In this document: positions 1 to 64,000 of the stretch, one piece after another
How positions within the stretch are numbered: the first letter of the stretch is position 1
Layout of the letters: the number at the start of each line of letters is the position of its first letter
Source: an uncultured bacterium
Lineage (GTDB): Bacteria; Patescibacteriota; Minisyncoccia; Phycocordibacterales; CAIZLB01
Direction: 5' to 3'
Assembly: GCA_903936565.1 (NCBI GenBank)
Contig: CAIZVZ010000012.1
Span: forward strand, 3,778 to 67,777
DNA length: 64,000 nt
Translations under genes and position numbers: made by a program
Notes under the pieces: model-generated
Seen by the model: the letters and a program-made list of their open reading frames with translations, nothing else
The model's database searches: none
What the model was told of the DNA's origin: nothing

Positions 1-114
1 TATTGCATTTCTATAGATATTGGATTATCATATTGACAATGTTCGTAAAGCATTGGATGTAAGTCCAACCTGTTTAACCGCGGCATTAGAGCTGCAAGCG
101 GGCAATAGTAGAAG

Positions 115-135
115 CACTCCTAACGGGGTGTTTTT
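115..135 (+). terminator. intrinsic terminator-like hairpin (cactcc-taac-ggggtg) followed by TTTTT
   Basis: 6-bp stem with one G-U pair, then a T5 run; lies upstream of trmD and probably ends an upstream gene outside the window. Confidence 0.4.
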
Positions 136-206
136 GCTTGGTTGAAAAGTGAGAAATACGAGTCCATGGACTTAAGCCCCCATTTGTGGCATTATTCTAA
201 TAATCT

Positions 207-944
207 ATGCGATATCATTTAATATCATTATTTCCGGAATCAACAACTTCATATCTAAATGAGTCTATTTTGGCGCGTGCACAAGAGAATAAGTTGATAT
301 CATTTCACTATTACAACCCAAGAACTTTTGTTAAGCCTACCAAGGCTCAGAAGGAAAAAAACAAACCATATCTCCAGGTTGATGATAAAGCCTACGGTGG
401 AGGTCCTGGAATGATTATCAAGGCTCTACCTATTGCCAAAGCGATAGAGAAGGCGTTGAAGTTTGCTACCAAGAAGAAAGATTTTACAAAAGAACTCATT
501 GTGTTTCTATCTCCATCTGGGGAGCAATTTACTAATACCTCCGCTACAAAAATGGCAGAGAAATTCTCTGATATTATATTCATATGTGGAAGATATGAAG
601 GGGTGGATGCACGTGTGAAGAAAATGTTTAAAATGAAGGACTATTCAGTTGGTCCATTTGTGACAACAGGCGGGGAGTTGCCAGCGATGATTATGATTGA
701 TTCAATCTCTCGTCAAATTGAAGGGGTTTTGGGAAAGTTTACCAGCAGGGAAGAGTCACGTGATGCATCGAAGGATGTTTATACTAGGCCAGAAACTGTG
801 GAATTTAATGGTAAAAAATACAAAGTCCCCCAAATCCTTTTGAGCGGTGATCACAAAAAAATTGAAGGGTGGAGAAATGATAGAAGGGGAGGAATAAAGG
901 AGGGCTCAAAAGATGTACAAAAAGAAGGAATTAATACAAATTAA
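207..944 (+). CDS. trmD: tRNA (guanine37-N1)-methyltransferase TrmD with a short Gly/Lys-rich C-terminal tail
   Basis: N-terminus MRYHLISLFPE... and overall TrmD-like layout (SPOUT fold, YGGGPGM glycine-rich loop); 245 aa. Confidence 0.8.
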   Translation: MRYHLISLFPESTTSYLNESILARAQENKLISFHYYNPRTFVKPTKAQKEKNKPYLQVDDKAYGGGPGMIIKALPIAKAIEKALKFATKKKDFTKELIVFLSPSGEQFTNTSATKMAEKFSDIIFICGRYEGVDARVKKMFKMKDYSVGPFVTTGGELPAMIMIDSISRQIEGVLGKFTSREESRDASKDVYTRPETVEFNGKKYKVPQILLSGDHKKIEGWRNDRRGGIKEGSKDVQKEGINTN

Positions 945-952
945 TTATATCT

Positions 953-1786
953 ATGCTTGGTAAAATACTATCTACTATTGAATTAAAACGAGGAAGTAAA
1001 AATTATCTTTGGAAATGCCTTGTTTGGATAAAAGACAAGATTTGGGTAATTGCTAAGAAAAGTTATACAGAGTCTGTTTTCTTCATCAGTTGGCTATCGG
1101 CTGAGGATTTTAAAAATAGACCTGTAGATAAGTTCTACAAAATATCCTTTTGTATTACTTGTATGAACAGGGCTGGGCACATTAAAAAGACTTTGCTGAA
1201 AAACATTCGTAATAATATTGACTATCCAAGCGTAGAATTTGTCCTTTTGGACTATAACTCTAAGGATGATTTGGAGTCTTGGGTTAAGGATAATTTAAAG
1301 GATTATATAAAATCTGGTGTCCTTAAATATTTTCAGACAAAAGAGCCGAAATATTTTCACATGAGTAAGGCAAAAAATATGTCTCACCGTTTTGCTACTG
1401 GCAATATCGTATGTAACTTGGATGCTGATAATTTTACAGGGAAGAATTTTGCATACTTTATAAATTATGTTTTAAACAAAAAACCAAAATCCGTTGGTTC
1501 ATGCAGGGGACATGCTTACAGTGAAAAATTCTTTGATGACCTTGGAATAAGTGGTCGAATATTTCTATTTAAAAAATATTTTGATTTAATTGGTGGATAC
1601 GATGAGTCTTTTGTTGGATGGGCTGCTGAAGATAGTGATTTTGTCGCTAAAGCCAAGAAGCTTGGTCTACATGAGTATGTGATACCGCTTTGCTATCTAC
1701 GAACCGTTAAGCATAGTCATAAAATTAGATTGGAAAACTATGAACCCGATGTTGTTAAGCGATCTCCATTATTAGGATGGAAATGA
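953..1786 (+). CDS. glycosyltransferase family 2-like protein (paralog A)
   Basis: FCITCMNR...LLDYNS...NLDADN (DxD-like) motifs typical of GT-A fold enzymes; N-terminal hydrophobic segment. Confidence 0.5.
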   Translation: MLGKILSTIELKRGSKNYLWKCLVWIKDKIWVIAKKSYTESVFFISWLSAEDFKNRPVDKFYKISFCITCMNRAGHIKKTLLKNIRNNIDYPSVEFVLLDYNSKDDLESWVKDNLKDYIKSGVLKYFQTKEPKYFHMSKAKNMSHRFATGNIVCNLDADNFTGKNFAYFINYVLNKKPKSVGSCRGHAYSEKFFDDLGISGRIFLFKKYFDLIGGYDESFVGWAAEDSDFVAKAKKLGLHEYVIPLCYLRTVKHSHKIRLENYEPDVVKRSPLLGWK

Positions 1787-1889
1787 GATAAAGTGGCAAG
1801 ATTAAACAAGATAATTCATTGATAGCCAAAAAGTAAACAGTTTAATATAATGGTAATTAGTATCTGTTAAGGATATATAAACAAATTTT

Positions 1890-2717
1890 ATGCTAAGTAG
1901 AATACTGTCAATCATTGAGTCAAAAAGAGTTAGTAAAAATTATATCTTTAAATTTATCGTCTGGACAAAAGATGTGATTTGGAGGGTTACGAAGTGGTTT
2001 TATACAAAGTCAGTTTTCTTCATCAGTTGGATTTCCACACATAATTATAAGAATAAGCCAGTAGATAAGCTTTATAAAATATCTTTTTGTATAACTTGCA
2101 TGAATAGAGCGGAGCATATAAAAAAGACATTATTAAAAAACATTCGTAATAATATTGATTATCCAAATCTGGAGTTTGTCCTTTTGGACTACAATTCTAA
2201 GGACGACTTGGAATCTTGGGTTAAGAGCAATCTGAATGAATATATAAAGTCAGGTGTACTTAAATATTTTCAAACGAGAGAGCCTAAGTATTTTCATGTC
2301 AGTAAGGCCAAGAATATGGTACATAGATTTGCAACGGGCAATATTGTGTGCAACTTAGATGCGGATAACTATACCGGTAAAGATTTTGCGTACTTAATAA
2401 ATTACATCTTAAACAAAAAGCCAAAGTCTGTTGGCTCATGTATGGGGTATACTTATAGTGATAAATTCTTTGATAATTTTGGAATTGGTGGCAGAATATT
2501 CTTGTTTAAGAAATACTTTGACCAAATCGGGGGGTATGATGAGTCCTTCGTGGGGTGGAACTATGAAGATAGTGATTTCGTTACCAAAGCCAAGAAACTT
2601 GGTCTACATGAGTATATTATACCCCTATGTTATTTAAGGACTATAAAACATAGTCACAAGATGAGATTGGAGAACTATGATCCAGAAATTGCTAGAAAGT
2701 CCCCATTGTTGGGGTAG
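1890..2717 (+). CDS. glycosyltransferase family 2-like protein (paralog B)
   Basis: about 80% identical to the 953-1786 product across its full length; same motifs. Confidence 0.5.
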   Translation: MLSRILSIIESKRVSKNYIFKFIVWTKDVIWRVTKWFYTKSVFFISWISTHNYKNKPVDKLYKISFCITCMNRAEHIKKTLLKNIRNNIDYPNLEFVLLDYNSKDDLESWVKSNLNEYIKSGVLKYFQTREPKYFHVSKAKNMVHRFATGNIVCNLDADNYTGKDFAYLINYILNKKPKSVGSCMGYTYSDKFFDNFGIGGRIFLFKKYFDQIGGYDESFVGWNYEDSDFVTKAKKLGLHEYIIPLCYLRTIKHSHKMRLENYDPEIARKSPLLG

Positions 2718-2843
2718 GGAGAGGTTACGTGAACATTAAATACTAAACAGCCTTAAAATAAGGCTTTAAAACCAATTTTAGGACTTGTTTATAATTGACA
2801 AAAGCCCCAAACCAATCCAAATGGAGTTGTCAACACCTTAAAA

Positions 2844-2872
2844 TTGACACCTGTGGATAAATCATATACTAT
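2844..2872 (+). promoter_or_regulatory. candidate sigma70 promoter upstream of rpoB (TTGACA-17-TACTAT)
   Basis: ttgaca at 2844-2849 and a -10-like tactat at 2867-2872, about 85 nt before the rpoB ATG. Confidence 0.25.
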
Positions 2873-2957
2873 AAGGGTCTGCGTAAAGACGATTGAGTTT
2901 TGCTGCTCTTTCGCGGGCTCATTTTTACCAATTCTCGTTTAATTAAATAGACGCTTT

Positions 2958-5900
2958 ATGATACGTCCCAAAAAGTATTTTTCACGTTTTAAGGAGCCGC
3001 TAGCGCCGCTTCCCAATTTAGTAGAGGCACAACTAGAATCGTTTAAATGGTTACTAGACAAGGGTATATCAGAAGTGTTCAGTGAATTTTCATCAATACA
3101 AGACTACTCAGGCAAGAAGTTTGAGTTGGATTTTTTTGATTTTCAATTAGAAAAACCAAAGTTTGATGAATTTTATGCAAAGGACAATAAAGTGAACTTT
3201 GAAGCACCTCTTAAGGTCATGGTTCGCCTAAAAAACAAAATCTTAAACACAACGAAAGAGCAAGAAATCTTCGTTGCTGATTTTCCTTTGATGACTGATC
3301 ACGGAACTTTTATTATAAATGGTATTGAAAGACTTATCGTTCCTCAGCTTGCCCGTTCATATGGAGTATTTTTTACTTCACAAGAATTGAAGGGTAAGAC
3401 ATACTTTGGAGCAAAAATTATCCCTGCACGTGGTGCTTGGATTGAAATTGATACTGATGCAGATCACACTGTATATGTAAGAATGGACAGAAAGCGAAAG
3501 TTCCCTGTAACTTCACTTTTGCGTGTGTTCGGAGCTGAAACTGATACAGATATAAAGGCTTTGTTTAAAGACAATCCATTAGCCCTTCCTTTTATTGAAT
3601 CTACTCTAGCAAAGGATCATGCTAAGACAAAAGATGAGGCTTATATAGAAATTCACAGAAAGATGCGTGATGGTGAGCTTGCAACAGCAGACAACGCTCG
3701 TGAATATGTTGACTCACTACTTAAATCAGCTGAGAGATATGATTTGTCAAAGGTAGGACGTTTCCGTTTCAATCAAAGATTTGGAAAGCCTATGGATGAA
3801 AAGTCTGTGTCTATCATGACACTTAGCTTGGATGACTTGGCTGTTACAATAAATAAAATTATTGAACTTGCTCACAATCCAGCTTCTGTTCAAGACGATG
3901 TTGACCACTTAGGATCACGTCGTGTTAGATACGTTGGAGAAATGCTTCAAGCAAAAATTAGAATTGGTATGACTCAAATCAAGAGAAACATTCAGAACAG
4001 AATGTCTACTATTGATACTGATGCAAATCTTCCAATTCAATTTATTTCACCTCGTCCACTCCAAGCTCGTATAAAGGAATTCTACACTACAAACCAATTG
4101 TCACAATTCATGAGTCAAGAAAATATTCTTGCTGAAATTGAGCACTTGCGTAGAATTTCTGCCCTTGGTCCCGGCGGACTAACAAGAGAGCGTGCTGGAG
4201 TTGAAGTTCGTGACGTTCATGCATCTCACTACGGTAGAATTTGTCCAATTCACACGCCTGAGGGTCAAAACATTGGTCTTGTTCTTCAGCTTGCTATGTA
4301 TGCAAGAATCAATCACTTCGGAATGATTGAGACTCCATATGTAAAGGTTGCAAAAGGAAAGGTTACAAAAGAGGTTGTTTACCTTAACGCACTTGAGGAA
4401 GAAGGATGTAAAATTGCTCACGCCACAACTGACTATGATAAGGATGGCAACATCGCAAAAGATACATTGGAAGTTAGAATCAACGGTGAGCCTGCTGTGG
4501 TTTCAAAAGATGAAGTAGAATATATTGACGTTTCAACAGATCAAGCATTCTCTATTTCAACTTCTATGATTCCGTTCCTGAACCATGACAACGCACAAAG
4601 AGCGCTGATGGCCTCAAACATGCAGAAGCAAGCTACTCCATGTATCGTTCCTGAAGCTCCACTTGTAGCAACTGGTATTGAAGAAAAAGCAGCGGTTGAC
4701 ACAGGACGTGTAATTATCGCACCAGAGGACGGTCTTATTATTGGAGTTGATGCAAAGAAGGTGGTGCTACGTGGAAAGAAGGATCATGAGTTCAAGCTTG
4801 TGAACTTCAGTAGAACAAACCAATTCACAGCATTTCACCAACGTCCTACGGTAAGTATTGGACAAAAGGTTAAGAGAGGTGATGTTCTTGCTGATACTTC
4901 AACTTCTGTTGAAGGACAAATGGCTCTTGGACAAAACTGTCTTGTTGCTTTCATGACATGGTCTGGAGCAAACTTTGAAGACGCTATTATTCTATCAGAG
5001 AGACTAGTTAAGGAATCGAAATTTACGACTGTTCATATTGAAGAGTTTGTTATTAATGTTCGCGATACTAAGCTTGGTCCAGAAGTTACTACTCACGACA
5101 TTCCAAACGTTGGAGAAAATAGACTGAAGAATTTGGACGTTGATGGAATCGTTCGAGTTGGAGCGGAGGTTAGACCAGGAGACATTATTGTTGGAAAAAT
5201 TACTCCAAAGAGTGAGACTCAACTAACACCTGAAGAGAGGCTACTTAGATCAATCTTTGGTGAGAAATCAAGAGATGTTAAAGATACATCAAAGAGACTA
5301 GAAAACGGAAAGCGTGGACGTATTATAAGTGTAAAGATTTTCTCAAGAGAAAGAGGAGATAAACTAGAGTCAGGAATTATTAAAAGAATTCACATCGAAG
5401 TTGCACTTTTGCGTTCAGTTTCTGTTGGAGATAAGTTGGCTGGACGTCACGGTAACAAGGGAGTTATCTCACGTGTTCTTCCGGTTGAAGATATGCCATT
5501 CATGGCAGACGGAACTCCAGTTGATGTGATTCTTACACCGCTCGGTGTTCCATCACGTATGAACCTTGGACAGATTCTTGAACTTCACTTAGGTTTGGCT
5601 GCAAACAAGATGGGTTATCAAGCAATAGTTCCTCCATTTATCGGCGCAACATCTGATGAAATTAAGTCAGAGCTTGTTGCTGCTGGATACAATGAAAACG
5701 GAAAGATGAAATTATTTGATGGTAGAACCGGAGAGAAATTTGCACAGGACATCGCTGTTGGATATATGTATATTTTGAAACTTCACCACATGGTTGAGGA
5801 CAAGATTCACATGCGTTCCATCGGTCCTTACTCTCTAATTACTCAACAACCTCTAGGAGGAAAGGCGCAAGGTGGAGGACAGAGATTTGGAGAAATGGAA

Positions 5901-6167
5901 GTCTGGGCACTAGCGGGATACGGCGCAGCCCACGCTCTTCGAGAAATGCTTACAATCAAATCTGACGATATACAAGGTAGAACTCAAGCCTTTGACTCAA
6001 TCGTTAAGGGACACAAATTGTTGGATCCAAATACCCCAGCATCATTCAACGTGCTTCTTTCAAACCTTAGAGGTCTTGGAGTTGATGTTGAATTGAACAA
6101 AGATTCAACCGATCTTGAAAATGAAGTGGTCGCATATGAGCAAGCGGTAGCCGAGGAAAACAATTAA
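2958..6167 (+). CDS. rpoB: DNA-directed RNA polymerase beta subunit (compact, 1069 aa)
   Basis: numerous conserved RpoB blocks, e.g. GRHGNKGV, QRFGEMEVWALEAYGAA. Confidence 0.95.
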   Translation: MIRPKKYFSRFKEPLAPLPNLVEAQLESFKWLLDKGISEVFSEFSSIQDYSGKKFELDFFDFQLEKPKFDEFYAKDNKVNFEAPLKVMVRLKNKILNTTKEQEIFVADFPLMTDHGTFIINGIERLIVPQLARSYGVFFTSQELKGKTYFGAKIIPARGAWIEIDTDADHTVYVRMDRKRKFPVTSLLRVFGAETDTDIKALFKDNPLALPFIESTLAKDHAKTKDEAYIEIHRKMRDGELATADNAREYVDSLLKSAERYDLSKVGRFRFNQRFGKPMDEKSVSIMTLSLDDLAVTINKIIELAHNPASVQDDVDHLGSRRVRYVGEMLQAKIRIGMTQIKRNIQNRMSTIDTDANLPIQFISPRPLQARIKEFYTTNQLSQFMSQENILAEIEHLRRISALGPGGLTRERAGVEVRDVHASHYGRICPIHTPEGQNIGLVLQLAMYARINHFGMIETPYVKVAKGKVTKEVVYLNALEEEGCKIAHATTDYDKDGNIAKDTLEVRINGEPAVVSKDEVEYIDVSTDQAFSISTSMIPFLNHDNAQRALMASNMQKQATPCIVPEAPLVATGIEEKAAVDTGRVIIAPEDGLIIGVDAKKVVLRGKKDHEFKLVNFSRTNQFTAFHQRPTVSIGQKVKRGDVLADTSTSVEGQMALGQNCLVAFMTWSGANFEDAIILSERLVKESKFTTVHIEEFVINVRDTKLGPEVTTHDIPNVGENRLKNLDVDGIVRVGAEVRPGDIIVGKITPKSETQLTPEERLLRSIFGEKSRDVKDTSKRLENGKRGRIISVKIFSRERGDKLESGIIKRIHIEVALLRSVSVGDKLAGRHGNKGVISRVLPVEDMPFMADGTPVDVILTPLGVPSRMNLGQILELHLGLAANKMGYQAIVPPFIGATSDEIKSELVAAGYNENGKMKLFDGRTGEKFAQDIAVGYMYILKLHHMVEDKIHMRSIGPYSLITQQPLGGKAQGGGQRFGEMEVWALAGYGAAHALREMLTIKSDDIQGRTQAFDSIVKGHKLLDPNTPASFNVLLSNLRGLGVDVELNKDSTDLENEVVAYEQAVAEENN

Positions 6168-6180
6168 TTCAACCACTAAT

Positions 6181-9100
6181 ATGAATATAAAAAATCCATT
6201 AAACGCAAAGCATAAAGAAAAGGGAATAGATGATTTTGAATCTATCGTTCTTAAAATTGCATCACCTGATAAGGTTAGAGATTGGTCATATGGCGAGGTT
6301 ACAAAGCCGGAGACAATGAACTATAGAACTCAAAGAAGTGAGAAAAATGGTTTGTTCGATGAGAAAATCTTTGGACCTGAAAGAGACTGGGAATGTTATT
6401 GTGGAAAGTACAAGGGAATTAGATACAAGGGAATTGTTTGTGAAAAATGTGGTGTTGAATTAACTCGTTCAATTGTAAGACGTGAGAGAATGGGTCACAT
6501 TGAACTATGTGTTCCCGTTTCTCATATTTGGTACCTAAGAACAATGCCTTCTCGTATAGCTCAGGTTTTGGGAATGAGTCAAGGAGATGTCGAGAAAGTT
6601 GTATACTTTGCTGGATACTTGATTACAAATGTTAATGAAGAGGAAAAGAACAGACTTCTTAAAGAGCTCGATGGTGAGTTTAAGAATAAAGTTAAGACAG
6701 TTACTGATGAAAAAACAAAGGAGGCTCTAACTGAACTATTAATGTCTGCAAAGCGTGACATTGAGAGTATTCAAGTTGGTAGAGTTTTGGATGAAAATCA
6801 ATATCACAAATTCTCACTACGTTTTGGTGTAGCATTTGAAGCTGGAATTGGAGCTGAGGCAGTATTCAATATTTTCAAAAATCTTGATTTGTCAAAACTT
6901 TTGGTTCAATTAGAAGTTGACTATACAAAAGTTTCTGCTGCAGATCGTGAGAAGATGATTAAGAGACTTGCTCTAGTTAAGTCAATGGTTCGCTCAAAGA
7001 TTCGTCCAGAGTGGATGTTTATTACAGCACTTCCTGTTATCCCAGCTGCACTTCGTCCCATGGTTGCCCTTGAAGGAGGCCGTCACGCAACTTCAGATGT
7101 TAACGACCTATACAGACGTGTTATCAACAGAAACAATCGTCTAAAGAAGCTAAAAGAAATTAATGCTCCTGACGTAATTCTCCGAAACGAAAAGCGTATC
7201 TTGCAAGAAGCTGTTGATGCTTTGATTGATAATACAATCAGACATGGTAATGCATCTTTTGCAGGATTAAACGCAGCTCAGAGACGTCCACTTAAATCTC
7301 TTGCGGATAACCTAAAGGGAAAGAGAGGATTGTTCAGACAAAACCTACTTGGAAAGCGTGTTGATTACTCTGGACGTTCTGTTATCGTCGTTGGTCCAAA
7401 TCTTAAGCTAGATCAATGTGGAGTTCCAAAGCACATGGCGCTTGAGTTGTTCAGACCATTCGTTGTTTCTGAACTTATCAAGAAAGAGATGGCGTTCAAC
7501 ATTAGAGGAGCATCAAGACTAATTGATGATGGTATTCCTGAAGTTTGGGCAATTCTTGAAAACGTTATTAAGGAGAAATATGTTCTTCTAAACCGTGCTC
7601 CAACACTTCACCGTCTTTCAATTCAAGCTTTTAGACCTGTACTTATTGAAGGAAATGCCATTCAACTTCACCCACTAGTTTGTTCTCCCTTTAACGCGGA
7701 CTTCGATGGAGACACAATGGCCATCCACGTTCCACTTTCAGAGGAAGCTCAAATGGAGGCTAAAGAAATAATGGCAGCTGATAAGAACATTCTAAAGCCA
7801 GGATCAGGAGATCCAACTGTAACTGCAAAGCTTTTGGATATTGTTCTTGGATCATTCTGGATGTCTAGATTTGTAGAAGGAGAAAAAGGTGAAGGAAATT
7901 ACTATGGAAGTATTGATGACGCTATTCAGGCACTTAGCTTCAACGCACTTTCTTACAGAGCAAAAATTCACATTATTGCACCTGATGAAGATAAGTATGG
8001 AGAAGATCGAGGAAAAATGATTGAGACAAGTATTGGTAGAGTTTTGTTCAACAATGTGTTGCCAGCTAGTCACCCATTCATAAATAAGGAGATTACAAAA
8101 TCAATCTTGAATAATATCATTGACGATATTATTACAGAGCAAGGACTTACAAAGGTTGCACCATTTATCGACGCCCTTAAGGACTTTGGATTCAAATATC
8201 TAACAGAGTCTGGTGTTACTTGGAGTATGGACGATATTAACGTTCCAGAAGGTAAGGCTGAACTTGTAAAAATTGCAGAAGGAAAATCATTGGAAGTTCT
8301 TGAACAATACAATGAAGGTCTTCTATCAAAAGAAGAGAAGCATAGAAAGAACGTTTCTATTTGGCAAGATACAAAATCTCAAATTGAGAAATTAGTTGGA
8401 GAAGGGTTGGATAAAAATGGTCCTGTCTATGATATGGTTATCTCAGGAGCCAGAGGTTCTATGGGTCAACTTAACCAAATGGTTGGTATGGCTGGACTTA
8501 TTGCCAACGCTCAAGGAGAGACATTGGAGCTTCCAATTATCTCATCTTTCAAAGAAGGATTTTCACCTGTTGAATACTTCATCTCATCTCACGGTGCAAG
8601 AAAGGGTATGACTGACACAGCGCTTAACACCGCAAAGTCAGGATATCTAACTAGAAAGCTATTCGTTGTTGCACAAAGTGTGATGATTACAGAAGAGGAT
8701 TGTGGAACAAAAGAAGGGATCGTCGTAAACAAAGTTGGTTCATCGGGAATTAGTCTAACAATGCTAAAGATTGCAACCGGACGTGTTCTTGCAAAGGATA
8801 TTACGAACTCTGAGGGAGAGGTTCTATTCAAGAGAAACCACATGATTACAAAGGAGGATGCAAAACTACTTGATAAGCAAGGTATATCAGAAATATTTGT
8901 TAGATCTCCGCTTTCATGTAAGACACCAGGAGGAATTTGTAGAATGTGTTATGGATCAGACCTAGGACGTGGCGCACTTGTTGAGACAGGAGAAGCTGTT
9001 GGAACAATTGCTGCTCAAGCCGTTGGAGAGCCTGGAACACAGCTAACTATGCGTACTTTCCACTCAGGAGGAGTTGCTATCGTTGGAGGAGACATCACAG

Positions 9101-9885
9101 CTGGACTTCCTCGTGTTGAAGAAATTTTCGAAAAGAGAAATCCAAAGAACGCTGCGGTTGTTGTATCACACGATGGTATGATTACAGACATCAGAGAAGT
9201 TGGAAAGGAGAAAATCTTTAAGCTTCTTCCAGATGTTCCTACAAAGAGTAGGAAAGGAGCTGAGATTGAATTCTCATGTCACTATGCCCGTGTTGCGCTA
9301 GTTAAAATCGGACAACATGTTTCAAAGGGTGACATTATAACTGACGGTCACGCAAGTATCGAAGATCTGTTCGAATACGCAGGTCAAGCTCGTACACAGG
9401 AATATATTATTTCTGAAGTAAAGAAGATTTACGAACTACAGGGAGAAAATGTTTCAAGAAAGCACATCGAAATTATTGTTCGCCAAATGTTCTCACGTAT
9501 AAAGATTAAGGTTGCAGGAGACACTCAATTTGCTGTCGGAGACATAGTTGAGCAATTCGAGTTGGATCAAGAAAACGCTAGAGTAAAAGATCTTGTAAAA
9601 GGGGGAGAGTTTATCGAAGCCAAGGGAGATCCAATTGTACTTGGTATTACAGAAGCCTCACTCACAAGAAGAAGCTTCCTTTCAGCTGCTTCATTCCAAC
9701 ACACAAACAGAATGCTTATTAACGCTTCACTTAAGGCGCAAAAGGATCCATTGTACGGAATTATGGAAAACGTAATTATCGGAAGATTGATTCCAGCTGG
9801 TTCAGGATTCAAGGGAAGTGAGAAGTGGAAAATGATTGAGAAACTACGTGAGATAGTTTTGGAGGAAGAGGGATTCTTGGAATAG
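6181..9885 (+). CDS. rpoC: DNA-directed RNA polymerase beta-prime subunit
   Basis: zinc-binding CxxC...CxxC N-terminus, catalytic NADFDGD motif and conserved C-terminal blocks. Confidence 0.95.
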
Positions 9886-9939
9886 ACTCCGGTCTGAATT
9901 GATTCAAAGTAAAGTAAATCTGGTGGGTGGGTCCAAGGT

Positions 9940-10000
9940 AAGGGTACCAGGGCGATCCTCGATCGTAGTGGCGACTACCCGCGCTATAGATGAACGCGGG
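9940..10000 (+). other. GC-rich multi-hairpin element between rpoC and dnaG (terminator, attenuator or small structured RNA)
   Basis: cgatc-ctc-gatcg, tagt-ggcg-acta and cccgcg-(11 nt)-cgcggg stem-loops in an otherwise AT-rich spacer; no trailing U-run. Confidence 0.3.
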
Positions 10001-10034
10001 TGTATGGGCTAGGTCACATAAAAAATAAAAATAA

Positions 10035-11918
10035 ATGTCATCAGCTGCTCAAACAATTAAAGAAAGGCTCGGTATCGCAGATGTTATTGGAGCTTACATA
10101 AAAATTGAAAAGACAGGCGCAAATTACAAGGCGCGCTGTCCTTTTCATAATGAAAAAACTCCATCTTTCTTTATCTCACCCGCAAGGAATAATTATTATT
10201 GTTTTGGATGTGGAGCCAAGGGGGATATTTTTACCTTCGTAGAGGAATTTGAAAAAATTGATTTCCTTGGTGCGCTTAAAATCTTGGCTGAAAAGGCTGG
10301 GGTAGAACTTGCTCAATTTCAACATGACAGAAGTAAGGATTCCGAATTGGATAAGTTGCGTGCCGTCTTGGAGGTTGCAACCGTTTTCTATGAAGAGCAA
10401 CTAAATAAGAATCCATCAGCAAAATTTGCTCATGATTATTTGTTGGGTAGGGGATTAACAGAGGATACAATTTTAACCTGGAGAATTGGTCTCGCGTCGA
10501 ACGAATGGAGAGGACTAGGGGACTATCTTCGATCAAAGAATATTGGAAATACTGAAATGGAGAAGGTCGGCTTGATTAAACAAACCGGAACAAGTGTTTA
10601 TGATAGATTCCGAGAAAGAATAATGTTTCCACTTTTTGATTCGTCGGGAAGAGTGATTGGATATTCAGGGAGGTTTATAAAGTTTCCATTAGCGGAATCG
10701 TCGACTCCAACAACAGGTCAGCCAGGGACTTCCCAGTCGGCAGATGAAAATAGAGAACCACCAAAATATTTAAACAGCCCTGATGGTGTTTTGTTTAATA
10801 AATCAGAAATTCTTTACGGGTATCATCGAGCCAAGGAGGGAATAAGAAAATTCGGATATGCAATATTAGTTGAAGGTCAACTTGATATGCTAATGGCGCA
10901 TCAAGCAGGATTCAATAATACAGTTGCAACATCTGGAACATCACTTACTGCACTTCATTTGGAAAAGATAAAAAGACTGACTGATAACACCATGATTGTT
11001 TATGATGCTGATAAAGCGGGACTTAAGGCATCACTGCGAGCATGGGAGTTGGCATTGTCACTGGGGATGGATGTGAAGATTGCCGCGCTTCCAAAAGGGG
11101 AAGATCCTGCATCACTAATTTTGAGCGATAAAGAAAAATTCAAATCATGCTTGAAAAATGCAAAGCATATTATTGATTTTTATCTTGATATATTGGAGAG
11201 AGAAGGGCTAACAGGAAGAGAATTGTGGAAAGCGGTTGAGGTTGAAGTTCTCCCTTACGTTCTGGCGATAGAGAGTTCAATTGATAGGGCGCACTTTATT
11301 AATAGAATTAGTATCAGAACTGATATTCATGAAGCAGATTTGAGAGCAGAGCTGGAGAGATTGATGGTAAAGATGAAGCAGACAGAAAAGAGTGGCCCAC
11401 AGAGCGGTTCATCGAATGGAGCTGGTGGCTCGACTAATCATGGTGATGATGGTCGTGGTGGAAATGAGACTGTCTCTGATCATTCAATAATCAAAGGAGT
11501 CGATGAACTTAGTGATAGTGACAAGAAGACACTAGATCGATTAATAGGCCTGATTCTATGGCTTAAAGACTCATCCAATTTGGCTAAGTCGGAGGAGGTG
11601 GGGAAGAGGGCTGAAACTTTCTTGGATAAGTTTAGTAAAAACTATTTCAACGAGAGAATATCAACTTCCCCTACGGAGCTTTCATTTGAAGCAGAAGTTT
11701 TATTCGCTGGTAGTTCTAAGCTTGATGCAGATATTGAAGAATTATTATTAGAAATTGAAGAGCGTGCGTTAAAACAAACTCTCTCAGTTTTGATGAATAA
11801 TTTAAACAAGATGGAAAAATTACAAAAGAGAGAAGAGGCAATGGAAATTTTGAAAGAGTGCCAAACTATTTCTCTAAAATTATCAGACGTGCAAAGAAAA
11901 AAGAAATTGTATGGATAA
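10035..11918 (+). CDS. dnaG: DNA primase DnaG with low-complexity inserts
   Basis: CPFHNEKTPSF zinc ribbon and TOPRIM motifs (EGQLDMLM, YDADKAG); 627 aa. Confidence 0.9.
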   Translation: MSSAAQTIKERLGIADVIGAYIKIEKTGANYKARCPFHNEKTPSFFISPARNNYYCFGCGAKGDIFTFVEEFEKIDFLGALKILAEKAGVELAQFQHDRSKDSELDKLRAVLEVATVFYEEQLNKNPSAKFAHDYLLGRGLTEDTILTWRIGLASNEWRGLGDYLRSKNIGNTEMEKVGLIKQTGTSVYDRFRERIMFPLFDSSGRVIGYSGRFIKFPLAESSTPTTGQPGTSQSADENREPPKYLNSPDGVLFNKSEILYGYHRAKEGIRKFGYAILVEGQLDMLMAHQAGFNNTVATSGTSLTALHLEKIKRLTDNTMIVYDADKAGLKASLRAWELALSLGMDVKIAALPKGEDPASLILSDKEKFKSCLKNAKHIIDFYLDILEREGLTGRELWKAVEVEVLPYVLAIESSIDRAHFINRISIRTDIHEADLRAELERLMVKMKQTEKSGPQSGSSNGAGGSTNHGDDGRGGNETVSDHSIIKGVDELSDSDKKTLDRLIGLILWLKDSSNLAKSEEVGKRAETFLDKFSKNYFNERISTSPTELSFEAEVLFAGSSKLDADIEELLLEIEERALKQTLSVLMNNLNKMEKLQKREEAMEILKECQTISLKLSDVQRKKKLYG

Positions 11919-11997
11919 TAAATTAGAGGCCTGAAAAACAATTGAGGGCTGGAAAATTTATTATATTATGATATGATTTCTGTAAACAAATGGTGTT

Positions 11998-13452
11998 ATG
12001 CCAAAGAATGCAAAAAATAAAAAATTGAATAAGGTTGCAACTAAAAGCGCTACAAAAAAAAGCGTCATAAAAACAAAAACTGTTTTAAAAAATAAGATAA
12101 AGGTGTCAAAGGGGACAAAATCTGTTTCAAATAAAAATACAAACAAAAGCAAAGATAAAAATAAAAATTTAAATAATAAAAACTTGATTAAAAAAACTTC
12201 TAAAGCAACAAAGAAAGAAATAAAAAAGGTGGATAAAAAACCTGCTAAGGTAGCAAAGGTGGTACCTGCAAAAAAGGCTCCAGCACCGAAAAAGGAAAAG
12301 GTTAAAAAAGTTGCCGTCAAGGTTTTGAAAAAGACAGATAAGTCTGCTTTTCATTCGACTCACACTGGTGCAAAAAACAAAACTAGCACTTGGGAAGAGA
12401 GAGCTGCTATTTTGCTAACCCGTGGACGCGATAGAGGTTTCGTTACTTACGATGAGATTCTGAAAGAATTTCCAAATATTGAAGAGGATATAATGTTCTT
12501 GGATGTTTTGTATGAGAAATTACAAACAGCGGGAATCGATGTTCTTGAAGGTGGAGGAATGCTTGATGTAAACAATCAAGAAGATAATTTGTTGAAGAAA
12601 TATGCAATCAGTAAAAATGATTCAAATTATGATTCAATTCAAATGTATCTTAAGGAGATTGGACAATACCCACTTATCAATGGTTCTGAAGAAAAAGAAC
12701 TGGCAAAAAGAATTGCAAATGGAGATAAAGAGGCGGAAGGATTACTTGCAAAAGCAAACCTTCGTCTTGTTGTTTCTATTGCTAAAAAATATGCAAACAG
12801 AAGTCCTGATCTTACACTTCTAGACTTGATTCAAGAGGGAAATATAGGCTTATTTAAGGCCGTAGATAAGTTCGACTGGTCCAAGGGATTTAAATTTTCA
12901 ACTTATGCAACATGGTGGATTAGACAATCAATCACTCGTGCACTTGCCGATCAATCGAGAACAATTAGGGTTCCAGTTCACATGGTTGAGACAATCGCAA
13001 AGTATAAACAAGTTTTGAGAAGACTAACACAAGACTTGGGCCGTGATCCATTGCCAGAGGAAATCGCAATGGAAATGGGAATTGATGTCGAGAAGATTTA
13101 TACAATTGAGAAAATTGATCAGACAACAGTTTCTCTTGATGCATCGGTTGGAGATGATGATGATAAGTCAACGTTTGGAGACTTTATTCCGGATGATAAA
13201 ATTTTATCACCCGATCAAGAGGCGTCACGCAGAATCTTGGCTGATCAGGTTAAGGAAATTCTTGGTGATCTATCAGAGAAGGAGCGTGAGATTCTAATGT
13301 TGCGTCACGGTCTTGCTGATGGAATTCAGCACACATTGGAAGAGGTTGGAAAAATGTTTGGTGTGACTCGTGAACGTATTAGACAAATTGAAGCAAAGGC
13401 TCATGAGAAGATTAGACAACATGATAAGGTAAATAGATTGAAGAACTATTAA
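11998..13452 (+). CDS. rpoD: RNA polymerase sigma-70 factor RpoD with a ~125-aa lysine-rich histone-H1-like N-terminal extension
   Basis: regions 2-4 are conserved ([19 protein letters not shown], and [21 protein letters not shown] in region 4.2); N-terminus is a K/A/P-rich low-complexity segment. Confidence 0.9.
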
Positions 13453-13519
13453 AATATTATCTTAAGTTTTTTTTGGGTTTGATTTTTAAGCATTCAGTAT
13501 AAAAAAAGAGAGAAGTGAA

Positions 13520-13549
13520 AAGGCCGGCCCGCGATTGCGGTCCGGCCTT
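13520..13549. terminator. GC-rich hairpin between convergent genes
   Basis: aaggccgg-ccgc-gatt-gcgg-ccggcctt, a 12-bp stem; the A-run on its left gives a U-run for the minus-strand transcript, so it acts mainly as the terminator of the 13598-14161 gene. Confidence 0.5.
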
Positions 13550-13597
13550 GCTCGTTGGGCGGAGCGGATTGTTGGTAAACTAAGGAAGCGGGGTATC

Positions 13598-14161
13598 CTA
13601 ACTTCCTGCAACAAATCTTGCTAGTCGAACCCACCACGGCGGCTGGGTTTGTCTGGTGGTTTCCACGACAATGAAGGAGAGACCGACCCCTGAGGATTCG
13701 TTCTTGTCCATATCTTCCTTAGTTACCCTGATGACGGTATATCCATCGCAGACATCAAAGTGGATAGGTTCAAACTGTTGCCCCTCGTCGCAGAGATTCA
13801 GGTAAATCTCAAGTCGCAACAATTGGCTGATAAGCTTGAACCATTCTTCTTTGGATAAATAAGTTTGGACAAGCCGCTTGATGATCCCCAAAAGGGCAGC
13901 ACAATTGCAGTTACCGGAGCGGCAGGTTGCGATTCGCTGCTCCTCTCTTTTGTTGATCTCGGCTCCCAATCGATTGAGTTCCGTGAGCAAATTATGCCTG
14001 TAGTGATACAAGCGGACAAGTCGATCGAGGTGAGAGAAGGATCCGATGATATCATCTTTGCCCTCCTTAGCTTGTCGGAGATCAAGTGATTTGGGGTCAC
14101 TGATGTCCACCTTAGCCAGTATTGCTTCAAGGCTTTTTGTGTCTGTGCTTTCGTGATTCAT
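13598..14161 (-). CDS. hypothetical protein (GC-enriched cassette gene)
   Basis: 187-aa ORF with clearly higher GC than its neighbours; no recognisable motifs apart from a CRSGNCNC cysteine cluster. Confidence 0.4.
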   Translation of the reverse strand: MNHESTDTKSLEAILAKVDISDPKSLDLRQAKEGKDDIIGSFSHLDRLVRLYHYRHNLLTELNRLGAEINKREEQRIATCRSGNCNCAALLGIIKRLVQTYLSKEEWFKLISQLLRLEIYLNLCDEGQQFEPIHFDVCDGYTVIRVTKEDMDKNESSGVGLSFIVVETTRQTQPPWWVRLARFVAGS

Positions 14162-14332
14162 GATTTCAATCTGTGGGGTGTAGTTTTACTCAATAGGTTA
14201 TTCGGTATTCACAAAAAAACAAATCAGCCCTATGCTGACCGCTTGAATTGTAAGGAACCGACTTGAATGGAATATAACATTGTATTTAGTATATGTCAAC
14301 GGTATGGTATTTGTGAAAAAAACAATGGTAAC

Positions 14333-14347
14333 TGCTATAATCTAACT
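14333..14347 (+). promoter_or_regulatory. extended -10 promoter (TGcTATAAT) with a 6-nt leader to the ATG (leaderless-type)
   Basis: tgctataatctaactATG; the same 15-mer tataatctaactatg recurs at 24439-24453. Confidence 0.45.
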
Positions 14348-17300
14348 ATGAATAAAGTAAATCCTGCACAAAGTAAGTTTGAGGAGAGATATGGTAAGCT
14401 AAATAAGCAGCAGAAGAAGGCTGTGGATACCATTGATGGACCACTATTGGTTGTTGCTGGTCCCGGCTCGGGAAAGACAGAAATACTTTCACTTCGCGTG
14501 GCAAAGATTCTAAAAGAGACCCAGGTCTTGCCATCCAATATTTTGTGTATGACATTCACGGACGCCGCTTCATCAAATATGAGAGATCGTTTGTCACGCT
14601 TGATTGGTAACGAAGCGTACAGAGTTTCTATTCACACTTTCCACAGCTTCTGTATAAACATCATTCAAAAATATCCAGAATATTTTTATAAAGGTATACA
14701 ATTTACCCCCGCCGATTCTTTGACCCAAGTTAGGATTCTTGAAGATATTTTCTATGGATTGCCTCAAGGTAATACATTCCGCGATAGCTATCATGAAGAA
14801 AAAGGTTTTTCATATCTATCTGATGCCAAAAAGCGAATAGAGCATCTCAAAAAATCTGGAATCACACCAGATGAGTTCAGAAAGATTATTGCACACAACA
14901 AGCGGTCGGCGCGTCGAGCAGAAAAAATAGTTGTTCCTGCATTCGAAGGTCGTCTCGGAAAGGATGCCTTGGAGCTTGTTAAAAACACAGTGGCGGAATT
15001 GTTCAAGGCAGCAGAGCTGGAGAATAAAGAGGATCCATTCCCACAGGAGAATTCAATATTTTTACCAATTCTTGCATCCTATGCAAACTCACTTCAGGGT
15101 ACACATGCTGATGCAATAGCGGATGATGGAAAAAATACCCAAATCTCAACTTGGAAAACAAAGTATTTAAAGATGCGAGACGATGGTACAAAAACTCTCA
15201 AGGAAATATTAGATGAAGATAAAATGGATGTATTGGCTGATGTTTATGATTTATATCGAAAGAAGATGACGAGCAAAGCATTCTTTGACTTCGACGATAT
15301 GATTCTTGATGCTATTGAAGCGATAGAGAAGCATCCTCGTTTGAAATTCGAATTACAAGAGCAATATCAATATGTTTTAGTGGATGAGTTTCAGGATACA
15401 AATAACGCCCAGATGAAGTTGGTTAATTTGATTTTGAATGCACCAGTGAACGAGGGGCGTCCAAACGTGATGGTTGTGGGTGATGACGATCAGGCAGTCT
15501 ATAAATTCCAGGGTGCTGAGCTTTCAAATATTCTAAATTTTAGAAGAATGTTCGTCGATGTTGAAATTGTCACAATGACTGATAATTATAGATCAACTCA
15601 AGATGTGCTAGATATCGCAACTCACATAATCAGAAAGGGAAGTGGGCGACTTGAAACACTCTATAAAATTGAAAAAAGTTTGAAATCATTAGGTGAGGGA
15701 TTGACTAATGGGGAGATTGTAAATAAAAAATTTAGAACTTCATTAGAAGAATATCATTTTATATCTAGAAAAATAAAGGAATTAATTGACGGTGGAACGA
15801 ACCCAGAAGATATTGCCGTGATTGCAAGAAAGCATGATGGTTTGGAAAGTTTGGTGCCTTACTTGAAGGGGGTACATGTTCCGATTAGATACAAACGCGA
15901 GCAAGATGTTTTCCTAGAGCCCCATATAATGCAGATAATTATTATTTCGAGATTCATCGCAAGTCTATCGCGCAAGGATGCAATTGAAGCTGATAATTAT
16001 TTGCCACAGATTTTGAGTTTCCCATTTTGGCAATTAGGTCGGCAAACTGTTTGGGAGATTTCCAAGGAGGCATACGAGACAAGAAAGACTTGGCTTGAAG
16101 TTATGTTGGAATACAAGGGCGATTCTATAAAGGCACCTCATAAGGTTTCTGACATAGCACATTTTCTAATTGATATTGCAAATAAGTCATTACATGAACC
16201 GCTTGAAAAAGTTTTGGATATTATAATTGGAGCGCACGTTGTGTTGGTGGCGGAGAGCGAGGATGACTTTGAGGATGATGGGGTTGGTGCCGCAGGACCC
16301 GCAGTACCCGCAGGAGCCAAGGCACAAATTGCCTCACCATTCAAGGACTATTATTTTAATAAAGAAAAGTTTGAGCACTCAAGAACGGAATATCTCTCAT
16401 TTCTTTCGAGTCTTCGGGTGTTTATTCGTGCCCTTCGTGATTATGTCGGCGAGCGTGCATTGAACGATGATACTATCTTGAGTGGAGATTTGAATGATGT
16501 AAGTTATCATTATCTTACAATAGAAGACCTAATAAAATTTGTAGATCTTAGACAAAAGAATCATTTGCCGTTAAATGATGAGAGTCCATTTGCAAGTGGA
16601 GAAAAAGCAGTGAACCTTCTTTCATCACATGGTGCGAAGGGGCTGGAGTTTGATACCGTGTTTGTTCTTTCTTGCCAGGATAATATTTGGGCAGGCAGAG
16701 GGGTAAATAATAAAATATCATTTCCAATCAACCTACCAATTCAGCCAGCTGGAGACGATGAGACAGATCAAATGAGATTGTTTTATGTTGCATTAACTCG
16801 TGCAAAGCGACATCTATATTTAACATCGTATAAAATTGCAGAGACTGGAAAGGAGTCCTCAATCCTTCGATTCATGCTTCCATCTAATGATTTTGATTAT
16901 AAAAAGTCACCAGCAGTTTTGGAAAAATTATATAATCCAGAAGATCAATCAATTGATGATAATGGTCCAGAGACGCATGAGCTTCTGACAGCATCATGGT
17001 TGTTGTATAACACACCTCCATTTTTTGGTGAAGAAATTGAGCTATTAAAGATTCCTCTTAAGGATTACAAATTATCGGTTACTCACCTTAATAACTTCTT
17101 GGATGTTAAAAGGGGTGGTCCTCAGACATTTTTGGAACAGAACCTTCTCCGATTTCCTCAGGCGAAAACTTTGGTCAGCTCATACGGGTCAACAATTCAC
17201 AAGGCAATAGAGCGTTTAATTGTTTCTAAAAAGATAGGTAAGGATGTTGGAGAATTAGATGAGGAAGGGAATATTGTTTCTTTTAGTGACTCTTTGCCTG

Positions 17301-18016
17301 ACCTTGATGATGTTAAATCTGTCGATAAATCTAATAAGCATTCAGAAAAGCAAAAACTAATAAAATGGTTTGAAACAGCCCTTAGAAAAGAGAGGATGTC
17401 ATCAAGGGATTATGAATATTATAGACAAAAGGGAGAAGAGTCACTTTCTGCTTTTTATGATCAAAAGAGCGAGGACTTCACTGGTGACGATTTGTCCGAA
17501 GTTGATTTTAGGAATGAAGGGGTTGTGATTACAGATGAGCAAAATAGAATGGCACACCTAACTGGAAAGATAGATAAAATATTCAAAAATCAAAATCACG
17601 AATATGAAGTTGTGGATTTCAAAACTGGTAAGGCTGAATTTAGCTGGCAGTCGAGTGATGAAGACAAGAAAATTAAATTAAACAACTATAGAAGACAATT
17701 AGTCTTTTATAAGTTATTAATGGAAAACTCGGCGAGATATAAAAATTCAAAGGTTTCCAAAGGGCTGCTTCAGTTCGTTGAACCAATTAAAGAAACTACA
17801 GAGAAGGGGACAATGAAAAATAAAATAATTGGACTTGATTTGGACTTGAAAAATTTAAACGATGAGGAGCTGGGTGATGAGTATGAAAGATTGAAAAAGC
17901 TAGTCTGTATTGTCTATGACAAAATAATGAATTTGGATTTTCCAGATGTTACTTCTTATGACCCAAGTCTTAAGGGAATTAGAGCTTTTGAAGATTGGCT
18001 GTTGGAGGGGAATTAA
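14348..18016 (+). CDS. UvrD/PcrA-family SF1 helicase fused to a C-terminal PD-(D/E)xK (RecB-like) nuclease domain, AddA-like
   Basis: Walker A AGPGSGKT and UvrD motifs (DEFQDTN, VVGDDDQAVYKFQGA, LTRAK); C-terminal ...EVVDFKTG...YRRQLVFYKLL nuclease motifs; start moved from 14267 to 14348 to follow the TGn -10 element. Confidence 0.8.
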   Translation: MNKVNPAQSKFEERYGKLNKQQKKAVDTIDGPLLVVAGPGSGKTEILSLRVAKILKETQVLPSNILCMTFTDAASSNMRDRLSRLIGNEAYRVSIHTFHSFCINIIQKYPEYFYKGIQFTPADSLTQVRILEDIFYGLPQGNTFRDSYHEEKGFSYLSDAKKRIEHLKKSGITPDEFRKIIAHNKRSARRAEKIVVPAFEGRLGKDALELVKNTVAELFKAAELENKEDPFPQENSIFLPILASYANSLQGTHADAIADDGKNTQISTWKTKYLKMRDDGTKTLKEILDEDKMDVLADVYDLYRKKMTSKAFFDFDDMILDAIEAIEKHPRLKFELQEQYQYVLVDEFQDTNNAQMKLVNLILNAPVNEGRPNVMVVGDDDQAVYKFQGAELSNILNFRRMFVDVEIVTMTDNYRSTQDVLDIATHIIRKGSGRLETLYKIEKSLKSLGEGLTNGEIVNKKFRTSLEEYHFISRKIKELIDGGTNPEDIAVIARKHDGLESLVPYLKGVHVPIRYKREQDVFLEPHIMQIIIISRFIASLSRKDAIEADNYLPQILSFPFWQLGRQTVWEISKEAYETRKTWLEVMLEYKGDSIKAPHKVSDIAHFLIDIANKSLHEPLEKVLDIIIGAHVVLVAESEDDFEDDGVGAAGPAVPAGAKAQIASPFKDYYFNKEKFEHSRTEYLSFLSSLRVFIRALRDYVGERALNDDTILSGDLNDVSYHYLTIEDLIKFVDLRQKNHLPLNDESPFASGEKAVNLLSSHGAKGLEFDTVFVLSCQDNIWAGRGVNNKISFPINLPIQPAGDDETDQMRLFYVALTRAKRHLYLTSYKIAETGKESSILRFMLPSNDFDYKKSPAVLEKLYNPEDQSIDDNGPETHELLTASWLLYNTPPFFGEEIELLKIPLKDYKLSVTHLNNFLDVKRGGPQTFLEQNLLRFPQAKTLVSSYGSTIHKAIERLIVSKKIGKDVGELDEEGNIVSFSDSLPDLDDVKSVDKSNKHSEKQKLIKWFETALRKERMSSRDYEYYRQKGEESLSAFYDQKSEDFTGDDLSEVDFRNEGVVITDEQNRMAHLTGKIDKIFKNQNHEYEVVDFKTGKAEFSWQSSDEDKKIKLNNYRRQLVFYKLLMENSARYKNSKVSKGLLQFVEPIKETTEKGTMKNKIIGLDLDLKNLNDEELGDEYERLKKLVCIVYDKIMNLDFPDVTSYDPSLKGIRAFEDWLLEGN

Positions 18017-18094
18017 TTTAGTTAAAAACAAAACCCAAAACTTTTTAAATTTTGGATTTTATTTGCCCGAACATTTATTTAATTGTAGCAAATG

Positions 18095-18781
18095 CTATTT
18101 CACCGAATCAACTGCCTTTTGCAACTCTGATTCCTGAACTGCACCTTGAGTGTAGGTTGAACCCTTTGGTCCGACGAAGATTACAGTAGGGGTTGCATAA
18201 ACACTCAGTCCTTGCGCATCCTTTGCGTCTGATTCAATTGTTGCGGCGTATGCTGGATTGGCAGAATCTGTTTTCAGCTTCGCAACATCCATTCCAAGTG
18301 ACTCTGCGTATTTTATAAAGAAGGGAATATAGTCTACCCCAGTCTTAGACCACTCTTGTTGATTCTTGAAAACTAGGCTTGAATATTCCTTAAACTTCCC
18401 CTGTGCGATAGATGCGTATACTAGCTTGGCTTCTTCTTTTGATTGTGCGTGAATTGGAATAGTTCTGTAAACATATTTGATGGTTGGATTATTCTTCAAT
18501 AGTTTCTCCATTTCAGGTTGTAGAACTGAACATGCAGGACATGCGTAGTCTGCAAATTCAACGATTGTAACTGATGAAGTACTTAAGCTTGAGTCCTTTG
18601 TTAAGGATGCAATACCGTTTTCTATCATCGGACTCCCTGCTTTTATTAGAAGCTCCGGCTTAATAATTGGTTTTGGAATACCTGTTTGACCACCATTTTT
18701 TGCGGAGATATATAGTCCAGCTCCAACTACAATTATAGTCAGAATGGCTACCGCACTTATGAATTTTATTTCGCTCTTCAT
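18095..18781 (-). CDS. DsbA-like thiol:disulfide oxidoreductase, membrane-anchored
   Basis: thioredoxin-fold CPAC active site (ADYACPACSV) and an N-terminal TM helix. Confidence 0.7.
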   Translation of the reverse strand: MKSEIKFISAVAILTIIVVGAGLYISAKNGGQTGIPKPIIKPELLIKAGSPMIENGIASLTKDSSLSTSSVTIVEFADYACPACSVLQPEMEKLLKNNPTIKYVYRTIPIHAQSKEEAKLVYASIAQGKFKEYSSLVFKNQQEWSKTGVDYIPFFIKYAESLGMDVAKLKTDSANPAYAATIESDAKDAQGLSVYATPTVIFVGPKGSTYTQGAVQESELQKAVDSVK

Positions 18782-18945
18782 GTATTTAAATTATTTATTA
18801 ATTATTATGCATATAATAATAACAAAAAAATGGAGGTCAAGCCCCGTTTTTTGCAAAAAAAGTGTGGTCTAATTTTAAGTAACATAGAAGCCCCGCTTGA
18901 AAACGGTGGCGAGGTCACGCGCGGTGGGCGGGGCTTCTCTGGTTT

Positions 18946-19473
18946 TCAGGCGGGGCTTGGGGCGAGATTTGGCTTATAATCCTCCGGTGGAGTTCCCCAC
19001 CAGCGAATATGTCTTCCTCGATCGAGCTTGCTCTTGTCGGTGGGTAAGATCCGTTTAATGAGGTCTTGTAGTGTGTTGTCTCGCACTGCACCATCTAACG
19101 TCATTGTAAACAGATTCGGATCGCCCAATCGCCCTAGGCAGGTAGCATCGTGTCCGTTCGTGGTGAGTACGACAAACGGGGTCGTTTCGCGACCCATAAT
19201 TTCGCGACCCCGTGCATATACTGCTTGTCCAACATGCTTATCGCCTTGAGCAAATTCATGTGCAAATCGACTTTTACCACAGGGTAGGTAGTCGCTTATG
19301 ATGACGATTACATAGCCAGTATCCTTTTTCTCCAAGTGTTGGAGGACTTGGTGTGCGTCGGCACAGATTACCCATTTGGGTGATTGGATAACGCTACCTA
19401 GTGAAGCGAGCGTGCTTGCAAAATACTGTTGGTCTAGTTTTGGGTGTGTTGCTATTAATACTGTTACTTTCAC
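18946..19473 (-). CDS. receiver-like (CheY-fold) hypothetical protein lacking the canonical acid pocket; GC-enriched
   Basis: block-wise similarity to the 19796-20287 product (VLIATHP / ILLAYDK; VIVIISD / DIIIIDG; VVLTTNGH / VMVTTNHS); elevated GC. Confidence 0.4.
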   Translation of the reverse strand: MKVTVLIATHPKLDQQYFASTLASLGSVIQSPKWVICADAHQVLQHLEKKDTGYVIVIISDYLPCGKSRFAHEFAQGDKHVGQAVYARGREIMGRETTPFVVLTTNGHDATCLGRLGDPNLFTMTLDGAVRDNTLQDLIKRILPTDKSKLDRGRHIRWWGTPPEDYKPNLAPSPA

Positions 19474-19795
19474 TGCATCGTTCTTTCTGTGTTAGGGGTT
19501 GTTGATTAGAATTCTTCCGGACTGTCAATAAGTTTCTAGTCCAAGAAAAAGATTACCACGATTTAAAAGACTCTACAACAGTAATGTTTATGGTTAGGTG
19601 ATGTAAAAAGAAGGGTTTATATATAAAATCAGAAACAAAGAGACCCCGATCCAAACGGGGGAAGCGAGGCTCCTTTGGTTTGGGTTTCGGGGTTTAATAG
19701 GTTGTGTTTGTTGGGCGTGGTGAATCTTATTGTTTTGATATTCCTGAGGCGGGGGTTATTCGAGAATCGCCTGGTAAGACGCCATGTTCGGGTTG

Positions 19796-20287
19796 TTAAA
19801 CTCTATTTGCTGGAAAGAAGTGTCTGACGGCTGCAATGATGCTGTCATCCATTGACGCTTCAGCTTTAGTTACCGCCAAATGATGGTCGGAACTTAACGC
19901 AGCTACGGATAAACGAACAAGTTCGCTGTGGTTTGTTGTAACCATGACTACGGGAACTTCTTTCGTTTGATCTTTCCTGCGAACCTGTTTGTAGATGTAC
20001 GCCCCGGTATCTAGGGATTTTCTGGCTCTTGGTGCATATTTGGGGATCCCCTTGTTATCGAGACGTCCATCGATGATGATGATGTCAAAAACAAAACGTC
20101 TCGAATTTACATACCTTAAAACTTTACCCGCGTCTCCACAGGTCGTGACACTAAAGTCAGGCTCTGCTTCGAGTCTGGCTTGGGTGTTTTCTGAATAGAA
20201 TCTGCCAGGCTCTTTGTCGTAAGCAAGCAGTATGTTAATTTTTCTGGGCATTTTCTGACTATTTCTGGTTTGGGAACTGGACCACAT
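19796..20287 (-). CDS. stand-alone response-regulator receiver domain protein; GC-enriched
   Basis: LLAYD...FDIIIIDG...VVMVTTN resembles the CheY D/D/T pattern; elevated GC. Confidence 0.5.
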   Translation of the reverse strand: MWSSSQTRNSQKMPRKINILLAYDKEPGRFYSENTQARLEAEPDFSVTTCGDAGKVLRYVNSRRFVFDIIIIDGRLDNKGIPKYAPRARKSLDTGAYIYKQVRRKDQTKEVPVVMVTTNHSELVRLSVAALSSDHHLAVTKAEASMDDSIIAAVRHFFPANRV

Positions 20288-20307
20288 TAGGAATAATTCC
20301 TAGTCCT

Positions 20308-21657
20308 CTAAAAGCCTATCATGCTTTTGGATGGGGTACAATTGGGTGCTGTACAGGTTGGGTGTATGTAGGGTTCGTGGGTGTGCGGGAGCTGTGGAGT
20401 GTGGTGTTTAATAGGAAACTCCACCTCAAACGCCGTTCCTTTGCCTAATCTACTTTTTACGCTAATCGTACCGTTGAAATATTTTTCTACAATGTGCTTT
20501 GTTGATGATAATCCAATACCGCATCCATGTTCTTCTTTGGTCGTGTAGAATGGTTCAAATATATTTGGAATGATTTCTTCTCTGATTCCGCTTCCATTGT
20601 CTATTGCTTTAATATTTATTTTTTCGCTTTTAATCTTTGTTTTTATCAAAACTATTTTGTTCTTTAGTGGGGTGGGGGATTGTGCTTTGCTTAATCCGAT
20701 ATACAGGTCGGCGGGTGAGACTTGAAGTTGGTAAACATTAGAATTTATTTGTCTGTCTGCATGAGCGTCAATTCCATTTGATAACAGATTCATAATAATA
20801 TGAGAAAAAAGAACCTGCGGGCCATATAATTCCTGTAACTTATTTTTATTTGATAATATTAATTTTACATCACCCTTGATAGCTTTTGATTTTAAAAGTT
20901 CCATTGCTGAAAGTATTTCTTGTTCAATATAGAAGGTGGTACTTAAATCGTTTATCTTAATGTGCTTTCTTGATTGTTGAATGAGATTCTCAATTTTTTT
21001 AATTGAGGGGATTAGCTTCGTCATCGAATCTTTAACTTCTTCAACTTTATGTATTTGTAAATTAAGGGCAATGTTGGTTAAGGGGGTCATTATGTCGTGA
21101 AAAAGTCCAGAAGATATTCTTCCAAATTCGACTAGTCTGTACATGGAGTTTATCTTGTCTATTTGCAGTCTGTTGATTTCATCTGTTCTTTCTTTGACTT
21201 TAATCTCGAGATTATCTTTTTCGAATTGAAGCTTGGATTCGGATTCTCGATATTTTATAAGGGTTTTCTCGAGTTGATTGTTAGATAGCCAAGAAAATAG
21301 GGCTGCGAAGATAAGGAGAGAGGAGTATTCTAGGATGTCGAGAGTATTGAAGTTCGCAGTTTTCCAGTCATAATTTGGTACTATGATGTGATTAGAGTTT
21401 AGGTATTGAAAAAGAAAAAGGTGAAGAATGAGGATGGCGGCGGAGATCAATCCTGCTTTGGAATTTATGAGAATACCTGAAATTATGACTACCACAAATG
21501 ACGTTATAAGTATTGTTGGTAAATCAGCACCCCAATTGATTGAACCATAAAGTATACATCCGTATATTAGAAGTAATATCATCAGGCTGCTGGGTAGTAG
21601 TTTGCCCTGCTTAGTGCTTTTGTTAATATCTTTTTTGTAAATGAATGGTTTGTGCAT
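20308..21657 (-). CDS. sensor histidine kinase
   Basis: N-terminal TM helices; H-box FHDIMTPL; N, G1 and G2 boxes (NLLSNGIDAH, IDNGSGI, GCGIGLS). Confidence 0.85.
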   Translation of the reverse strand: MHKPFIYKKDINKSTKQGKLLPSSLMILLLIYGCILYGSINWGADLPTILITSFVVVIISGILINSKAGLISAAILILHLFLFQYLNSNHIIVPNYDWKTANFNTLDILEYSSLLIFAALFSWLSNNQLEKTLIKYRESESKLQFEKDNLEIKVKERTDEINRLQIDKINSMYRLVEFGRISSGLFHDIMTPLTNIALNLQIHKVEEVKDSMTKLIPSIKKIENLIQQSRKHIKINDLSTTFYIEQEILSAMELLKSKAIKGDVKLILSNKNKLQELYGPQVLFSHIIMNLLSNGIDAHADRQINSNVYQLQVSPADLYIGLSKAQSPTPLKNKIVLIKTKIKSEKINIKAIDNGSGIREEIIPNIFEPFYTTKEEHGCGIGLSSTKHIVEKYFNGTISVKSRLGKGTAFEVEFPIKHHTPQLPHTHEPYIHPTCTAPNCTPSKSMIGF

Positions 21658-21752
21658 TGTTTTTGAATAATGTGTGTGTCTGTCAATTAATTATAGATAA
21701 TTTAGTCATAATTACCAACGTAGTATTTTTAGTAATAAGGCTCAAATCTTTG

Positions 21753-21840
21753 GACTATATCTTCAAAATATAGTCCAAAATTTAACTCTTAGAATTAGAA
21801 TACAAAATCATAAACACGCCGGGAATACTCGACAGTATTC
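21753..21840. promoter_or_regulatory. two perfect palindromes in the RR-HK spacer (candidate operators)
   Basis: tttggactatat-cttcaaa-atatagtccaaa (21753-21783) and ggaatact-cgac-agtattcc (21821-21840); neither has a U-run on the correct side for a terminator. Confidence 0.3.
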
Positions 21841-21961
21841 CGAAAAAAAACATACCACTAAGTGCATAATGCTTCTATAAATATTTTCTAAATAATTTCA
21901 GAAATTTTTATTTAGGTCAAAATATTAAATAGCCAATATGGTATATATAGTATTTATTATA

Positions 21962-22633
21962 CTACTTAGATCGCCCCAGCTTATACCCCCGACCGTTTAT
22001 TGTATGAATAATCCTTTTATCCTTAGACTCAATCTTTTTTCTGAGATTCCTGACGTGCGTTTCAATCGTATTGGTAAAAGGACTCGCGTCTCTATCCCAC
22101 ACTTCCTCTAGTAATTTACTTCTCGTTATAACCTTACCTTCATTCCTGGCAAAGCACCTGAGCAACATGTATTCTCTTCTCGTTAAGTAAACATCCGAGC
22201 CGGCCTTGGTTACTGTTTGACTGCTTGTATTAATCGTCAAATCATCAAGTGTCATGACATCATCAGAAATGTCATATGGTCTTTTGATAAGAGCATTAAC
22301 CCTTGCGATGAGCTCTTCAATATTAAAAGGCTTGGTAATATAATCATCTGCTCCAATATTAAGCATTGCAACCTTATCAGGCACTTCGGATTGAGATGAC
22401 ACAACAAGTATTGGACATGTAATACCTTCACCTCTAATTTCTTTACAAATTGTCACTCCACTTTTGTCTGGCAGTATTAAATCTAACAATATTAATTTGT
22501 ATTTATTAATTCTGGCAATATATGACCCACTTTTGCCATCATGTGCGGTGTCAACGCTGAAGCAATGGGCCTCGAGTGCCTTCTTGATTGTCTGGGCTAA
22601 AAAAATATCATCTTCGATAATAAGTATTTTCAT
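21962..22633 (-). CDS. OmpR-family response regulator (receiver plus winged helix)
   Basis: MKILIIEDD...LLDLILPD...ADDYITKPF receiver motifs; C-terminal LTRREYMLL...NTIETHVRNLRKKI winged helix. Confidence 0.9.
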   Translation of the reverse strand: MKILIIEDDIFLAQTIKKALEAHCFSVDTAHDGKSGSYIARINKYKLILLDLILPDKSGVTICKEIRGEGITCPILVVSSQSEVPDKVAMLNIGADDYITKPFNIEELIARVNALIKRPYDISDDVMTLDDLTINTSSQTVTKAGSDVYLTRREYMLLRCFARNEGKVITRSKLLEEVWDRDASPFTNTIETHVRNLRKKIESKDKRIIHTINGRGYKLGRSK

Positions 22634-22965
22634 TTTTATAAATTAATTTGATAACACTAATATTAAACCATTTTGACCCTAAGCAAAACTTAAAGAAAAA
22701 GTGGGTGATGGGGATAAGTTTGTGGATATCATTTGAGTCCCTTGGCGAGACTTTACTTATCCTTGGTTTGAGGTATAGTTCTGGTGTTATAGTTCCTTTT
22801 AAAAGCGTGATTTTGGGACAACTTGTTTTGCTTTATGACATTGAATTGCGGCCCATCACTTGACTGTATCTTTAAGGGTATTTTTGTACCTTAAAAGATG
22901 CAGTCCAAGCGGGACTGCTGTCTAGAGTAGAGAGTAATAACCATCAACATCACGTAATTGTAATT

Positions 22966-23376
22966 ATGAAGAACAAACTATTGGAAATGGCTATCTTAGC
23001 CAGACATCTCAAGGCAATGTTGGGTGGACATACGATGTCCAATGAGGCTCATGCCACCCAGATGGCGGCTGTAGTCGGCCGACTGTTTGAACAACATGTT
23101 CCTGCGGCCATCAAGATGCACTTCGCCGATCCTGAATCTGCAAACAACGGGTCCTACGATTCGTTTGACAGGACGACGGCTGGTGTTCGTACGCGTGCTT
23201 ATGAGTATCATCATGGTTCCCAGTTATACTTCAACCTGCGTGTGGAAACCGTAGAGGGGGCGATCATGGTCCTCTGTGACGATTCCTTCACGGCAGAAGA
23301 AATTGCTGAGGCTTCACGTTTGCCTCTTGACGCATTGCTTGAGCAGAGTGTCGCTACCACTGCTGGACCAGCCTGA
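22966..23376 (+). CDS. hypothetical protein (GC-enriched cassette gene)
   Basis: 136-aa ORF at about 50% GC, against about 35% in its flanks; no recognisable motifs. Confidence 0.35.
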   Translation: MKNKLLEMAILARHLKAMLGGHTMSNEAHATQMAAVVGRLFEQHVPAAIKMHFADPESANNGSYDSFDRTTAGVRTRAYEYHHGSQLYFNLRVETVEGAIMVLCDDSFTAEEIAEASRLPLDALLEQSVATTAGPA

Positions 23377-23380
23377 AATC

Positions 23381-23430
23381 AACCCGCCCTATGGAGCCCG
23401 CCGCGAGGCACCTCCAAACGGCGGGTTTTC
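23381..23430 (+). terminator. GC-rich hairpin terminator after the GC-enriched ORF
   Basis: aacccgcc...ggcgggtt stem enclosing an inner GC stem, followed by tttcctattaaatatttttt. Confidence 0.4.
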
Positions 23431-23444
23431 CTATTAAATATTTT

Positions 23445-24302
23445 TTATACAATTCCTAGCTTTTCTTTAATTAATTTTAAGGAAGTTGCATACGCAATAC
23501 AAAGTGGAATATTTTTGTCCCAATTCATATTGCCATTGATTATTCCAATCACAGTGTTACTTCCTTCGACAAATAACGGCGCACCGCTATTTCCTCCGAG
23601 GTTGATAGAATTTAATTGAATGTGTTCGTGGACTCCTCCAGCGACAGCTGTTAGAGGCATAGCTGAAACCACAGCTCGATTAACTGAAAAAGGATATTGA
23701 GTTGGATTATCATAGCCACCAGTCATCTGAAATCCGCAGAAGAAAGTAGATTCATCATATTCGGGAGTGTATTTATCGTCGAGTAAAAAGAATGGTGTTC
23801 CGTTTTTCGTAATCTCGCTTTTCTCAAAATCAGCTTTTATAATTTGAAGTATGGCAACATCAAGGTGCTCATCAATTTTTTTGATTTCTGCTATAACTCT
23901 ATTTCCATTTGAAAGTTCAATCTGAAGAGTCATGATGGATTGAGTGATGTAGTTTTGGAATTTTATGTGTTTAGATTCATTATCTATATCCCTGTAGTTT
24001 GAAGTGTTGGAATCAGCTGAAACACTAATACTAGATTCTGATGCGTCCACGAGACTACCGGTGACTCTAAAATCTATTGATTCAAGATTCCGTAGTTCCG
24101 TCCCGGCGATTACATGTGCACAGGTTAGAATTTCTCCATCTTTGCTTATAAAAAAACCGGTGCCTGTGGAGGTGTTTCCATTTCTCATTTGAACTATTAC
24201 TCGAACTAGTCGCTCGCGCTTGTAGGGGACATTGTTTTTTATTTTTCTATCTCCTCCGTTTTGCATATTAATATTTGTATCAGTATTTTGATTTTGTTCC
24301 AT
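23445..24302 (-). CDS. trypsin-like (S1 family) serine protease with no obvious signal peptide
   Basis: TCAHV (His), GNSGAPLF (Ser) and the spacing of a chymotrypsin fold. Confidence 0.65.
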   Translation of the reverse strand: MEQNQNTDTNINMQNGGDRKIKNNVPYKRERLVRVIVQMRNGNTSTGTGFFISKDGEILTCAHVIAGTELRNLESIDFRVTGSLVDASESSISVSADSNTSNYRDIDNESKHIKFQNYITQSIMTLQIELSNGNRVIAEIKKIDEHLDVAILQIIKADFEKSEITKNGTPFFLLDDKYTPEYDESTFFCGFQMTGGYDNPTQYPFSVNRAVVSAMPLTAVAGGVHEHIQLNSINLGGNSGAPLFVEGSNTVIGIINGNMNWDKNIPLCIAYATSLKLIKEKLGIV

Positions 24303-24435
24303 GATTTAGATATTGTAGCATTAAATCGGGGGAGGTTCATGGATTGGGAATAGTGTTAAGAAGGAACGTTTGGCAAAGACGGGTACAGTGATGGCGACAT
24401 CACACACTTGAAGATGTTCTGGCCGGGCTTACTCA

Positions 24436-24450
24436 TGGTATAATCTAACT
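24436..24450 (+). promoter_or_regulatory. extended -10 promoter (TGgTATAAT) with a 6-nt leader, identical 15-mer to the one at 14334-14350
   Basis: tggtataatctaactATG. Confidence 0.45.
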
Positions 24451-25776
24451 ATGGAACCAGAAAGGGCACAAAACATAACTTCACCAATCGAAACTCATAA
24501 CGTTCATGAAAGAAATATCTTACTTGATGGGAAGATAAATTTAATTTCGTTGCATTATGCTGACAGAAAATATCAAGAGATTAAAAGGGAAGAACCTAAT
24601 TATAAATTTCATGAAGCTCTAAAAGATTATACTGAGATACCGTGGAATATAGTGAAAGGTTTGCGTAGATTAGAGGGGTTTGATTTAAATGATCATAAAA
24701 AATCGCTGGATTTATTTCTCGCCTCTTTTTTTGAAAAAATTGATTTATTATATGAAGAAGTAGGTTTTGATTTAGATAGAATTCTAGAATTAGTTGAGGT
24801 TGCCAAGGGTTCTGTTGCGCAATACTTAGGCGTTGAAAATTATAAAAAAATAGAAATAAAAGATGGTCCTGAAGAAAAAGGTGAAAACGGTTTGGTGTAT
24901 TTTGAGAATATTGATTCAATCGGAGGGTCTGACGATGGAAGATGGTCTGGTCTTAAAAAGGTAGGTTTTTCTAAGTACTCCAAATTAACTGAGATTCATG
25001 TTCGTGATTTTTACAAAACAGGCCGAGACAGAGCCGGTTTAGAATTGATAAAGAAAGATCTTGAAAGGGTGGCGGTAAGTATTATCGATAAAGCACCTGA
25101 TACTGCTGCTGTTGTCGGTGCTTCATGGTTGATGAGCACTCCCATAGCTAAAGCGTTGGGTTTTATTAAAATTCCTGGGGAGGATGACAGCGATGAAGAA
25201 AGATTGCGGAGGGGTGAGAAAAGGAAAAGAGAAAATGATCCATCTACTTGGTCGCAGTTTGTTGGTAAGGATGGACAGATAAATCAAAAGAGATTTGATG
25301 AATTTCAGGCGACAGGAAAGATTCCATTTAAAAGTGTTAAGGCCTATATTCCTGTAGAAGATTTTTTAAGGCGGTATTTGCCAACCGAGCGTCGTGGAGA
25401 GGTGGTTTTGAAAGTGTTGAGAGAGGATCACGAAGATATTGAAGCAGAAAATAATGCTATAGCTAACACACTTAAGCAGGATTGGGATGAATTATTGGGA
25501 GATCCTGTGTGGGGTGCTAAAAGTTTTGGAGCAGAAGGGAGTGATGATGATTTTCTGCAATCTTTCATAGCCAATCCAAATACTCAGAAATTCCTTAGTT
25601 TACTTGAGGCTGACGATAGGGAGGTTGTAATCAGTTTTTTTGGGGAGATGTATTCTAAAAAGATTCCTGTGAAAGAATTTAATCAATACAGAGTTGGTAA
25701 GTTTGAAATGATGAAGGGGTTAGGAATGAAAATGTCGAATCGAAAATATATTGAGAAGAAAGTTATGATAGATTAA
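24451..25776 (+). CDS. hypothetical protein (441 aa)
   Basis: long ORF with typical AT-rich codon usage; acidic and low-complexity stretches; no motif recognised. Confidence 0.5.
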   Translation: MEPERAQNITSPIETHNVHERNILLDGKINLISLHYADRKYQEIKREEPNYKFHEALKDYTEIPWNIVKGLRRLEGFDLNDHKKSLDLFLASFFEKIDLLYEEVGFDLDRILELVEVAKGSVAQYLGVENYKKIEIKDGPEEKGENGLVYFENIDSIGGSDDGRWSGLKKVGFSKYSKLTEIHVRDFYKTGRDRAGLELIKKDLERVAVSIIDKAPDTAAVVGASWLMSTPIAKALGFIKIPGEDDSDEERLRRGEKRKRENDPSTWSQFVGKDGQINQKRFDEFQATGKIPFKSVKAYIPVEDFLRRYLPTERRGEVVLKVLREDHEDIEAENNAIANTLKQDWDELLGDPVWGAKSFGAEGSDDDFLQSFIANPNTQKFLSLLEADDREVVISFFGEMYSKKIPVKEFNQYRVGKFEMMKGLGMKMSNRKYIEKKVMID

Positions 25777-25868
25777 GTATCTCGATCTAATAATACAAAA
25801 CCTCCGTATACGGTATACGGAGGGGTGGACTACAAAATTTAAATTTTTTTGTCTTGTCACTTTTGCTG

Positions 25869-26489
25869 TCAGGTCTCTACTGGCTCAACAATACTGAAAA
25901 GGTGAAGGCTTGCTCGCGCAGCTTTTAGGGTTTCTTCTGCTGCTTTCAAGTCATCAGTTGCGTAGATTACATCCGCACTGACTTTACCTTGGCGATTCAC
26001 CAGTAATTTAATGAGTGCTTCATAAGCGTCAATTTGCCGACGCATTTCCTCCAGGTTACTCAAGACTGAGGTAGTAGTCGTTTTCCGCCTCCTTCTTGTC
26101 GTTCGCCAAGTGCACTCGATTGGGTCAATCTTCTCCCAAGCCTCATTAAAGTCTTGGAAAATCTTCCAATGCTTAACGCACTCTTTGTTTGCCTTGCGAA
26201 AGAATGTGACGCCAAGTAGGGTGCCAAGTGAAAAGAAGGACTCAACGGTGACATAACACCGAATCGGCATCGATTGCTTATAGGTGAAGACCGTTACGGC
26301 GGTAGTTATCATTAGTCCCAACAAGGCAAGACTGGCTAGCCATTTAAAGATTTTGGCGGACCTTTCTGCGGATGCTAGGAGCTTTGCTTCTTTCTCAAGG
26401 TTTACGCCAACGTTTCTTTCGTAGGCCGCCACTAGTCCAATGAACATCCGGTTAAGGATTTGTTCGTATCTGTTTCTTTTTGGTTTCAA
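25869..26489 (-). CDS. hypothetical membrane protein
   Basis: two predicted TM helices; Arg/Thr-rich linker. Confidence 0.4.
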   Translation of the reverse strand: MKPKRNRYEQILNRMFIGLVAAYERNVGVNLEKEAKLLASAERSAKIFKWLASLALLGLMITTAVTVFTYKQSMPIRCYVTVESFFSLGTLLGVTFFRKANKECVKHWKIFQDFNEAWEKIDPIECTWRTTRRRRKTTTTSVLSNLEEMRRQIDAYEALIKLLVNRQGKVSADVIYATDDLKAAEETLKAARASLHLFSIVEPVET

Positions 26490-26698
26490 TGTATGCGTGT
26501 GTTCTAATGCCAGAAATTATGATTATGGGATTAATATATCCTCTATGTCGACCAATTGCGATCAACTTAGAACAACCGTAAGGAGGTTGTCATATTCTCT
26601 GAATAGTATTGGCAAAGCTATTCTGTGAGAGATTGTGACATGAAATACACCGCTTGGTCAAGCGGTGTATTTATGCTTTTTGCTTGTGGCAGTAAAAA

Positions 26699-27430
26699 TT
26701 ATTTAATCAGTTGATCAAGTATTTGCTTCATTTGAGGATATGTTAGTGCACCTAGTCCACTTCCGTCTTTGTCAACCAGTGGTACATTCTTTCCATCCAT
26801 TACAAGCACAGCATAAGGGGTTCCTTCAACGCCAGCTTTTTTTGCTGCCAATATTTGTTCGTTAATCTTGGTTGCATATTTTCCACTATCCAAACATGCT
26901 TTAAATGCTTTTGCGTTTAATCCAACAGTGTCCGCAAAATCATAAAGATTTGCTAGATCAAGCCCGTTGTTTGTAGGTGTGTTACTAAACACTTCTGCTA
27001 GATATTTCCAAAATACAACATTACCACCAAGTTCTGCCGCACACTCCGTTGCCTCAGCTTCTTTTGGTGCCTTGCTGTGAAGCTCAACTATTGGAGAATG
27101 TCTAAAGACCCAGGCTAATTTTCCACTTGCCTTATTCTCATCGTACAATTTTGAAAGTGTCTCGTGATAAACTTTACAGAAAGGACACTCTAAATCTGAA
27201 TATTCAATAATTGTAACCTTTGCTGTTTTAGGATCTCCCAAAACGTGATCTGCTGAGGTTATAGGTTCAATTACGGCTGCCGCCTTTATTGGAGATGTCC
27301 CATCAACTTTTTTGGAAGTTCCACTCATATAAATTCCACCCGATATTAATGCACCAGCGATTATGATGGCGATTGGTATAATCATTGTTTGCAATGACAT
27401 ATTACTTTGTTTTTGTTCGGTATTTTCCAT
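26699..27430 (-). CDS. DsbA-like thiol:disulfide oxidoreductase (second paralog)
   Basis: CPFC active site (YSDLECPFCKVY) and an N-terminal TM anchor. Confidence 0.7.
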   Translation of the reverse strand: MENTEQKQSNMSLQTMIIPIAIIIAGALISGGIYMSGTSKKVDGTSPIKAAAVIEPITSADHVLGDPKTAKVTIIEYSDLECPFCKVYHETLSKLYDENKASGKLAWVFRHSPIVELHSKAPKEAEATECAAELGGNVVFWKYLAEVFSNTPTNNGLDLANLYDFADTVGLNAKAFKACLDSGKYATKINEQILAAKKAGVEGTPYAVLVMDGKNVPLVDKDGSGLGALTYPQMKQILDQLIK

Positions 27431-27455
27431 ATTGTTTATTATATCAAAATTAATA

Positions 27456-28028
27456 TTAAAAGGGTAATGTAAAATTCATCTTGTTTTCCCCCGTATCCTC
27501 CCAATCTTTGGTGTCCATTGGAAATTCAATTATCGCTTCACCTTCCTTATATTTAAGCTTCTTGTTGGCGATAGCATAATCATGAACTTCTTTGGTTATT
27601 TTTACGTCATCTAAACAGTATTTGATTATTTTATCAATCTCGCCTTTTTTCCACCATTCAACCGCTTCAAGTCCATGGGCACTTTTACCAGCGTTTAATG
27701 TTCCCTGTGCGATCACTCCAAGTCCTACGCGGAAGCCTAGAGATTTCTTAACCTCCTTCAGTAGGTCCAGACTTTTCTTTTGCAACAGGTTGCCGTGATA
27801 ATATTTGTTGAGCAGGGGGATGTCAAAGTGATCGCCGTTGAAGGTTACCAGAACATCGGATTGCTCAATTAGTGGCCATAATTTATGTAATTCTTCCTGT
27901 GTGTAGCTAGAATAGGTCTCGGTTTCTGAATCATATGCACAAACAACTGAGATATCTAGTGCTGCCGGGTCGGCCTTGCCAACCTCCTGAAATGTGTTTC
28001 TGGTTTCAATGTCAAAAAAAAGTTTTCT
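27456..28028 (-). CDS. DEDD-family 3'-5' exonuclease (RNase H-like fold)
   Basis: FFDIET (Exo I), FNGDHFDIPLL (Exo II), YCLDD (Exo III); start set at MRKLFFDIET to avoid overlap with truB. Confidence 0.6.
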   Translation of the reverse strand, partial: RKLFFDIETRNTFQEVGKADPAALDISVVCAYDSETETYSSYTQEELHKLWPLIEQSDVLVTFNGDHFDIPLLNKYYHGNLLQKKSLDLLKEVKKSLGFRVGLGVIAQGTLNAGKSAHGLEAVEWWKKGEIDKIIKYCLDDVKITKEVHDYAIANKKLKYKEGEAIIEFPMDTKDWEDTGENKMNFTLPF

Positions 28029-28065
28029 CATATTTTTTAATTTAGTGGTATTATTGTATCCTAAT

Positions 28066-28920
28066 ATGAGCAATTTAGACAATCAAATGAAGCATACACA
28101 AAGTGATGTTTTTGTGGCATATAAAAATGAGGGGGAGACACCGCTCGAGTGTCTTAATCGTCTGAAGGATGAGGGTTTTTTGCCATTTAATGATAAATTC
28201 ACTTATGCTGGACGCCTTGACCCCATGGCTGAAGGGTTGATGATATATTTGAGGGGTGAGGCCATAAAGTCTAAACATGAGTTTTTGGGGCTGAGTAAGG
28301 AGTATGAAGTGGAGATCTTACTAGGGGTGAGTACAGATACAGGGGACATTTTGGGTATGGTCAGTGGGACAGTCCTGGGGGACGTGGTGTTTGATTTGAA
28401 GAATGTTCAGAATATTTGTGAATCTTTTGTGGGGGATATGGAAGTGCCGTACCCATGGTTTTCTTCGAAGACTTTGCAGGGTAAGCCGCTATATGAATGG
28501 GCAAGGGAGTTTGCAGAGGAGGATGATGAAGTAAGTGTCAAGGGCGAAGAAGGCCAAGAAATATTTTTAAGACCAATGACTAAATTATCAATTCAGAAAA
28601 TTGAATTTCTTGATTTGAGTTTGATGCCTGTAGAAGTTTTGCATAATAATATTGTAAATAGAATTGCAAAAGTTAAGGGAGATTTTAGACAAGATAAAAT
28701 TTTAAATGAGTGGAATGAAAAAGTTTTTGCAGATAAAATTAAGAAAACAAAAAGCCTGCATAAAAATGAAGAAATAGAATATCCTATTATAAAAATAAAA
28801 GTTAAATGTGCAAGCGGTTCATATATGAGAACTCTTGCAGAATTAATTGGTGATAAATTAAAGGTGCCAGCGCTAGCTTATTCGATTAAGAGATTGGGTG
28901 TGGGGGATTATAGTTTGTAA
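28066..28920 (+). CDS. truB: tRNA pseudouridine synthase, TruB family
   Basis: HAGRLDPMAEGLM catalytic-Asp motif and the N-terminal KP.G.TS-like pattern; start moved from 27994 to 28066. Confidence 0.6.
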   Translation: MSNLDNQMKHTQSDVFVAYKNEGETPLECLNRLKDEGFLPFNDKFTYAGRLDPMAEGLMIYLRGEAIKSKHEFLGLSKEYEVEILLGVSTDTGDILGMVSGTVLGDVVFDLKNVQNICESFVGDMEVPYPWFSSKTLQGKPLYEWAREFAEEDDEVSVKGEEGQEIFLRPMTKLSIQKIEFLDLSLMPVEVLHNNIVNRIAKVKGDFRQDKILNEWNEKVFADKIKKTKSLHKNEEIEYPIIKIKVKCASGSYMRTLAELIGDKLKVPALAYSIKRLGVGDYSL

Positions 28921-29039
28921 TGATACGCTAGTTTGACCTTGGGGCTCGGGCGTGTTGTATAAAGTTGTTGTGGATAAACTAATATTCATAATATTGCTAT
29001 TTTTTGTGGTTTTGCTAGCATTATATCTGGGAGAGTTCT

Positions 29040-29400
29040 TGACCAACAAATGATTTGGATAGACTCTTTCTTTTGCTAACCCTAAACCACTGAAAAGAGA
29101 ATGAAACACAGACTCGGCACTATGTGCCCTCGAACAGCGACGGATGATTCCGCCACCAAAACCGGTACCGCCTCCAGCAAGACGCGTGGCATCGCCGGCC
29201 TCAACATCGACATCATCGTTCCCTGAACGCGGCCGCATTCACCATGAAAGCTCATCTTGATCAGTTATAGGGGAGTAAGAAAGACGTGCTCCCCAGTCGC
29301 TACTCGCATAAAGACCTGTCTTTATTTTCAACAAGGAAGGCACAGCTCGCTGTTCCATCCTACCGGCCCCCCTGCTCACTTGCTAGTTAAGTCCATGTGG
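29040..29400. other. GC-enriched ~360-nt segment without a convincing ORF (candidate structured ncRNA or decayed GC cassette)
   Basis: sharp local GC rise; only short low-quality ORFs on both strands; ends in an intrinsic terminator. Confidence 0.2.
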
Positions 29401-29435
29401 CTTATAGAGAGGGGGGTTTCCTCTTGCCTATTTTT
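29401..29435 (+). terminator. intrinsic terminator (gagagg-gggtttc-cctctt, then TTTTTTT)
   Basis: 6-bp stem followed by ctatttttttaat. Confidence 0.5.
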
Positions 29436-29510
29436 TTAATACACAAAATATTCCGAAATTCTTTAAGTAATTTTTATAGAGGCATTATGTCCATTTGATA
29501 GTATGTCCCC

Positions 29511-30569
29511 ATGGCACAAGAGCGAGAGGGAAATATTATTGAACCACTATTATATATAAATTCAAAAAACTCAGTCGATCAAGCTGACGCTCTTATTATT
29601 GATGCCATACAATTGAAAGCTTCGGACATTCACATTCAGCCATCAAAAGACAGAACAGAAATTAGGTTCAGAATTAAGGGCCACATGAGTAATGGTCGCT
29701 TCATAAGCTACGGCCAATATATTGAGCTGGTTGGTCGATACAAAATTTTGGCCCAAATGCGAATTGATATTAAAGACATACCGCAAGATGGTAGCTTTGG
29801 TCATGAGGGTTATAGAGTACGCGTTGCTACAATCCCCGGAGTTGATGGGGAGTGTATGGTTCTTCGTATTCTAGATTCCGCCAGTTTACAAATTAAATAT
29901 TTAACTGAGGCGGGAATGTCGTCGAATATCTTTCATAATTTACTTGAAGGTCTACGGGCATCCCCTGGTCTTGTAATTTTTTCTGGTCCAACGGGGAGTG
30001 GTAAGTCAACGAGTGCATATAGTTTGCTCTCGTCTCTGATTGAAGAAAATAAGCAGATACTAACAATCGAGGATCCAGTTGAGAGGAGGATAGAGGGACT
30101 AAGGCAGGTTCAGATACGTCCACAGTCTGGATTCAATTACGCTCAAGCTCTCAAGGCTTCAATGCGACAAGATCCGGATGTAATTTATGTCGGTGAGGTT
30201 AGAGATTCTGACACAATGAAAAGTGTGATGAATCTTGCTCTAACTGGACACACTGTTATTACCACAATTCATGCAAGAGATATAAGAATGACAATCAGAA
30301 GATGTCGATACCTAGGTGCGGATGCATATGAATTATCAATGGTCACAAGAGCAATATTTAATCAAAGACTTGAGAAGGTTCAAAGCGGAGCTCGGTGGAA
30401 TTTTGAACAAATAGCCATGTTTGAAAGTCTCATAAATAACAAAGGGGGCGACGCGCAGTGTGTGTTTATGGATGATCATTCGGTCGGCTCGGGTAACGCT
30501 CAGTATAAACAGGAATTTACTTATGAATCAATGGAGGAGGATAGGGAAAATAAGGCAAGTAATGTGTAA
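29511..30569 (+). CDS. type II/IV secretion ATPase (PilB/GspE/PilT family)
   Basis: Walker A GPTGSGKST, Asp box, EDPVE and His-box motifs. Confidence 0.8.
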   Translation: MAQEREGNIIEPLLYINSKNSVDQADALIIDAIQLKASDIHIQPSKDRTEIRFRIKGHMSNGRFISYGQYIELVGRYKILAQMRIDIKDIPQDGSFGHEGYRVRVATIPGVDGECMVLRILDSASLQIKYLTEAGMSSNIFHNLLEGLRASPGLVIFSGPTGSGKSTSAYSLLSSLIEENKQILTIEDPVERRIEGLRQVQIRPQSGFNYAQALKASMRQDPDVIYVGEVRDSDTMKSVMNLALTGHTVITTIHARDIRMTIRRCRYLGADAYELSMVTRAIFNQRLEKVQSGARWNFEQIAMFESLINNKGGDAQCVFMDDHSVGSGNAQYKQEFTYESMEEDRENKASNV

Positions 30570-30576
30570 TAAAAAT

Positions 30577-31632
30577 ATGAAGAAAATTAGCAAATTAAAA
30601 TTGAGAAAAGAAATACTCGGGCATTTCAAAATGTTTGCCAGATTGTATTCTTCTGGGGTGCCACTCATTGAATCCCTGGAAGTTTTTTGTGATAAAAATA
30701 ATTTTGATTGGAAGAGGCAAATAATTGAGAATTTAAAATCAGGTAAAACATTTGGACAATCTATTGAGGAGCTCCGTTTGCCAATTAGAGATTACGAATT
30801 AACAATCATCAAAAAGTCTGAGGAGTCCGGTAATTTGGCAGAGGGGATTAATAGAGTGTGTGAAATGAGTAAGAGCATAGACAAGACTAAGTCTAAATTT
30901 TTTATGGCTTTGCTTTATCCTTTTATCATATTCACTGTGTCTATTGTGTTGGTGTTGATGATTATAATAATAATCGTTCCAAAAATAAAACCGCTATTCA
31001 GTGGTGGTCAAATCAAAATCCCTTGGACAACACAGGTTCTCTTTTTCTTGAGCACATATTTACTCCATTTAATTATCGTTATTTTTAGCCTTATAATCCT
31101 CGGTATTATTTTTGTTTTATTTAGCATTAACAGGAAGGGAATTAACTATTTCAAAAACTATATCGGGGCTTTTTTGGTAAAAGTCCCAATTCTTGGAGCT
31201 CTACTTAGTCATTACTCGGCCCTTATTAGCTTTAGGATTGCAAGCGAAGTCTTTGCGTCAAGTGGGCTTTTGGTTGAATCTCTCCGAGACTCAGCGATGG
31301 GATCTATTATTCCTAAAGAAAAGATAAAATTATTAAACGTAGCACGTGATGTGGAAAGTGGAGTTTTGTTATCAAGGAGTATTAGCAGAGAAATATCAAG
31401 GGAAAATAAAATATGGGTACCGCTTATCGTTTGTGGTGAGCGGACTGGTTCAATTTCAGAAACATTTTCTTCAATTGCGGACATTCATCAAGAATATTTT
31501 GATGAGGGTATTGCGATGATTAATAAATTGATTGAACCGGTTTCAATGATTGTGGTGGGCCTTGGGGTTGGATTTATTGCCGTATCTATTATTACTCCAA
31601 TGTATTCACTGATATCTTACACGGGTTATTAA
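30577..31632 (+). CDS. type IV pilus/T2SS inner-membrane platform protein (PilC/GspF family)
   Basis: two T2SSF-like repeats with TM helices; sits directly after the ATPase gene; start taken at MKKISK. Confidence 0.7.
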   Translation: MKKISKLKLRKEILGHFKMFARLYSSGVPLIESLEVFCDKNNFDWKRQIIENLKSGKTFGQSIEELRLPIRDYELTIIKKSEESGNLAEGINRVCEMSKSIDKTKSKFFMALLYPFIIFTVSIVLVLMIIIIIVPKIKPLFSGGQIKIPWTTQVLFFLSTYLLHLIIVIFSLIILGIIFVLFSINRKGINYFKNYIGAFLVKVPILGALLSHYSALISFRIASEVFASSGLLVESLRDSAMGSIIPKEKIKLLNVARDVESGVLLSRSISREISRENKIWVPLIVCGERTGSISETFSSIADIHQEYFDEGIAMINKLIEPVSMIVVGLGVGFIAVSIITPMYSLISYTGY

Positions 31633-31655
31633 TTAATTATTCTAATTATCCGCCT

Positions 31656-32966
31656 ATGCTCATATTAGAATTAATTACATCGCTAATACTTTGGATTATG
31701 ATTTTGGTCCCGATGAATTCGTATATTATCGATTTAAATGACAGATCGCCTTACAGGCTAGTTCAAGATGTTTCAAACCAGACAATATTTGATGTAACAA
31801 AGGTTTCTTCCGAGTCCTTAATGAATCGAAGTGGCGTGTGCGGGTACATCGATAATGCGGATCCGTATACCAGTGGGTCGACGGCAACGTATGTAATGTC
31901 CATCAAAAATATTCCAGTCAAATCAACTTCAACTGATGCTGTTTTTATAACTTCGGATGGCCAGCATATTTTTGTTGGACTTAATTCTGCATCTACTACA
32001 GATTACGATTTAATTGCATACGATTCACAAGATATATCAATCCCGCTAGATAAAGTTGATTCTGGTCCTGGAATGGTTGGGGGAGTACTTGTCGGTAAAA
32101 ACCTATTTCTCATCAACTCCAGCGTTAATAGTGCGCTTCAAAGATTTAAATTTAATCAAGTCTCCAAAAAACTGGAGAAGACTGGAGATTACAAAGTACC
32201 ATGGTCAACTTCAGGGAATCCAGTGTACGGAACAAAAATATCTACAATTTATCCAAACTTATTTCTCGGTCTCAAGAAAAATAACGGGGAAGAGCTGTTG
32301 TCTATTGATTTAAATAAAATAGATGGAGGCCTTGCTTTGGCGATAAATAGTAAGTGGGAGCTGGATAGTTCAGTTCAGGATATTTGGCCGATGTATGATA
32401 AATATCTGCATCTGTTAATTTCAACTGCAAAAGAGCCTGAGATAAATGACTTTTGTTTGAATTGTGATTTTACTCCGTTTTCTACTACCACATCTTCGTT
32501 TGCGACAACGTCCCCGATAAATACCTTTGATTTATTTGGATCCTTGGGAAATGTCAGGAGTTTAATTGCAAAGGACGGTGTGATATATGTTGGCAGGACT
32601 GCGGGCAATAATGAATTATTTAAAATTAATATAACGAGAGATTACTCTTCACAGCCTATCGCGACCCCCACATCAAGCACCTATAGTTATGACTTAATTA
32701 ATTCAATCGATGTCAATGATGGAATTTATTCTATGATAATCTCCAATCATCGCCTGTTCTTGGTGGAAGGGAAAAGTAATTCAAAGATTCAAATCAGGAA
32801 CGAGGAGGATATCTCTAAAATAATTCAAACAATAGATGTTGGTGGAGCGGTATATGACATGGATTGTTCGGGTTCAAAAATATTTGGGGTTGGGTCGATT
32901 TATAAGATGTCAGGGACGTCGACGGAATATATTACACCTATTATTTTTGAGTTGAGGCCGGTGTAA
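31656..32966 (+). CDS. hypothetical protein with an N-terminal TM/signal segment (pilus-cluster gene)
   Basis: 436-aa Ser/Thr/Asn-rich ORF between the platform and pilin genes. Confidence 0.4.
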   Translation: MLILELITSLILWIMILVPMNSYIIDLNDRSPYRLVQDVSNQTIFDVTKVSSESLMNRSGVCGYIDNADPYTSGSTATYVMSIKNIPVKSTSTDAVFITSDGQHIFVGLNSASTTDYDLIAYDSQDISIPLDKVDSGPGMVGGVLVGKNLFLINSSVNSALQRFKFNQVSKKLEKTGDYKVPWSTSGNPVYGTKISTIYPNLFLGLKKNNGEELLSIDLNKIDGGLALAINSKWELDSSVQDIWPMYDKYLHLLISTAKEPEINDFCLNCDFTPFSTTTSSFATTSPINTFDLFGSLGNVRSLIAKDGVIYVGRTAGNNELFKINITRDYSSQPIATPTSSTYSYDLINSIDVNDGIYSMIISNHRLFLVEGKSNSKIQIRNEEDISKIIQTIDVGGAVYDMDCSGSKIFGVGSIYKMSGTSTEYITPIIFELRPV

Positions 32967-32987
32967 TATTTAAATAATTCCTAACAT

Positions 32988-33422
32988 ATGATTATACAAA
33001 ATAAAATCAATTTGATTGGTCGATTCGATCGCGGAGGTCGTACCCGCCAAAACAAAGGCTTCACTCTGATTGAAGTCGTAATCTATTGTTCAATCTTTAT
33101 AATCTTTGCAGTCACTACTATTGAATCAATGATTTGGATTGGTGCTCAGTTGTCTACTCAGGCAAATGTTGCTGAGATTCAAGAACAAGATATTTACAAA
33201 ATTTATTTCTCTAATATATATAGGCGAACAAGAATGAATAATCAAAAGGTGGAAACACTTTATTCGACGCTAATTTCTTCGTCGAGCAGAGTTTGTCTTG
33301 ATGTCACTGAGGACTGCAAAATGAATATAATTTTGAACAGTGACATTGTTACTAAATTTAATCATAAAAATAGATATCAATCAGACCTTTTATTTTTTGA
33401 TTCCATAGATAATGGTGTATAA
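32988..33422 (+). CDS. type IV pilin or pseudopilin (prepilin-type N-terminal cleavage/methylation domain)
   Basis: ...QNKG|FTLIEVVIY class III signal motif followed by a hydrophobic helix; C-terminal Cys pair CLDVTEDC. Confidence 0.7.
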   Translation: MIIQNKINLIGRFDRGGRTRQNKGFTLIEVVIYCSIFIIFAVTTIESMIWIGAQLSTQANVAEIQEQDIYKIYFSNIYRRTRMNNQKVETLYSTLISSSSRVCLDVTEDCKMNIILNSDIVTKFNHKNRYQSDLLFFDSIDNGV

Positions 33423-33431
33423 TAAAACAAT

Positions 33432-33932
33432 ATGGTATTTGGATATCAACAAGGTAATAGTTTTTCACAACACAAGCAGGCGCTTGGTTTTGATGCTGCG
33501 GCAGGGGAGCAGATGCGTCTAAAGCAAATAACAGAACAGAGAAAGAGGGAACAGCAGATGCGTGCCAAGCAAGATATTCAATCAAAAGAAGTGAAGCTCC
33601 GCATAATAAAGGATGAGATTAGTAGAAGAGCAATGGATTTAAAGAGGGTGGATTCTAGCGTTGTTAAACTGTCTGCTGCTACGCATGGTCATACGGACAA
33701 TTTTGATTTGAAAATCAGAGAATTGAAAAACAAGATTAAGGATCTGGAAAAGGAAATTGAAAAAGAGATGAGTCTAAAGGCTTATGCAGAAAAAACAGGT
33801 GCAAATCAGGCTCGGGAGCTTACAGTTGTGCAAGGTAGAAAAAAAATCGAAGAAGGGGAGATTGTTAGACTAAAAACCGAAGAACATCATCTTGAGACGG
33901 AGATTGCGGAGTTGAGGAGATTGACGATATAG
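33432..33932 (+). CDS. coiled-coil protein
   Basis: heptad-rich, charged sequence (EQRKREQQMRAKQD...LKNKIKDLEKEIEKE). Confidence 0.45.
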   Translation: MVFGYQQGNSFSQHKQALGFDAAAGEQMRLKQITEQRKREQQMRAKQDIQSKEVKLRIIKDEISRRAMDLKRVDSSVVKLSAATHGHTDNFDLKIRELKNKIKDLEKEIEKEMSLKAYAEKTGANQARELTVVQGRKKIEEGEIVRLKTEEHHLETEIAELRRLTI

Positions 33933-33979
33933 AGTTTATCCACTTATATAAGGGTGTATGTTGTTGTTAATATGTATTC

Positions 33980-35092
33980 GTGTTGTATACTAGTAGAAGT
34001 AATCTTACTTTATATATTAAAATTAACATGAAATCAAAACAATATAATTCAAAATATCCTACAGCGTTTATCGCTGTGTTAGCAGTAGCGCTAATTTTCT
34101 CACAATATTCAAATATTAAAAGTGCCATTGGGTATGTGGGGGTTGGGGCAGGTAACTTGGTTGCCGCAGTTGGTAAGGCTGTTGTATCTAGTCCATCTGC
34201 AAAATCACCATCTACTCCAAGTAATAGTCAACCTGGTTCTGGCGCTAGTAATATTAGTAGTAACAGCGGCGAGAATGCCAGTAGCAATGGTGGAACTAAT
34301 GTAAGTAGTAACTCAGGAGAATATAATTCAAAAAATAATATTAAGTATACCTTATTGGTCTACCCCACAGCAGTTGTGGCAAGTAAACTTGATGCAAATG
34401 GTAAAAGGGTTTCGATTCAAGGTAAAGGTACAATAATATCTTCCGATAAGACTATCGACTGTGGTAAGGCGTGTTTATACTCATATACACCAAATTCAGT
34501 TGTCGGATTAAAGGCTGTTCCTGATGCAAATTCTATTTTTGAGGGTTGGCGAGGAGATGTTACGGACAAGAATTCTTCTGCTTCTGTAATTATGAATAAG
34601 GATAAAAAGGTTTCCGCGATATTTGCACCAAGAGAAAATAAATATTCTCTTAAGACTAATGTCGCTGTTACACAATTGGGTGTCGGTGCTGGAGGAAAAA
34701 TAGTTGGTCAAGGAATAGATTGTGAAGATGATTGTTTTGAAAAATACAATGAAAACAGCAAGGTTACTTTAACTGCAATACCTAATGATAAGTCTGTATT
34801 TATAAAATGGAGTCCATTAGTAGCTGAAAGTTCCTGTTCCGGAAAAGGTGTGTGTACACTTACTATGAATTCAAATAAGGATGTTGAAGCCGACTTTGGA
34901 TTAATTTCTAAGACGTGTGGTCAAGCATTTCTTGAAGCGTTAGGTCAGGCTTTAGGAAGTAAGTTGACTGGTACTGAAAGTCAAGCTTCGGTGATAGAGC
35001 AAATTCTTAAAAACCAAACAATGTCTAAAGATCAGAAAGATGATCATATAAGGAGTGTTCAAGGGTCATCTTGTTATTTCAGGACGTTTTAA
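33980..35092 (+). CDS. secreted surface protein with three divergent InlB B-repeat-like (bacterial repeat) domains
   Basis: signal/TM segment, S/N-rich linker, then three repeats of the form G.G.I...DCG..C...Y....V.L.A.P.....F.GW.GD. Confidence 0.5.
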   Translation: MLYTSRSNLTLYIKINMKSKQYNSKYPTAFIAVLAVALIFSQYSNIKSAIGYVGVGAGNLVAAVGKAVVSSPSAKSPSTPSNSQPGSGASNISSNSGENASSNGGTNVSSNSGEYNSKNNIKYTLLVYPTAVVASKLDANGKRVSIQGKGTIISSDKTIDCGKACLYSYTPNSVVGLKAVPDANSIFEGWRGDVTDKNSSASVIMNKDKKVSAIFAPRENKYSLKTNVAVTQLGVGAGGKIVGQGIDCEDDCFEKYNENSKVTLTAIPNDKSVFIKWSPLVAESSCSGKGVCTLTMNSNKDVEADFGLISKTCGQAFLEALGQALGSKLTGTESQASVIEQILKNQTMSKDQKDDHIRSVQGSSCYFRTF

Positions 35093-35121
35093 TAAATAAG
35101 ATATACTTCCTTTTGGTTACA

Positions 35122-35160
35122 TAAATAAACACATCAATTTGATGTGTTTATTTTATTCTT
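35122..35160 (+). terminator. intrinsic terminator (14-bp AT-rich perfect hairpin plus T-run)
   Basis: taaataaacacatc-aattt-gatgtgtttattta, then ttattctt. Confidence 0.5.
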
Positions 35161-35315
35161 GCTTTTGCCCCCTGTACTTATCTGTGCTACTCTATTGTTG
35201 AAAACAGACGCGGAGCATTAGATGGCGTCTAAGAACAAATTTCAAGGCACTTTACCCCTCGCTCTAAGAGGTAAAATTGTTTTGGAAAACAACTGCATTA
35301 GAAACGGAGAATCAA

Positions 35316-35945
35316 ATGATACTTACAAAAAGGGCTTTTAAAGCTGGTGATGCTGATGGAGACGTTGGGGAAATACCAGACTTGAATTTTAACGTGTTTG
35401 AGGGTTCAACTCCTTCAAATCTACTCGCGAGTCTTACTGCACGAGGCGACGTCACCATCATTGGTGATACCCAGGTGTTGGACCGACTGTTGTGGCCGGA
35501 GTACGAATTCCCTGAATTTTCCCACATGGTGTCTGCCTGTTTTGCCAGGGTCGACAATAGTTCACCTTCACTGGCAGATACCGCTAGTTTGTCCTTTTTT
35601 GATAAAATGGACCTGCTAATCGGTGGTCTTAATGTTCAGCTCGGATATGGCGAAAAAGAGTCTCTGTATCTAGCTGGAGACATGGAGGCTGCCACTGTTA
35701 TTTGTTGCTTGGCAAGGAACAAGGATCATGGCTGGGGGCAACTGCCTTCACGTGCACTGATCCGTATCTTTCCAGAGGAGGAGTTTGTTGCTAGCACGGT
35801 TGTAATTTTGACGACCGAGATTCAAAATGATCAATTGGTACTGCGCTTTTTTGAACTCCCCCCTGAGCACGCTGGTTTGCATTATGACGACTGCCGTGTC
35901 TTGCTGACTCGGATGGCTGACGATAGGGATAGTGCACATGAGTGA
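35316..35945 (+). CDS. hypothetical protein (GC-enriched cassette gene)
   Basis: elevated GC; GGAG sits 7 nt before the ATG at 35316; the longer ORF starts at 35277. Confidence 0.35.
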   Translation: MILTKRAFKAGDADGDVGEIPDLNFNVFEGSTPSNLLASLTARGDVTIIGDTQVLDRLLWPEYEFPEFSHMVSACFARVDNSSPSLADTASLSFFDKMDLLIGGLNVQLGYGEKESLYLAGDMEAATVICCLARNKDHGWGQLPSRALIRIFPEEEFVASTVVILTTEIQNDQLVLRFFELPPEHAGLHYDDCRVLLTRMADDRDSAHE

Positions 35946-35978
35946 CTTTCCCTTCAAAAAACTCGCACTGTTTAAGTG

Positions 35979-36003
35979 CCCGGTCCTAACAGGCCGGTTT
36001 TTT
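35979..36003 (+). terminator. GC hairpin plus T6 terminator for the 35316-35945 gene
   Basis: ccgg-t-cct-aac-agg-ccgg, then tttttt. Confidence 0.45.
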
Positions 36004-36012
36004 GTTGCAAGT

Positions 36013-36039
36013 AAAAACCGCATCTTTTCTAATGCGGTT
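36013..36039 (-). terminator. terminator hairpin for gpmI on the minus strand
   Basis: aaccgcat-cttttcta-atgcggtt; the A5 run on the plus side gives a U-run on the minus transcript. Confidence 0.4.
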
Positions 36040-36092
36040 AATTACTTTTATTTTTTCGCTGAAGTGATGATGAAGTGGTGGTGAATTAAAAT

Positions 36093-37733
36093 CTACTTCA
36101 CAATCAAGCTCTCTCCGGTCATGAAATCTGGTTTTTTGATTTGCATTTCGTCGAAGATTGTTGGGGCGATGTCAGCTAGAGTTGGAACTCCAAGTGTGTC
36201 TGGATTAGTTGAGTTTCCTTCTACTCTCAACTTAATTGCTTTGTCTGTTACAATCATCGGTACAAGATTAGTTGTGTGTGATGTATGTTTGTTGCCCGTT
36301 GTTTGATCGACATTCAATTCTGCATTTCCATGGTCCGCAGTAATGAATGCAACTCCACTATGGGCAAGTACTGATTCAACAACTCTCCCTAGTTGCTTAT
36401 CTGCTTCTTCGACAGATTCGATTATCGCAGGAACATTTGCTGTGTGGCCAACCATGTCAGCATTTGCGAAGTTGATGAAGATGAAATCAGTTCCTGCTTC
36501 AATTTGCTCAATTGCTTTATCGGCAATTCCTTCAGCGCGCATCTTTGGAGCCAAATCATGTGTTGCGACATCCTTATGGCTTGCCAAAAGAATATGAGAC
36601 TCACCAGGATATGGTTTTTCAACCCCACCATTTAAGAAATATGTTGCGTGAGGGAATTTCTCAGTTTCCGCAATATGAGCTTGAGTAAACCCACCTTCTG
36701 AAATTTCCTTTGCAAGGGTGGTTTCAATTACAAGAGAAGGGAAGACGACTGGGTAATGGAACTCATCGCCGTATGATGTCATGCCAGCAAACTTCCAGTC
36801 CATTGCTTTTGCTTTTGCAAGTATATCTCTTGTTAATTGTCTTGCGCGATCTGCTCTGAAGTTAAAGAAGAAAATAGCATCATCCTCTTTTGTTGGTGTA
36901 CCAAATACTTCTACTCCATCAATAATATTTTTGCATACTATTGGTTCTAGTAGCTCATCAATCTTTCCTTCTTTGTATAAGCCCTCTAGAAATTCAGTTG
37001 GTTCAATTTCACAATCATGCCCGATTCCACTAAAGATTGCATCCTCTGCTTTATCAGTTCTCTCTGCGTTATTGTCTCTATCCATTGCGTAATATCTACC
37101 ACAAATTGTTGCGATATGACCAAGGCCAGTTTCTTTTAGAACTGCTTCTAATTCTCCAACATATTTCGCTGCGCTTTGTGGAGGAGTATCGCGTCCATCT
37201 GTAAAGACATGAACTGCAAGCTTATTAACCCCAGCATTTTTTGCGGCCCTGATAAAGGCAAAGAGATGTTCTTGGTGTGAGTGGATACCACCATCACTCA
37301 ATAGTCCCATTACATGAAGGGTACTATCGTGCTCTTTAACATGATTAAACAATTCTACAAAAGGTGGTAGGGTGTCATATTCACCAGAAGTAATAGACTT
37401 TTTTATTCTTACCAAGTCTGTGTCCATTGCGCGCCCAGCTCCGATTGTTGTGTGGCCGATTTCACTATTTCCCATTTGTCCTTCAGGAAGTCCGACAGCA
37501 AGACCGCTGGCATCTAGCAGGGTGTGTGGGTAATTGTTCCAAAATTCTCGAAACTTCGGAGTATTGGCTGATGCAAGTGCATTGTCCTTTGTATCCTCTC
37601 TATGGCCCCAACCATCAAGTACTATTAATACAACCGGCTTTCTTAAGTGATGTCTATCAGCGATAGTTGCACCGTCAGTTTCTGTTGTACCAAAATCTGG
37701 ATCTTGATTTATGTTTTGTGATTGTGTGTCCAT
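36093..37733 (-). CDS. gpmI: 2,3-bisphosphoglycerate-independent phosphoglycerate mutase
   Basis: LIVLDGWGHRED...GNSEIGHTTIGAGR and alkaline-phosphatase-like metal-binding motifs. Confidence 0.9.
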   Translation of the reverse strand: MDTQSQNINQDPDFGTTETDGATIADRHHLRKPVVLIVLDGWGHREDTKDNALASANTPKFREFWNNYPHTLLDASGLAVGLPEGQMGNSEIGHTTIGAGRAMDTDLVRIKKSITSGEYDTLPPFVELFNHVKEHDSTLHVMGLLSDGGIHSHQEHLFAFIRAAKNAGVNKLAVHVFTDGRDTPPQSAAKYVGELEAVLKETGLGHIATICGRYYAMDRDNNAERTDKAEDAIFSGIGHDCEIEPTEFLEGLYKEGKIDELLEPIVCKNIIDGVEVFGTPTKEDDAIFFFNFRADRARQLTRDILAKAKAMDWKFAGMTSYGDEFHYPVVFPSLVIETTLAKEISEGGFTQAHIAETEKFPHATYFLNGGVEKPYPGESHILLASHKDVATHDLAPKMRAEGIADKAIEQIEAGTDFIFINFANADMVGHTANVPAIIESVEEADKQLGRVVESVLAHSGVAFITADHGNAELNVDQTTGNKHTSHTTNLVPMIVTDKAIKLRVEGNSTNPDTLGVPTLADIAPTIFDEMQIKKPDFMTGESLIVK

Positions 37734-37809
37734 ATATTTGTTTAATTGCGAACTTTTAATTGATAAAAATATTTTTTAAAATTCTACCGCAAGTGAGAGG
37801 AAAAGGGAA

Positions 37810-39201
<1,392 letters not shown>

Positions 39202-39292
39202 TTACCTCTGTTTTAAATTTTCTTATAATTTGTATACGCCCATTGTATCATAACTTTTAATGTAGTATTCTATCGAACAGAAGGGTTGACCT

Positions 39293-40198
39293 ATGTCAAA
39301 TGTCCTTTTCGGTTTTCTCAACCAAATTCAACTAAACCAACAGAATAAAGAACCAAATCACATGAAAAAACTAGAACGTGAAAGCCCGAGAGGGGCTGGG
39401 CAAAACGGCCCTTGCGACATAGTTCTGGATGATGATCTGGGACTTTGGAGCTGTGAACAACAGGTAATCCATGTGGGGTTAAAACCCGATGGGACACCAA
39501 TGGATATGACCATTTTTGGTCTCGATATGACGCTCATGGATACCGCTTATTCACTTTGGGCGGCGTCTCAGCGGATTGTGGAGGTGTACACTGATAACCT
39601 GAGTCGGATACCCGAACTCTCAGAATTTGAACTCGGTGTACCGAGTTTTGATTTCTATGCTTGGGGGGTACCAAAATACGTTCCACTTAGTCAAGCTTGG
39701 GAAACGTTTGCTGAAATTCTTGCGGGAATTGAAGCGGCTAGACCAAGCGGGCTTTTACCAGGTGTCGCAGAGTGGCTTAAAACTCTGGCGTTGCAGTCTC
39801 ATCTAATCATTGTGACCAACAACAAGACTCCAAGCCTCCCTGAGATTATCAGAGTTCAGGCCGGGGTTGATGTTGATCTGGTTGTGGTGGATGATGACGT
39901 TGCACCGGTTCTCGGAGTTTTGAATAATTCGTACCGTGCTCTCCATGAGTATGGGTGTAAGCTGTTCTACTTTGATAACTCGCTAAGGGAAATACAGGCG
40001 GCAGACGCCTGTGGACCTCCACTTTACCCAGTTGCTGTTGCGTGTAATAAAATTCACGCACCAAGTAACGCCGGGCAAAAGGCGGCGTGGAAGAGGTTGG
40101 CAATTCAAAGCGGGGCACGTGGCATTCTGTCTCCTGGTCAAATCTGCGCGGCCATTTCAGGTGGATATGATTTGAACGGTTCGCTTTCTAGCTGGTAG
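39293..40198 (+). CDS. HAD-superfamily-like protein with a substituted nucleophile; GC-enriched
   Basis: IFGLDMTLMDT resembles HAD motif I, but Gly replaces the first Asp; HLIIVTNN matches motif II; FDNSLREIQAADACG matches motif IV. Confidence 0.4.
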   Translation: MSNVLFGFLNQIQLNQQNKEPNHMKKLERESPRGAGQNGPCDIVLDDDLGLWSCEQQVIHVGLKPDGTPMDMTIFGLDMTLMDTAYSLWAASQRIVEVYTDNLSRIPELSEFELGVPSFDFYAWGVPKYVPLSQAWETFAEILAGIEAARPSGLLPGVAEWLKTLALQSHLIIVTNNKTPSLPEIIRVQAGVDVDLVVVDDDVAPVLGVLNNSYRALHEYGCKLFYFDNSLREIQAADACGPPLYPVAVACNKIHAPSNAGQKAAWKRLAIQSGARGILSPGQICAAISGGYDLNGSLSSW

Positions 40199-40240
40199 GG
40201 CTTAGGCCTGATTCCAGCTTTGGTGGCAGTTCAATTCATT

Positions 40241-40273
40241 GGGGCGCGGCGAGAAATCGCCGCGCCCCTTTTG
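40241..40273 (+). terminator. strong intrinsic terminator (12-bp GC stem plus TTTT)
   Basis: ggggcgcggcga-gaaa-tcgccgcgcccc, then ttttg; lies inside the 5' end of the tracked ORF 40239-41207, which argues that ORF starts later. Confidence 0.55.
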
Positions 40274-40346
40274 CATTGCACTTTTTTGTAAAAGTAGTAT
40301 TCTTTTTTCCAGAAAGGGGGCTTCAAACCAAGGCCCACAGATTTTG

Positions 40347-41207
40347 ATGAATAAAAGATTGAAAGCACAATTTGCTTCACTTATTCACAGAAAAGATGTT
40401 GGCCTCAACATTAGTCTGTGTCGAAATGTGGGGCTGTCCATTCTGGAGGCACAAGAAGTGCAGCCACGCAAAACCCCAGGCGGTTCACCGTTTCCGCTTG
40501 TGGCATGTTCCTTTGACGAACTGTTGGCTCCTACTGCTTCCAACTGCTACAAGGCGCTGGTGCGGTATGCAGCCGATATTGATGATGATTATGACTATGA
40601 TTTGCCGTCGCGATCTGATTTTAGAAATATGAATATCTACGAGAACCGTTCTATTCTACACGGTCTAAACCTTTTAAGGAGAACCCCATACAGCAATGTC
40701 TGGTATTCATATCTTGAATTGCTCCGTGATGTGGAGAATGAGACTCCAACTAGGCTGTATCCATGGGTTGCTGAAACCTTACGGAGAATCATGGAACATT
40801 TCCATCTGGTCATAGTGACTTCAAATCGTACTCATGATGTCGCTCGTATGGTCAGAAACCAAACGGGGATTACGGAACATTTTGACGTTGTGAAAGTACC
40901 AAGAGCCAACAAGGGTTTGGTGCTTGCCACTTTGGCGGGCTATCACAAGACTCATCACGGTGACGGTGTCTGGATTCCCTTCGACTTTTTTTGCCGTTCC
41001 GAACAGGATGTGAGATCAGCCGAGGAGTGTGGTAGGTACGTAAGTACCTATTGTGTTGCGAACCAACATCACTTGAACGGAAATGGTAGTCTCAAGAACT
41101 ATCTCCGCCGGAATAGTGCAACCCACATCACCGCCGATGAAATTCTCTCTACCGTCTATGGCTATCGCCTCCACAGCTTGGGGTATGGACAAGACAAATG
41201 TTCCTAG
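40347..41207 (+). CDS. HAD-like paralog of the 39293 product, more degenerate; GC-enriched
   Basis: aligns with the upstream gene (L.P.VAE.L...HL.IVT.N.T, F..S...A..CG, LNG.GSL); start moved to MNKRLKAQ because the 40239 start overlaps the terminator hairpin. Confidence 0.35.
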   Translation: MNKRLKAQFASLIHRKDVGLNISLCRNVGLSILEAQEVQPRKTPGGSPFPLVACSFDELLAPTASNCYKALVRYAADIDDDYDYDLPSRSDFRNMNIYENRSILHGLNLLRRTPYSNVWYSYLELLRDVENETPTRLYPWVAETLRRIMEHFHLVIVTSNRTHDVARMVRNQTGITEHFDVVKVPRANKGLVLATLAGYHKTHHGDGVWIPFDFFCRSEQDVRSAEECGRYVSTYCVANQHHLNGNGSLKNYLRRNSATHITADEILSTVYGYRLHSLGYGQDKCS

Positions 41208-41224
41208 CTGCTCCAAGGTCTGTC

Positions 41225-41261
41225 AAAGGGTGCGGTGGGTTCCAACCCTGCCGCGCCCTTT
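41225..41261 (+). terminator. GC-rich hairpin after the second HAD-like gene, with no U-run
   Basis: aaagggtgcgg...ccgcgcccttt outer stem with an inner gggtt/aaccc stem. Confidence 0.3.
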
Positions 41262-41376
41262 CAAATACCTACAAAATTTAAATAATAAAATAACAACTGT
41301 GTATAAAGTGCATAATTAAATTGCTATTAATATTTGCAGTAATATAATTAGTATGGATTAACCCCCATACATAAAT

Positions 41377-41778
41377 ATGAAATACAGACTGATAGATACA
41401 CAAAGGGTAATCGTTCGTTGCACGGCAGAAGAAGGTATTGTGGCACTCTCGTATTCCGCAAGGGATCTTGTGTCCTACAATGATGAGCGTCCTGAATGGA
41501 GGGACGTTAGCATAACTAGGGATGAATTTGTGGCAATACTTCAGAATTGTCCCTATGCACATAACATGGTCCCGTCCACAGTTTTGTGGGATTGGGTGCA
41601 GAATAAAACCGCACCTGTTTTCCTTCAAACCGGGGATTGGTTCATATCAACTCTCCTGGAGGATCCCGCCACTTCAATGTGGTGCCTTCATGGGAAATTA
41701 TACATATCCAGCGTTGGCCCACTGCCAGGTCACGTTGAAATAGGTAAGAGATTCGAGTTTGTTCTCGCCTATGCCTAA
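41377..41778 (+). CDS. hypothetical protein (moderately GC-enriched)
   Basis: 133-aa ORF at about 46% GC, followed by the GC hairpin at 41803-41832. Confidence 0.35.
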   Translation: MKYRLIDTQRVIVRCTAEEGIVALSYSARDLVSYNDERPEWRDVSITRDEFVAILQNCPYAHNMVPSTVLWDWVQNKTAPVFLQTGDWFISTLLEDPATSMWCLHGKLYISSVGPLPGHVEIGKRFEFVLAYA

Positions 41779-41802
41779 GTTCTAGGCTGATATTTTCGGA
41801 CC

Positions 41803-41832
41803 GGGCGCGGCGGGGATTCTCCCTCCGCGCCC
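41803..41832 (+). terminator. GC-rich hairpin (gggcgcgg...ccgcgccc)
   Basis: 8-bp GC stem 25 nt after the stop of the 41377-41778 ORF. Confidence 0.3.
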
Positions 41833-41894
41833 TATCGTTTATCAAAAAATTTGATACAATGACAAGACCAAAAGAAACATGAAATTTGTGAAAT

Positions 41895-43055
41895 ATGAAC
41901 CCACTAAATCTATTTAAATATTTTCTAAAAGTATCCAAAAAAACAAAAGCTGTTGTTGAACCACAGCTTGGATTTTGGAATGATTTAAATAATAAATGTA
42001 GATCAATTAAACATAATGGTGGGGAAGTCGAGGGTAGAAGAAATATTGGACGACCCATCTGTGTTCTTGCTCCAATGGCGGATGTAACGGATTGCGCATT
42101 CAGATATGCAATAAATAAATATGGCAAGCCAGATGTATTGTGGACAGAATTCGTTTCGGCTGACGGACTCGTTCGTGCAAATCCAGAAGGGATGAAAAAA
42201 CTTTTGGCTGATTTGAAATTCGAAAAAGAAGAAAAGCTAATCGTGGCACAACTGTTTGGTTCAAATCCACAATATATGGAAGAAGCCTGCAAAATTGTTG
42301 CAGATCTAGGGTACGATGGAATCGATTTGAATATGGGTTGTCCTGATAAGAGTATTGAAAGACAAAAAGCTGGGGCCTCGATGATGAAGAATCCGAAGCT
42401 TGCTAAGGAGATTATTTTTGCAGCTAAACGTGGTGCACCAAATATTCCAATAACCGTGAAGACCAGAGTTGGGTACAATAAAGATGAGCTTGACTCGTGG
42501 CTTAGAAATATTCTAGAAGCAAGTCCTGCGGTTGTTACAATTCATGCTCGCACAAGAAAGGAAATGTCGAAGGTTCCAGCTGATTGGAGTTATGTAAAAA
42601 GAGCAGTGGAGATTAGAAATGAATTTCAAAAGGACTTGATTAGTTCTGGTAAACAACACACTTTAATTTTTGGAAATGGAGATGTGACATCTGTTGCCGA
42701 CGCTTACAAAAAAGCGGAAGAATCAAATGCTGATGGTGTGATGATTGGTAGGGGAATATTTGGAAACCCATGGTTGTTCTCAACTTTGCAAAAACCTATC
42801 ACAAGGAATGCAGGCGATGATTTTAATGTTCTACAAAATGAACCTACACTTGAAGAAAAATTAAATGTAATGGTAGAACATACTCAAAGGTTTCAAGATG
42901 AGTTGGGTGGAATAAAAAACTTTGCGGTAATGAAAAAACATTTCAAAGCTTATGTGAATGGTTTTGATGGTGCAAAAGAACTGAGAGCAGAACTAATGGA
43001 GACAAATAACGCGGGGGAGGTGAGGCTGATAACTGAAGGTTTTTTGTCTAAATAA
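41895..43055 (+). CDS. dus: tRNA-dihydrouridine synthase
   Basis: LAPMADVTD, VAQLFGSNP and DGIDLNMGCP motifs of the Dus TIM barrel; ~30-aa N-terminal extension. Confidence 0.85.
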   Translation: MNPLNLFKYFLKVSKKTKAVVEPQLGFWNDLNNKCRSIKHNGGEVEGRRNIGRPICVLAPMADVTDCAFRYAINKYGKPDVLWTEFVSADGLVRANPEGMKKLLADLKFEKEEKLIVAQLFGSNPQYMEEACKIVADLGYDGIDLNMGCPDKSIERQKAGASMMKNPKLAKEIIFAAKRGAPNIPITVKTRVGYNKDELDSWLRNILEASPAVVTIHARTRKEMSKVPADWSYVKRAVEIRNEFQKDLISSGKQHTLIFGNGDVTSVADAYKKAEESNADGVMIGRGIFGNPWLFSTLQKPITRNAGDDFNVLQNEPTLEEKLNVMVEHTQRFQDELGGIKNFAVMKKHFKAYVNGFDGAKELRAELMETNNAGEVRLITEGFLSK

Positions 43056-43251
43056 AGTCCTGCCTGTGCTTCACTAGACTAAATACTATATATGTGTTAT
43101 TATTTTGAACATAAAGTTCTTTGTAATTTGGTTGTGACTTTTAGGTCCTTAAATATAAGGATTCAAAAGTTGCAACCAACAGGTTGGTTGTAGCTCGTGG
43201 TTTCGGCCGCGATTGAGATAACAAAGCTAAACTAGAAAGACAAGTCACTCG

Positions 43252-43686
43252 ATGAGGACAATGTTAAAGAAATTGATGACGGCAGGTGTTTTGCCTGGAA
43301 CAAAAAAACGCAACAAAAAAGTTAGTGGGGCAATATCGGTTTACATTCCTAATCTCTCCGCCCTTCTCGGGGACGTTGAAGATGCTGGGTACTTTGAAAG
43401 GGTAGATCTCCTTGTAGAGACTTTGAAGGAGGCGGATGCTAAAAACCAGTGGCGGGATCCAGATCCTGGGTCATTCCATTTTATATCTGCTGCCTTATCC
43501 AAGGAGGATAATCGTATCATCCTCTACTTCCGCCCGGATGACCCACTTGTGACGAGTGGTCAAACGCACGCCTACCAGAAGTATGTCGAAAGAGTCTGCT
43601 CTGTGATGGATAAGATGCTTTCAAGAAGTATCAATGGTGTTTTCAGGATGACCCTTACACCATCAGTCACTATCGGGCCTGTCTAA
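43252..43686 (+). CDS. hypothetical protein (GC-enriched cassette gene)
   Basis: 144-aa ORF with elevated GC, followed by a strong terminator. Confidence 0.35.
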   Translation: MRTMLKKLMTAGVLPGTKKRNKKVSGAISVYIPNLSALLGDVEDAGYFERVDLLVETLKEADAKNQWRDPDPGSFHFISAALSKEDNRIILYFRPDDPLVTSGQTHAYQKYVERVCSVMDKMLSRSINGVFRMTLTPSVTIGPV

Positions 43687-43719
43687 TAGGCGTAAGCACT
43701 TAGTCAACATACACAAACA

Positions 43720-43772
43720 CCGCCACCGTAACCCGACGAAACCGTCGGCCTCACGGCTGGCGGTTTCTTTTT
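43720..43772 (+). terminator. intrinsic terminator (compound GC hairpin plus T-run)
   Basis: ccgccaccg...ccgacg-aaac-cgtcgg...cggctggcgg, then tttctttttg. Confidence 0.55.
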
Positions 43773-43802
43773 GCCTTACAAAATAAATGTTATACTCTCT
43801 TT

Positions 43803-44942
43803 ATGTCTTCAAAAACCACAAACAACAGCCGTGCGGAAATAAACGGCGCTGGCGCAAGCGCGACACAGGCACCTACTGTACACTCGTCATTATACAGAAC
43901 ATATCGCCCAGCAAACTTCAGTGAAGTTATTGGACAAGAGCACGTTGTTTCGGTTCTAGAAGATTCCATTAAGTCTGGAAAAATCGCCCACGCATATCTT
44001 TTTTGTGGAGGAAGAGGAACTGGAAAGACAAGTGTTGCAAGAATTTTTGCACGCGAGCTTGGAACAACGGATAAAGATTTATATGAAATAGACGCCGCAT
44101 CAAATACAAGTGTCGATGATATTAGAAATTTAAATGAGTCAGTCCACACGATTCCTTTCGATTCAACATACAAGGTTTATATATTGGATGAGGTACACAT
44201 GCTTTCTAAATCTGCCTTCAATGCATTTTTGAAAACCTTGGAAGAGCCACCAAAACATGTCATTTTTATACTAGCAACAACAGAGATGCAAAAACTGCCA
44301 GAGACAGTTATATCAAGATGTCAGACTTTTCAATTCAAAAAACCAAATGTAGAAACTCTTAAAAAAATTGCAATTGATATTGCAAAAAAAGAAGGAATTA
44401 CAATCGATGAAGAAGTGGGTAGTTTAATCGCACTTCTCGGTGACGGATCATTTAGAGATACACTCAGTGTTTTACAAAAAGTCTTGTCGCTATCTGGTGG
44501 ATCATCAGACGCAAAAGGTGGTAGTACAAAAACAGAAATTACCCTAGCTGAGGCTGAGCAAATAACCGGTGCGCCAAAGTCGGTTGTTGTAAACAATTTT
44601 GCAAAGGGGATAATCACTGGAGACGCCATGCTTTCCTTAGCCCAACTTGATATTGTTCGTGATAACGGAGGTGACGTAAAGCTGTTCACTGAGCTTGTTT
44701 TGGAGAGTGTTAGAAAGACTTTGCTTTTGAGCATGAATAGTGGGGCGGTGCGTGCACCAGCCGAGGCTATAAATTTTGAAAAGGAAAAGGGAAGTGCGAC
44801 TGATGCAGAAAGATTAGCACTAAAGTCACCAAAAAAGATTGCTATAATCTTGGAGAGACTTTTGATTGCTCATGGAAGATTGGGGAAGAGTGCGATACCG
44901 ACTTTGCCGCTTGAGATGGTGGTAGCGGAGTGTTTGGAGTAG
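43803..44942 (+). CDS. dnaX: DNA polymerase III gamma/tau subunit (short form, 379 aa)
   Basis: YRP..F.EVIGQEHV, Walker A GGRGTGKTS, DEVHML, SRCQTF sensor motifs. Confidence 0.85.
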   Translation: MSSKTTNNSRAEINGAGASATQAPTVHSSLYRTYRPANFSEVIGQEHVVSVLEDSIKSGKIAHAYLFCGGRGTGKTSVARIFARELGTTDKDLYEIDAASNTSVDDIRNLNESVHTIPFDSTYKVYILDEVHMLSKSAFNAFLKTLEEPPKHVIFILATTEMQKLPETVISRCQTFQFKKPNVETLKKIAIDIAKKEGITIDEEVGSLIALLGDGSFRDTLSVLQKVLSLSGGSSDAKGGSTKTEITLAEAEQITGAPKSVVVNNFAKGIITGDAMLSLAQLDIVRDNGGDVKLFTELVLESVRKTLLLSMNSGAVRAPAEAINFEKEKGSATDAERLALKSPKKIAIILERLLIAHGRLGKSAIPTLPLEMVVAECLE

Positions 44943-45060
44943 GTTCTTGCGCCTCCTAATTTTATATGACACAATTCACGCAGACTAGCACAAGCGAGTC
45001 TGGCGCCTCGGCGTCCACCTGAATTTGAATTCAAACTAAACCAATAGGAAAACAGAAGTT

Positions 45061-45483
45061 GTGAAAAATATCGTTGTTAGGTGTATCCAGTTCATTGCAT
45101 TATTTGCATCGGTCTTTTCGATCGTATTGCTGATTATGGCGTCGCTGGTTGGGGTTGAGGTTGATAAGATGAATTATTGTAGCCAGATCTATTTTAAGTC
45201 GGCCTGCATAATTCCATTTGTCAGCCTTGTTGTCTTGTCAGTGATGCGTATCATGAGAGAAAGGAAGTACATGCTCGATCATGTCCGCGGTATCTACAAC
45301 ACTTTCATTCATGTACTCATGTGTATTGAGATTTCATTGACTTTGACGGCGTCCATCTTCTCCGTGGCATACCTTTCGATCACTCCAATGTACTCCTACA
45401 TTACAAGGGACATGATTTTGGGGCTGGTAGGATGGTTGCTGCTTTTGCGAGGTTTTACCTCTGTGTTTTGGCAACGGAAATAG
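45061..45483 (+). CDS. hypothetical small membrane protein
   Basis: four predicted TM helices. Confidence 0.4.
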   Translation: MKNIVVRCIQFIALFASVFSIVLLIMASLVGVEVDKMNYCSQIYFKSACIIPFVSLVVLSVMRIMRERKYMLDHVRGIYNTFIHVLMCIEISLTLTASIFSVAYLSITPMYSYITRDMILGLVGWLLLLRGFTSVFWQRK

Positions 45484-45526
45484 GGGTAGGCACTCAATTA
45501 CGGCCTTATCAAGCAAAGGCTTCGAT

Positions 45527-45552
45527 GGCGCGGGACCTTTCGGTCCCGCGCC
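45527..45552 (+). other. perfect 11-bp GC hairpin (ggcgcgggacc-tttc-ggtcccgcgcc) about 100 nt upstream of tRNA-Gln
   Basis: read directly; no U-run follows. Confidence 0.35.
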
Positions 45553-45650
45553 ATGCTCATATATGTAAAACCTCAATAAAGATGCATATTTATAAAGCTG
45601 CCATTTCAGGCCTTGATTTATAGTCAATTTCATATTAAAGTATAGAACAT

Positions 45651-45721
45651 TGGGAGATCGTCTAACGGTAGGACAGAAGCCTTTGAAGCTTTTAATCTAG
45701 GTTCGATTCCTAGTCTCCCAG
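45651..45721 (+). tRNA. tRNA-Gln (anticodon UUG)
   Basis: manual cloverleaf: 7-bp acceptor stem with the bacterial tRNA-Gln U1:A72 pair, 4-bp D stem, 5-bp anticodon stem, loop cuUUGaa, T-arm ctagg-TTCGATT-cctag, discriminator G; CCA not encoded. Confidence 0.85.
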
Positions 45722-45767
45722 CACGAGTCAGCGCAGTATCGAGGCAAGACCACAGAGCCTGGTTGAG

Positions 45768-47639
45768 TTGCGTTTCAAAATGGTTGGAGTCTTAAAAAGT
45801 GTGAGCCAATATGTTGGACAAACTATTCATAACATTATGAAAAATGAGGATAAAATATTTACAAGAGAAGATATTTATAGATTATCTTTTTGTGTTATTG
45901 TTTTGTTTTTGGTATTTATCTTACCTAAAATAGATTTATACCCAATGTTTGTAAATTTTTTGGTCCTATTGAGACCAAATATGGACCACTATCCATATGC
46001 GAACCCTCCCATATTTTTTTCGATTGGGGAAGCTTTATCATCTATTGCTATATTATTTGCTATATATCAGTTTAAGAAAGAGAAATGGAGTATTGCTTTG
46101 AGGATAAGAAGTTATATTGAACCTACAATATTTATTTGTATCATCCTCGGTATAACACTATCCTTAGTAGCATCAGTAGTTACTTTTTTTTACCCAACAA
46201 ATATTTTCCTTCTGTCAGTTTTTTGGCAAATTATATCCAGTCTTTTCATAGCCTTTTCAATTGTATTTTTATTTTTAAAAGCAACTAATATAAAGCTATT
46301 TAATAAAAATAATTCTCGTAAATTTTATGAAGTAATGGTTGGGGAATTATCTAGGCCAAGTCCTCAAAGGTTAGATGTTACGTTAGAGGCTTTATTAGAT
46401 AATTTTCAAAATATATGTACAGCTGCAAATGGAGATCGTGAATCAGAAGTTTCTAAATCATCAATAGCAATACTCGATGTGGTTTTAGGAGAGTCTTCAT
46501 TAGTTGAACTTTTGGTTACAAAAAGACTCGATGCATTACGTCATTTGATTTATATTATTGAAAAAAACAACATAAATCAGCGCCAAGCACCTGGTTTTCA
46601 AGTCATCGTAAGGAATTTATTTCTTAATGAAGAATCTTTTTTCTATAGACACCTCAATAGAGATGGTTTATCTCTTTCTTCGAATATTTATGAAAGCATA
46701 TTTGAATACCCAAAAATACTTACAAACTTCAATTTATTTGGATATCCAACTTTGGGTTATTTAAAAAGAAACGATAGTCGTGTTGGCCTAAAAGTATTTA
46801 TACAGGCATTGTCAAAAGCAATAGAAACATACTTAAAAACTGGTAACGTGCCAACAAGTTATATTAATAATGGTTTAGAGTATCTTAGTGAGGCTTTCGG
46901 AAATATTTGCACCAAGATCAGTCTTGAGGAAAGTAGAGGGGTTGATACAAAAAATGTCTTAAGTGAAGAGTGGTGGATATTATATGACATTGCAAATTTT
47001 TTAGGTCACGATTATATATTTATTGCTTACGAAGATGATCTAAACCAAGATGTTATAAGAAACGAAAGGGCTACTTCTGAAGCAAGTTTTCATTCAACTT
47101 CTACAATAAACGCAGGAATTGCAGCTGTTTTGTTTAAATCTTTTGAACAACTGTCGCATATCACTAAAACTGTGGACACTTATTATATTGTTCTAGAGTT
47201 ACTTGGTGGTGTAATGCAAGGGGAAAATTACAAAGAAGGTTACAGAGATCCTTTTGAGAAAAGAATGTGGGAGCAAATTGCAAAAAACGTTATAGGTAAA
47301 CATTACCCTAATGTTTTGAGACCTTACTTAACTTTCATTGGTTTTACATTATCTTCGGAAGATAATAATCAAAGAACAGGTTGGGTTGGTGAACAAACGG
47401 AAAGAATGAGAAGATTGCTTTACATCGATTTAAAACCTTTATTTGATAATGAAGAAAGGATGGTTAACGATAAATTAATGAAAGATATTCTCCTTCCTGA
47501 TTCAATGGATTATATAGATGGTAAATTTCTGTATGTAGATGGTTTTGGAAAAGGTGAACGGAGGATAATCAGTGAACCAGCCCCAGGGTCAAAGTCTGCT
47601 TTAGAGGGAGTTGATACTCAAACAAGATCATTGCTTTAG
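45768..47639 (+). CDS. hypothetical polytopic membrane protein (first island gene)
   Basis: several N-terminal TM helices and a large soluble C-terminal region; no motif recognised. Confidence 0.45.
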   Translation: MRFKMVGVLKSVSQYVGQTIHNIMKNEDKIFTREDIYRLSFCVIVLFLVFILPKIDLYPMFVNFLVLLRPNMDHYPYANPPIFFSIGEALSSIAILFAIYQFKKEKWSIALRIRSYIEPTIFICIILGITLSLVASVVTFFYPTNIFLLSVFWQIISSLFIAFSIVFLFLKATNIKLFNKNNSRKFYEVMVGELSRPSPQRLDVTLEALLDNFQNICTAANGDRESEVSKSSIAILDVVLGESSLVELLVTKRLDALRHLIYIIEKNNINQRQAPGFQVIVRNLFLNEESFFYRHLNRDGLSLSSNIYESIFEYPKILTNFNLFGYPTLGYLKRNDSRVGLKVFIQALSKAIETYLKTGNVPTSYINNGLEYLSEAFGNICTKISLEESRGVDTKNVLSEEWWILYDIANFLGHDYIFIAYEDDLNQDVIRNERATSEASFHSTSTINAGIAAVLFKSFEQLSHITKTVDTYYIVLELLGGVMQGENYKEGYRDPFEKRMWEQIAKNVIGKHYPNVLRPYLTFIGFTLSSEDNNQRTGWVGEQTERMRRLLYIDLKPLFDNEERMVNDKLMKDILLPDSMDYIDGKFLYVDGFGKGERRIISEPAPGSKSALEGVDTQTRSLL

Positions 47640-48964
47640 TTATTTAGATAAATTATTTTATTTTTCATTGTGATTCTAGTATCTAAATTTGCCAACATCT
47701 CTCTTTTCTCTTCAACCGTCCCTTCCGTCAAAATGTGCTCTGTATACTTCTTTGAGTCAAACTCAATTTCTAGTTTTGATTGCTTAACCCCATAAAACTG
47801 TTTTTGGAAGGTGACCATGCGTTCTCGTTCTTGTTCAAATTTTCCTTTGATAAACTTTTGATCAACCTCTATTTTATCTATCATTTCAACTAATTGCTTA
47901 ATCAATTCTTCTTCTCGTAGGTATCCACATTTGCAATCTAAGTTTTTTGACCTGTTACATCCATAGTATATGTAATGTGCTGTACCACCATTCTTGAGTT
48001 TTTTGTATTTATCTTCAGCACAAATTCCTGATCCACATAGTCCGCATGTCATTAGTCTAGAAAATGCATAGTCTTTTCTTTCGTGAGTTATTTCAGATCT
48101 CTTGAGTTGCTCACGGACTTTTTCAAAAAGTTCAATATTTATTAAAGGTTCATGTTTTCCTGTATACCAATTACCACTTTTGACAGGGTATTCAAACTTT
48201 CCATAATAAAACGGTGTTTGTAAAAGTTTATATATATTACTCAAGGTTAATGGCTTGTTGCTCGTTGAACTTCTGAAATTCATCTCAAATTTAAGCCAGT
48301 GGTATATCTTTCTACCACTCCACTTTTCATATGCTACTTTCTCAAACATTTTCTTGATAACTGGTGCTCGTTCAGTATCAATCATTACATACCCCTTTCT
48401 ATCGATTCTCTTTTCGTTCAAATATCCTGTTGGGGCAGGGGCAGGCCATAGCCCCATCTCGCACCTTGTCCTTAGTCCTCTTTTGACATTCACGCTTTTG
48501 TTGTCATTTTCAAGTTTGGCTTGCGAACATAAAATCATAAGAAGGAATTTATCACTAGGTGAGTTACTAAATACTTGCCCATAGGTTTTAATTTCAATAA
48601 GCGCCTTTTGGTCTATGAGATCCACTAAACTTCCAAGATCTCCAGCATTTCTTGATAATCTATCTGGTGCCCATGTTAATATTCCTGAATATCTTCCACT
48701 TTTGATGTACATAAGTATTTCCTTAAAAACAGGTCTTTGTCCTGAATCCTTTGCTGAATGCGATTCACGCCTAATGTCCACAATCTCTAACCCTTCTCTT
48801 TCAGCTATCTGTAGCATCTCGTGTACTTGCGATTCTATCGATAGGATCTGTCGCTCCTCAGATTCTGTTGATTTTCTTGCATAAAGGCAGTATTTTACCT
48901 TTACAGGGCTTGATAGCAGGTTCCTCGTGTCAGGGTTCACTTGTAGCGGGTTTTTTGTTTCCAT
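47636..48964 (-). CDS. large serine recombinase (resolvase/invertase-type catalytic domain, recombinase domain and zinc ribbon)
   Basis: YARKSTE...SIESQ catalytic-Ser region, ...DRLSRN..., C-terminal Cys-rich CGLCG...C region. Confidence 0.85.
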   Translation of the reverse strand: METKNPLQVNPDTRNLLSSPVKVKYCLYARKSTESEERQILSIESQVHEMLQIAEREGLEIVDIRRESHSAKDSGQRPVFKEILMYIKSGRYSGILTWAPDRLSRNAGDLGSLVDLIDQKALIEIKTYGQVFSNSPSDKFLLMILCSQAKLENDNKSVNVKRGLRTRCEMGLWPAPAPTGYLNEKRIDRKGYVMIDTERAPVIKKMFEKVAYEKWSGRKIYHWLKFEMNFRSSTSNKPLTLSNIYKLLQTPFYYGKFEYPVKSGNWYTGKHEPLINIELFEKVREQLKRSEITHERKDYAFSRLMTCGLCGSGICAEDKYKKLKNGGTAHYIYYGCNRSKNLDCKCGYLREEELIKQLVEMIDKIEVDQKFIKGKFEQERERMVTFQKQFYGVKQSKLEIEFDSKKYTEHILTEGTVEEKREMLANLDTRITMKNKIIYLNN

Positions 48965-49092
48965 GCCTACATTGATGACGTAGATTACTGAGGAAGTCTA
49001 GCTAAAATGAGTAAAATTTGGGCTTTTATAACCGATATTTATCTGCAAACTATTCTGTACTACCACGATCTTTTAGAGTAGAATGGTTTGTA

Positions 49093-51549
49093 ATGGTTAA
49101 TCCCCTGACTAATATCACGACGATCAAGAATGTTCATCTGTACAAGTTGCTGCAGGTTTTTTTAAGAGACTTTGGAACCGTCCTTGAAAGATATATTACT
49201 GACATCGTTGATACGGAAAATCCAAAATTACTTATAAGTACTAATTATGCAACTTATAAAATTAGTATTATTGATGGAGAAGAAAATAAAGTAGATAACA
49301 AAACTATAGATATAGGACGTGACGCTCTTGATAAAGACTTAAATAAAATAAAATATTTTATTCGTAGACAGTTTATTGCTGATGAAGAGTTGTCAAACCT
49401 TTACTTGAGGCGTGGTTCTGATATAAAACCACATGAAGTACAAGAGGGTGCACTCAATAGTCTTGCTGCGGCTCGAGATGATAATTTAAAAAGAGCTTTA
49501 GTTGTGTTTGCCACTGGACTTGGAAAAACTATTTTATCAGCCCTTGATGTTAAAATGTTTGACGCAAAAAAAGTTTTATTTATTGTTCATATCAATGAGA
49601 TTTTAAGACAGACTAAAGATGCTTTTGAAAAGGTTATGCCTGAAAGGAGAGATGATTTTGGTTTTTTTACAGGCAAACAAAAAGATAGACAAAAAGACAT
49701 TTTATTTACTTCTATACAGACGATTGGTAGGCAAAAACATATCGAAACATTTCCTCCAAGCTACTTCGATTATATTATAGTTGATGAGACACACCATGTA
49801 GCGGCACCTACTTATAGGAAAATATTTGAATATTTTACACCGAAGTTCTTTCTTGGTCTAACAGCAACACCAGATAGAATGGACAAGAAAGATATATTGA
49901 GTTTTTATAACGAGAATGTTGTATTTGAAATGGATCAGAAGGCTGCAATTGAACAGGGTTATTTAACCCCATTTCGATACCTAGGTTTTAAAGATAATAT
50001 AGATTATTCCGACATTTACTTTAATGGATTCAAATATGACACCAAAGATCTTAATAAACATCTTCTTATTAATGAGCGTGATGATGCCATAATAGAGAAA
50101 TTTAAATTGCACGCTTTTGATAGAAAAACAATCGGATTCTGTGCGTCTATTGAACATGCAGAAAGATGTGCAAAAAAATTCAACGAGGCTGGAATAAAAT
50201 CGATAGCAATTCATTCAAAAAGTTTAGAGCTTGATGACTATGAGGATAAAACAAAAGGATCTCTTGTGGACCATTTTAGGAATAATAGATGTCAAATTGC
50301 ATTTACTGTTGATATGTTCAATGAGGGGGTCGATATTCCAGATGTTTCTTGCTTACTTTTTTTGCGTCCGACGGAATCAAAGACAATATTTGTTCAGCAT
50401 ATGGGACGTGGCCTACGTATAGCGCCAAGCAAAGAAAATGTGATTATTCTAGATTTTATCGGTAATTATAGGACTGCAAACCTAATATTAGAGGCTCTAG
50501 ATATTGAGAATAATATTCGAGGTCTTAAAAAGACTTGTGTAGATAATAAAGATATGTTTATTTACGAAATTAATGGATGTGAGGTATGTTTTGAATCAGA
50601 GGTTGTAGATATATTTAAAAATAATGAAGTCCTTTATTCTAAAGAAATCAGAGAAGATGTTGTTGATATTAGGTGGAAGGAGTATTCAGAGTATTTAGAT
50701 AAATGGACTAAGGATAATCTGTATTGGAAATGTGGTCAGCATAATAAATATTTTGAAGTGCATTTCGAGGCACTGAAGATAATCAAGGAAAATAAGGGTA
50801 TTGGGGAGAAGGATTTTATTGAAAAGATTCAGAAAGTTGTTACTGAAAAATACGTTAATAAAAATATGACTGCTGGTTTCAGAGCTTTAATGTTGAGCAA
50901 GATATGTGGTTTTGTTTCGTCTGATTCGCCATTAATGCCGATGCAACCTTATGACGTTATTTACAAAATAACTAAGGATTTTTCAGATTTAAGAAAATAT
51001 GAGGATATATTAACTCAACAACTTGAAAAAATATTCTATTGGAACCCTATCTATGGTTCATATAATAAATATGTTGATTTGACTAAAAGGGTTTCATTTA
51101 AGGATTTTAAAATATACCCGTTTTTCTTAATATACGATGTAATGATTAGATTACTCGATGATTACGGTTCTGAACCGTGCATAAGTAAGTTTGAATTTGA
51201 TACTTTTTTGTCTATTACTAAAGAACACATAGAATCAAGAGATGTGGCGGAAAAGATATTGCGTTACCGTAATGATGACGAAAAAAAGCAGGTTGAAAAG
51301 CTTTTGAATTCAAAAAACCACATCGATTCAAGGTTTTTCGGCATTTTACATTACTGTAAATATATTAAAACTGATAAAAGAGGTGTTTCCATTAAACCTG
51401 AGTGTATTGAAGAAATACGGTTGAGAGTTGGTAAATTTAGGGGATTATATGAATCTGGAAAACTGATTATGTACAGCACAGAGTCTCCAAAAACTTATAA
51501 AGATATGCTATACTCAGAGGGTGACTTACTCAGTTTTCATGTTAACTAA
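49093..51549 (+). CDS. SF2 helicase (ResIII/DEAD-like ATPase core) with a C-terminal domain homologous to the N-terminus of the 54243-55601 product
   Basis: Walker A ATGLGKT, DEAH-like box VDETHH, motif III GLTATP; start taken at MVNPL (49093; the ORF track starts at 49018); stop codon abuts the start of the next gene. Confidence 0.75.
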   Translation: MVNPLTNITTIKNVHLYKLLQVFLRDFGTVLERYITDIVDTENPKLLISTNYATYKISIIDGEENKVDNKTIDIGRDALDKDLNKIKYFIRRQFIADEELSNLYLRRGSDIKPHEVQEGALNSLAAARDDNLKRALVVFATGLGKTILSALDVKMFDAKKVLFIVHINEILRQTKDAFEKVMPERRDDFGFFTGKQKDRQKDILFTSIQTIGRQKHIETFPPSYFDYIIVDETHHVAAPTYRKIFEYFTPKFFLGLTATPDRMDKKDILSFYNENVVFEMDQKAAIEQGYLTPFRYLGFKDNIDYSDIYFNGFKYDTKDLNKHLLINERDDAIIEKFKLHAFDRKTIGFCASIEHAERCAKKFNEAGIKSIAIHSKSLELDDYEDKTKGSLVDHFRNNRCQIAFTVDMFNEGVDIPDVSCLLFLRPTESKTIFVQHMGRGLRIAPSKENVIILDFIGNYRTANLILEALDIENNIRGLKKTCVDNKDMFIYEINGCEVCFESEVVDIFKNNEVLYSKEIREDVVDIRWKEYSEYLDKWTKDNLYWKCGQHNKYFEVHFEALKIIKENKGIGEKDFIEKIQKVVTEKYVNKNMTAGFRALMLSKICGFVSSDSPLMPMQPYDVIYKITKDFSDLRKYEDILTQQLEKIFYWNPIYGSYNKYVDLTKRVSFKDFKIYPFFLIYDVMIRLLDDYGSEPCISKFEFDTFLSITKEHIESRDVAEKILRYRNDDEKKQVEKLLNSKNHIDSRFFGILHYCKYIKTDKRGVSIKPECIEEIRLRVGKFRGLYESGKLIMYSTESPKTYKDMLYSEGDLLSFHVN

Positions 51550-53145
51550 ATGAAGAAATTCAATAAAAATATTACAGCCGAATCACATCCGTCGCATTAT
51601 ATGATGCATAAATACTGGGGTAGAAAGCCTCACAATGTTGTTCGTGACTATATTTTAAATTTTACTAAGCCTGGAGACGTTGTCCTAGACCCTTTTATGG
51701 GTAGTGGAGTTGTCGTCATAGAATCTCTAAAGATTAATCGTAAGGTAATTGGAATAGACTTAAATCCAATGGCTTGTTTTATTGCTCAGAACACAATCAA
51801 TGATGTTGATTTGGATGATTTCTCGGTTGAATTTGAAAAAATATACAAAAAAAATTATGATCTTTTTTCTAAATTGTATCTTACTAAGTGTCCAACATGT
51901 AAGACAGAAGTTCCTTTCGAAAATTCTATTTGGGAACTAGAAGATTTTGTTAAGATAAAAGGTACGTGTTTACTTTGTGGTAAGTTTACAAAAGATACTG
52001 ATTCCCATGACCACAAAACATTCAATAAATCTAAGGATATTTTTTTCGAATTGAATAGTCAAAATAAAATATTTTATCCAAAGGATGAAATATTAAAGTT
52101 CGTCAAGAGAAACGGAAAAAGTCATGTTAATCAATTTTTTACCGATCGCTCTCTTGCTGTGCTTGGATCTATTATAAAAGATATAGAGAAGATAAAAAAT
52201 ATTAATACAAAGAATTTGGTTTTGATGTGTTTTACTTCAATGTTACCAAACGTGTCTAAAATGATTCCTGGAGATAAAGATACTGTAAATGGCAGATCGG
52301 GTTGGGTAATAAGTAAGTTATGGGCTCCCAAGATACACACAGAACGCAATCCATTGAACAGTTTTAGAGAAAGATTTAAAAAAATTAAAAAAGGAAAATT
52401 AGAACTAATTGATGCTTTTAACGCAAAGGATGCAAAAATATTAAACATTGACGCTACAAACCTAAAGGTAATAAAGAGTTCATCGGTAAATTATATTTTT
52501 ACTGATCCACCGTATGGCGATAGCATTGCTTACTTTGGGTTGAGTATGTTCTGGAATTCGTGGCTTAAAAAGGTTGTGGATTATGAAAATGAAATAATAT
52601 TTGATCCTTATAGAAATAAAAAATACGAAGATTATTCGAACCGAATGAAAAAAGTGTATGAAGAGTTGTTTAGAGTTCTTAAAAATAAGAGCTATTTGTC
52701 ATTTACTTTTCACAATAGAAATTTAAATATCTGGAAAGCTGTCATGGATGCTGTAACTGATGCTGGATTTCATCTAGTTAATGTTGTATATCAAGAACAG
52801 GCAGTAGCGTCGGGTACGCAAGGTATAAACAGAAATAATACACTTCGTGGTGATTTTGTATATAATTTTTTAAAGGACTCAAGTGTTATTTCTAAAAAAA
52901 ATAGCAACTTAAGTAAAATAGATAATGAGATAGAAATAATAAAGAAAGTAGAAAAATGGATTTTAAAAGCTGAAGGATCAATAACTTCTGACGCGTTATA
53001 TGAAAAGTTAATCCCGTTCATTGTTGAAGGTCAATTGTATGCTGATAATAACGGATTGGTTATGAACATAGAAGATGTGTTAAAGAGACATTTTGAATAT
53101 AGTTTTATCAAAACAAAAAAAGAATATGGCTGGCAAAAAAAATAA
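51550..53145 (+). CDS. DNA N6-adenine/N4-cytosine methyltransferase
   Basis: AdoMet motif I VLDPFMGSGVV at the N-terminus and catalytic motif IV DPPYG at ~residue 310; atg directly follows the helicase stop. Confidence 0.8.
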   Translation: MKKFNKNITAESHPSHYMMHKYWGRKPHNVVRDYILNFTKPGDVVLDPFMGSGVVVIESLKINRKVIGIDLNPMACFIAQNTINDVDLDDFSVEFEKIYKKNYDLFSKLYLTKCPTCKTEVPFENSIWELEDFVKIKGTCLLCGKFTKDTDSHDHKTFNKSKDIFFELNSQNKIFYPKDEILKFVKRNGKSHVNQFFTDRSLAVLGSIIKDIEKIKNINTKNLVLMCFTSMLPNVSKMIPGDKDTVNGRSGWVISKLWAPKIHTERNPLNSFRERFKKIKKGKLELIDAFNAKDAKILNIDATNLKVIKSSSVNYIFTDPPYGDSIAYFGLSMFWNSWLKKVVDYENEIIFDPYRNKKYEDYSNRMKKVYEELFRVLKNKSYLSFTFHNRNLNIWKAVMDAVTDAGFHLVNVVYQEQAVASGTQGINRNNTLRGDFVYNFLKDSSVISKKNSNLSKIDNEIEIIKKVEKWILKAEGSITSDALYEKLIPFIVEGQLYADNNGLVMNIEDVLKRHFEYSFIKTKKEYGWQKK

Positions 53146-54250
53146 AAAATTAAAAATTATAGATTTGTTCGCAGGGGTAGGAGGTCTTTCGTCGGGATTT
53201 AGAAAGGCAGGTTTTGAAGTTGTTTCAGCTAATGAATACAAACCTGATATAGCAAATACTTATATAAAAAATCACCCAGAAACGAAGATGTTTATAGAGG
53301 ATATTTCAAAAATTAAATCATCAGATCTGGTTAACGGAGAAGAAATTGACGTAATCGTAGGAGGACCTCCTTGTCAGGGATTTAGTATGGCGGGTCGCAG
53401 AATAAGAAATGATGGAGCTTTTTTAAATGATCCAAGAAACGAGTTGTTTAAGGAATTTCACCGGATAGTAAAAGATGTAAGACCAAAGGTTTTTGTTATG
53501 GAAAATGTTGCGGCAATGCTTAATATGCATGGGGGTACTGTAAAAGATAAAATAATTGAAATATTCAAAGAGATTGGGTATGAGACTGAAGTCAGAGTAC
53601 TTCTTGCTGCGGAATATGGAGTGCCACAACTTAGAAAAAGAGCTGTGTTTATTGGTAATAGGATTGGATTTAGTCCAAAGGATTTTTTTCCAAATAAAAC
53701 TCATGGCCCTCTATGTTCAAAACCTTTTGTTTCAGTAGGGGAAAGTATTTTAGATTTACCTAAAATATTGTCAGGGGCCGGAGAGTTTGAATCAGAATAT
53801 TTAAATAGTTCAGACATGACTAGTTATGAGAAGGAAAGAAAATCTAACTCCAAAAAACTTTATAATCACCAATCAACTAAACACGACAAAAGAATTATAG
53901 AGTTGCTTAAAAATATTAAACCAGGGCAAGGGCGAATTCATATACCTAAAGAGTTACAGACAAAATCTATTCATAGTGGTGCTTTTGGAAGACTAGAAAA
54001 AGGCAAACCAGCATATACTATTACGACTAGGTTTGATACACCTTCTGTAGGTAGAGTAACCCACCCCGTCTCTCATAGAGCCCTGACTCCTCGCGAGGCT
54101 GCAAGAATTCAATCTTTTGACGACGATTTTATTTTTTATGGAAATAAAAGTTCGATTGGAGTTCAGATTGGAAACGCTGTTCCCCCTCTATTAGCCAAGG
54201 CTATAGCATTGAAAATTAGAAGTGTCTTAGATAAACAAAAAAATGATTAA
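53126..54250 (+). CDS. DNA cytosine-5 methyltransferase
   Basis: motif I LFAGVGG, motif IV GGPPCQGFS, motif VI ENV, motif X QIGNAVPP; overlaps the upstream gene by 20 nt. Confidence 0.9.
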   Translation: MAGKKNKKLKIIDLFAGVGGLSSGFRKAGFEVVSANEYKPDIANTYIKNHPETKMFIEDISKIKSSDLVNGEEIDVIVGGPPCQGFSMAGRRIRNDGAFLNDPRNELFKEFHRIVKDVRPKVFVMENVAAMLNMHGGTVKDKIIEIFKEIGYETEVRVLLAAEYGVPQLRKRAVFIGNRIGFSPKDFFPNKTHGPLCSKPFVSVGESILDLPKILSGAGEFESEYLNSSDMTSYEKERKSNSKKLYNHQSTKHDKRIIELLKNIKPGQGRIHIPKELQTKSIHSGAFGRLEKGKPAYTITTRFDTPSVGRVTHPVSHRALTPREAARIQSFDDDFIFYGNKSSIGVQIGNAVPPLLAKAIALKIRSVLDKQKND

Positions 54251-55601
54251 AAAATATATTGAATTATTAAAAAACAAGGGTACTAAAAACTTTTGGAAAA
54301 AGGCTAAGCAAAAGGAGTATACAAAAGATGCTGTAAATAAAATATATCATGATTTGACTGCTCATTTTGAAGATCTAACCACACGTAACAGTATAACTTT
54401 GCGTTATTTAGGTTTAGTAATTAATCTAGGATCTGATAATCTAAAAGTTTCAAATGCTGGAGAAACATTTATAAGTTCCCCTTATAAGCAAAAAATATTA
54501 GATGAACAGATAATGAAAATTTATCTTGATTGCCCAAGACTCAATGATAATCTTTCCATTAAAATTGCCCCAATGGAGATTCTTCTGCATGTCTTGTATA
54601 AAATAAATTTTGTATCTTTCGAGGAGTATCAACTTTTCGTCTGTTGGATAAATAGCAAAGAGGATGTTGATCTGGCGCTTGATTTAATAAGCGAATATAG
54701 ACAATCTAATAAACAGTATTTATATATGTATGCCTTGAAAGAAAAGAGTGAAGAACTTGGTATAAGTGATTTTTCAGATAATGTTAAAAGATTTTTTGAC
54801 ATGTTATTAATATCTTCTTATATAACAAAAGATTATAATAATAATTTGTCATTAGCACTTTCTAAAAAAGACACCGAAATAATATTAGAGAGCTTTTCAT
54901 TAAGAGATTTTAGTGACGAACATTATTTTGATTATCTAACTACTAATAATGGTTGGCAGATTTACTCTATAAATCCGAATTATATTCGTGTCATTGAAAG
55001 TCTTGAGAAAAAAACAACAGAAGAGCAAGAAGATATAATAAATAATATAACGAACGACTTGAAGTTTCCAAATATTGACGACGTCAAACCTAAGATTATA
55101 GAGGTTGAAATTGATGATAGTCGTAGTGAGGAAGAGTCAACCCCTACAAGAAAAAAACTATCGCCACATAAAATTGACTTTGAAATTAGGGACAATAATA
55201 ATAGGGCGGCAGGGGATTTTGCGGAAAAAATCGTAATTAAACATGAGATAGAACAACTTTCTGAGGCAAATCAAACCACGGTTGATAATGTTAAGCAGGT
55301 TTCTCTAGAGGATGACACTTTGGGGTATGATATACTCTCATTTGATTTTGATGGGGTTACTGAGAAACACATAGAAGTTAAAGCTGTGAGAAGTGAACCC
55401 TCAATATCTTTCAGATTTTATATTTCAGAAAATGAAGTTTTAATAGCAAAGAATGATCCTAATTATTATCTTTATATTGTGTTTGGGTATCTTTCTGATA
55501 CTCCTTATATATATAAGATGCCGAATCCATTCACTAAAGATATTCCAGGAGTCACAATTGATCCAATTAAATATATTGTAACTGTTAAACTTAAAAAATA
55601 A
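54243..55601 (+). CDS. putative restriction endonuclease: N-terminal domain shared with the helicase, C-terminal PD-(D/E)xK-like (DUF3883-like) motif
   Basis: GYDILSFDFD...EKHIEVKA fits a D-(x)n-E-x-K nuclease signature; 8-nt overlap with the C5-MTase stop; its N-terminal domain aligns to helicase residues ~700-830. Confidence 0.45.
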   Translation: MIKKYIELLKNKGTKNFWKKAKQKEYTKDAVNKIYHDLTAHFEDLTTRNSITLRYLGLVINLGSDNLKVSNAGETFISSPYKQKILDEQIMKIYLDCPRLNDNLSIKIAPMEILLHVLYKINFVSFEEYQLFVCWINSKEDVDLALDLISEYRQSNKQYLYMYALKEKSEELGISDFSDNVKRFFDMLLISSYITKDYNNNLSLALSKKDTEIILESFSLRDFSDEHYFDYLTTNNGWQIYSINPNYIRVIESLEKKTTEEQEDIINNITNDLKFPNIDDVKPKIIEVEIDDSRSEEESTPTRKKLSPHKIDFEIRDNNNRAAGDFAEKIVIKHEIEQLSEANQTTVDNVKQVSLEDDTLGYDILSFDFDGVTEKHIEVKAVRSEPSISFRFYISENEVLIAKNDPNYYLYIVFGYLSDTPYIYKMPNPFTKDIPGVTIDPIKYIVTVKLKK

Positions 55602-55617
55602 AATTAATATCATATTT

Positions 55618-56016
55618 TTAAGTACTACTATCAAGTTCCGTCTTTTTTGATTCACCACTCTTGTCCTGCGGATTGTGTATCTCATATATAATCTTCTCCA
55701 CACCATGGTGAATCGGCTCAAAGAAGCCTCTAGGGCGAGGCTTTACATATTCTTTATGATTATTTTCTAACCATAATTTAGAGGCTCGAAAGTCGCCTTT
55801 CTTAATCAGAGAAATAATATGTCCTTCAGCAAGGTCGTTCACACTAGAGCGACCTTGTTTTAGTGCTTTTTCAAGTTTTTTAGCAAATCTTTTATCTTTT
55901 TCTTTCCACCTATATATAGTTGCTTTGCATATGCCAACTCGTCTACAAACAACAGATATGAGTGGAATCTCAACAAGTTCTTGAAGGAACTTTTCTTTAT
56001 CATCATGATTTTTCAT
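55618..56016 (-). CDS. HTH DNA-binding protein resembling a phage terminase small subunit
   Basis: ISVVCRRVGICKATIYRW helix-turn-helix; co-oriented with, and overlapping, the ParB-methylase gene as in phage packaging modules. Confidence 0.4.
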   Translation of the reverse strand: MKNHDDKEKFLQELVEIPLISVVCRRVGICKATIYRWKEKDKRFAKKLEKALKQGRSSVNDLAEGHIISLIKKGDFRASKLWLENNHKEYVKPRPRGFFEPIHHGVEKIIYEIHNPQDKSGESKKTELDSST

Positions 56017-57343
56017 GTATCTTTATTGCTTTTTTGCCAGTAAGATTTTCCCAGCGTTTTTTTATGACTTCTGCATATACTGGAGATTTCTCCATCAAGA
56101 AACACCTGCGGTTCATTCTGGTTGATGCCATAAGTGTTGACCCACTTCCTCCAAATGGTTCTACAATTAGATCATCTCTTTTGGTAAGGACTTTGATGTA
56201 GGGGATTAGTATCTCTAATGGTTTTGTGCCAAATATAACACCCTGTCCAGACGATGCTTCATCAGATGCTTTGTACTCAATGAAGTCTGTTGGACATATT
56301 TTCTTTCCTTTCTCGTACCCTTCCCATTGTGGCTTGCCTGAAATTGCATAAAGAGCTGTCTGATACTCATTCTCAAGGATTTCATCTTCTGGCTGAATAT
56401 TCATCTCTACAGAGTCTTCTGTTGTTCCAACCATAGCTATGTCATGTTTGCTAAAAAACTTATACTTAGCCGAGAAACCTTGAGTTCTGTTTGGTAAATG
56501 CCACACAAGCATGTTTTTTACCTTCCAGTATTTTTCCATCTCATTCCAAATGATTCTAATATTCTTCCAATTTTCATAAACGATTATATGAAAATTGTCT
56601 TTGGAAATATCTTTTATGTTCTTCATCCACAGTTCTGTGAAGTTGTCTGGTAGGGAATCAGTTTCAAGATATCTTCGATTCTTCTTTGCTCCAAAACCTG
56701 TAGTGACCCCATCCTTTTGTTTTGTTTTGCCAGACAAATAATCTAGTATATAAGGAGGGTCAGTAAAACACATATCGGCCTTGTGACCGTCCATGAGTGT
56801 TTGCATATCAGATTCTATAGTACTATCTCCACACATTAGTCTTGATCCATCTAAGTCATATACATCGCCCTTCTTAATGTCTATGTTTTGAATATCTAGT
56901 TTATGTAGTTCCTTTTCCAGATCAAACATCTCAGTTGTTTCTTCGGTAAGGAAGATATCGTCTAATTCTTCACTTGAAAAGCCAATGTCAGAAAGAAAAG
57001 TCTCGTCAAACTCCTTAAGTAAATCTAGATCAAATTCCCCAGTATTTTTATTTAGACGAATATTCAACTCCTTTTCTTTTTCAAGATCTGCGATATTCAC
57101 ATAAACTACAGGTATTAAATCTATACCTAGTTCTTTTGCCACTTCGTATCTGAAACACCCGCCAATTATCACATTTTCACGTCCGGGTGCATTGTTGCAT
57201 ATAATAGGATCGATAAAACCGAATCTCTTTAAAGATTCTTTTAACTGGTCGGATTGGTCCTTGGAATGTTTTCTTGGATTGTAATCTGGTACTACTAACA
57301 TGCTCGTTGAGAGATACTCAACTTTAATATTCTCCTTGTTCAT
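56003..57343 (-). CDS. ParB-like nuclease N-terminal domain fused to an N6/N4 DNA methyltransferase (phage-type orphan methylase)
   Basis: ParB-N fold residues ~1-90; DPPY motif CFTDPPYILDY; C-terminal AdoMet motif VEPFGGSGST (beta-class motif order). Confidence 0.8.
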   Translation of the reverse strand: MNKENIKVEYLSTSMLVVPDYNPRKHSKDQSDQLKESLKRFGFIDPIICNNAPGRENVIIGGCFRYEVAKELGIDLIPVVYVNIADLEKEKELNIRLNKNTGEFDLDLLKEFDETFLSDIGFSSEELDDIFLTEETTEMFDLEKELHKLDIQNIDIKKGDVYDLDGSRLMCGDSTIESDMQTLMDGHKADMCFTDPPYILDYLSGKTKQKDGVTTGFGAKKNRRYLETDSLPDNFTELWMKNIKDISKDNFHIIVYENWKNIRIIWNEMEKYWKVKNMLVWHLPNRTQGFSAKYKFFSKHDIAMVGTTEDSVEMNIQPEDEILENEYQTALYAISGKPQWEGYEKGKKICPTDFIEYKASDEASSGQGVIFGTKPLEILIPYIKVLTKRDDLIVEPFGGSGSTLMASTRMNRRCFLMEKSPVYAEVIKKRWENLTGKKAIKIHEKS

Positions 57344-57666
57344 ATTTAATTTAATTAACTAATAAAATCGAATCTTTCCTATATAAATGTAGTTTTTAGA
57401 GTTAATTTGTAGGTGAAAGTTTGCAAGCGTTTGGTTTAATATCAGTTTTATGCACTAATTATATAACATATAAAACAAAAAGCATTAAAAAGTGTGCATA
57501 AATTTAAAATGTAAGTTTTTGATCTATATTTTTGAGTAAGAACCATGAAATGAATATCGGCGTTTGCTGATAACTTGCCAGAGACATGATTAGATAGCCC
57601 AGAGGCTCTTTGTTTCAAATTTAGCAAAAATCTAGTAGACTTAGGACAAATATAATAAACAATACA

Positions 57667-59163
57667 ATGAGCCATATAATCTCAAAAACACTTTTTCTAG
57701 AGTACCGCTATTGCCCCAAGAATATTTGGCTTAAGCTAAATAAACGAGAATTACTTGATAAGTTCACACTTTCCGACTTTGAAAAGCATCTTGCAGAGCA
57801 GGGGAATGAAGTTGAATCATGTGCTAGAGGTTTGTTTTCCAAGGGGGTTGAAGTTAAGTCTAACGGGGAGGGTGCTTGCATAGAAACTGTGCAGCTTATA
57901 ACATCAGGAGTTAAAACACTTTTTCAATCAACGTTTATTGTCGATGGATTTATTGCTCGTAATGACATACTCCACTTCGATGAACAGAATGATTGTTGGG
58001 ACTTATTTGAAGTCAAAGGTACAAATAGTTTAAAGGAAAGTGGAGAAAGAGATCATATTGAAGATGTAGGGTTTCAAGTTTCAGTTCTTAAGCGTGCAAA
58101 TGTGAGGATAGGTAAATATTTCTTGATTCATTTAAATAAAGAATATGTACGCGACGGCGATTTAGATCTAGGTCTTCTATTTAAAATAGAAGATGTGACA
58201 GAAAAAGTAAATGAGAGATTGGTAGATATTGAAAAACAAATGGATTCAGCTCGTGAATATTTAAATAGAGAAAGTGAACCAGAAGGAGGTTGTGACTGTG
58301 TATACAAAGGGAGAGGTAAGCATTGCTCAACGTTCAAGCATTCTAACTCGCATGTGCCTGACTATTCAGTTCACGATCTTTCAAGTATAAGAGAAAAGAA
58401 AGTGACTGAATTAATAGAAAATGGAATCTTTGAGCTAAATGACATTCCAGATGAGTTTGAATTATCTGATAATCAAAAACTTCAAATAAGTGCTCATGTA
58501 AGACAATCGCCAATTATTGATTTGGGTAGTGTAAAGGATGAGTTAGATAAACTTGAATTTCCTTTATACTTTTTTGACTATGAAGCTTTTGCTCCAGCAA
58601 TTCCAATGTTCAATGGTTATAGCCCTTACAATCCAATTCCATTTCAATTTTCTTTGCACATATTAGATGCGCCAAATACTGAGATGCGACATGTTGAATT
58701 TCTGCATATGGAAAGAACTGATCCATCACATCTAGTCGCCGAGATTTTAGACAAACATATTTCAAATAAGGGGACAGTAATTGCTTGGAATAAGTCTTAT
58801 GAGACAAGAGTGAATGAACAGATAGCTGCACGCTTACCACAATACAATAGTTTATTTAGTAGAATAAATAGTTCAATGTATGATTTACGTGATATATTTC
58901 AAAAACAGTATTATGTGCACCACGGCTTTAAGGGTAAGACTTCTATAAAAAAAGTTCTTCCAATTCTTGCTCCAGATCAGCGTTATGATGTTCTAGATAT
59001 TCAAGAAGGTGGACAAGCTGCAGACGCATGGTGGAGGATGGTGTCTCCCGTCCCTGGCGATGAGGAGAAAGCTAAGATTGCAAAAGATCTAAAGATTTAT
59101 TGTGGTTTAGATACATATGCGATGTACGCGATTTGGAAGCATTTAGTTGATTTAATGAATTAA
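57667..59163 (+). CDS. two-nuclease protein: Cas4/RecB-like Fe-S PD-(D/E)xK domain plus C-terminal DEDDy 3'-5' exonuclease-like domain (DUF2779-like architecture)
   Basis: N-terminal YRYCPKNIWL, D...DLFEVKG motifs, C-x-C-x8-C cluster (GGCDCVYKGRGKHC); C-terminal FFDYEAF (Exo I), YDLRDIF (Exo II), YCGLD (Y-x3-D). Confidence 0.55.
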   Translation: MSHIISKTLFLEYRYCPKNIWLKLNKRELLDKFTLSDFEKHLAEQGNEVESCARGLFSKGVEVKSNGEGACIETVQLITSGVKTLFQSTFIVDGFIARNDILHFDEQNDCWDLFEVKGTNSLKESGERDHIEDVGFQVSVLKRANVRIGKYFLIHLNKEYVRDGDLDLGLLFKIEDVTEKVNERLVDIEKQMDSAREYLNRESEPEGGCDCVYKGRGKHCSTFKHSNSHVPDYSVHDLSSIREKKVTELIENGIFELNDIPDEFELSDNQKLQISAHVRQSPIIDLGSVKDELDKLEFPLYFFDYEAFAPAIPMFNGYSPYNPIPFQFSLHILDAPNTEMRHVEFLHMERTDPSHLVAEILDKHISNKGTVIAWNKSYETRVNEQIAARLPQYNSLFSRINSSMYDLRDIFQKQYYVHHGFKGKTSIKKVLPILAPDQRYDVLDIQEGGQAADAWWRMVSPVPGDEEKAKIAKDLKIYCGLDTYAMYAIWKHLVDLMN

Positions 59164-59164
59164 A

Positions 59165-59695
59165 ATGAAAAATAAACTTACAAAACATTTAAATTTCTCC
59201 AGTATATCACTATGGAATGAAAAATTTGATGATGTTCTGGAATTGGATAAACATCTAGATAAGTTAGATAAAAGAGTTGTTTTCATTGGTCTTAACGCAA
59301 CAAAAACACTTGATCCTTTTCTAAATTTTCATTCTGTGAGAAGAGGGGGAAGAGATAGATGGATCAAAGAGGCTTTCGACAATGGCAATTTAGGAATTGT
59401 CTATATGACTGATGTAATTAAGAATGATACAACGGTGGATTCTGGTAAGGTAAATTTGTCAAAAGAGAATATTAAAGAAAATCTTAAATATTTAAAGCAA
59501 GAGTTGTTAGATTTGAGTAGTGATAAAAAGCTGGTGATTGCAGTGGGAGGTGAAGTTAAGAAAATAATTTTAAATAATAAGGACTATCTAGGTGTAGAGG
59601 ATGTCTTTTGTTGTAGGTATTATGCTAGTCGCTGCACAAAGGATGAATTTCTAAGGAGTTTCTCTGATGTTGTAAAAGAAATAATTAAAATATGA
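59165..59695 (+). CDS. hypothetical protein (176 aa)
   Basis: abuts the stop of the upstream nuclease gene; no motif recognised. Confidence 0.4.
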   Translation: MKNKLTKHLNFSSISLWNEKFDDVLELDKHLDKLDKRVVFIGLNATKTLDPFLNFHSVRRGGRDRWIKEAFDNGNLGIVYMTDVIKNDTTVDSGKVNLSKENIKENLKYLKQELLDLSSDKKLVIAVGGEVKKIILNNKDYLGVEDVFCCRYYASRCTKDEFLRSFSDVVKEIIKI

Positions 59696-60258
59696 AAATA
59701 GACATAAATAAAATTGAAAAAGACTCATTAAAAATTAAAAACATTAGTGATAATTCATATATTCAGTCTTATAAAGAATTCATTAAATATTTTGATGGTT
59801 TAGATGAGATAAAAAAAGAAAATTTAATAATAGGTTCACATCTTGTGTATGGCTGGATGCCAAAGGTCTTGCGTCTTAATTTGAGACAGGAGAAGGAGGT
59901 ACTTCAAATTTTAAATGAAGTCAAAAGAGGTGTGTTAATATCAAAAACAAATTTGGAAACCTTGAGGTCAGCAATAGGTAATTCAATGGTTGGCGTATCT
60001 AAGCTTCTGCATTTTATATCACCAAAGAAGTATGCTATTTGGGATAGCCGGGTATATAGCTATATCCATAATGGTGTAAAGCCTTATGACTATCAGATAA
60101 AAAGACCTGAATTGTATTTGGAATATTTACAAGAAATGGAGAAGGTCTCAAAAGAAACTGCTGTAAAGGAAATACAATCTACCGTAGTGAAAGCTTGCGG
60201 ATATAAAGCAACTCCATTTAGAGCTATTGAATTAGTTATGTTTGAGACAGGTAGGTAA
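59692..60258 (+). CDS. hypothetical protein (188 aa)
   Basis: 4-nt overlap (atga) with the upstream ORF. Confidence 0.4.
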   Translation: MKIDINKIEKDSLKIKNISDNSYIQSYKEFIKYFDGLDEIKKENLIIGSHLVYGWMPKVLRLNLRQEKEVLQILNEVKRGVLISKTNLETLRSAIGNSMVGVSKLLHFISPKKYAIWDSRVYSYIHNGVKPYDYQIKRPELYLEYLQEMEKVSKETAVKEIQSTVVKACGYKATPFRAIELVMFETGR

Positions 60259-60301
60259 AAGGTCTTTAATTATTCTCAGACAGGAGTATTATATTAGGTA
60301 T

Positions 60302-60964
60302 ATGAGAGTCCCAGATGAAAAAATTCAAAAAATGAAAGATATTCTTGAAAAAAGAGGTGGAAAGGAAGTAACTTGGGCAGAAGCTTCTGATGCTTCAACT
60401 AGACTATCAAGTCTCATGGAGTTACTTTTAAAACATGCACAGGAAGACTGGAAAAGGGAACAGAAGCTCAAAGAATATCCAAAAGGTTTTTCTTTAGGCG
60501 GTGTCGGTTATTCTTGCTTTATATGTGGACAAGGAACTTCTTTAAATGGAAATTGGTACGATAAATATGGAATAAAATGTATGGTCTGTCAGGATTCAAT
60601 TAACAGAAAGGAAATACCCGCAAGTTTATCTAAGGATAAAGAAAGTTGGTATAGTAAATATGATCTAGAAGGTAGTTTTAATTTGAAAGCACCAACCCTT
60701 CGAGGTTGGATAAAGAGAGGTATTATCAAAGCTCGTACACTTACATATAATGGAAAGGGTGTGCACTATCAAGTATTTCTAATTAAGGATAACAAAGGAT
60801 TTTTACCACCGAAACATATGGTAAAAAATCAATTTGTTAGTGAGGAGATTGACGGTAAAATTTGGCATCATTCAGAACCTTGGTATAAGTTTGTTGACCC
60901 TTTTGAGCACTTAAAGGACTATGGAATCATGAAGTATATGAGTTACACGGAAGTGGAAAAATAA
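60302..60964 (+). CDS. hypothetical zinc-ribbon protein
   Basis: CFICGQG...(15 aa)...CMVCQ four-Cys ribbon; start taken at MRVPDE. Confidence 0.4.
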   Translation: MRVPDEKIQKMKDILEKRGGKEVTWAEASDASTRLSSLMELLLKHAQEDWKREQKLKEYPKGFSLGGVGYSCFICGQGTSLNGNWYDKYGIKCMVCQDSINRKEIPASLSKDKESWYSKYDLEGSFNLKAPTLRGWIKRGIIKARTLTYNGKGVHYQVFLIKDNKGFLPPKHMVKNQFVSEEIDGKIWHHSEPWYKFVDPFEHLKDYGIMKYMSYTEVEK

Positions 60965-60978
60965 TTTTCTATTTTCCC

Positions 60979-61022
60979 TCTATCCCTATGATGTTTGGGT
61001 ACCCAAACATCATAGGGATAGA
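60979..61022. repeat. perfect 44-bp palindrome (two 22-nt arms with no spacer, centred on gggtaccc)
   Basis: tctatccctatgatgtttgggt|acccaaacatcatagggataga read directly; no flanking T-run. Confidence 0.9.
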
Positions 61023-61408
61023 AGAGAAGTACGTCAATAACACTACAACACAAAGTTGTGTTGTAAACATTAATTTTGAAATTGATCTTAATGATGTATT
61101 GGAAAGCATTAGAGTGTTGCTCTATTATATCAGAAAAACGGCTAGAAATAAAGGTTTAGTTCCAAAATCAAAGAATATTTTTTTAGTCATAACATATTGC
61201 CCAGTGTGTCTCATTTGTCTTATTTTGGAAATAAAACACCCGACCGAGACGGGTCAATATGATACAATAATAATCGTTGAAGAACCCTTACGGTGTCTCA
61301 CGGTGAGAGGTTCTAGACCGAAGTACACAGCTGATTTTTCCTCTATGTGCGAAGCGCATAAATATTAGATTAAATCATCCCGAGCCTCGCGAGGGACAGT
61401 TTTTGCAA

Positions 61409-61468
61409 GCCTTATTTATCAACGTATTTTCGGGTGGGGTATTGTGGGGTTCGAACTTCTGATATAAT
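61409..61468 (+). promoter_or_regulatory. copy 1 of a repeated ~52-nt motif (gccttattt...tattttCgggtggggtaTtGtGgGttcGaacTtctg) ending in an extended -10 tgatataat
   Basis: about 80% identical to 63552-63603; tgatataat lies 9 nt before the ATG at 61478. Confidence 0.35.
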
Positions 61469-61477
61469 ATTTGTTAT

Positions 61478-62572
61478 ATGAATAATAAATTAAAAATATC
61501 ATTAATCGTCGTAATAATTGTCGTTTTAGTAATTGCAATCGTACAATCGTCAAAACAATCAAACTCTCAGATAAAAATCGGGGCAGTAATACCTCTAACT
61601 GGCACTGGAGCATTTTGGGGTGAGCCAGCTCAAAATGGAATCTTCTTAGCGCAAGATACAATAAATAAAAAGTATGGACCTAACGCGGTAAATATATTAA
61701 TTGAGGATGGTAAGAGTGTGCCGCCTGAGTCGGTTACAGCAGCACAAAAGCTATTGTCAGTAGATAAGGTGGATGCCGTGTATACAGAACTGTCAGGTCC
61801 AAGTGGCGCCGTTGCACCTGTCGTAAAAAATGCAAATAAAATATATTATTATAGTGCATTCAACCCATCGATTATATCTCAAAATGATAATTCAATAAAA
61901 GGATTCCTTTCTTTTTATGACCCTTGTGATGTGTTTGGAAGATATTTGCAACGTATGGATATAAAGAAAGTAGCTATATTTAATCAGTTTGCAGGTGTGG
62001 CACCTTCTTGTCTTGCTGCGCTTGATAAATATATATCTAAAGACAACATATTACTTTTTGAAAATCTACCAAAAGATAATGATTACAGAAGTATTCTTCT
62101 GGAGATAAAGAATTTTGGAGCTGGTGCTGTAATTGGTATGACATATGAAGGTCCGTCATTGGCGTGGATAAGGCAAATGCACGACCTCGGTATTAAGATT
62201 CCAGTATTTAGTGGGGTTGAAGCATCTCTTACTCAAAAAAATATTGATACAATCGGTGCTGACAAATTAGCAGGTAGTTTGTACTTTACGCCGAAGATTA
62301 ATCAGAGTTTTATTGAATTATATAATCAAAAATATCCAAATAGACCAGGTTCAGATTTAGAGCCAGCAGCTTATGCTTACGAAGCGATGGTGAATCTTGC
62401 TGAGGCTATGGTTACATGTAAATCTAATGTAGCATGTACTGTTCAGTCATTCCGAAATCGTAATAGTGACGCAGGTGCTATTTCTGACACAAAATATATT
62501 GATAGAGTGTTAACTTCTACTTTAAATTATTACCTAATCAATTCTGGTACAAGCACTCCGTTTAACATTTGA
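61478..62572 (+). CDS. ABC transporter substrate-binding protein (periplasmic binding protein type I, branched-chain amino acid binding-like)
   Basis: signal/TM anchor then KIGAVIPLTGTGAFWGEPAQNG..., a LivJ-like N-terminal signature. Confidence 0.65.
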   Translation: MNNKLKISLIVVIIVVLVIAIVQSSKQSNSQIKIGAVIPLTGTGAFWGEPAQNGIFLAQDTINKKYGPNAVNILIEDGKSVPPESVTAAQKLLSVDKVDAVYTELSGPSGAVAPVVKNANKIYYYSAFNPSIISQNDNSIKGFLSFYDPCDVFGRYLQRMDIKKVAIFNQFAGVAPSCLAALDKYISKDNILLFENLPKDNDYRSILLEIKNFGAGAVIGMTYEGPSLAWIRQMHDLGIKIPVFSGVEASLTQKNIDTIGADKLAGSLYFTPKINQSFIELYNQKYPNRPGSDLEPAAYAYEAMVNLAEAMVTCKSNVACTVQSFRNRNSDAGAISDTKYIDRVLTSTLNYYLINSGTSTPFNI

Positions 62573-62716
62573 TTTACAGAATCAAAAGAGGGTATTTTTG
62601 TACTGCGAGAGCTTTATCATACTCACGCTAATCCTCCCATACATCCCCACCAGTTCGGAAATACTCAATCATCCCCAGCAAGTTATTTCCAAATATTGCT
62701 GTGATATAATAGATGT

Positions 62717-63451
62717 ATGAAGAAAATTATTTACATTATTTTAACATTGGCTTTAGTTGGAATCCTCTTTTATTATAGTATTGGAAGCAAGAAGGAAGAA
62801 ATAGTAAACAGTCCGATAAATGATTCTGAAACAGAATATGTATCTTATAAAAATTCCAAATATAGCCCAGAATTCATTTACCCTAAATCATGGGGCGAAG
62901 TTATCATAAAAGAAGGATATAAAATATGTCCTGAGGAAGGAGTTAAGTATATCACAGGTGATACACTACAAGTTTTTGACTGGGAATTCGCCTTTAATGA
63001 GATGAAGCTACCAGGATCAGAAAGTATTATTCAGGTTGGTATTCGACAGTATGAGCTTAACCCCCAAAAACTGAATGATTGCGGGGATGATTTTCATTTA
63101 AAGATTGCCAGAAAAGAAGTTATTCCTGAATCACTATCTTCTTTTATGTTAAATTCAGTAACACTTAAAAGTGGTCTGTCTGGTACTTATAATAAGGAGG
63201 CTAGCCGACTCAATACGGAGGCACGAACACAATATGCTTTATTTGTTTTACAAAACTCAAGAATATATATTCTTCAACCTTACATGAGGTTTATGCCTTA
63301 TTTTGGTTCTCCTGAGTCAAAAGAAATGGAGCAAGAATTTGATGGGGATATGAGTAATTATATAAAGAATGGAAAAACAGCCGAAAATATAAGAAAATAT
63401 TTGGAAGAATTTACTAAGATGACAGAAAGTTTAAAATTTTCAGCTAAATAA
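62717..63451 (+). CDS. hypothetical secreted or membrane-anchored protein
   Basis: N-terminal hydrophobic helix; preceded by tgtgatataat-9nt-ATG. Confidence 0.4.
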   Translation: MKKIIYIILTLALVGILFYYSIGSKKEEIVNSPINDSETEYVSYKNSKYSPEFIYPKSWGEVIIKEGYKICPEEGVKYITGDTLQVFDWEFAFNEMKLPGSESIIQVGIRQYELNPQKLNDCGDDFHLKIARKEVIPESLSSFMLNSVTLKSGLSGTYNKEASRLNTEARTQYALFVLQNSRIYILQPYMRFMPYFGSPESKEMEQEFDGDMSNYIKNGKTAENIRKYLEEFTKMTESLKFSAK

Positions 63452-63551
63452 TTTTTAAATCTAAACTTGCTCCAACATCGTCCTAAACAGCCAGCCGATT
63501 TTTAAGCGTAAAAATCGCGCAGAAATCAGCAGATTTCTGCCTAAATGTTAA

Positions 63552-63603
63552 GCCTTATTTCCAGAGTATTTTTGGGTGGGGTAATATAGGATTCAAACAT
63601 CTG
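63552..63603 (+). promoter_or_regulatory. copy 2 of the repeated ~52-nt motif
   Basis: gccttatttccagagtatttttgggtggggtaatataggattcaaacatctg; 56 nt upstream of the ATG at 63659. Confidence 0.35.
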
Positions 63604-63658
63604 TCTGTCAATAAATTAGGTATATTAATAAATATATAATCTTGATATACTATCTAAA

Positions 63659-64000
63659 ATGCAAAATCAAAAGCCGATATACGACATGGGTAACGCCACA
63701 GCTGGGATTTTTAAGGGTAATTCAATTTCAAATGCAATAAAGGAAATTTATGGAGAGTCAGCTAGCCTATTTGCTAATCTTATAAAATCTAAATTACCTG
63801 ATACAGCAAGAGAATATACATTACTGGACATTGGGTCGTCTAAGGGGGAATTACTATCTGATATTTTAGCACTTTTACCAGAGTATAATTTTGATATAAC
63901 AGTTACAGACACAAACCCTGATGCTGTATCTCAAAACTGCATTAATGGAAAGAAGATAGTAGCAGATGCCGAGTCGCTACCACTTGATGATAAAAGTATT
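63659..64000 (+). CDS. class I SAM-dependent methyltransferase (partial, runs off the window end)
   Basis: LLDIGSSKGE resembles motif I (hhDhGxGxG) and ESLPLDD follows it; no stop codon before 64000. Confidence 0.45.
   Translation, partial: MQNQKPIYDMGNATAGIFKGNSISNAIKEIYGESASLFANLIKSKLPDTAREYTLLDIGSSKGELLSDILALLPEYNFDITVTDTNPDAVSQNCINGKKIVADAESLPLDDKSI

What the first reader, a model, noticed from the sequence alone, without database searches (positions are those of the whole stretch)
57667..61022. Second tightly packed module: two-nuclease protein (Cas4-like Fe-S PD-(D/E)xK plus DEDDy exonuclease) with three small unknown ORFs and a terminal 44-bp palindrome
The 498-aa protein joins an N-terminal RecB/Cas4-like nuclease to a C-terminal domain with DnaQ-like Exo I/II/III motifs (FFDYEAF, YDLRDIF, YCGLD). 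The RecB/Cas4-like part has YRYCPK, DLFEVK and a C-x-C-x8-C cluster that completes a 4-Cys Fe-S site. Three small ORFs follow in the same orientation, with abutting or overlapping starts (59163/59165, 59692-59695) and a ~40-nt gap before the last. One of them is a four-Cys zinc ribbon. The unit ends at a perfect 44-bp palindrome. This looks like a self-contained nuclease-based module, either defense or phage DNA-processing. It has no described function.
Basis: partly seen in the sequence, partly recalled or inferred. Interest (0 to 1): 0.7.

Follow-up and report, generated by a model that had tools for sequence, protein, structure and literature searches.

The report
Dual nuclease with two DNA glycosylases
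A mobile element in a tiny-genome (Patescibacteria) bacterium carries a tight three-gene operon that joins a two-headed nuclease to two base-removing enzymes, one from a family recently shown to destroy phage DNA with modified bases; this is probably a new combination of known anti-phage parts rather than a new kind of system.

Summary
The sequence observation holds: four same-strand ORFs, abutting or overlapping starts, the nuclease motifs, a 4-Cys ribbon and a perfect 44-bp palindrome.

The interpretation needs re-cutting.
- The 498-aa protein is a DUF2779 protein (Cas4-like PD-(D/E)xK with a 4-Cys site, plus a DEDDy exonuclease). This architecture was already described computationally in 2014 and 2026.
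- ORF4 (zinc ribbon plus probable HTH) is not part of the module. It is a backbone gene of a family of Patescibacterial integrative elements, together with a serine recombinase, a TerS-like HTH protein and a ParB-methylase. It occurs there without the other three genes.
- The palindrome is a probable terminator-type hairpin.

The real unit is DUF2779–UDG-like–Dag-like, carried as cargo in an island rich in restriction-modification genes. Dag-like and DUF2779 genes are adjacent in three diverged contexts. None of 80 other DUF2779 loci has a Dag-like gene, so the link is facultative.

Best reading (confidence about 0.45): base-excision-initiated restriction of modified phage DNA, with the dual nuclease processing the abasic sites or nicks. 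Novelty: new variant of a known kind.

The parts
57667..59163 (+). DUF2779 dual nuclease, 498 aa. N-terminal Cas4-like PD-(D/E)xK domain (D100, E115-x-K117, Q137) with a 4-Cys site (C16, C209, C211, C220). C-terminal DEDDy 3'-5' exonuclease (D304, E306, D406, Y478, D482).
   Evidence: Pfam DUF2779, E = 1e-36. Motif conservation in 81 members. Of 35 members, 12 also hit Cas_Cas4 and 7 hit RNase_H_2. 35 synonymous against 16 non-synonymous codon differences versus L005.
59165..59695 (+). UDG-superfamily glycosylase-fold protein, 176 aa, from a divergent uncharacterised family. Conserved GLN(44)xS, F55-H56, T82-D83. The motif-B histidine is replaced by Tyr152 in this copy.
59692..60258 (+). HhH/OGG-fold glycosylase-like protein, 188 aa, of a Dag (defence-associated glycosylase) family. 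Invariant K104 and D118 in 'VGVSKLLHF..P..YAIWDSR'.
60302..60964 (+). Zinc-ribbon (CxxC...CxxC) plus probable HTH protein, 220 aa. A backbone gene of the integrative element, not part of the nuclease/glycosylase unit.
   Evidence: More than 256 homologues at 52-66% identity, the named ones from Patescibacteria; some are fused to HNH. Found with a serine recombinase, and in two of three contexts with a TerS-like protein and a (ParB-)methylase, but without DUF2779, UDG or Dag genes. Weak HTH_17 hit only.
60979..61022 (.). Perfect 44-bp palindrome (20-bp stem and 4-nt loop as RNA), 15 nt after the stop of gene 4. Probable terminator or stabiliser hairpin without a U-tract; it overlaps the ATG of the next ORF.
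   Evidence: Kept with one uncompensated mismatch in L005. A different 60-bp palindrome follows the ORF4-like gene in L063, but none follows it in L175, L177 or L179.
60988..61368 (+). ORF5 (126 aa), or a non-coding region that is unusually conserved at the DNA level. It forms the end of the block shared with L005.
   Evidence: 2 differences in 344 nt against 3.5-5% in neighbouring genes. Folds with z -5.5 and -7.1 on the two strands. No Pfam or Rfam hit.
57344..57666 (.). 323-bp divergent intergenic region between the ParB-methylase (minus strand) and the DUF2779 operon (plus strand). Presumed promoters; the most divergent part of the shared block.
   Evidence: 25 differences in 323 nt versus L005. 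Promoter-like hits are no more frequent than in shuffles, so promoter function is inferred only.
56003..57343 (-). ParB-N / N6_N4 DNA methyltransferase, an element backbone gene.
   Evidence: Pfam. 70% identical to the L177 copy and 63% to the L063 copy. 61 synonymous against 5 non-synonymous.
55618..56016 (-). Small HTH protein resembling a small terminase subunit, an element backbone gene.
   Evidence: Pfam HTH_Tnp_1_2 and PHROG terminase-small-subunit families. In L179 a 135-aa gene in the same position, after the methylase, lies next to a large terminase; its homology to this protein was not tested.
47636..48964 (-). Large serine recombinase of the integrative element, lying near tRNA-Gln (45651-45722).
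   Evidence: Pfam Resolvase, Recombinase and Zn_ribbon_recom. 60% identical to the L177 recombinase. tRNA.

Best explanation
Genes 1-3 (57667-60258) form one translationally coupled cargo operon. It sits on a serine-recombinase integrative element of a Patescibacterium, inside an island rich in restriction-modification genes.

Proposed mechanism:
1. The Dag-family HhH enzyme (ORF3, Lys104/Asp118) and the UDG-fold enzyme (ORF2, Asn44) flip out and excise non-canonical bases from invading DNA. By analogy with Dag and Brig enzymes these would be 7-deazaguanine-type purines and modified pyrimidines.
2. ORF3, if bifunctional like Dag1, also nicks the backbone.
3. The DUF2779 protein enters at the abasic sites or nicks and degrades the DNA in both directions, using its DEDDy 3'-5' exonuclease and its Cas4-like Fe-S 5'-3' nuclease. 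Scattered base loss thereby becomes irreversible destruction.

Shown: folds, conserved active-site residues, gene coupling, genomic context, and recurrence of the Dag-DUF2779 pair.
Inferred: substrates, lyase activity, the order of action, and any physical interaction.

ORF4, the palindrome and ORF5 belong to the element backbone or its end, not to this unit.
For: - Coupling: a 1-nt spacer and an ATGA overlap join genes 1-3.
- Folds and residues: UDG fold for ORF2, HhH/OGG fold for ORF3, dual nuclease motifs for DUF2779.
- ORF3's 45%-identical homologue ALJ03866.1 is listed among the Dag families. Members of those families protect against phages with modified guanine, and Dag1 behaves as a bifunctional enzyme with K118/D132, the same 14-residue spacing as K104/D118 here.
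- Dag-like and DUF2779 genes are adjacent in three diverged contexts with different gene order and different partners. These are this cassette; L008-L010 after a type III R-M system (ORF3 56% and DUF2779 42% identical); and L017.
- Neighbours of the ORF3 family are variable and rich in R-M genes.
- Among the 80 DUF2779 loci, defence-type helicase/nuclease genes recur as neighbours at loci of roughly 40-60% identity to this protein.
- The island also holds a helicase-REase with methylase and a Dcm with a NOV_C nuclease.
- Genes 1 and 2 show purifying selection.
Against: - 0 of 80 other DUF2779 loci have a Dag-like gene within 6 kb, and at most one has a marginal UDG-like hit. Most Dag-like loci lack DUF2779. 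The partnership is therefore optional.
- Published Dag and Brig enzymes work as single genes.
- ORF2's relatives at 30-35% identity sit in housekeeping contexts. This copy carries Tyr in place of the near-invariant motif-B His.
- ORF3 shows 6 synonymous against 10 non-synonymous changes versus L005, which could mean relaxed constraint.
- No PADLOC model hits genes 2-3.
- No experiment exists for this subfamily or for any DUF2779 protein.
- The catalytic-residue mapping of ORF3 rests on motif and topology, not on a structural superposition (one search failed).
Confidence: 0.45

Rival explanations
1. Mere co-location. The three genes are independent single-gene functions: a stand-alone Dag-type defence glycosylase, a UDG-type repair or defence glycosylase, and a DUF2779 repair/recombination nuclease. 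They are packed head to tail because cargo regions of these small, compact genomes have almost no intergenic space. There is no mechanistic hand-off between them.
For: - Dag and Brig enzymes act alone.
- 0 of 80 DUF2779 loci carry a Dag-like gene.
- The closest DUF2779 (L095, 64% identical) sits in the same HTH/ParB-methylase position but is followed by an ExoX-like exonuclease instead.
- The 73%-identical ORF2 homologue lies elsewhere, without DUF2779 or a Dag-like gene.
- Other gene pairs in the island also overlap, e.g. Dcm and NOV_C.
Against: - Dag-like/DUF2779 adjacency is kept across 42-56% protein divergence and in a rearranged order, in three contexts.
- This DUF2779 clade is rare: 205 relatives were confirmed in a pattern-based scan of one genome for each of 185,579 species. 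Repeated chance adjacency is therefore very unlikely.
Confidence: 0.3
2. A mobile-element-borne base-excision repair or DNA-processing cassette. UDG and an OGG/EndoIII-like glycosylase-lyase remove uracil and oxidised bases from the element's (or host's) DNA. DUF2779 cleans blocked 3' ends and flaps. The cassette supplements the reduced repair repertoire of a Patescibacterium or serves replication of the phage-like element.
For: - ORF2 relatives lie in housekeeping contexts and in 18 viral contigs, several named as giant-virus MAGs.
- Distant DUF2779 genes sit next to dnaG-rpoD.
- DUF2779 is quasi-essential in JCVI-syn3.0 (PMC13621843).
- Backbone genes are phage-like: TerS-like HTH protein and ParB-methylase, and in one related locus (L179) a large terminase.
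Against: - The ORF3 family is encoded in variable, R-M-rich neighbourhoods and is listed among the Dag defence families, not among core repair glycosylases.
- The cassette sits among restriction systems.
- No polymerase or ligase partner is present.
Confidence: 0.15
3. A restriction-modification pair of the base-excision type. The divergently transcribed ParB-methylase protects host sites. The HhH glycosylase excises the unmethylated base, as in the R.PabI family, and DUF2779 completes cleavage.
For: - ORF3-like genes lie within about 2.5 kb of the same ParB-methylase/HTH pair in this cassette and in L063: about 2.3 kb away, beyond DUF2779 and ORF2, in this cassette, and directly adjacent in L063.
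- Restriction glycosylases are an established class (PMC5388411, PMC10273834).
Against: - The ParB-methylase is a backbone gene present without any glycosylase in L177, L095 and L117.
- L008 and L017 pair the Dag-like gene with DUF2779 and no such methylase.
- Characterised Dag enzymes target modified, not unmodified, bases.
Confidence: 0.1

Closest known systems
DUF2779 / PF11074 proteins (e.g. MMSYN1_0389 of JCVI-syn3.0; RNase H-like family F.17 of Majorek et al. 2014)
   Same: Same two-domain architecture: an N-terminal Cas4/DUF83-like PD-(D/E)xK nuclease and a C-terminal DEDDy exonuclease. All catalytic residues are conserved.
   Different: - This clade keeps the full 4-Cys Fe-S site that the Mycoplasma protein lacks.
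- Here the gene is cargo of a mobile element and is fused into an operon with two glycosylases, rather than being a core gene.
- No family member has been characterised experimentally.
Dag defence-associated HhH DNA glycosylases (Getz et al., bioRxiv 10.1101/2025.10.29.685425)
   Same: - ORF3 has the HhH glycosylase fold, small size (about 190 aa) and a Lys/Asp pair with the Dag1 spacing.
- It lies in a mobile, AT-rich context rich in defence genes.
- A 45%-identical homologue is listed as a Dag family member.
   Different: - Dag enzymes are described as single-gene systems, mostly from integrons of Vibrionaceae.
- Here the gene is translationally coupled to a UDG-fold protein and a dual nuclease.
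- Which of the 17 Dag families it belongs to, and what its substrate is, are unknown. The Dag1 residues D184/W188 have no obvious counterpart; R177 and E180 are the invariant C-terminal residues.
Brig1 / Brig2 UDG-fold defence glycosylases (Hossain et al. 2024, PMC11078745; Getz et al. 2025)
   Same: ORF2 is a UDG-superfamily protein encoded in a defence-type island.
   Different: - No sequence link to Brig1 or Brig2 could be tested.
- The nearest solved structures are SMUG2, UdgX, family-4 UDG and TDG.
- Most ORF2 relatives are in housekeeping contexts or large viral contigs.
- This copy has a motif-B His-to-Tyr change.
END nucleases (inactivated EndoIII/OGG sensor fused to PLD, PD-DExK or McrB; PMC12191111)
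   Same: An OGG-like (PF21790-related) domain is combined with a nuclease, including PD-(D/E)xK types, for attack on hypermodified phage DNA.
   Different: - In END nucleases the glycosylase domain is catalytically dead and fused to the nuclease.
- Here it is a separate protein that keeps an invariant Lys/Asp pair.
- The nuclease here is a Cas4-DEDDy fusion.
Restriction glycosylases (R.PabI family)
   Same: Base excision is used as the first step of restriction, and a methyltransferase gene lies nearby.
   Different: - Different fold (HALFPIPE rather than HhH; from my own knowledge of the family).
- R.PabI excises unmethylated bases in a specific site.
- The methylase here is an element backbone gene that also occurs without the glycosylase.

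Membership tests
DUF2779 (PF11074) | Match to the Pfam model above its gathering score | tested here: met
   126.3 bits against a cutoff of 23.3, residues 301-426. All 35 aligned relatives also match.
DUF2779 (PF11074) | DEDDy exonuclease residues (Exo I D-x-E, Exo II D, Exo III Y-x3-D) | tested here: met
   D304, E306 and D406 are invariant, and Y478 and D482 are kept in 98% of 81 members. 7 of 35 members also hit RNase_H_2. No structural superposition was done.
Cas4 / RecB-like PD-(D/E)xK nucleases | D...(D/E)xK catalytic motif plus a downstream conserved Q | tested here: met
   D100, E115 and K117 are invariant and Q137 is kept in 98%. 12 of 35 relatives hit Pfam Cas_Cas4, best 1e-5. The window protein itself gives only a weak PADLOC Cas4 hit, E = 0.0047.
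Cas4 / RecB-like PD-(D/E)xK nucleases | Four-cysteine Fe-S cluster site (one N-terminal Cys plus three C-terminal Cys) | tested here: met
   C16, C209, C211 and C220 are all present and co-vary: CCCC in 40 of 81 members, all four absent (e.g. HPLL, HPHL) in about 27 and partly retained in about 9. Metal binding itself cannot be tested here.
Cas4 as a CRISPR adaptation protein | Association with cas1/cas2 and a CRISPR array | tested here: not met
   No PADLOC Cas model other than the weak Cas4 hit on this protein matches the ten neighbourhood proteins scanned, and no direct repeat in 45-64 kb has more than three copies. This is a solo Cas4-like domain.
Uracil-DNA glycosylase superfamily (PF03167) | UDG alpha/beta fold | tested here: met
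Uracil-DNA glycosylase superfamily (PF03167) | Motif A catalytic residue and motif B His | tested here: inconclusive
   Motif A-like G-L-N44-x-S is invariant. The motif-B His is kept in 47 of 50 members but is Tyr152 in this copy, while the L005 copy has His. The mapping to UDG motifs is by pattern, not by superposition.
HhH (HhH-GPD/OGG) DNA glycosylases | HhH glycosylase fold | tested here: met
HhH (HhH-GPD/OGG) DNA glycosylases | Catalytic Asp at the N-cap of the helix after the HhH (and Lys in the HhH for bifunctional enzymes) | tested here: inconclusive
   K104 lies in helix 99-109 and D118 just before helix 119-125; both are invariant in 41 sequences. The equivalence to EndoIII K120/D138 is recalled knowledge.
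Dag defence glycosylase families (Getz et al. 2025) | Sequence homology to an experimentally active Dag representative | tested here: met
   The test is indirect. P0020 (= ALJ03866.1) is 45% identical to ORF3 (E = 3e-44) and is listed under 'Dag Families' in Table S7. The specific Dag family was not determined because the table is truncated.
Dag defence glycosylase families (Getz et al. 2025) | Protection against phages with modified guanine | not testable with these tools
   Needs phage challenge.
END nucleases | Inactivated EndoIII/OGG sensor domain fused to the nuclease in one polypeptide | tested here: not met
   The OGG-like protein is a separate 188-aa ORF and keeps an invariant Lys/Asp pair.

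The most novel reading that the evidence does not exclude
The operon is a three-enzyme 'base-excision restriction' pathway. Two glycosylases of different folds mark invading DNA that carries different modified bases. A dedicated Cas4-DEDDy dual exonuclease (DUF2779) is recruited to the resulting abasic sites or lyase nicks and degrades the DNA in both directions.

If so, DUF2779 would be a processor of BER-type intermediates. That would give a first testable function to a widespread family that is quasi-essential in the minimal cell JCVI-syn3.0.
Probability: 0.25. Interest if true: 0.7.

Novelty: new variant of a known kind. Interest (0 to 1): 0.5.

Why it matters
- Defence glycosylases (Brig, Dag) are described as single proteins that rely on abasic-site toxicity or their own lyase activity. 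A recurrent operon that couples one to a dual exonuclease would show how base excision is turned into outright DNA destruction.
- It would hint at the biochemical role of DUF2779, a widespread and uncharacterised family that is quasi-essential in the minimal cell.
- The work also outlines a family of Patescibacterial integrative elements with a conserved backbone (serine recombinase, TerS-like HTH, ParB-methylase, zinc-ribbon/HTH protein) and swappable defence cargo. That family is a useful hunting ground for further systems in a poorly studied phylum.

Tried and rejected
- PDB sequence searches found nothing meaningful. This covers the 498-aa protein alone, a 35-member DUF2779 profile, and the ORF2 and ORF3 profiles.
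The catalytic mapping therefore stays inferential.
- Pfam, NCBIfam, PADLOC and PHROGs gave no significant hit on the single sequences of ORF2-5. Only homologue sets revealed the families.
- The T-loop-like string at 61424-61461 is not a tRNA remnant of an att site. ARAGORN and Rfam see nothing there. It is a repeated intergenic element.
- The 173-aa gene upstream of the Dag-like gene in L008 is not an ORF2 homologue.
- The palindrome as a conserved partner of ORF4 was rejected. A different long palindrome follows the ORF4-like gene in L063, but none follows it in L175, L177 or L179.
- Rfam finds only spurious miRNA-hairpin matches on the palindrome.
- The promoter scan is no better than shuffles.
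- No accession was available to test whether ORF2 relatives are among the published Brig2 homologues.
- The 134-aa gene upstream in L017 looked like an HNH nuclease by eye, but Pfam does not support it.

Full report
**1. Observation**

The four plus-strand ORFs are at the stated coordinates.
- Gene 1 ends at 59163 and gene 2 starts at 59165.
- Genes 2 and 3 overlap in ATGA (59692-59695).
- Gene 4 most probably starts at the ATG at 60302 (220 aa), 43 nt after gene 3. Public gene calls and the N-termini of 38 homologues agree on this.
- The palindrome 60979-61022 is perfect over 44 bases. It is the longest hairpin in the window; the next has a 15-bp stem. No shuffle of 200 folds as well.

**2. 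Origin and setting**

The same protein lies on a 199.6-kb metagenomic contig and on several shorter ones. Named homologues of genes 1 and 4 come overwhelmingly from Patescibacteria, so the host is a CPR bacterium.

G+C falls from about 0.40 to about 0.32 just after tRNA-Gln at 45651-45722. The following genes, in order, are:
- an unknown 623-aa gene;
- a large serine recombinase;
- a helicase-type restriction enzyme with its methylase;
- a Dcm methylase overlapping a NOV_C nuclease that hits PADLOC PDC-S36 / PD-T4-1;
- a minus-strand pair made of a TerS-like HTH protein and a ParB-N6/N4 methylase;
- the finding.

The locus is therefore the right-hand part of an integrative element loaded with restriction and defence genes.

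**3. Gene 1**

Pfam calls DUF2779 on residues 301-426. In 81 family members the following hold:
- D100 and E115-x-K117 are invariant and Q137 is kept in 98% (PD-(D/E)xK).
- D304-x-E306 and D406 are invariant, and Y478-x3-D482 is kept in 98% (DEDDy).

The four cysteines are present together in 40 of 81 members and wholly or partly replaced in the others. That pattern is what a cluster ligand set would show. Of 35 members, 12 also hit Pfam Cas_Cas4 and 7 hit RNase_H_2.

This architecture is already in the literature:
- Majorek et al. 2014 placed DUF2779 among the 3'-5' exonucleases and noted the DUF83 partner domain.
- A 2026 paper describes the JCVI-syn3.0 member as Cas4-like plus DEDDy.

No member has been studied experimentally. 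The residue equivalences therefore rest on motifs and the cited HHpred work.

**4. Genes 2 and 3 are glycosylase-fold proteins**

ORF2:
- The indexed search found only one relative, but the exhaustive search found 174.
- 12 of 50 aligned members hit Pfam UDG.
- Asn44 in G-L-N-x-S, F55-H56 and T82-D83 are conserved (H56 in 47 of 50).
- The motif-B His (47 of 50) is Tyr in this copy, although the 96%-identical cassette in L005 has His.

ORF3:
- It has 78 homologues.
- 15 of 41 hit DUF6308 and 4 of 41 hit PF21790 'OGG-like'.
- Lys104 and Asp118 are invariant. Lys104 lies in the second helix of the HhH-like element and Asp118 sits just before the next helix.
- One homologue (ALJ03866.1, 45% identical) appears under 'Dag Families' in Table S7 of Getz et al.. 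In that study 19 such HhH enzymes protected against 7-deazaguanine phages, and Dag1 (K118/D132, the same 14-residue spacing) behaved as a bifunctional glycosylase.

**5. Gene 4, the palindrome and ORF5 are not part of the unit**

Gene 4 has more than 256 homologues at 52-66% identity; the named ones are from Patescibacteria. Some carry a C-terminal HNH domain. All three contexts examined carry a large serine recombinase. Two also have a (ParB-)methylase with a small adjacent protein in the position of the TerS-like HTH protein, and one has a large terminase and an ImmR/ImmA pair. None has DUF2779, UDG-like or Dag-like genes.

In L177 the gene sits directly divergent from the ParB-methylase, where this window has genes 1-3. 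The L177 methylase is 70% identical, the recombinase 60% and the gene-4 homologue 65%. Genes 1-3 are thus cargo inserted into a conserved backbone.

A second genome (L005-L007) shares window 55670-61331 at 96% identity but has different flanks. The mobile block is therefore larger than the finding and includes the minus-strand pair and ORF5.

Within that block the counts of synonymous against non-synonymous codon differences are:
- ParB-methylase 61 against 5;
- DUF2779 35 against 16;
- ORF2 11 against 3;
- ORF4 13 against 8;
- ORF3 6 against 10.

The ORF5 region has only 2 differences in 344 nt.

The palindrome is kept with one uncompensated mismatch. Long hairpins follow ORF4-like genes in only two of five contexts, and with unrelated sequences. 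A terminator or stabiliser hairpin is the simplest reading. Shorter hairpins sit at other gene ends in the window. It lacks a U-tract and overlaps the ORF5 start codon.

**6. Is the trio a functional unit?**

For:
- The genes are translationally coupled.
- The Dag-like and DUF2779 genes are adjacent in three diverged contexts: DUF2779-UDG-Dag here; type III R-M, a 173-aa gene, Dag, DUF2779 in L008-L010; and a 134-aa gene, Dag, DUF2779 in L017. Protein identities are 51-56% for the Dag-like gene and 32-45% for DUF2779.

Against:
- Among 80 species-representative genomes with DUF2779, none has a Dag-like gene within 6 kb, and only one has a marginal UDG-like hit.
- About 70 further Dag-like loci show other neighbours, such as type I R-M, AlwI, HIT and Mrr-STAND proteins.

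DUF2779 itself has two habitats:
- Distant homologues (about 33% identical) follow dnaG-rpoD.
- At several loci whose DUF2779 is closer to this one (about 40-60% identical) it lies beside SF1-helicase/REase giants, ResIII with HerA, or GmrSD-HNH.

ORF2 relatives at 30-35% identity are in housekeeping contexts and in large viral contigs. The 73%-identical relative is not linked to DUF2779. The Dag-DUF2779 link is real but facultative. ORF2 is the least securely attached member.

**7. Mechanism**

The best-supported model is base-excision-initiated restriction. One or both glycosylases remove non-canonical bases from incoming DNA. ORF3 may nick through its Lys-Asp lyase chemistry. The dual nuclease enlarges the lesions from both sides. 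Confidence is about 0.45.

The rivals are mere co-location of independent genes (0.30), an element-borne repair or processing cassette (0.15), and a methylase-controlled restriction glycosylase (0.10).

**8. Comparison and novelty**

Each part belongs to a known kind: DUF2779, the UDG superfamily, and a Dag-type HhH glycosylase.
- It is not an END nuclease, because the sensor is neither fused nor inactivated.
- It is not a CRISPR Cas4, because the neighbourhood shows no other cas genes and no repeat array.
- The paper searches I ran did not turn up a description of the glycosylase-plus-DUF2779 operon.

I rate it a new variant of a known kind, with interest 0.5. It would become more interesting if the nuclease proves to be the dedicated processor of glycosylase products.

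Noticed in passing
window 60965-61368: The stretch holding the palindrome and 'ORF5' has 2 substitutions in 344 nt against L005, while flanking genes differ by 3.5-5%. It folds far better than shuffles on both strands (z -5.5 and -7.1). It has no Pfam or Rfam match. It may be non-coding, for example the element end, an att or pac site, or an RNA.
   Followed up: partly
window 61345-61446, 63490-63549 and 63566-63603; L005 10409-10574 and 11704-11868: A roughly 100-nt intergenic element recurs upstream of several genes in this genome and in the related L005 genome. It includes GTATTTTCGGGTGGGGTATTGTGGGGTTCGAAC, which looks like a tRNA T-arm but is not a tRNA. It may be a lineage-specific promoter or REP-like repeat.
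   Followed up: partly
window 53093-55601: A Dcm cytosine methylase overlaps by 8 nt a 452-aa protein with a C-terminal NOV_C nuclease domain that hits PADLOC PDC-S36 and PD-T4-1. This is a second candidate defence pair in the island.
   Followed up: no
window 45651-53145: tRNA-Gln is followed by an unknown 623-aa gene, a large serine recombinase (minus strand), an 843-aa helicase-type restriction enzyme and a 531-aa N6/N4 methylase. The G+C drop at about 46 kb marks the left end of an integrative element.
   Followed up: partly
window 59618-59620 (codon 152 of ORF2): The near-invariant motif-B histidine of the UDG-like family is tyrosine in this population, but histidine in the 96%-identical cassette of L005 and in the 73%-identical P0002. 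This copy may be attenuated or have altered specificity.
   Followed up: yes
P0099, P0103, P0107, P0109, P0164, P0178 (ORF4 homologues); L179 6001-7053: Some members of the ORF4 zinc-ribbon/HTH family carry an extra C-terminal domain of about 120 aa. In two it looks HNH-like (one is annotated 'HNH endonuclease'). In L179 the gene follows an ImmR/ImmA-type pair in a prophage-like region with a large terminase.
   Followed up: partly
L063 5448-11761: A third element variant has this order: AlwI restriction enzyme, Dag-like gene, the TerS-like/ParB-methylase pair on the minus strand, then 77-aa and 181-aa ORFs, an SNase-Excalibur nuclease and an ORF4-like fragment followed by an unrelated 60-bp palindrome. 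A different nuclease thus occupies roughly the position that DUF2779 has here.
   Followed up: partly
L190-L207 (viral contigs): The ORF2-type UDG-like family occurs in 18 IMG/VR contigs, including several giant-virus MAGs and contigs up to 388 kb. It also occurs in DPANN archaea (P0207, Aenigmarchaeota). This is a broadly distributed UDG family that seems to be undescribed.
   Followed up: no

Follow-up and report, generated by a model that had tools for sequence, protein, structure and literature searches.

The perfect 44-bp palindrome at 60979-61022 is most likely a fairly ordinary, lineage-specific hairpin. The reading that we favor, with a probability of roughly 0.4, is that it forms an RNA stem-loop at the end of an operon running from a DUF2779 gene to a zinc-ribbon gene, where it would act as a terminator-like barrier or as a stabilizer of the mRNA 3′ end, in either case without a U-tract. 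Positions are those of the window, by which we mean the whole stretch of 64,000 nt that was analyzed. It derives from a member of the Patescibacteria (CPR), and the homologs of the neighboring proteins carry names such as Moranbacteria, Taylorbacteria, and Paceibacteria. The palindrome sits inside an apparent genomic island, which we infer to span ~45723-61331 and to lie at the 3′ end of a tRNA-Gln gene. The element at the right end of this island, and the family of recombinase/tRNA-Gln islands to which it belongs, are more interesting than the palindrome.

Sequence and occurrence of the palindrome

The features concerned are as follows.

60979-61022, no strand: palindrome; in RNA form, a stem of 20 bp closed by a GUAC loop, about −33 kcal/mol
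60970-61031, no strand: imperfect extension of the palindrome, 31+31 nt, 87% complementary

The stretch 60979-61022 reads TCTATCCCTATGATGTTTGGGT followed directly by ACCCAAACATCATAGGGATAGA, an exact palindrome of 22+22 nt with zero spacer, centered on GGGTACCC (GGGT/ACCC, with a symmetric central TA and perfect arms). The original prediction held that it is exact and could not plausibly arise by chance, and both points were confirmed: at the composition of the window, hairpins with perfect arms of at least 22 nt and loops of 0–8 nt are expected ~1.1e-7 times per 64 kb, and none of 100 shuffles yielded two matches to the palindrome arm. The window contains one copy and no half-sites at up to three mismatches. 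The region 45723-45770, which had been proposed as a place to look for half-sites, has none, nor does any other part of the window.

Wider searches gave the same picture. The palindrome is single copy in the 64 kb together with ~20 kb of flanks, its exact 20-mer is absent from 185,579 GTDB species genomes, a 26-mer is absent from IMG/VR, and there is no copy beyond the orthologs in 169 related loci (1.36 Mb). A blastn search with 57400-61500 against phage and plasmid collections found no match, and Rfam 15 returned for the palindrome generic microRNA-precursor models only, at 27.5 bits versus a gathering score of 118. The possibility that GGTACC is a restriction target was dropped, given that the window shows no avoidance of this site (seven observed vs. 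7.5 expected).

The palindrome is interior to contigs in five independent assemblies from at least four samples, and thus it is not an assembly artifact. The contig interiors likewise speak against a sequencing adapter, and the single copy in the sequence searched speaks against a generic repeat, the two explanations that had been raised at the outset. It is identical in ERZ18650788 and ERZ18650074, and occurs with one mismatch, T61010C, in 3300028581, ERZ27250570, and SRR8441843. This substitution, which marks a sister lineage, gives an A.C mismatch in the plus-strand RNA and a G.U pair in the minus-strand RNA. As far as these assemblies tell, T61010C shows that perfect symmetry is not strictly maintained, and it is otherwise non-discriminating.

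Extent and gene content of the island

The following features define the island and its ends.

45651-45722, plus strand: tRNA-Gln(UUG), adjoining the left end of the island
45726-45763, plus strand: left-end motif, conserved beside tRNA-Gln(CUG) in a related island (L170)
47636-48964, minus strand: large serine recombinase, 442 aa, with Resolvase, Recombinase, and Zn_ribbon_recom domains
60302-60964, plus strand: zinc-ribbon ORF, last in the island, 220 aa, Cys4, with an HTH-like region
61331..61332, no strand: probable right island-host junction, where homology with the sister element in L003 and L005 stops

Two comparisons carry the delimitation. A sister element (in L003, L004, L005, and L011) is 96% identical to the window along the backbone bounded by the HTH and zinc-ribbon genes, with upstream cargo and downstream genes that differ from those of the window, and its homology passes through the palindrome and ends sharply at 61331/61332. 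In L170, where the recombinase is 84% identical, the pair formed by the recombinase and a 610-aa ORF lies beside a different tRNA-Gln (CUG), and the 40 nt that follow this tRNA are conserved with window positions 45726-45763. The proposed span and the tRNA-Gln site follow from the stop of homology on the right at 61331 and from the adjacency of the L170 left end to tRNA-Gln. In the window, the left junction region lies near 45722-45765, next to the tRNA-Gln 3′ end, and the GC content drops from ~0.40 to ~0.31–0.33 after the tRNA gene (45651-45722). By direct comparison, 14 of the 23 positions in 61309-61331, the right end of the island, agree with the 3′ end of tRNA-Gln. A search for an empty integration site found none, as every contig with the flanking host genes also carries the island; the closest homologs of the right-flank gene occur in a different genomic context.

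Beyond the right end, an intergenic repeat of ~100 nt is found at 61345-61446 and 63550-63603 of the window and at 7863-7963 and 9157-9257 of L003. Because it recurs at 63550 and, after other genes, twice in L003, the sequence from 61345 onward is considered to be of host type. The repeat, with its hairpin and TGGGGTAATAT-like box, follows several genes in this organism and in a relative, and probably represents a terminator and promoter region common to them. A related hairpin, GCAGAAATCAGCAGATTTCTGC, is found at 63519-63540.

Two other observations bear on the history of the locus. Two independent assemblies of the same organism (L168 and L169) break within ~250 bp of the left end (at window positions ~45987 and ~45520), which may indicate population heterogeneity in island carriage or breaks induced by repeats. 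In addition, identity to L003 rises from ~96% over 55670-60763 to 99.6% over 60764-61331. Such a jump at ~60764 indicates recent recombination that moved the 3′ end of the zinc-ribbon gene, the spacer with the palindrome, and the terminal element together.

The island encodes a 623-aa ORF convergent with the 442-aa large serine recombinase, a cargo of restriction and methylase genes, a NOV_C-domain protein, a small-terminase-like HTH protein, and a ParB-N methylase. The zinc-ribbon protein (240 aa if started at the TTG at 60242) belongs to a well-conserved family without a Pfam entry and has 256 homologs at 40–66% identity, mostly in Patescibacteria. Its AlphaFold model has a pLDDT of 92, and comparison of this model with PDB folds gave no match with an E-value <1. 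Some of its homologs are fused to a C-terminal HNH nuclease (e.g., P0029, 350 aa).

In two islands the recombinase pairs convergently with an ORF of 610–623 aa of no known family, beside tRNA-Gln (UUG in the window and CUG in L170, positions 4726-8200). Homologs of the recombinase were plentiful: all 8000 candidates scored had E <1e-50, and among the best 120 of these 8000 identity was 65–84%, apart from a self-cluster at 100%. Judging from these matches, Patescibacteria harbor very many members of this recombinase family, and their conservation is unusual. To our knowledge, it is uncommon for a serine-recombinase element to integrate at a tRNA gene.

A conserved terminal element at the right end

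The last part of the island is a non-coding element with the following parts.

61155-61331, plus strand: terminal element of the island family, ~130–180 nt, non-coding, at the right end of the island
61155-61175: degenerate inverted 9-mer
61207-61224: tandem 9-mers TGTCTCATT/TGTCTTATT
61238-61254: small inverted repeat
61260-61268: TGaTACAAT
61309-61331: end resembling the 3′ end of tRNA(-Gln)

Across loci, the element has tandem 9-mers of the form TGTCTCATT or TGTCACTTT, preceded in some cases by an inverted copy, as well as a small inverted repeat and a conserved 3′ end (GGTTCTAG..CGAG....CAGC); many members also have an extended −10-like box. A profile HMM search (nhmmer) detected it in 107 of 165 loci with a zinc-ribbon homolog, and nearly all of the hits (120 of 123) are on the strand of the zinc-ribbon gene. 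Some loci have two or three copies, for example L146 (5577-5755, 7753-7859, and 8430-8525) and L053 (7050-7191 and 9704-9823). In 46 of the 102 loci with a downstream copy, the element starts no more than ~80 nt past the zinc-ribbon stop, so that a 44-bp site such as the palindrome could hardly, if at all, fit in between.

The element has no match in Rfam. RNAalifold gave no consensus structure on either strand, and for this reason we dropped the idea of a structured RNA and treat it as an element that acts at the DNA level. It may combine the P arm for the recombinase, sites for a regulator, and an outward promoter. A small RNA with its own promoter and terminator was also considered here and rejected, the terminators being better assigned to the host flank. 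No column of the zinc-ribbon protein alignment discriminated between loci with the TCTCAT and the TCACTT variant of the 9-mer. A hairpin without U's that lies just upstream of the element in L160 had seemed to be a second example. It consists of two inverted copies of the 9-mer motif of the element itself, and is therefore not comparable.

The spacer and its hairpins

Between the zinc-ribbon gene and the terminal element lies a spacer with two hairpins.

60965-61154, no strand: spacer with both hairpins, confined to the near-identical relatives L001-L005 and L011
61043-61066, no strand: second hairpin, a 10-bp perfect stem (TACAACACAA/TTGTGTTGTA), terminator-like on the minus strand in the scan

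The spacer, ~190–240 nt in length, is lineage-specific. Because it is confined to near-identical relatives, the palindrome falls outside the conserved machinery of the island family. A 125/126-aa ORF (60988-61368) that was called across the palindrome is spurious; the conserved element that it crosses aligns with many indels. On the minus strand, the spacer has a perfect extended −10 box (TGaTATAAT, 61132-61124) with an ATG 15 nt downstream, and a 46-aa ORF (61109-60969) that has one hydrophobic segment and ends within the palindrome. These could specify a small toxin-like peptide or a small RNA, or could be chance occurrences in AT-rich DNA.

A proposed stem-loop at the end of an operon

The palindrome begins 14 nt past the stop codon of the zinc-ribbon gene (60964), on the coding strand. 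Its original placement at the island boundary does not hold, as the right end, at 61331, is another ~310 bp away. No other 3′ hairpin of the window matches its stability of −32.9 kcal/mol; the other strong operon-end hairpins are found 17–67 nt past stops. In folding comparisons with shuffles, z was −8.5 for a 121-nt RNA of the plus strand and −7.7 for the minus-strand RNA.

Of the hallmarks of an intrinsic terminator, the palindrome has the stable hairpin shortly downstream from a stop on the coding strand and lacks the U-run and A-run, its tails being AGAGAAGT (plus) and GGGAAAAT (minus). The terminator scan did not call it, and we concur with the earlier view that it is not a standard intrinsic terminator, with no U-run on either strand. 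The lack of a U-tract 3′ of the stem on both strands, together with that of an A-tract 5′ of it, counts against a terminator. However, about half of the other strong operon-end hairpins in the window (e.g., 45525-45554 and 63519-63540) have no U-tract either, so its absence does not exclude a role at RNA 3′ ends. The intergenic regions of related Patescibacteria loci commonly contain long perfect palindromes, with 18 distinct examples (arms of at least 18 nt) in 1.36 Mb. Given that 16 of these 18 have an A-run and a T-run, the present palindrome, one of the two with neither, is atypical for the terminators of these genomes.

On the reading that we favor, the operon would consist of the DUF2779, 176-aa, 188-aa, and zinc-ribbon genes (57667-60964, plus strand), with the palindrome as its 3′-end stem-loop. 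Transcripts that read past the stop at 60964 would fold into a perfect 20-bp hairpin of about −33 kcal/mol, and this hairpin and the second one at 61043-61066 may stall or terminate RNA polymerase, possibly with the assistance of a factor. Alternatively, the hairpin could keep exonucleases off the 3′ end of the mRNA or provide a site for RNase III. Either mode might insulate the operon from the host genes farther on and from the terminal element, whose promoter-like sequence faces outward. As the stem is purely Watson-Crick, the same hairpin would form in a minus-strand transcript and may block convergent transcription. An insulator at this position is evidently not a general requirement of the family, as the terminal element so often (46/102) begins within ~80 nt of the stop. 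Both the transcription of the region and the action of the hairpin in ending or stabilizing transcripts are deduced here from sequence features.

Alternative explanations

The perfection of the arms could have a neutral origin, either in a quasi-palindrome perfected recently by template switching or hairpin-templated repair or as the leftover of a small insertion, in which case no selected function need be sought. We regard this as unlikely, yet deserving of serious consideration. The spacer of 190–240 nt is confined to near-identical relatives, the perfect symmetry has already been lost in the sister lineage (T61010C), and no partner site or copy is present in any collection searched. Moreover, two substitutions in total separate the window lineage from the sister lineage over 60764-61331; with too little time for decay, perfect arms need not be a sign of selection. 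The location argues otherwise, as it is where an operon-end hairpin is expected, 14 nt past a stop and with a second hairpin next to it, and a perfect arm of 22 bp, at ~1e-7 by chance, still calls for a specific generating event. We consider it rather improbable that a dimeric island protein uses the palindrome as a site at the DNA level, whether as an operator over a minus-strand promoter or as a cruciform, packaging, or replication signal of an excised circle; candidate binders would be the zinc-ribbon/HTH protein, the TerS-like HTH protein, and the ParB-N methylase. Such a site would fit the perfect dyad symmetry with Watson-Crick pairs only, the several predicted DNA-binding proteins encoded nearby, and a promoter-like match on the minus strand (TTGACG-17-TATGAT, 61037-61009) that puts its −10 box inside the right arm. 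However, promoter-like matches in the palindrome region are not enriched (28 vs. 32.5 in shuffles), the 64 kb contain no second site or half-site, 44 bp is far beyond the usual length of an operator, and the tandem and inverted 9-mers shared by related islands (TGTCTCATT or TGTCACTTT) bear no relation to the arms and are better candidates for protein sites. The protein-binding site that was originally suggested also fares poorly across the family: the palindrome is missing from all other related islands with the same zinc-ribbon gene and recombinase family, including ~100 islands that encode homologs of the same proteins. The suggested replication or packaging signal finds no support, as no Rep, relaxase, or large terminase (TerL) is encoded, and a GC-rich center disfavors cruciform extrusion. 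As for a protelomerase target, which is a perfect palindrome in the telRL type, scans of island proteins (Pfam, PHROGs, and PADLOC) detected no protelomerase domain, and the palindrome lies inside contigs. A functional DNA site of a Patescibacteria defense island, that is, a cruciform or dimer site of the excised circle that serves as a replication start, packaging signal, or switch, is in our estimation a long shot, and equally so is the accompanying notion that this lineage acquired the palindrome between the zinc-ribbon gene and the terminal element.

We give still less credence to a minus-strand transcript that would start from the extended −10 box at 61132-61124 and encode a small RNA or a type I toxin-like peptide of 46 aa, with the palindrome as a structured 3′ region antisense to the end of the zinc-ribbon mRNA. 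The perfect match to the box and the ATG downstream from it, the hydrophobic segment of an ORF that terminates inside the palindrome, and the G.U pair that T61010C gives in minus-strand RNA are consistent with this. On the other side, by an estimate from base composition, chance alone should yield ~7 extended −10 matches of this kind in a window, the ORF is without a Shine-Dalgarno sequence and is not conserved outside the identical lineage, hydrophobic ORFs arise readily in AT-rich DNA, and the hairpin at 61066-61043 would halt the transcript before the palindrome. Very little can be said for the palindrome as an attachment or recombination site of the large serine recombinase, as had been proposed, even though the recombinase is encoded in the island and the size (44–62 bp) and dyad symmetry recall serine-integrase att sites, such as the attP and attB of phiC31 and Bxb1. 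The junctions are elsewhere (61331/61332 and the tRNA-Gln 3′ end), 310 bp from the palindrome on the right, and an integrated element should not retain an intact symmetric site. In addition, the central TA is palindromic, and a palindromic central dinucleotide would abolish the directionality of a serine recombinase. The palindrome has no partner site, its arms show no evident likeness to the island end sequences when compared by eye, and it is missing from related islands whose recombinases are 65–84% identical. These DNA-site alternatives failed where they could be tested (no half-sites, no junction, and no conservation with the recombinase or the zinc-ribbon protein), which adds to the case for the RNA stem-loop.

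Significance

By itself, the palindrome is minor, a single-copy and lineage-specific operon-end hairpin. Nothing about it is unusual except its length and its missing A/T tracts, two traits by which it departs from the common bidirectional terminators of these genomes. Should it indeed end or stabilize transcripts, it would exemplify U-tract-independent 3′-end formation in Patescibacteria, and we know of no studies of transcription termination in this group. The surrounding results are more useful. They place the island at ~45723-61331, point to an island family that is widespread in the Candidate Phyla Radiation, with a highly conserved large serine recombinase and a location beside tRNA-Gln, and reveal a conserved terminal element of ~130–180 nt with tandem 9-mers and no Rfam match. 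A full-text literature search found no published description of such a recombinase/tRNA-Gln island.

Comparison with known systems

The attP and attB sites of large serine recombinases resemble the palindrome in length (~40–60 bp) and dyad symmetry, and the island does encode such a recombinase. In contrast to these sites, the palindrome is off the junction, perfect, symmetric at its central TA, without a partner, and not conserved with the recombinase.

Most of the long palindromes in related Patescibacteria loci (16/18) are of the kind known from bidirectional intrinsic terminators, in which A-tract, GC stem, and T-tract follow one another. The palindrome is like them in being long, perfect, intergenic, and just past a stop, with an identical hairpin on both strands. 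It differs in having no T-run after the stem or A-run before it; indeed, the runs are the other way around, TTT preceding the GGGTACCC core and AAA following it.

Stem-loops without a U-tract at 3′ ends stabilize mRNAs or mark processed ends that arise by factor-dependent termination, as in REP-type stabilizers and the RNase III hairpin of phage lambda sib. The sib hairpin is imperfect, and its function depends on its position relative to att. Unlike REP sequences, the palindrome is single copy. It shares with this group its stability, its position a few nucleotides past the last gene, and its lack of a U-tract, and its perfect duplex of 20–22 bp is long enough for an RNase III substrate.
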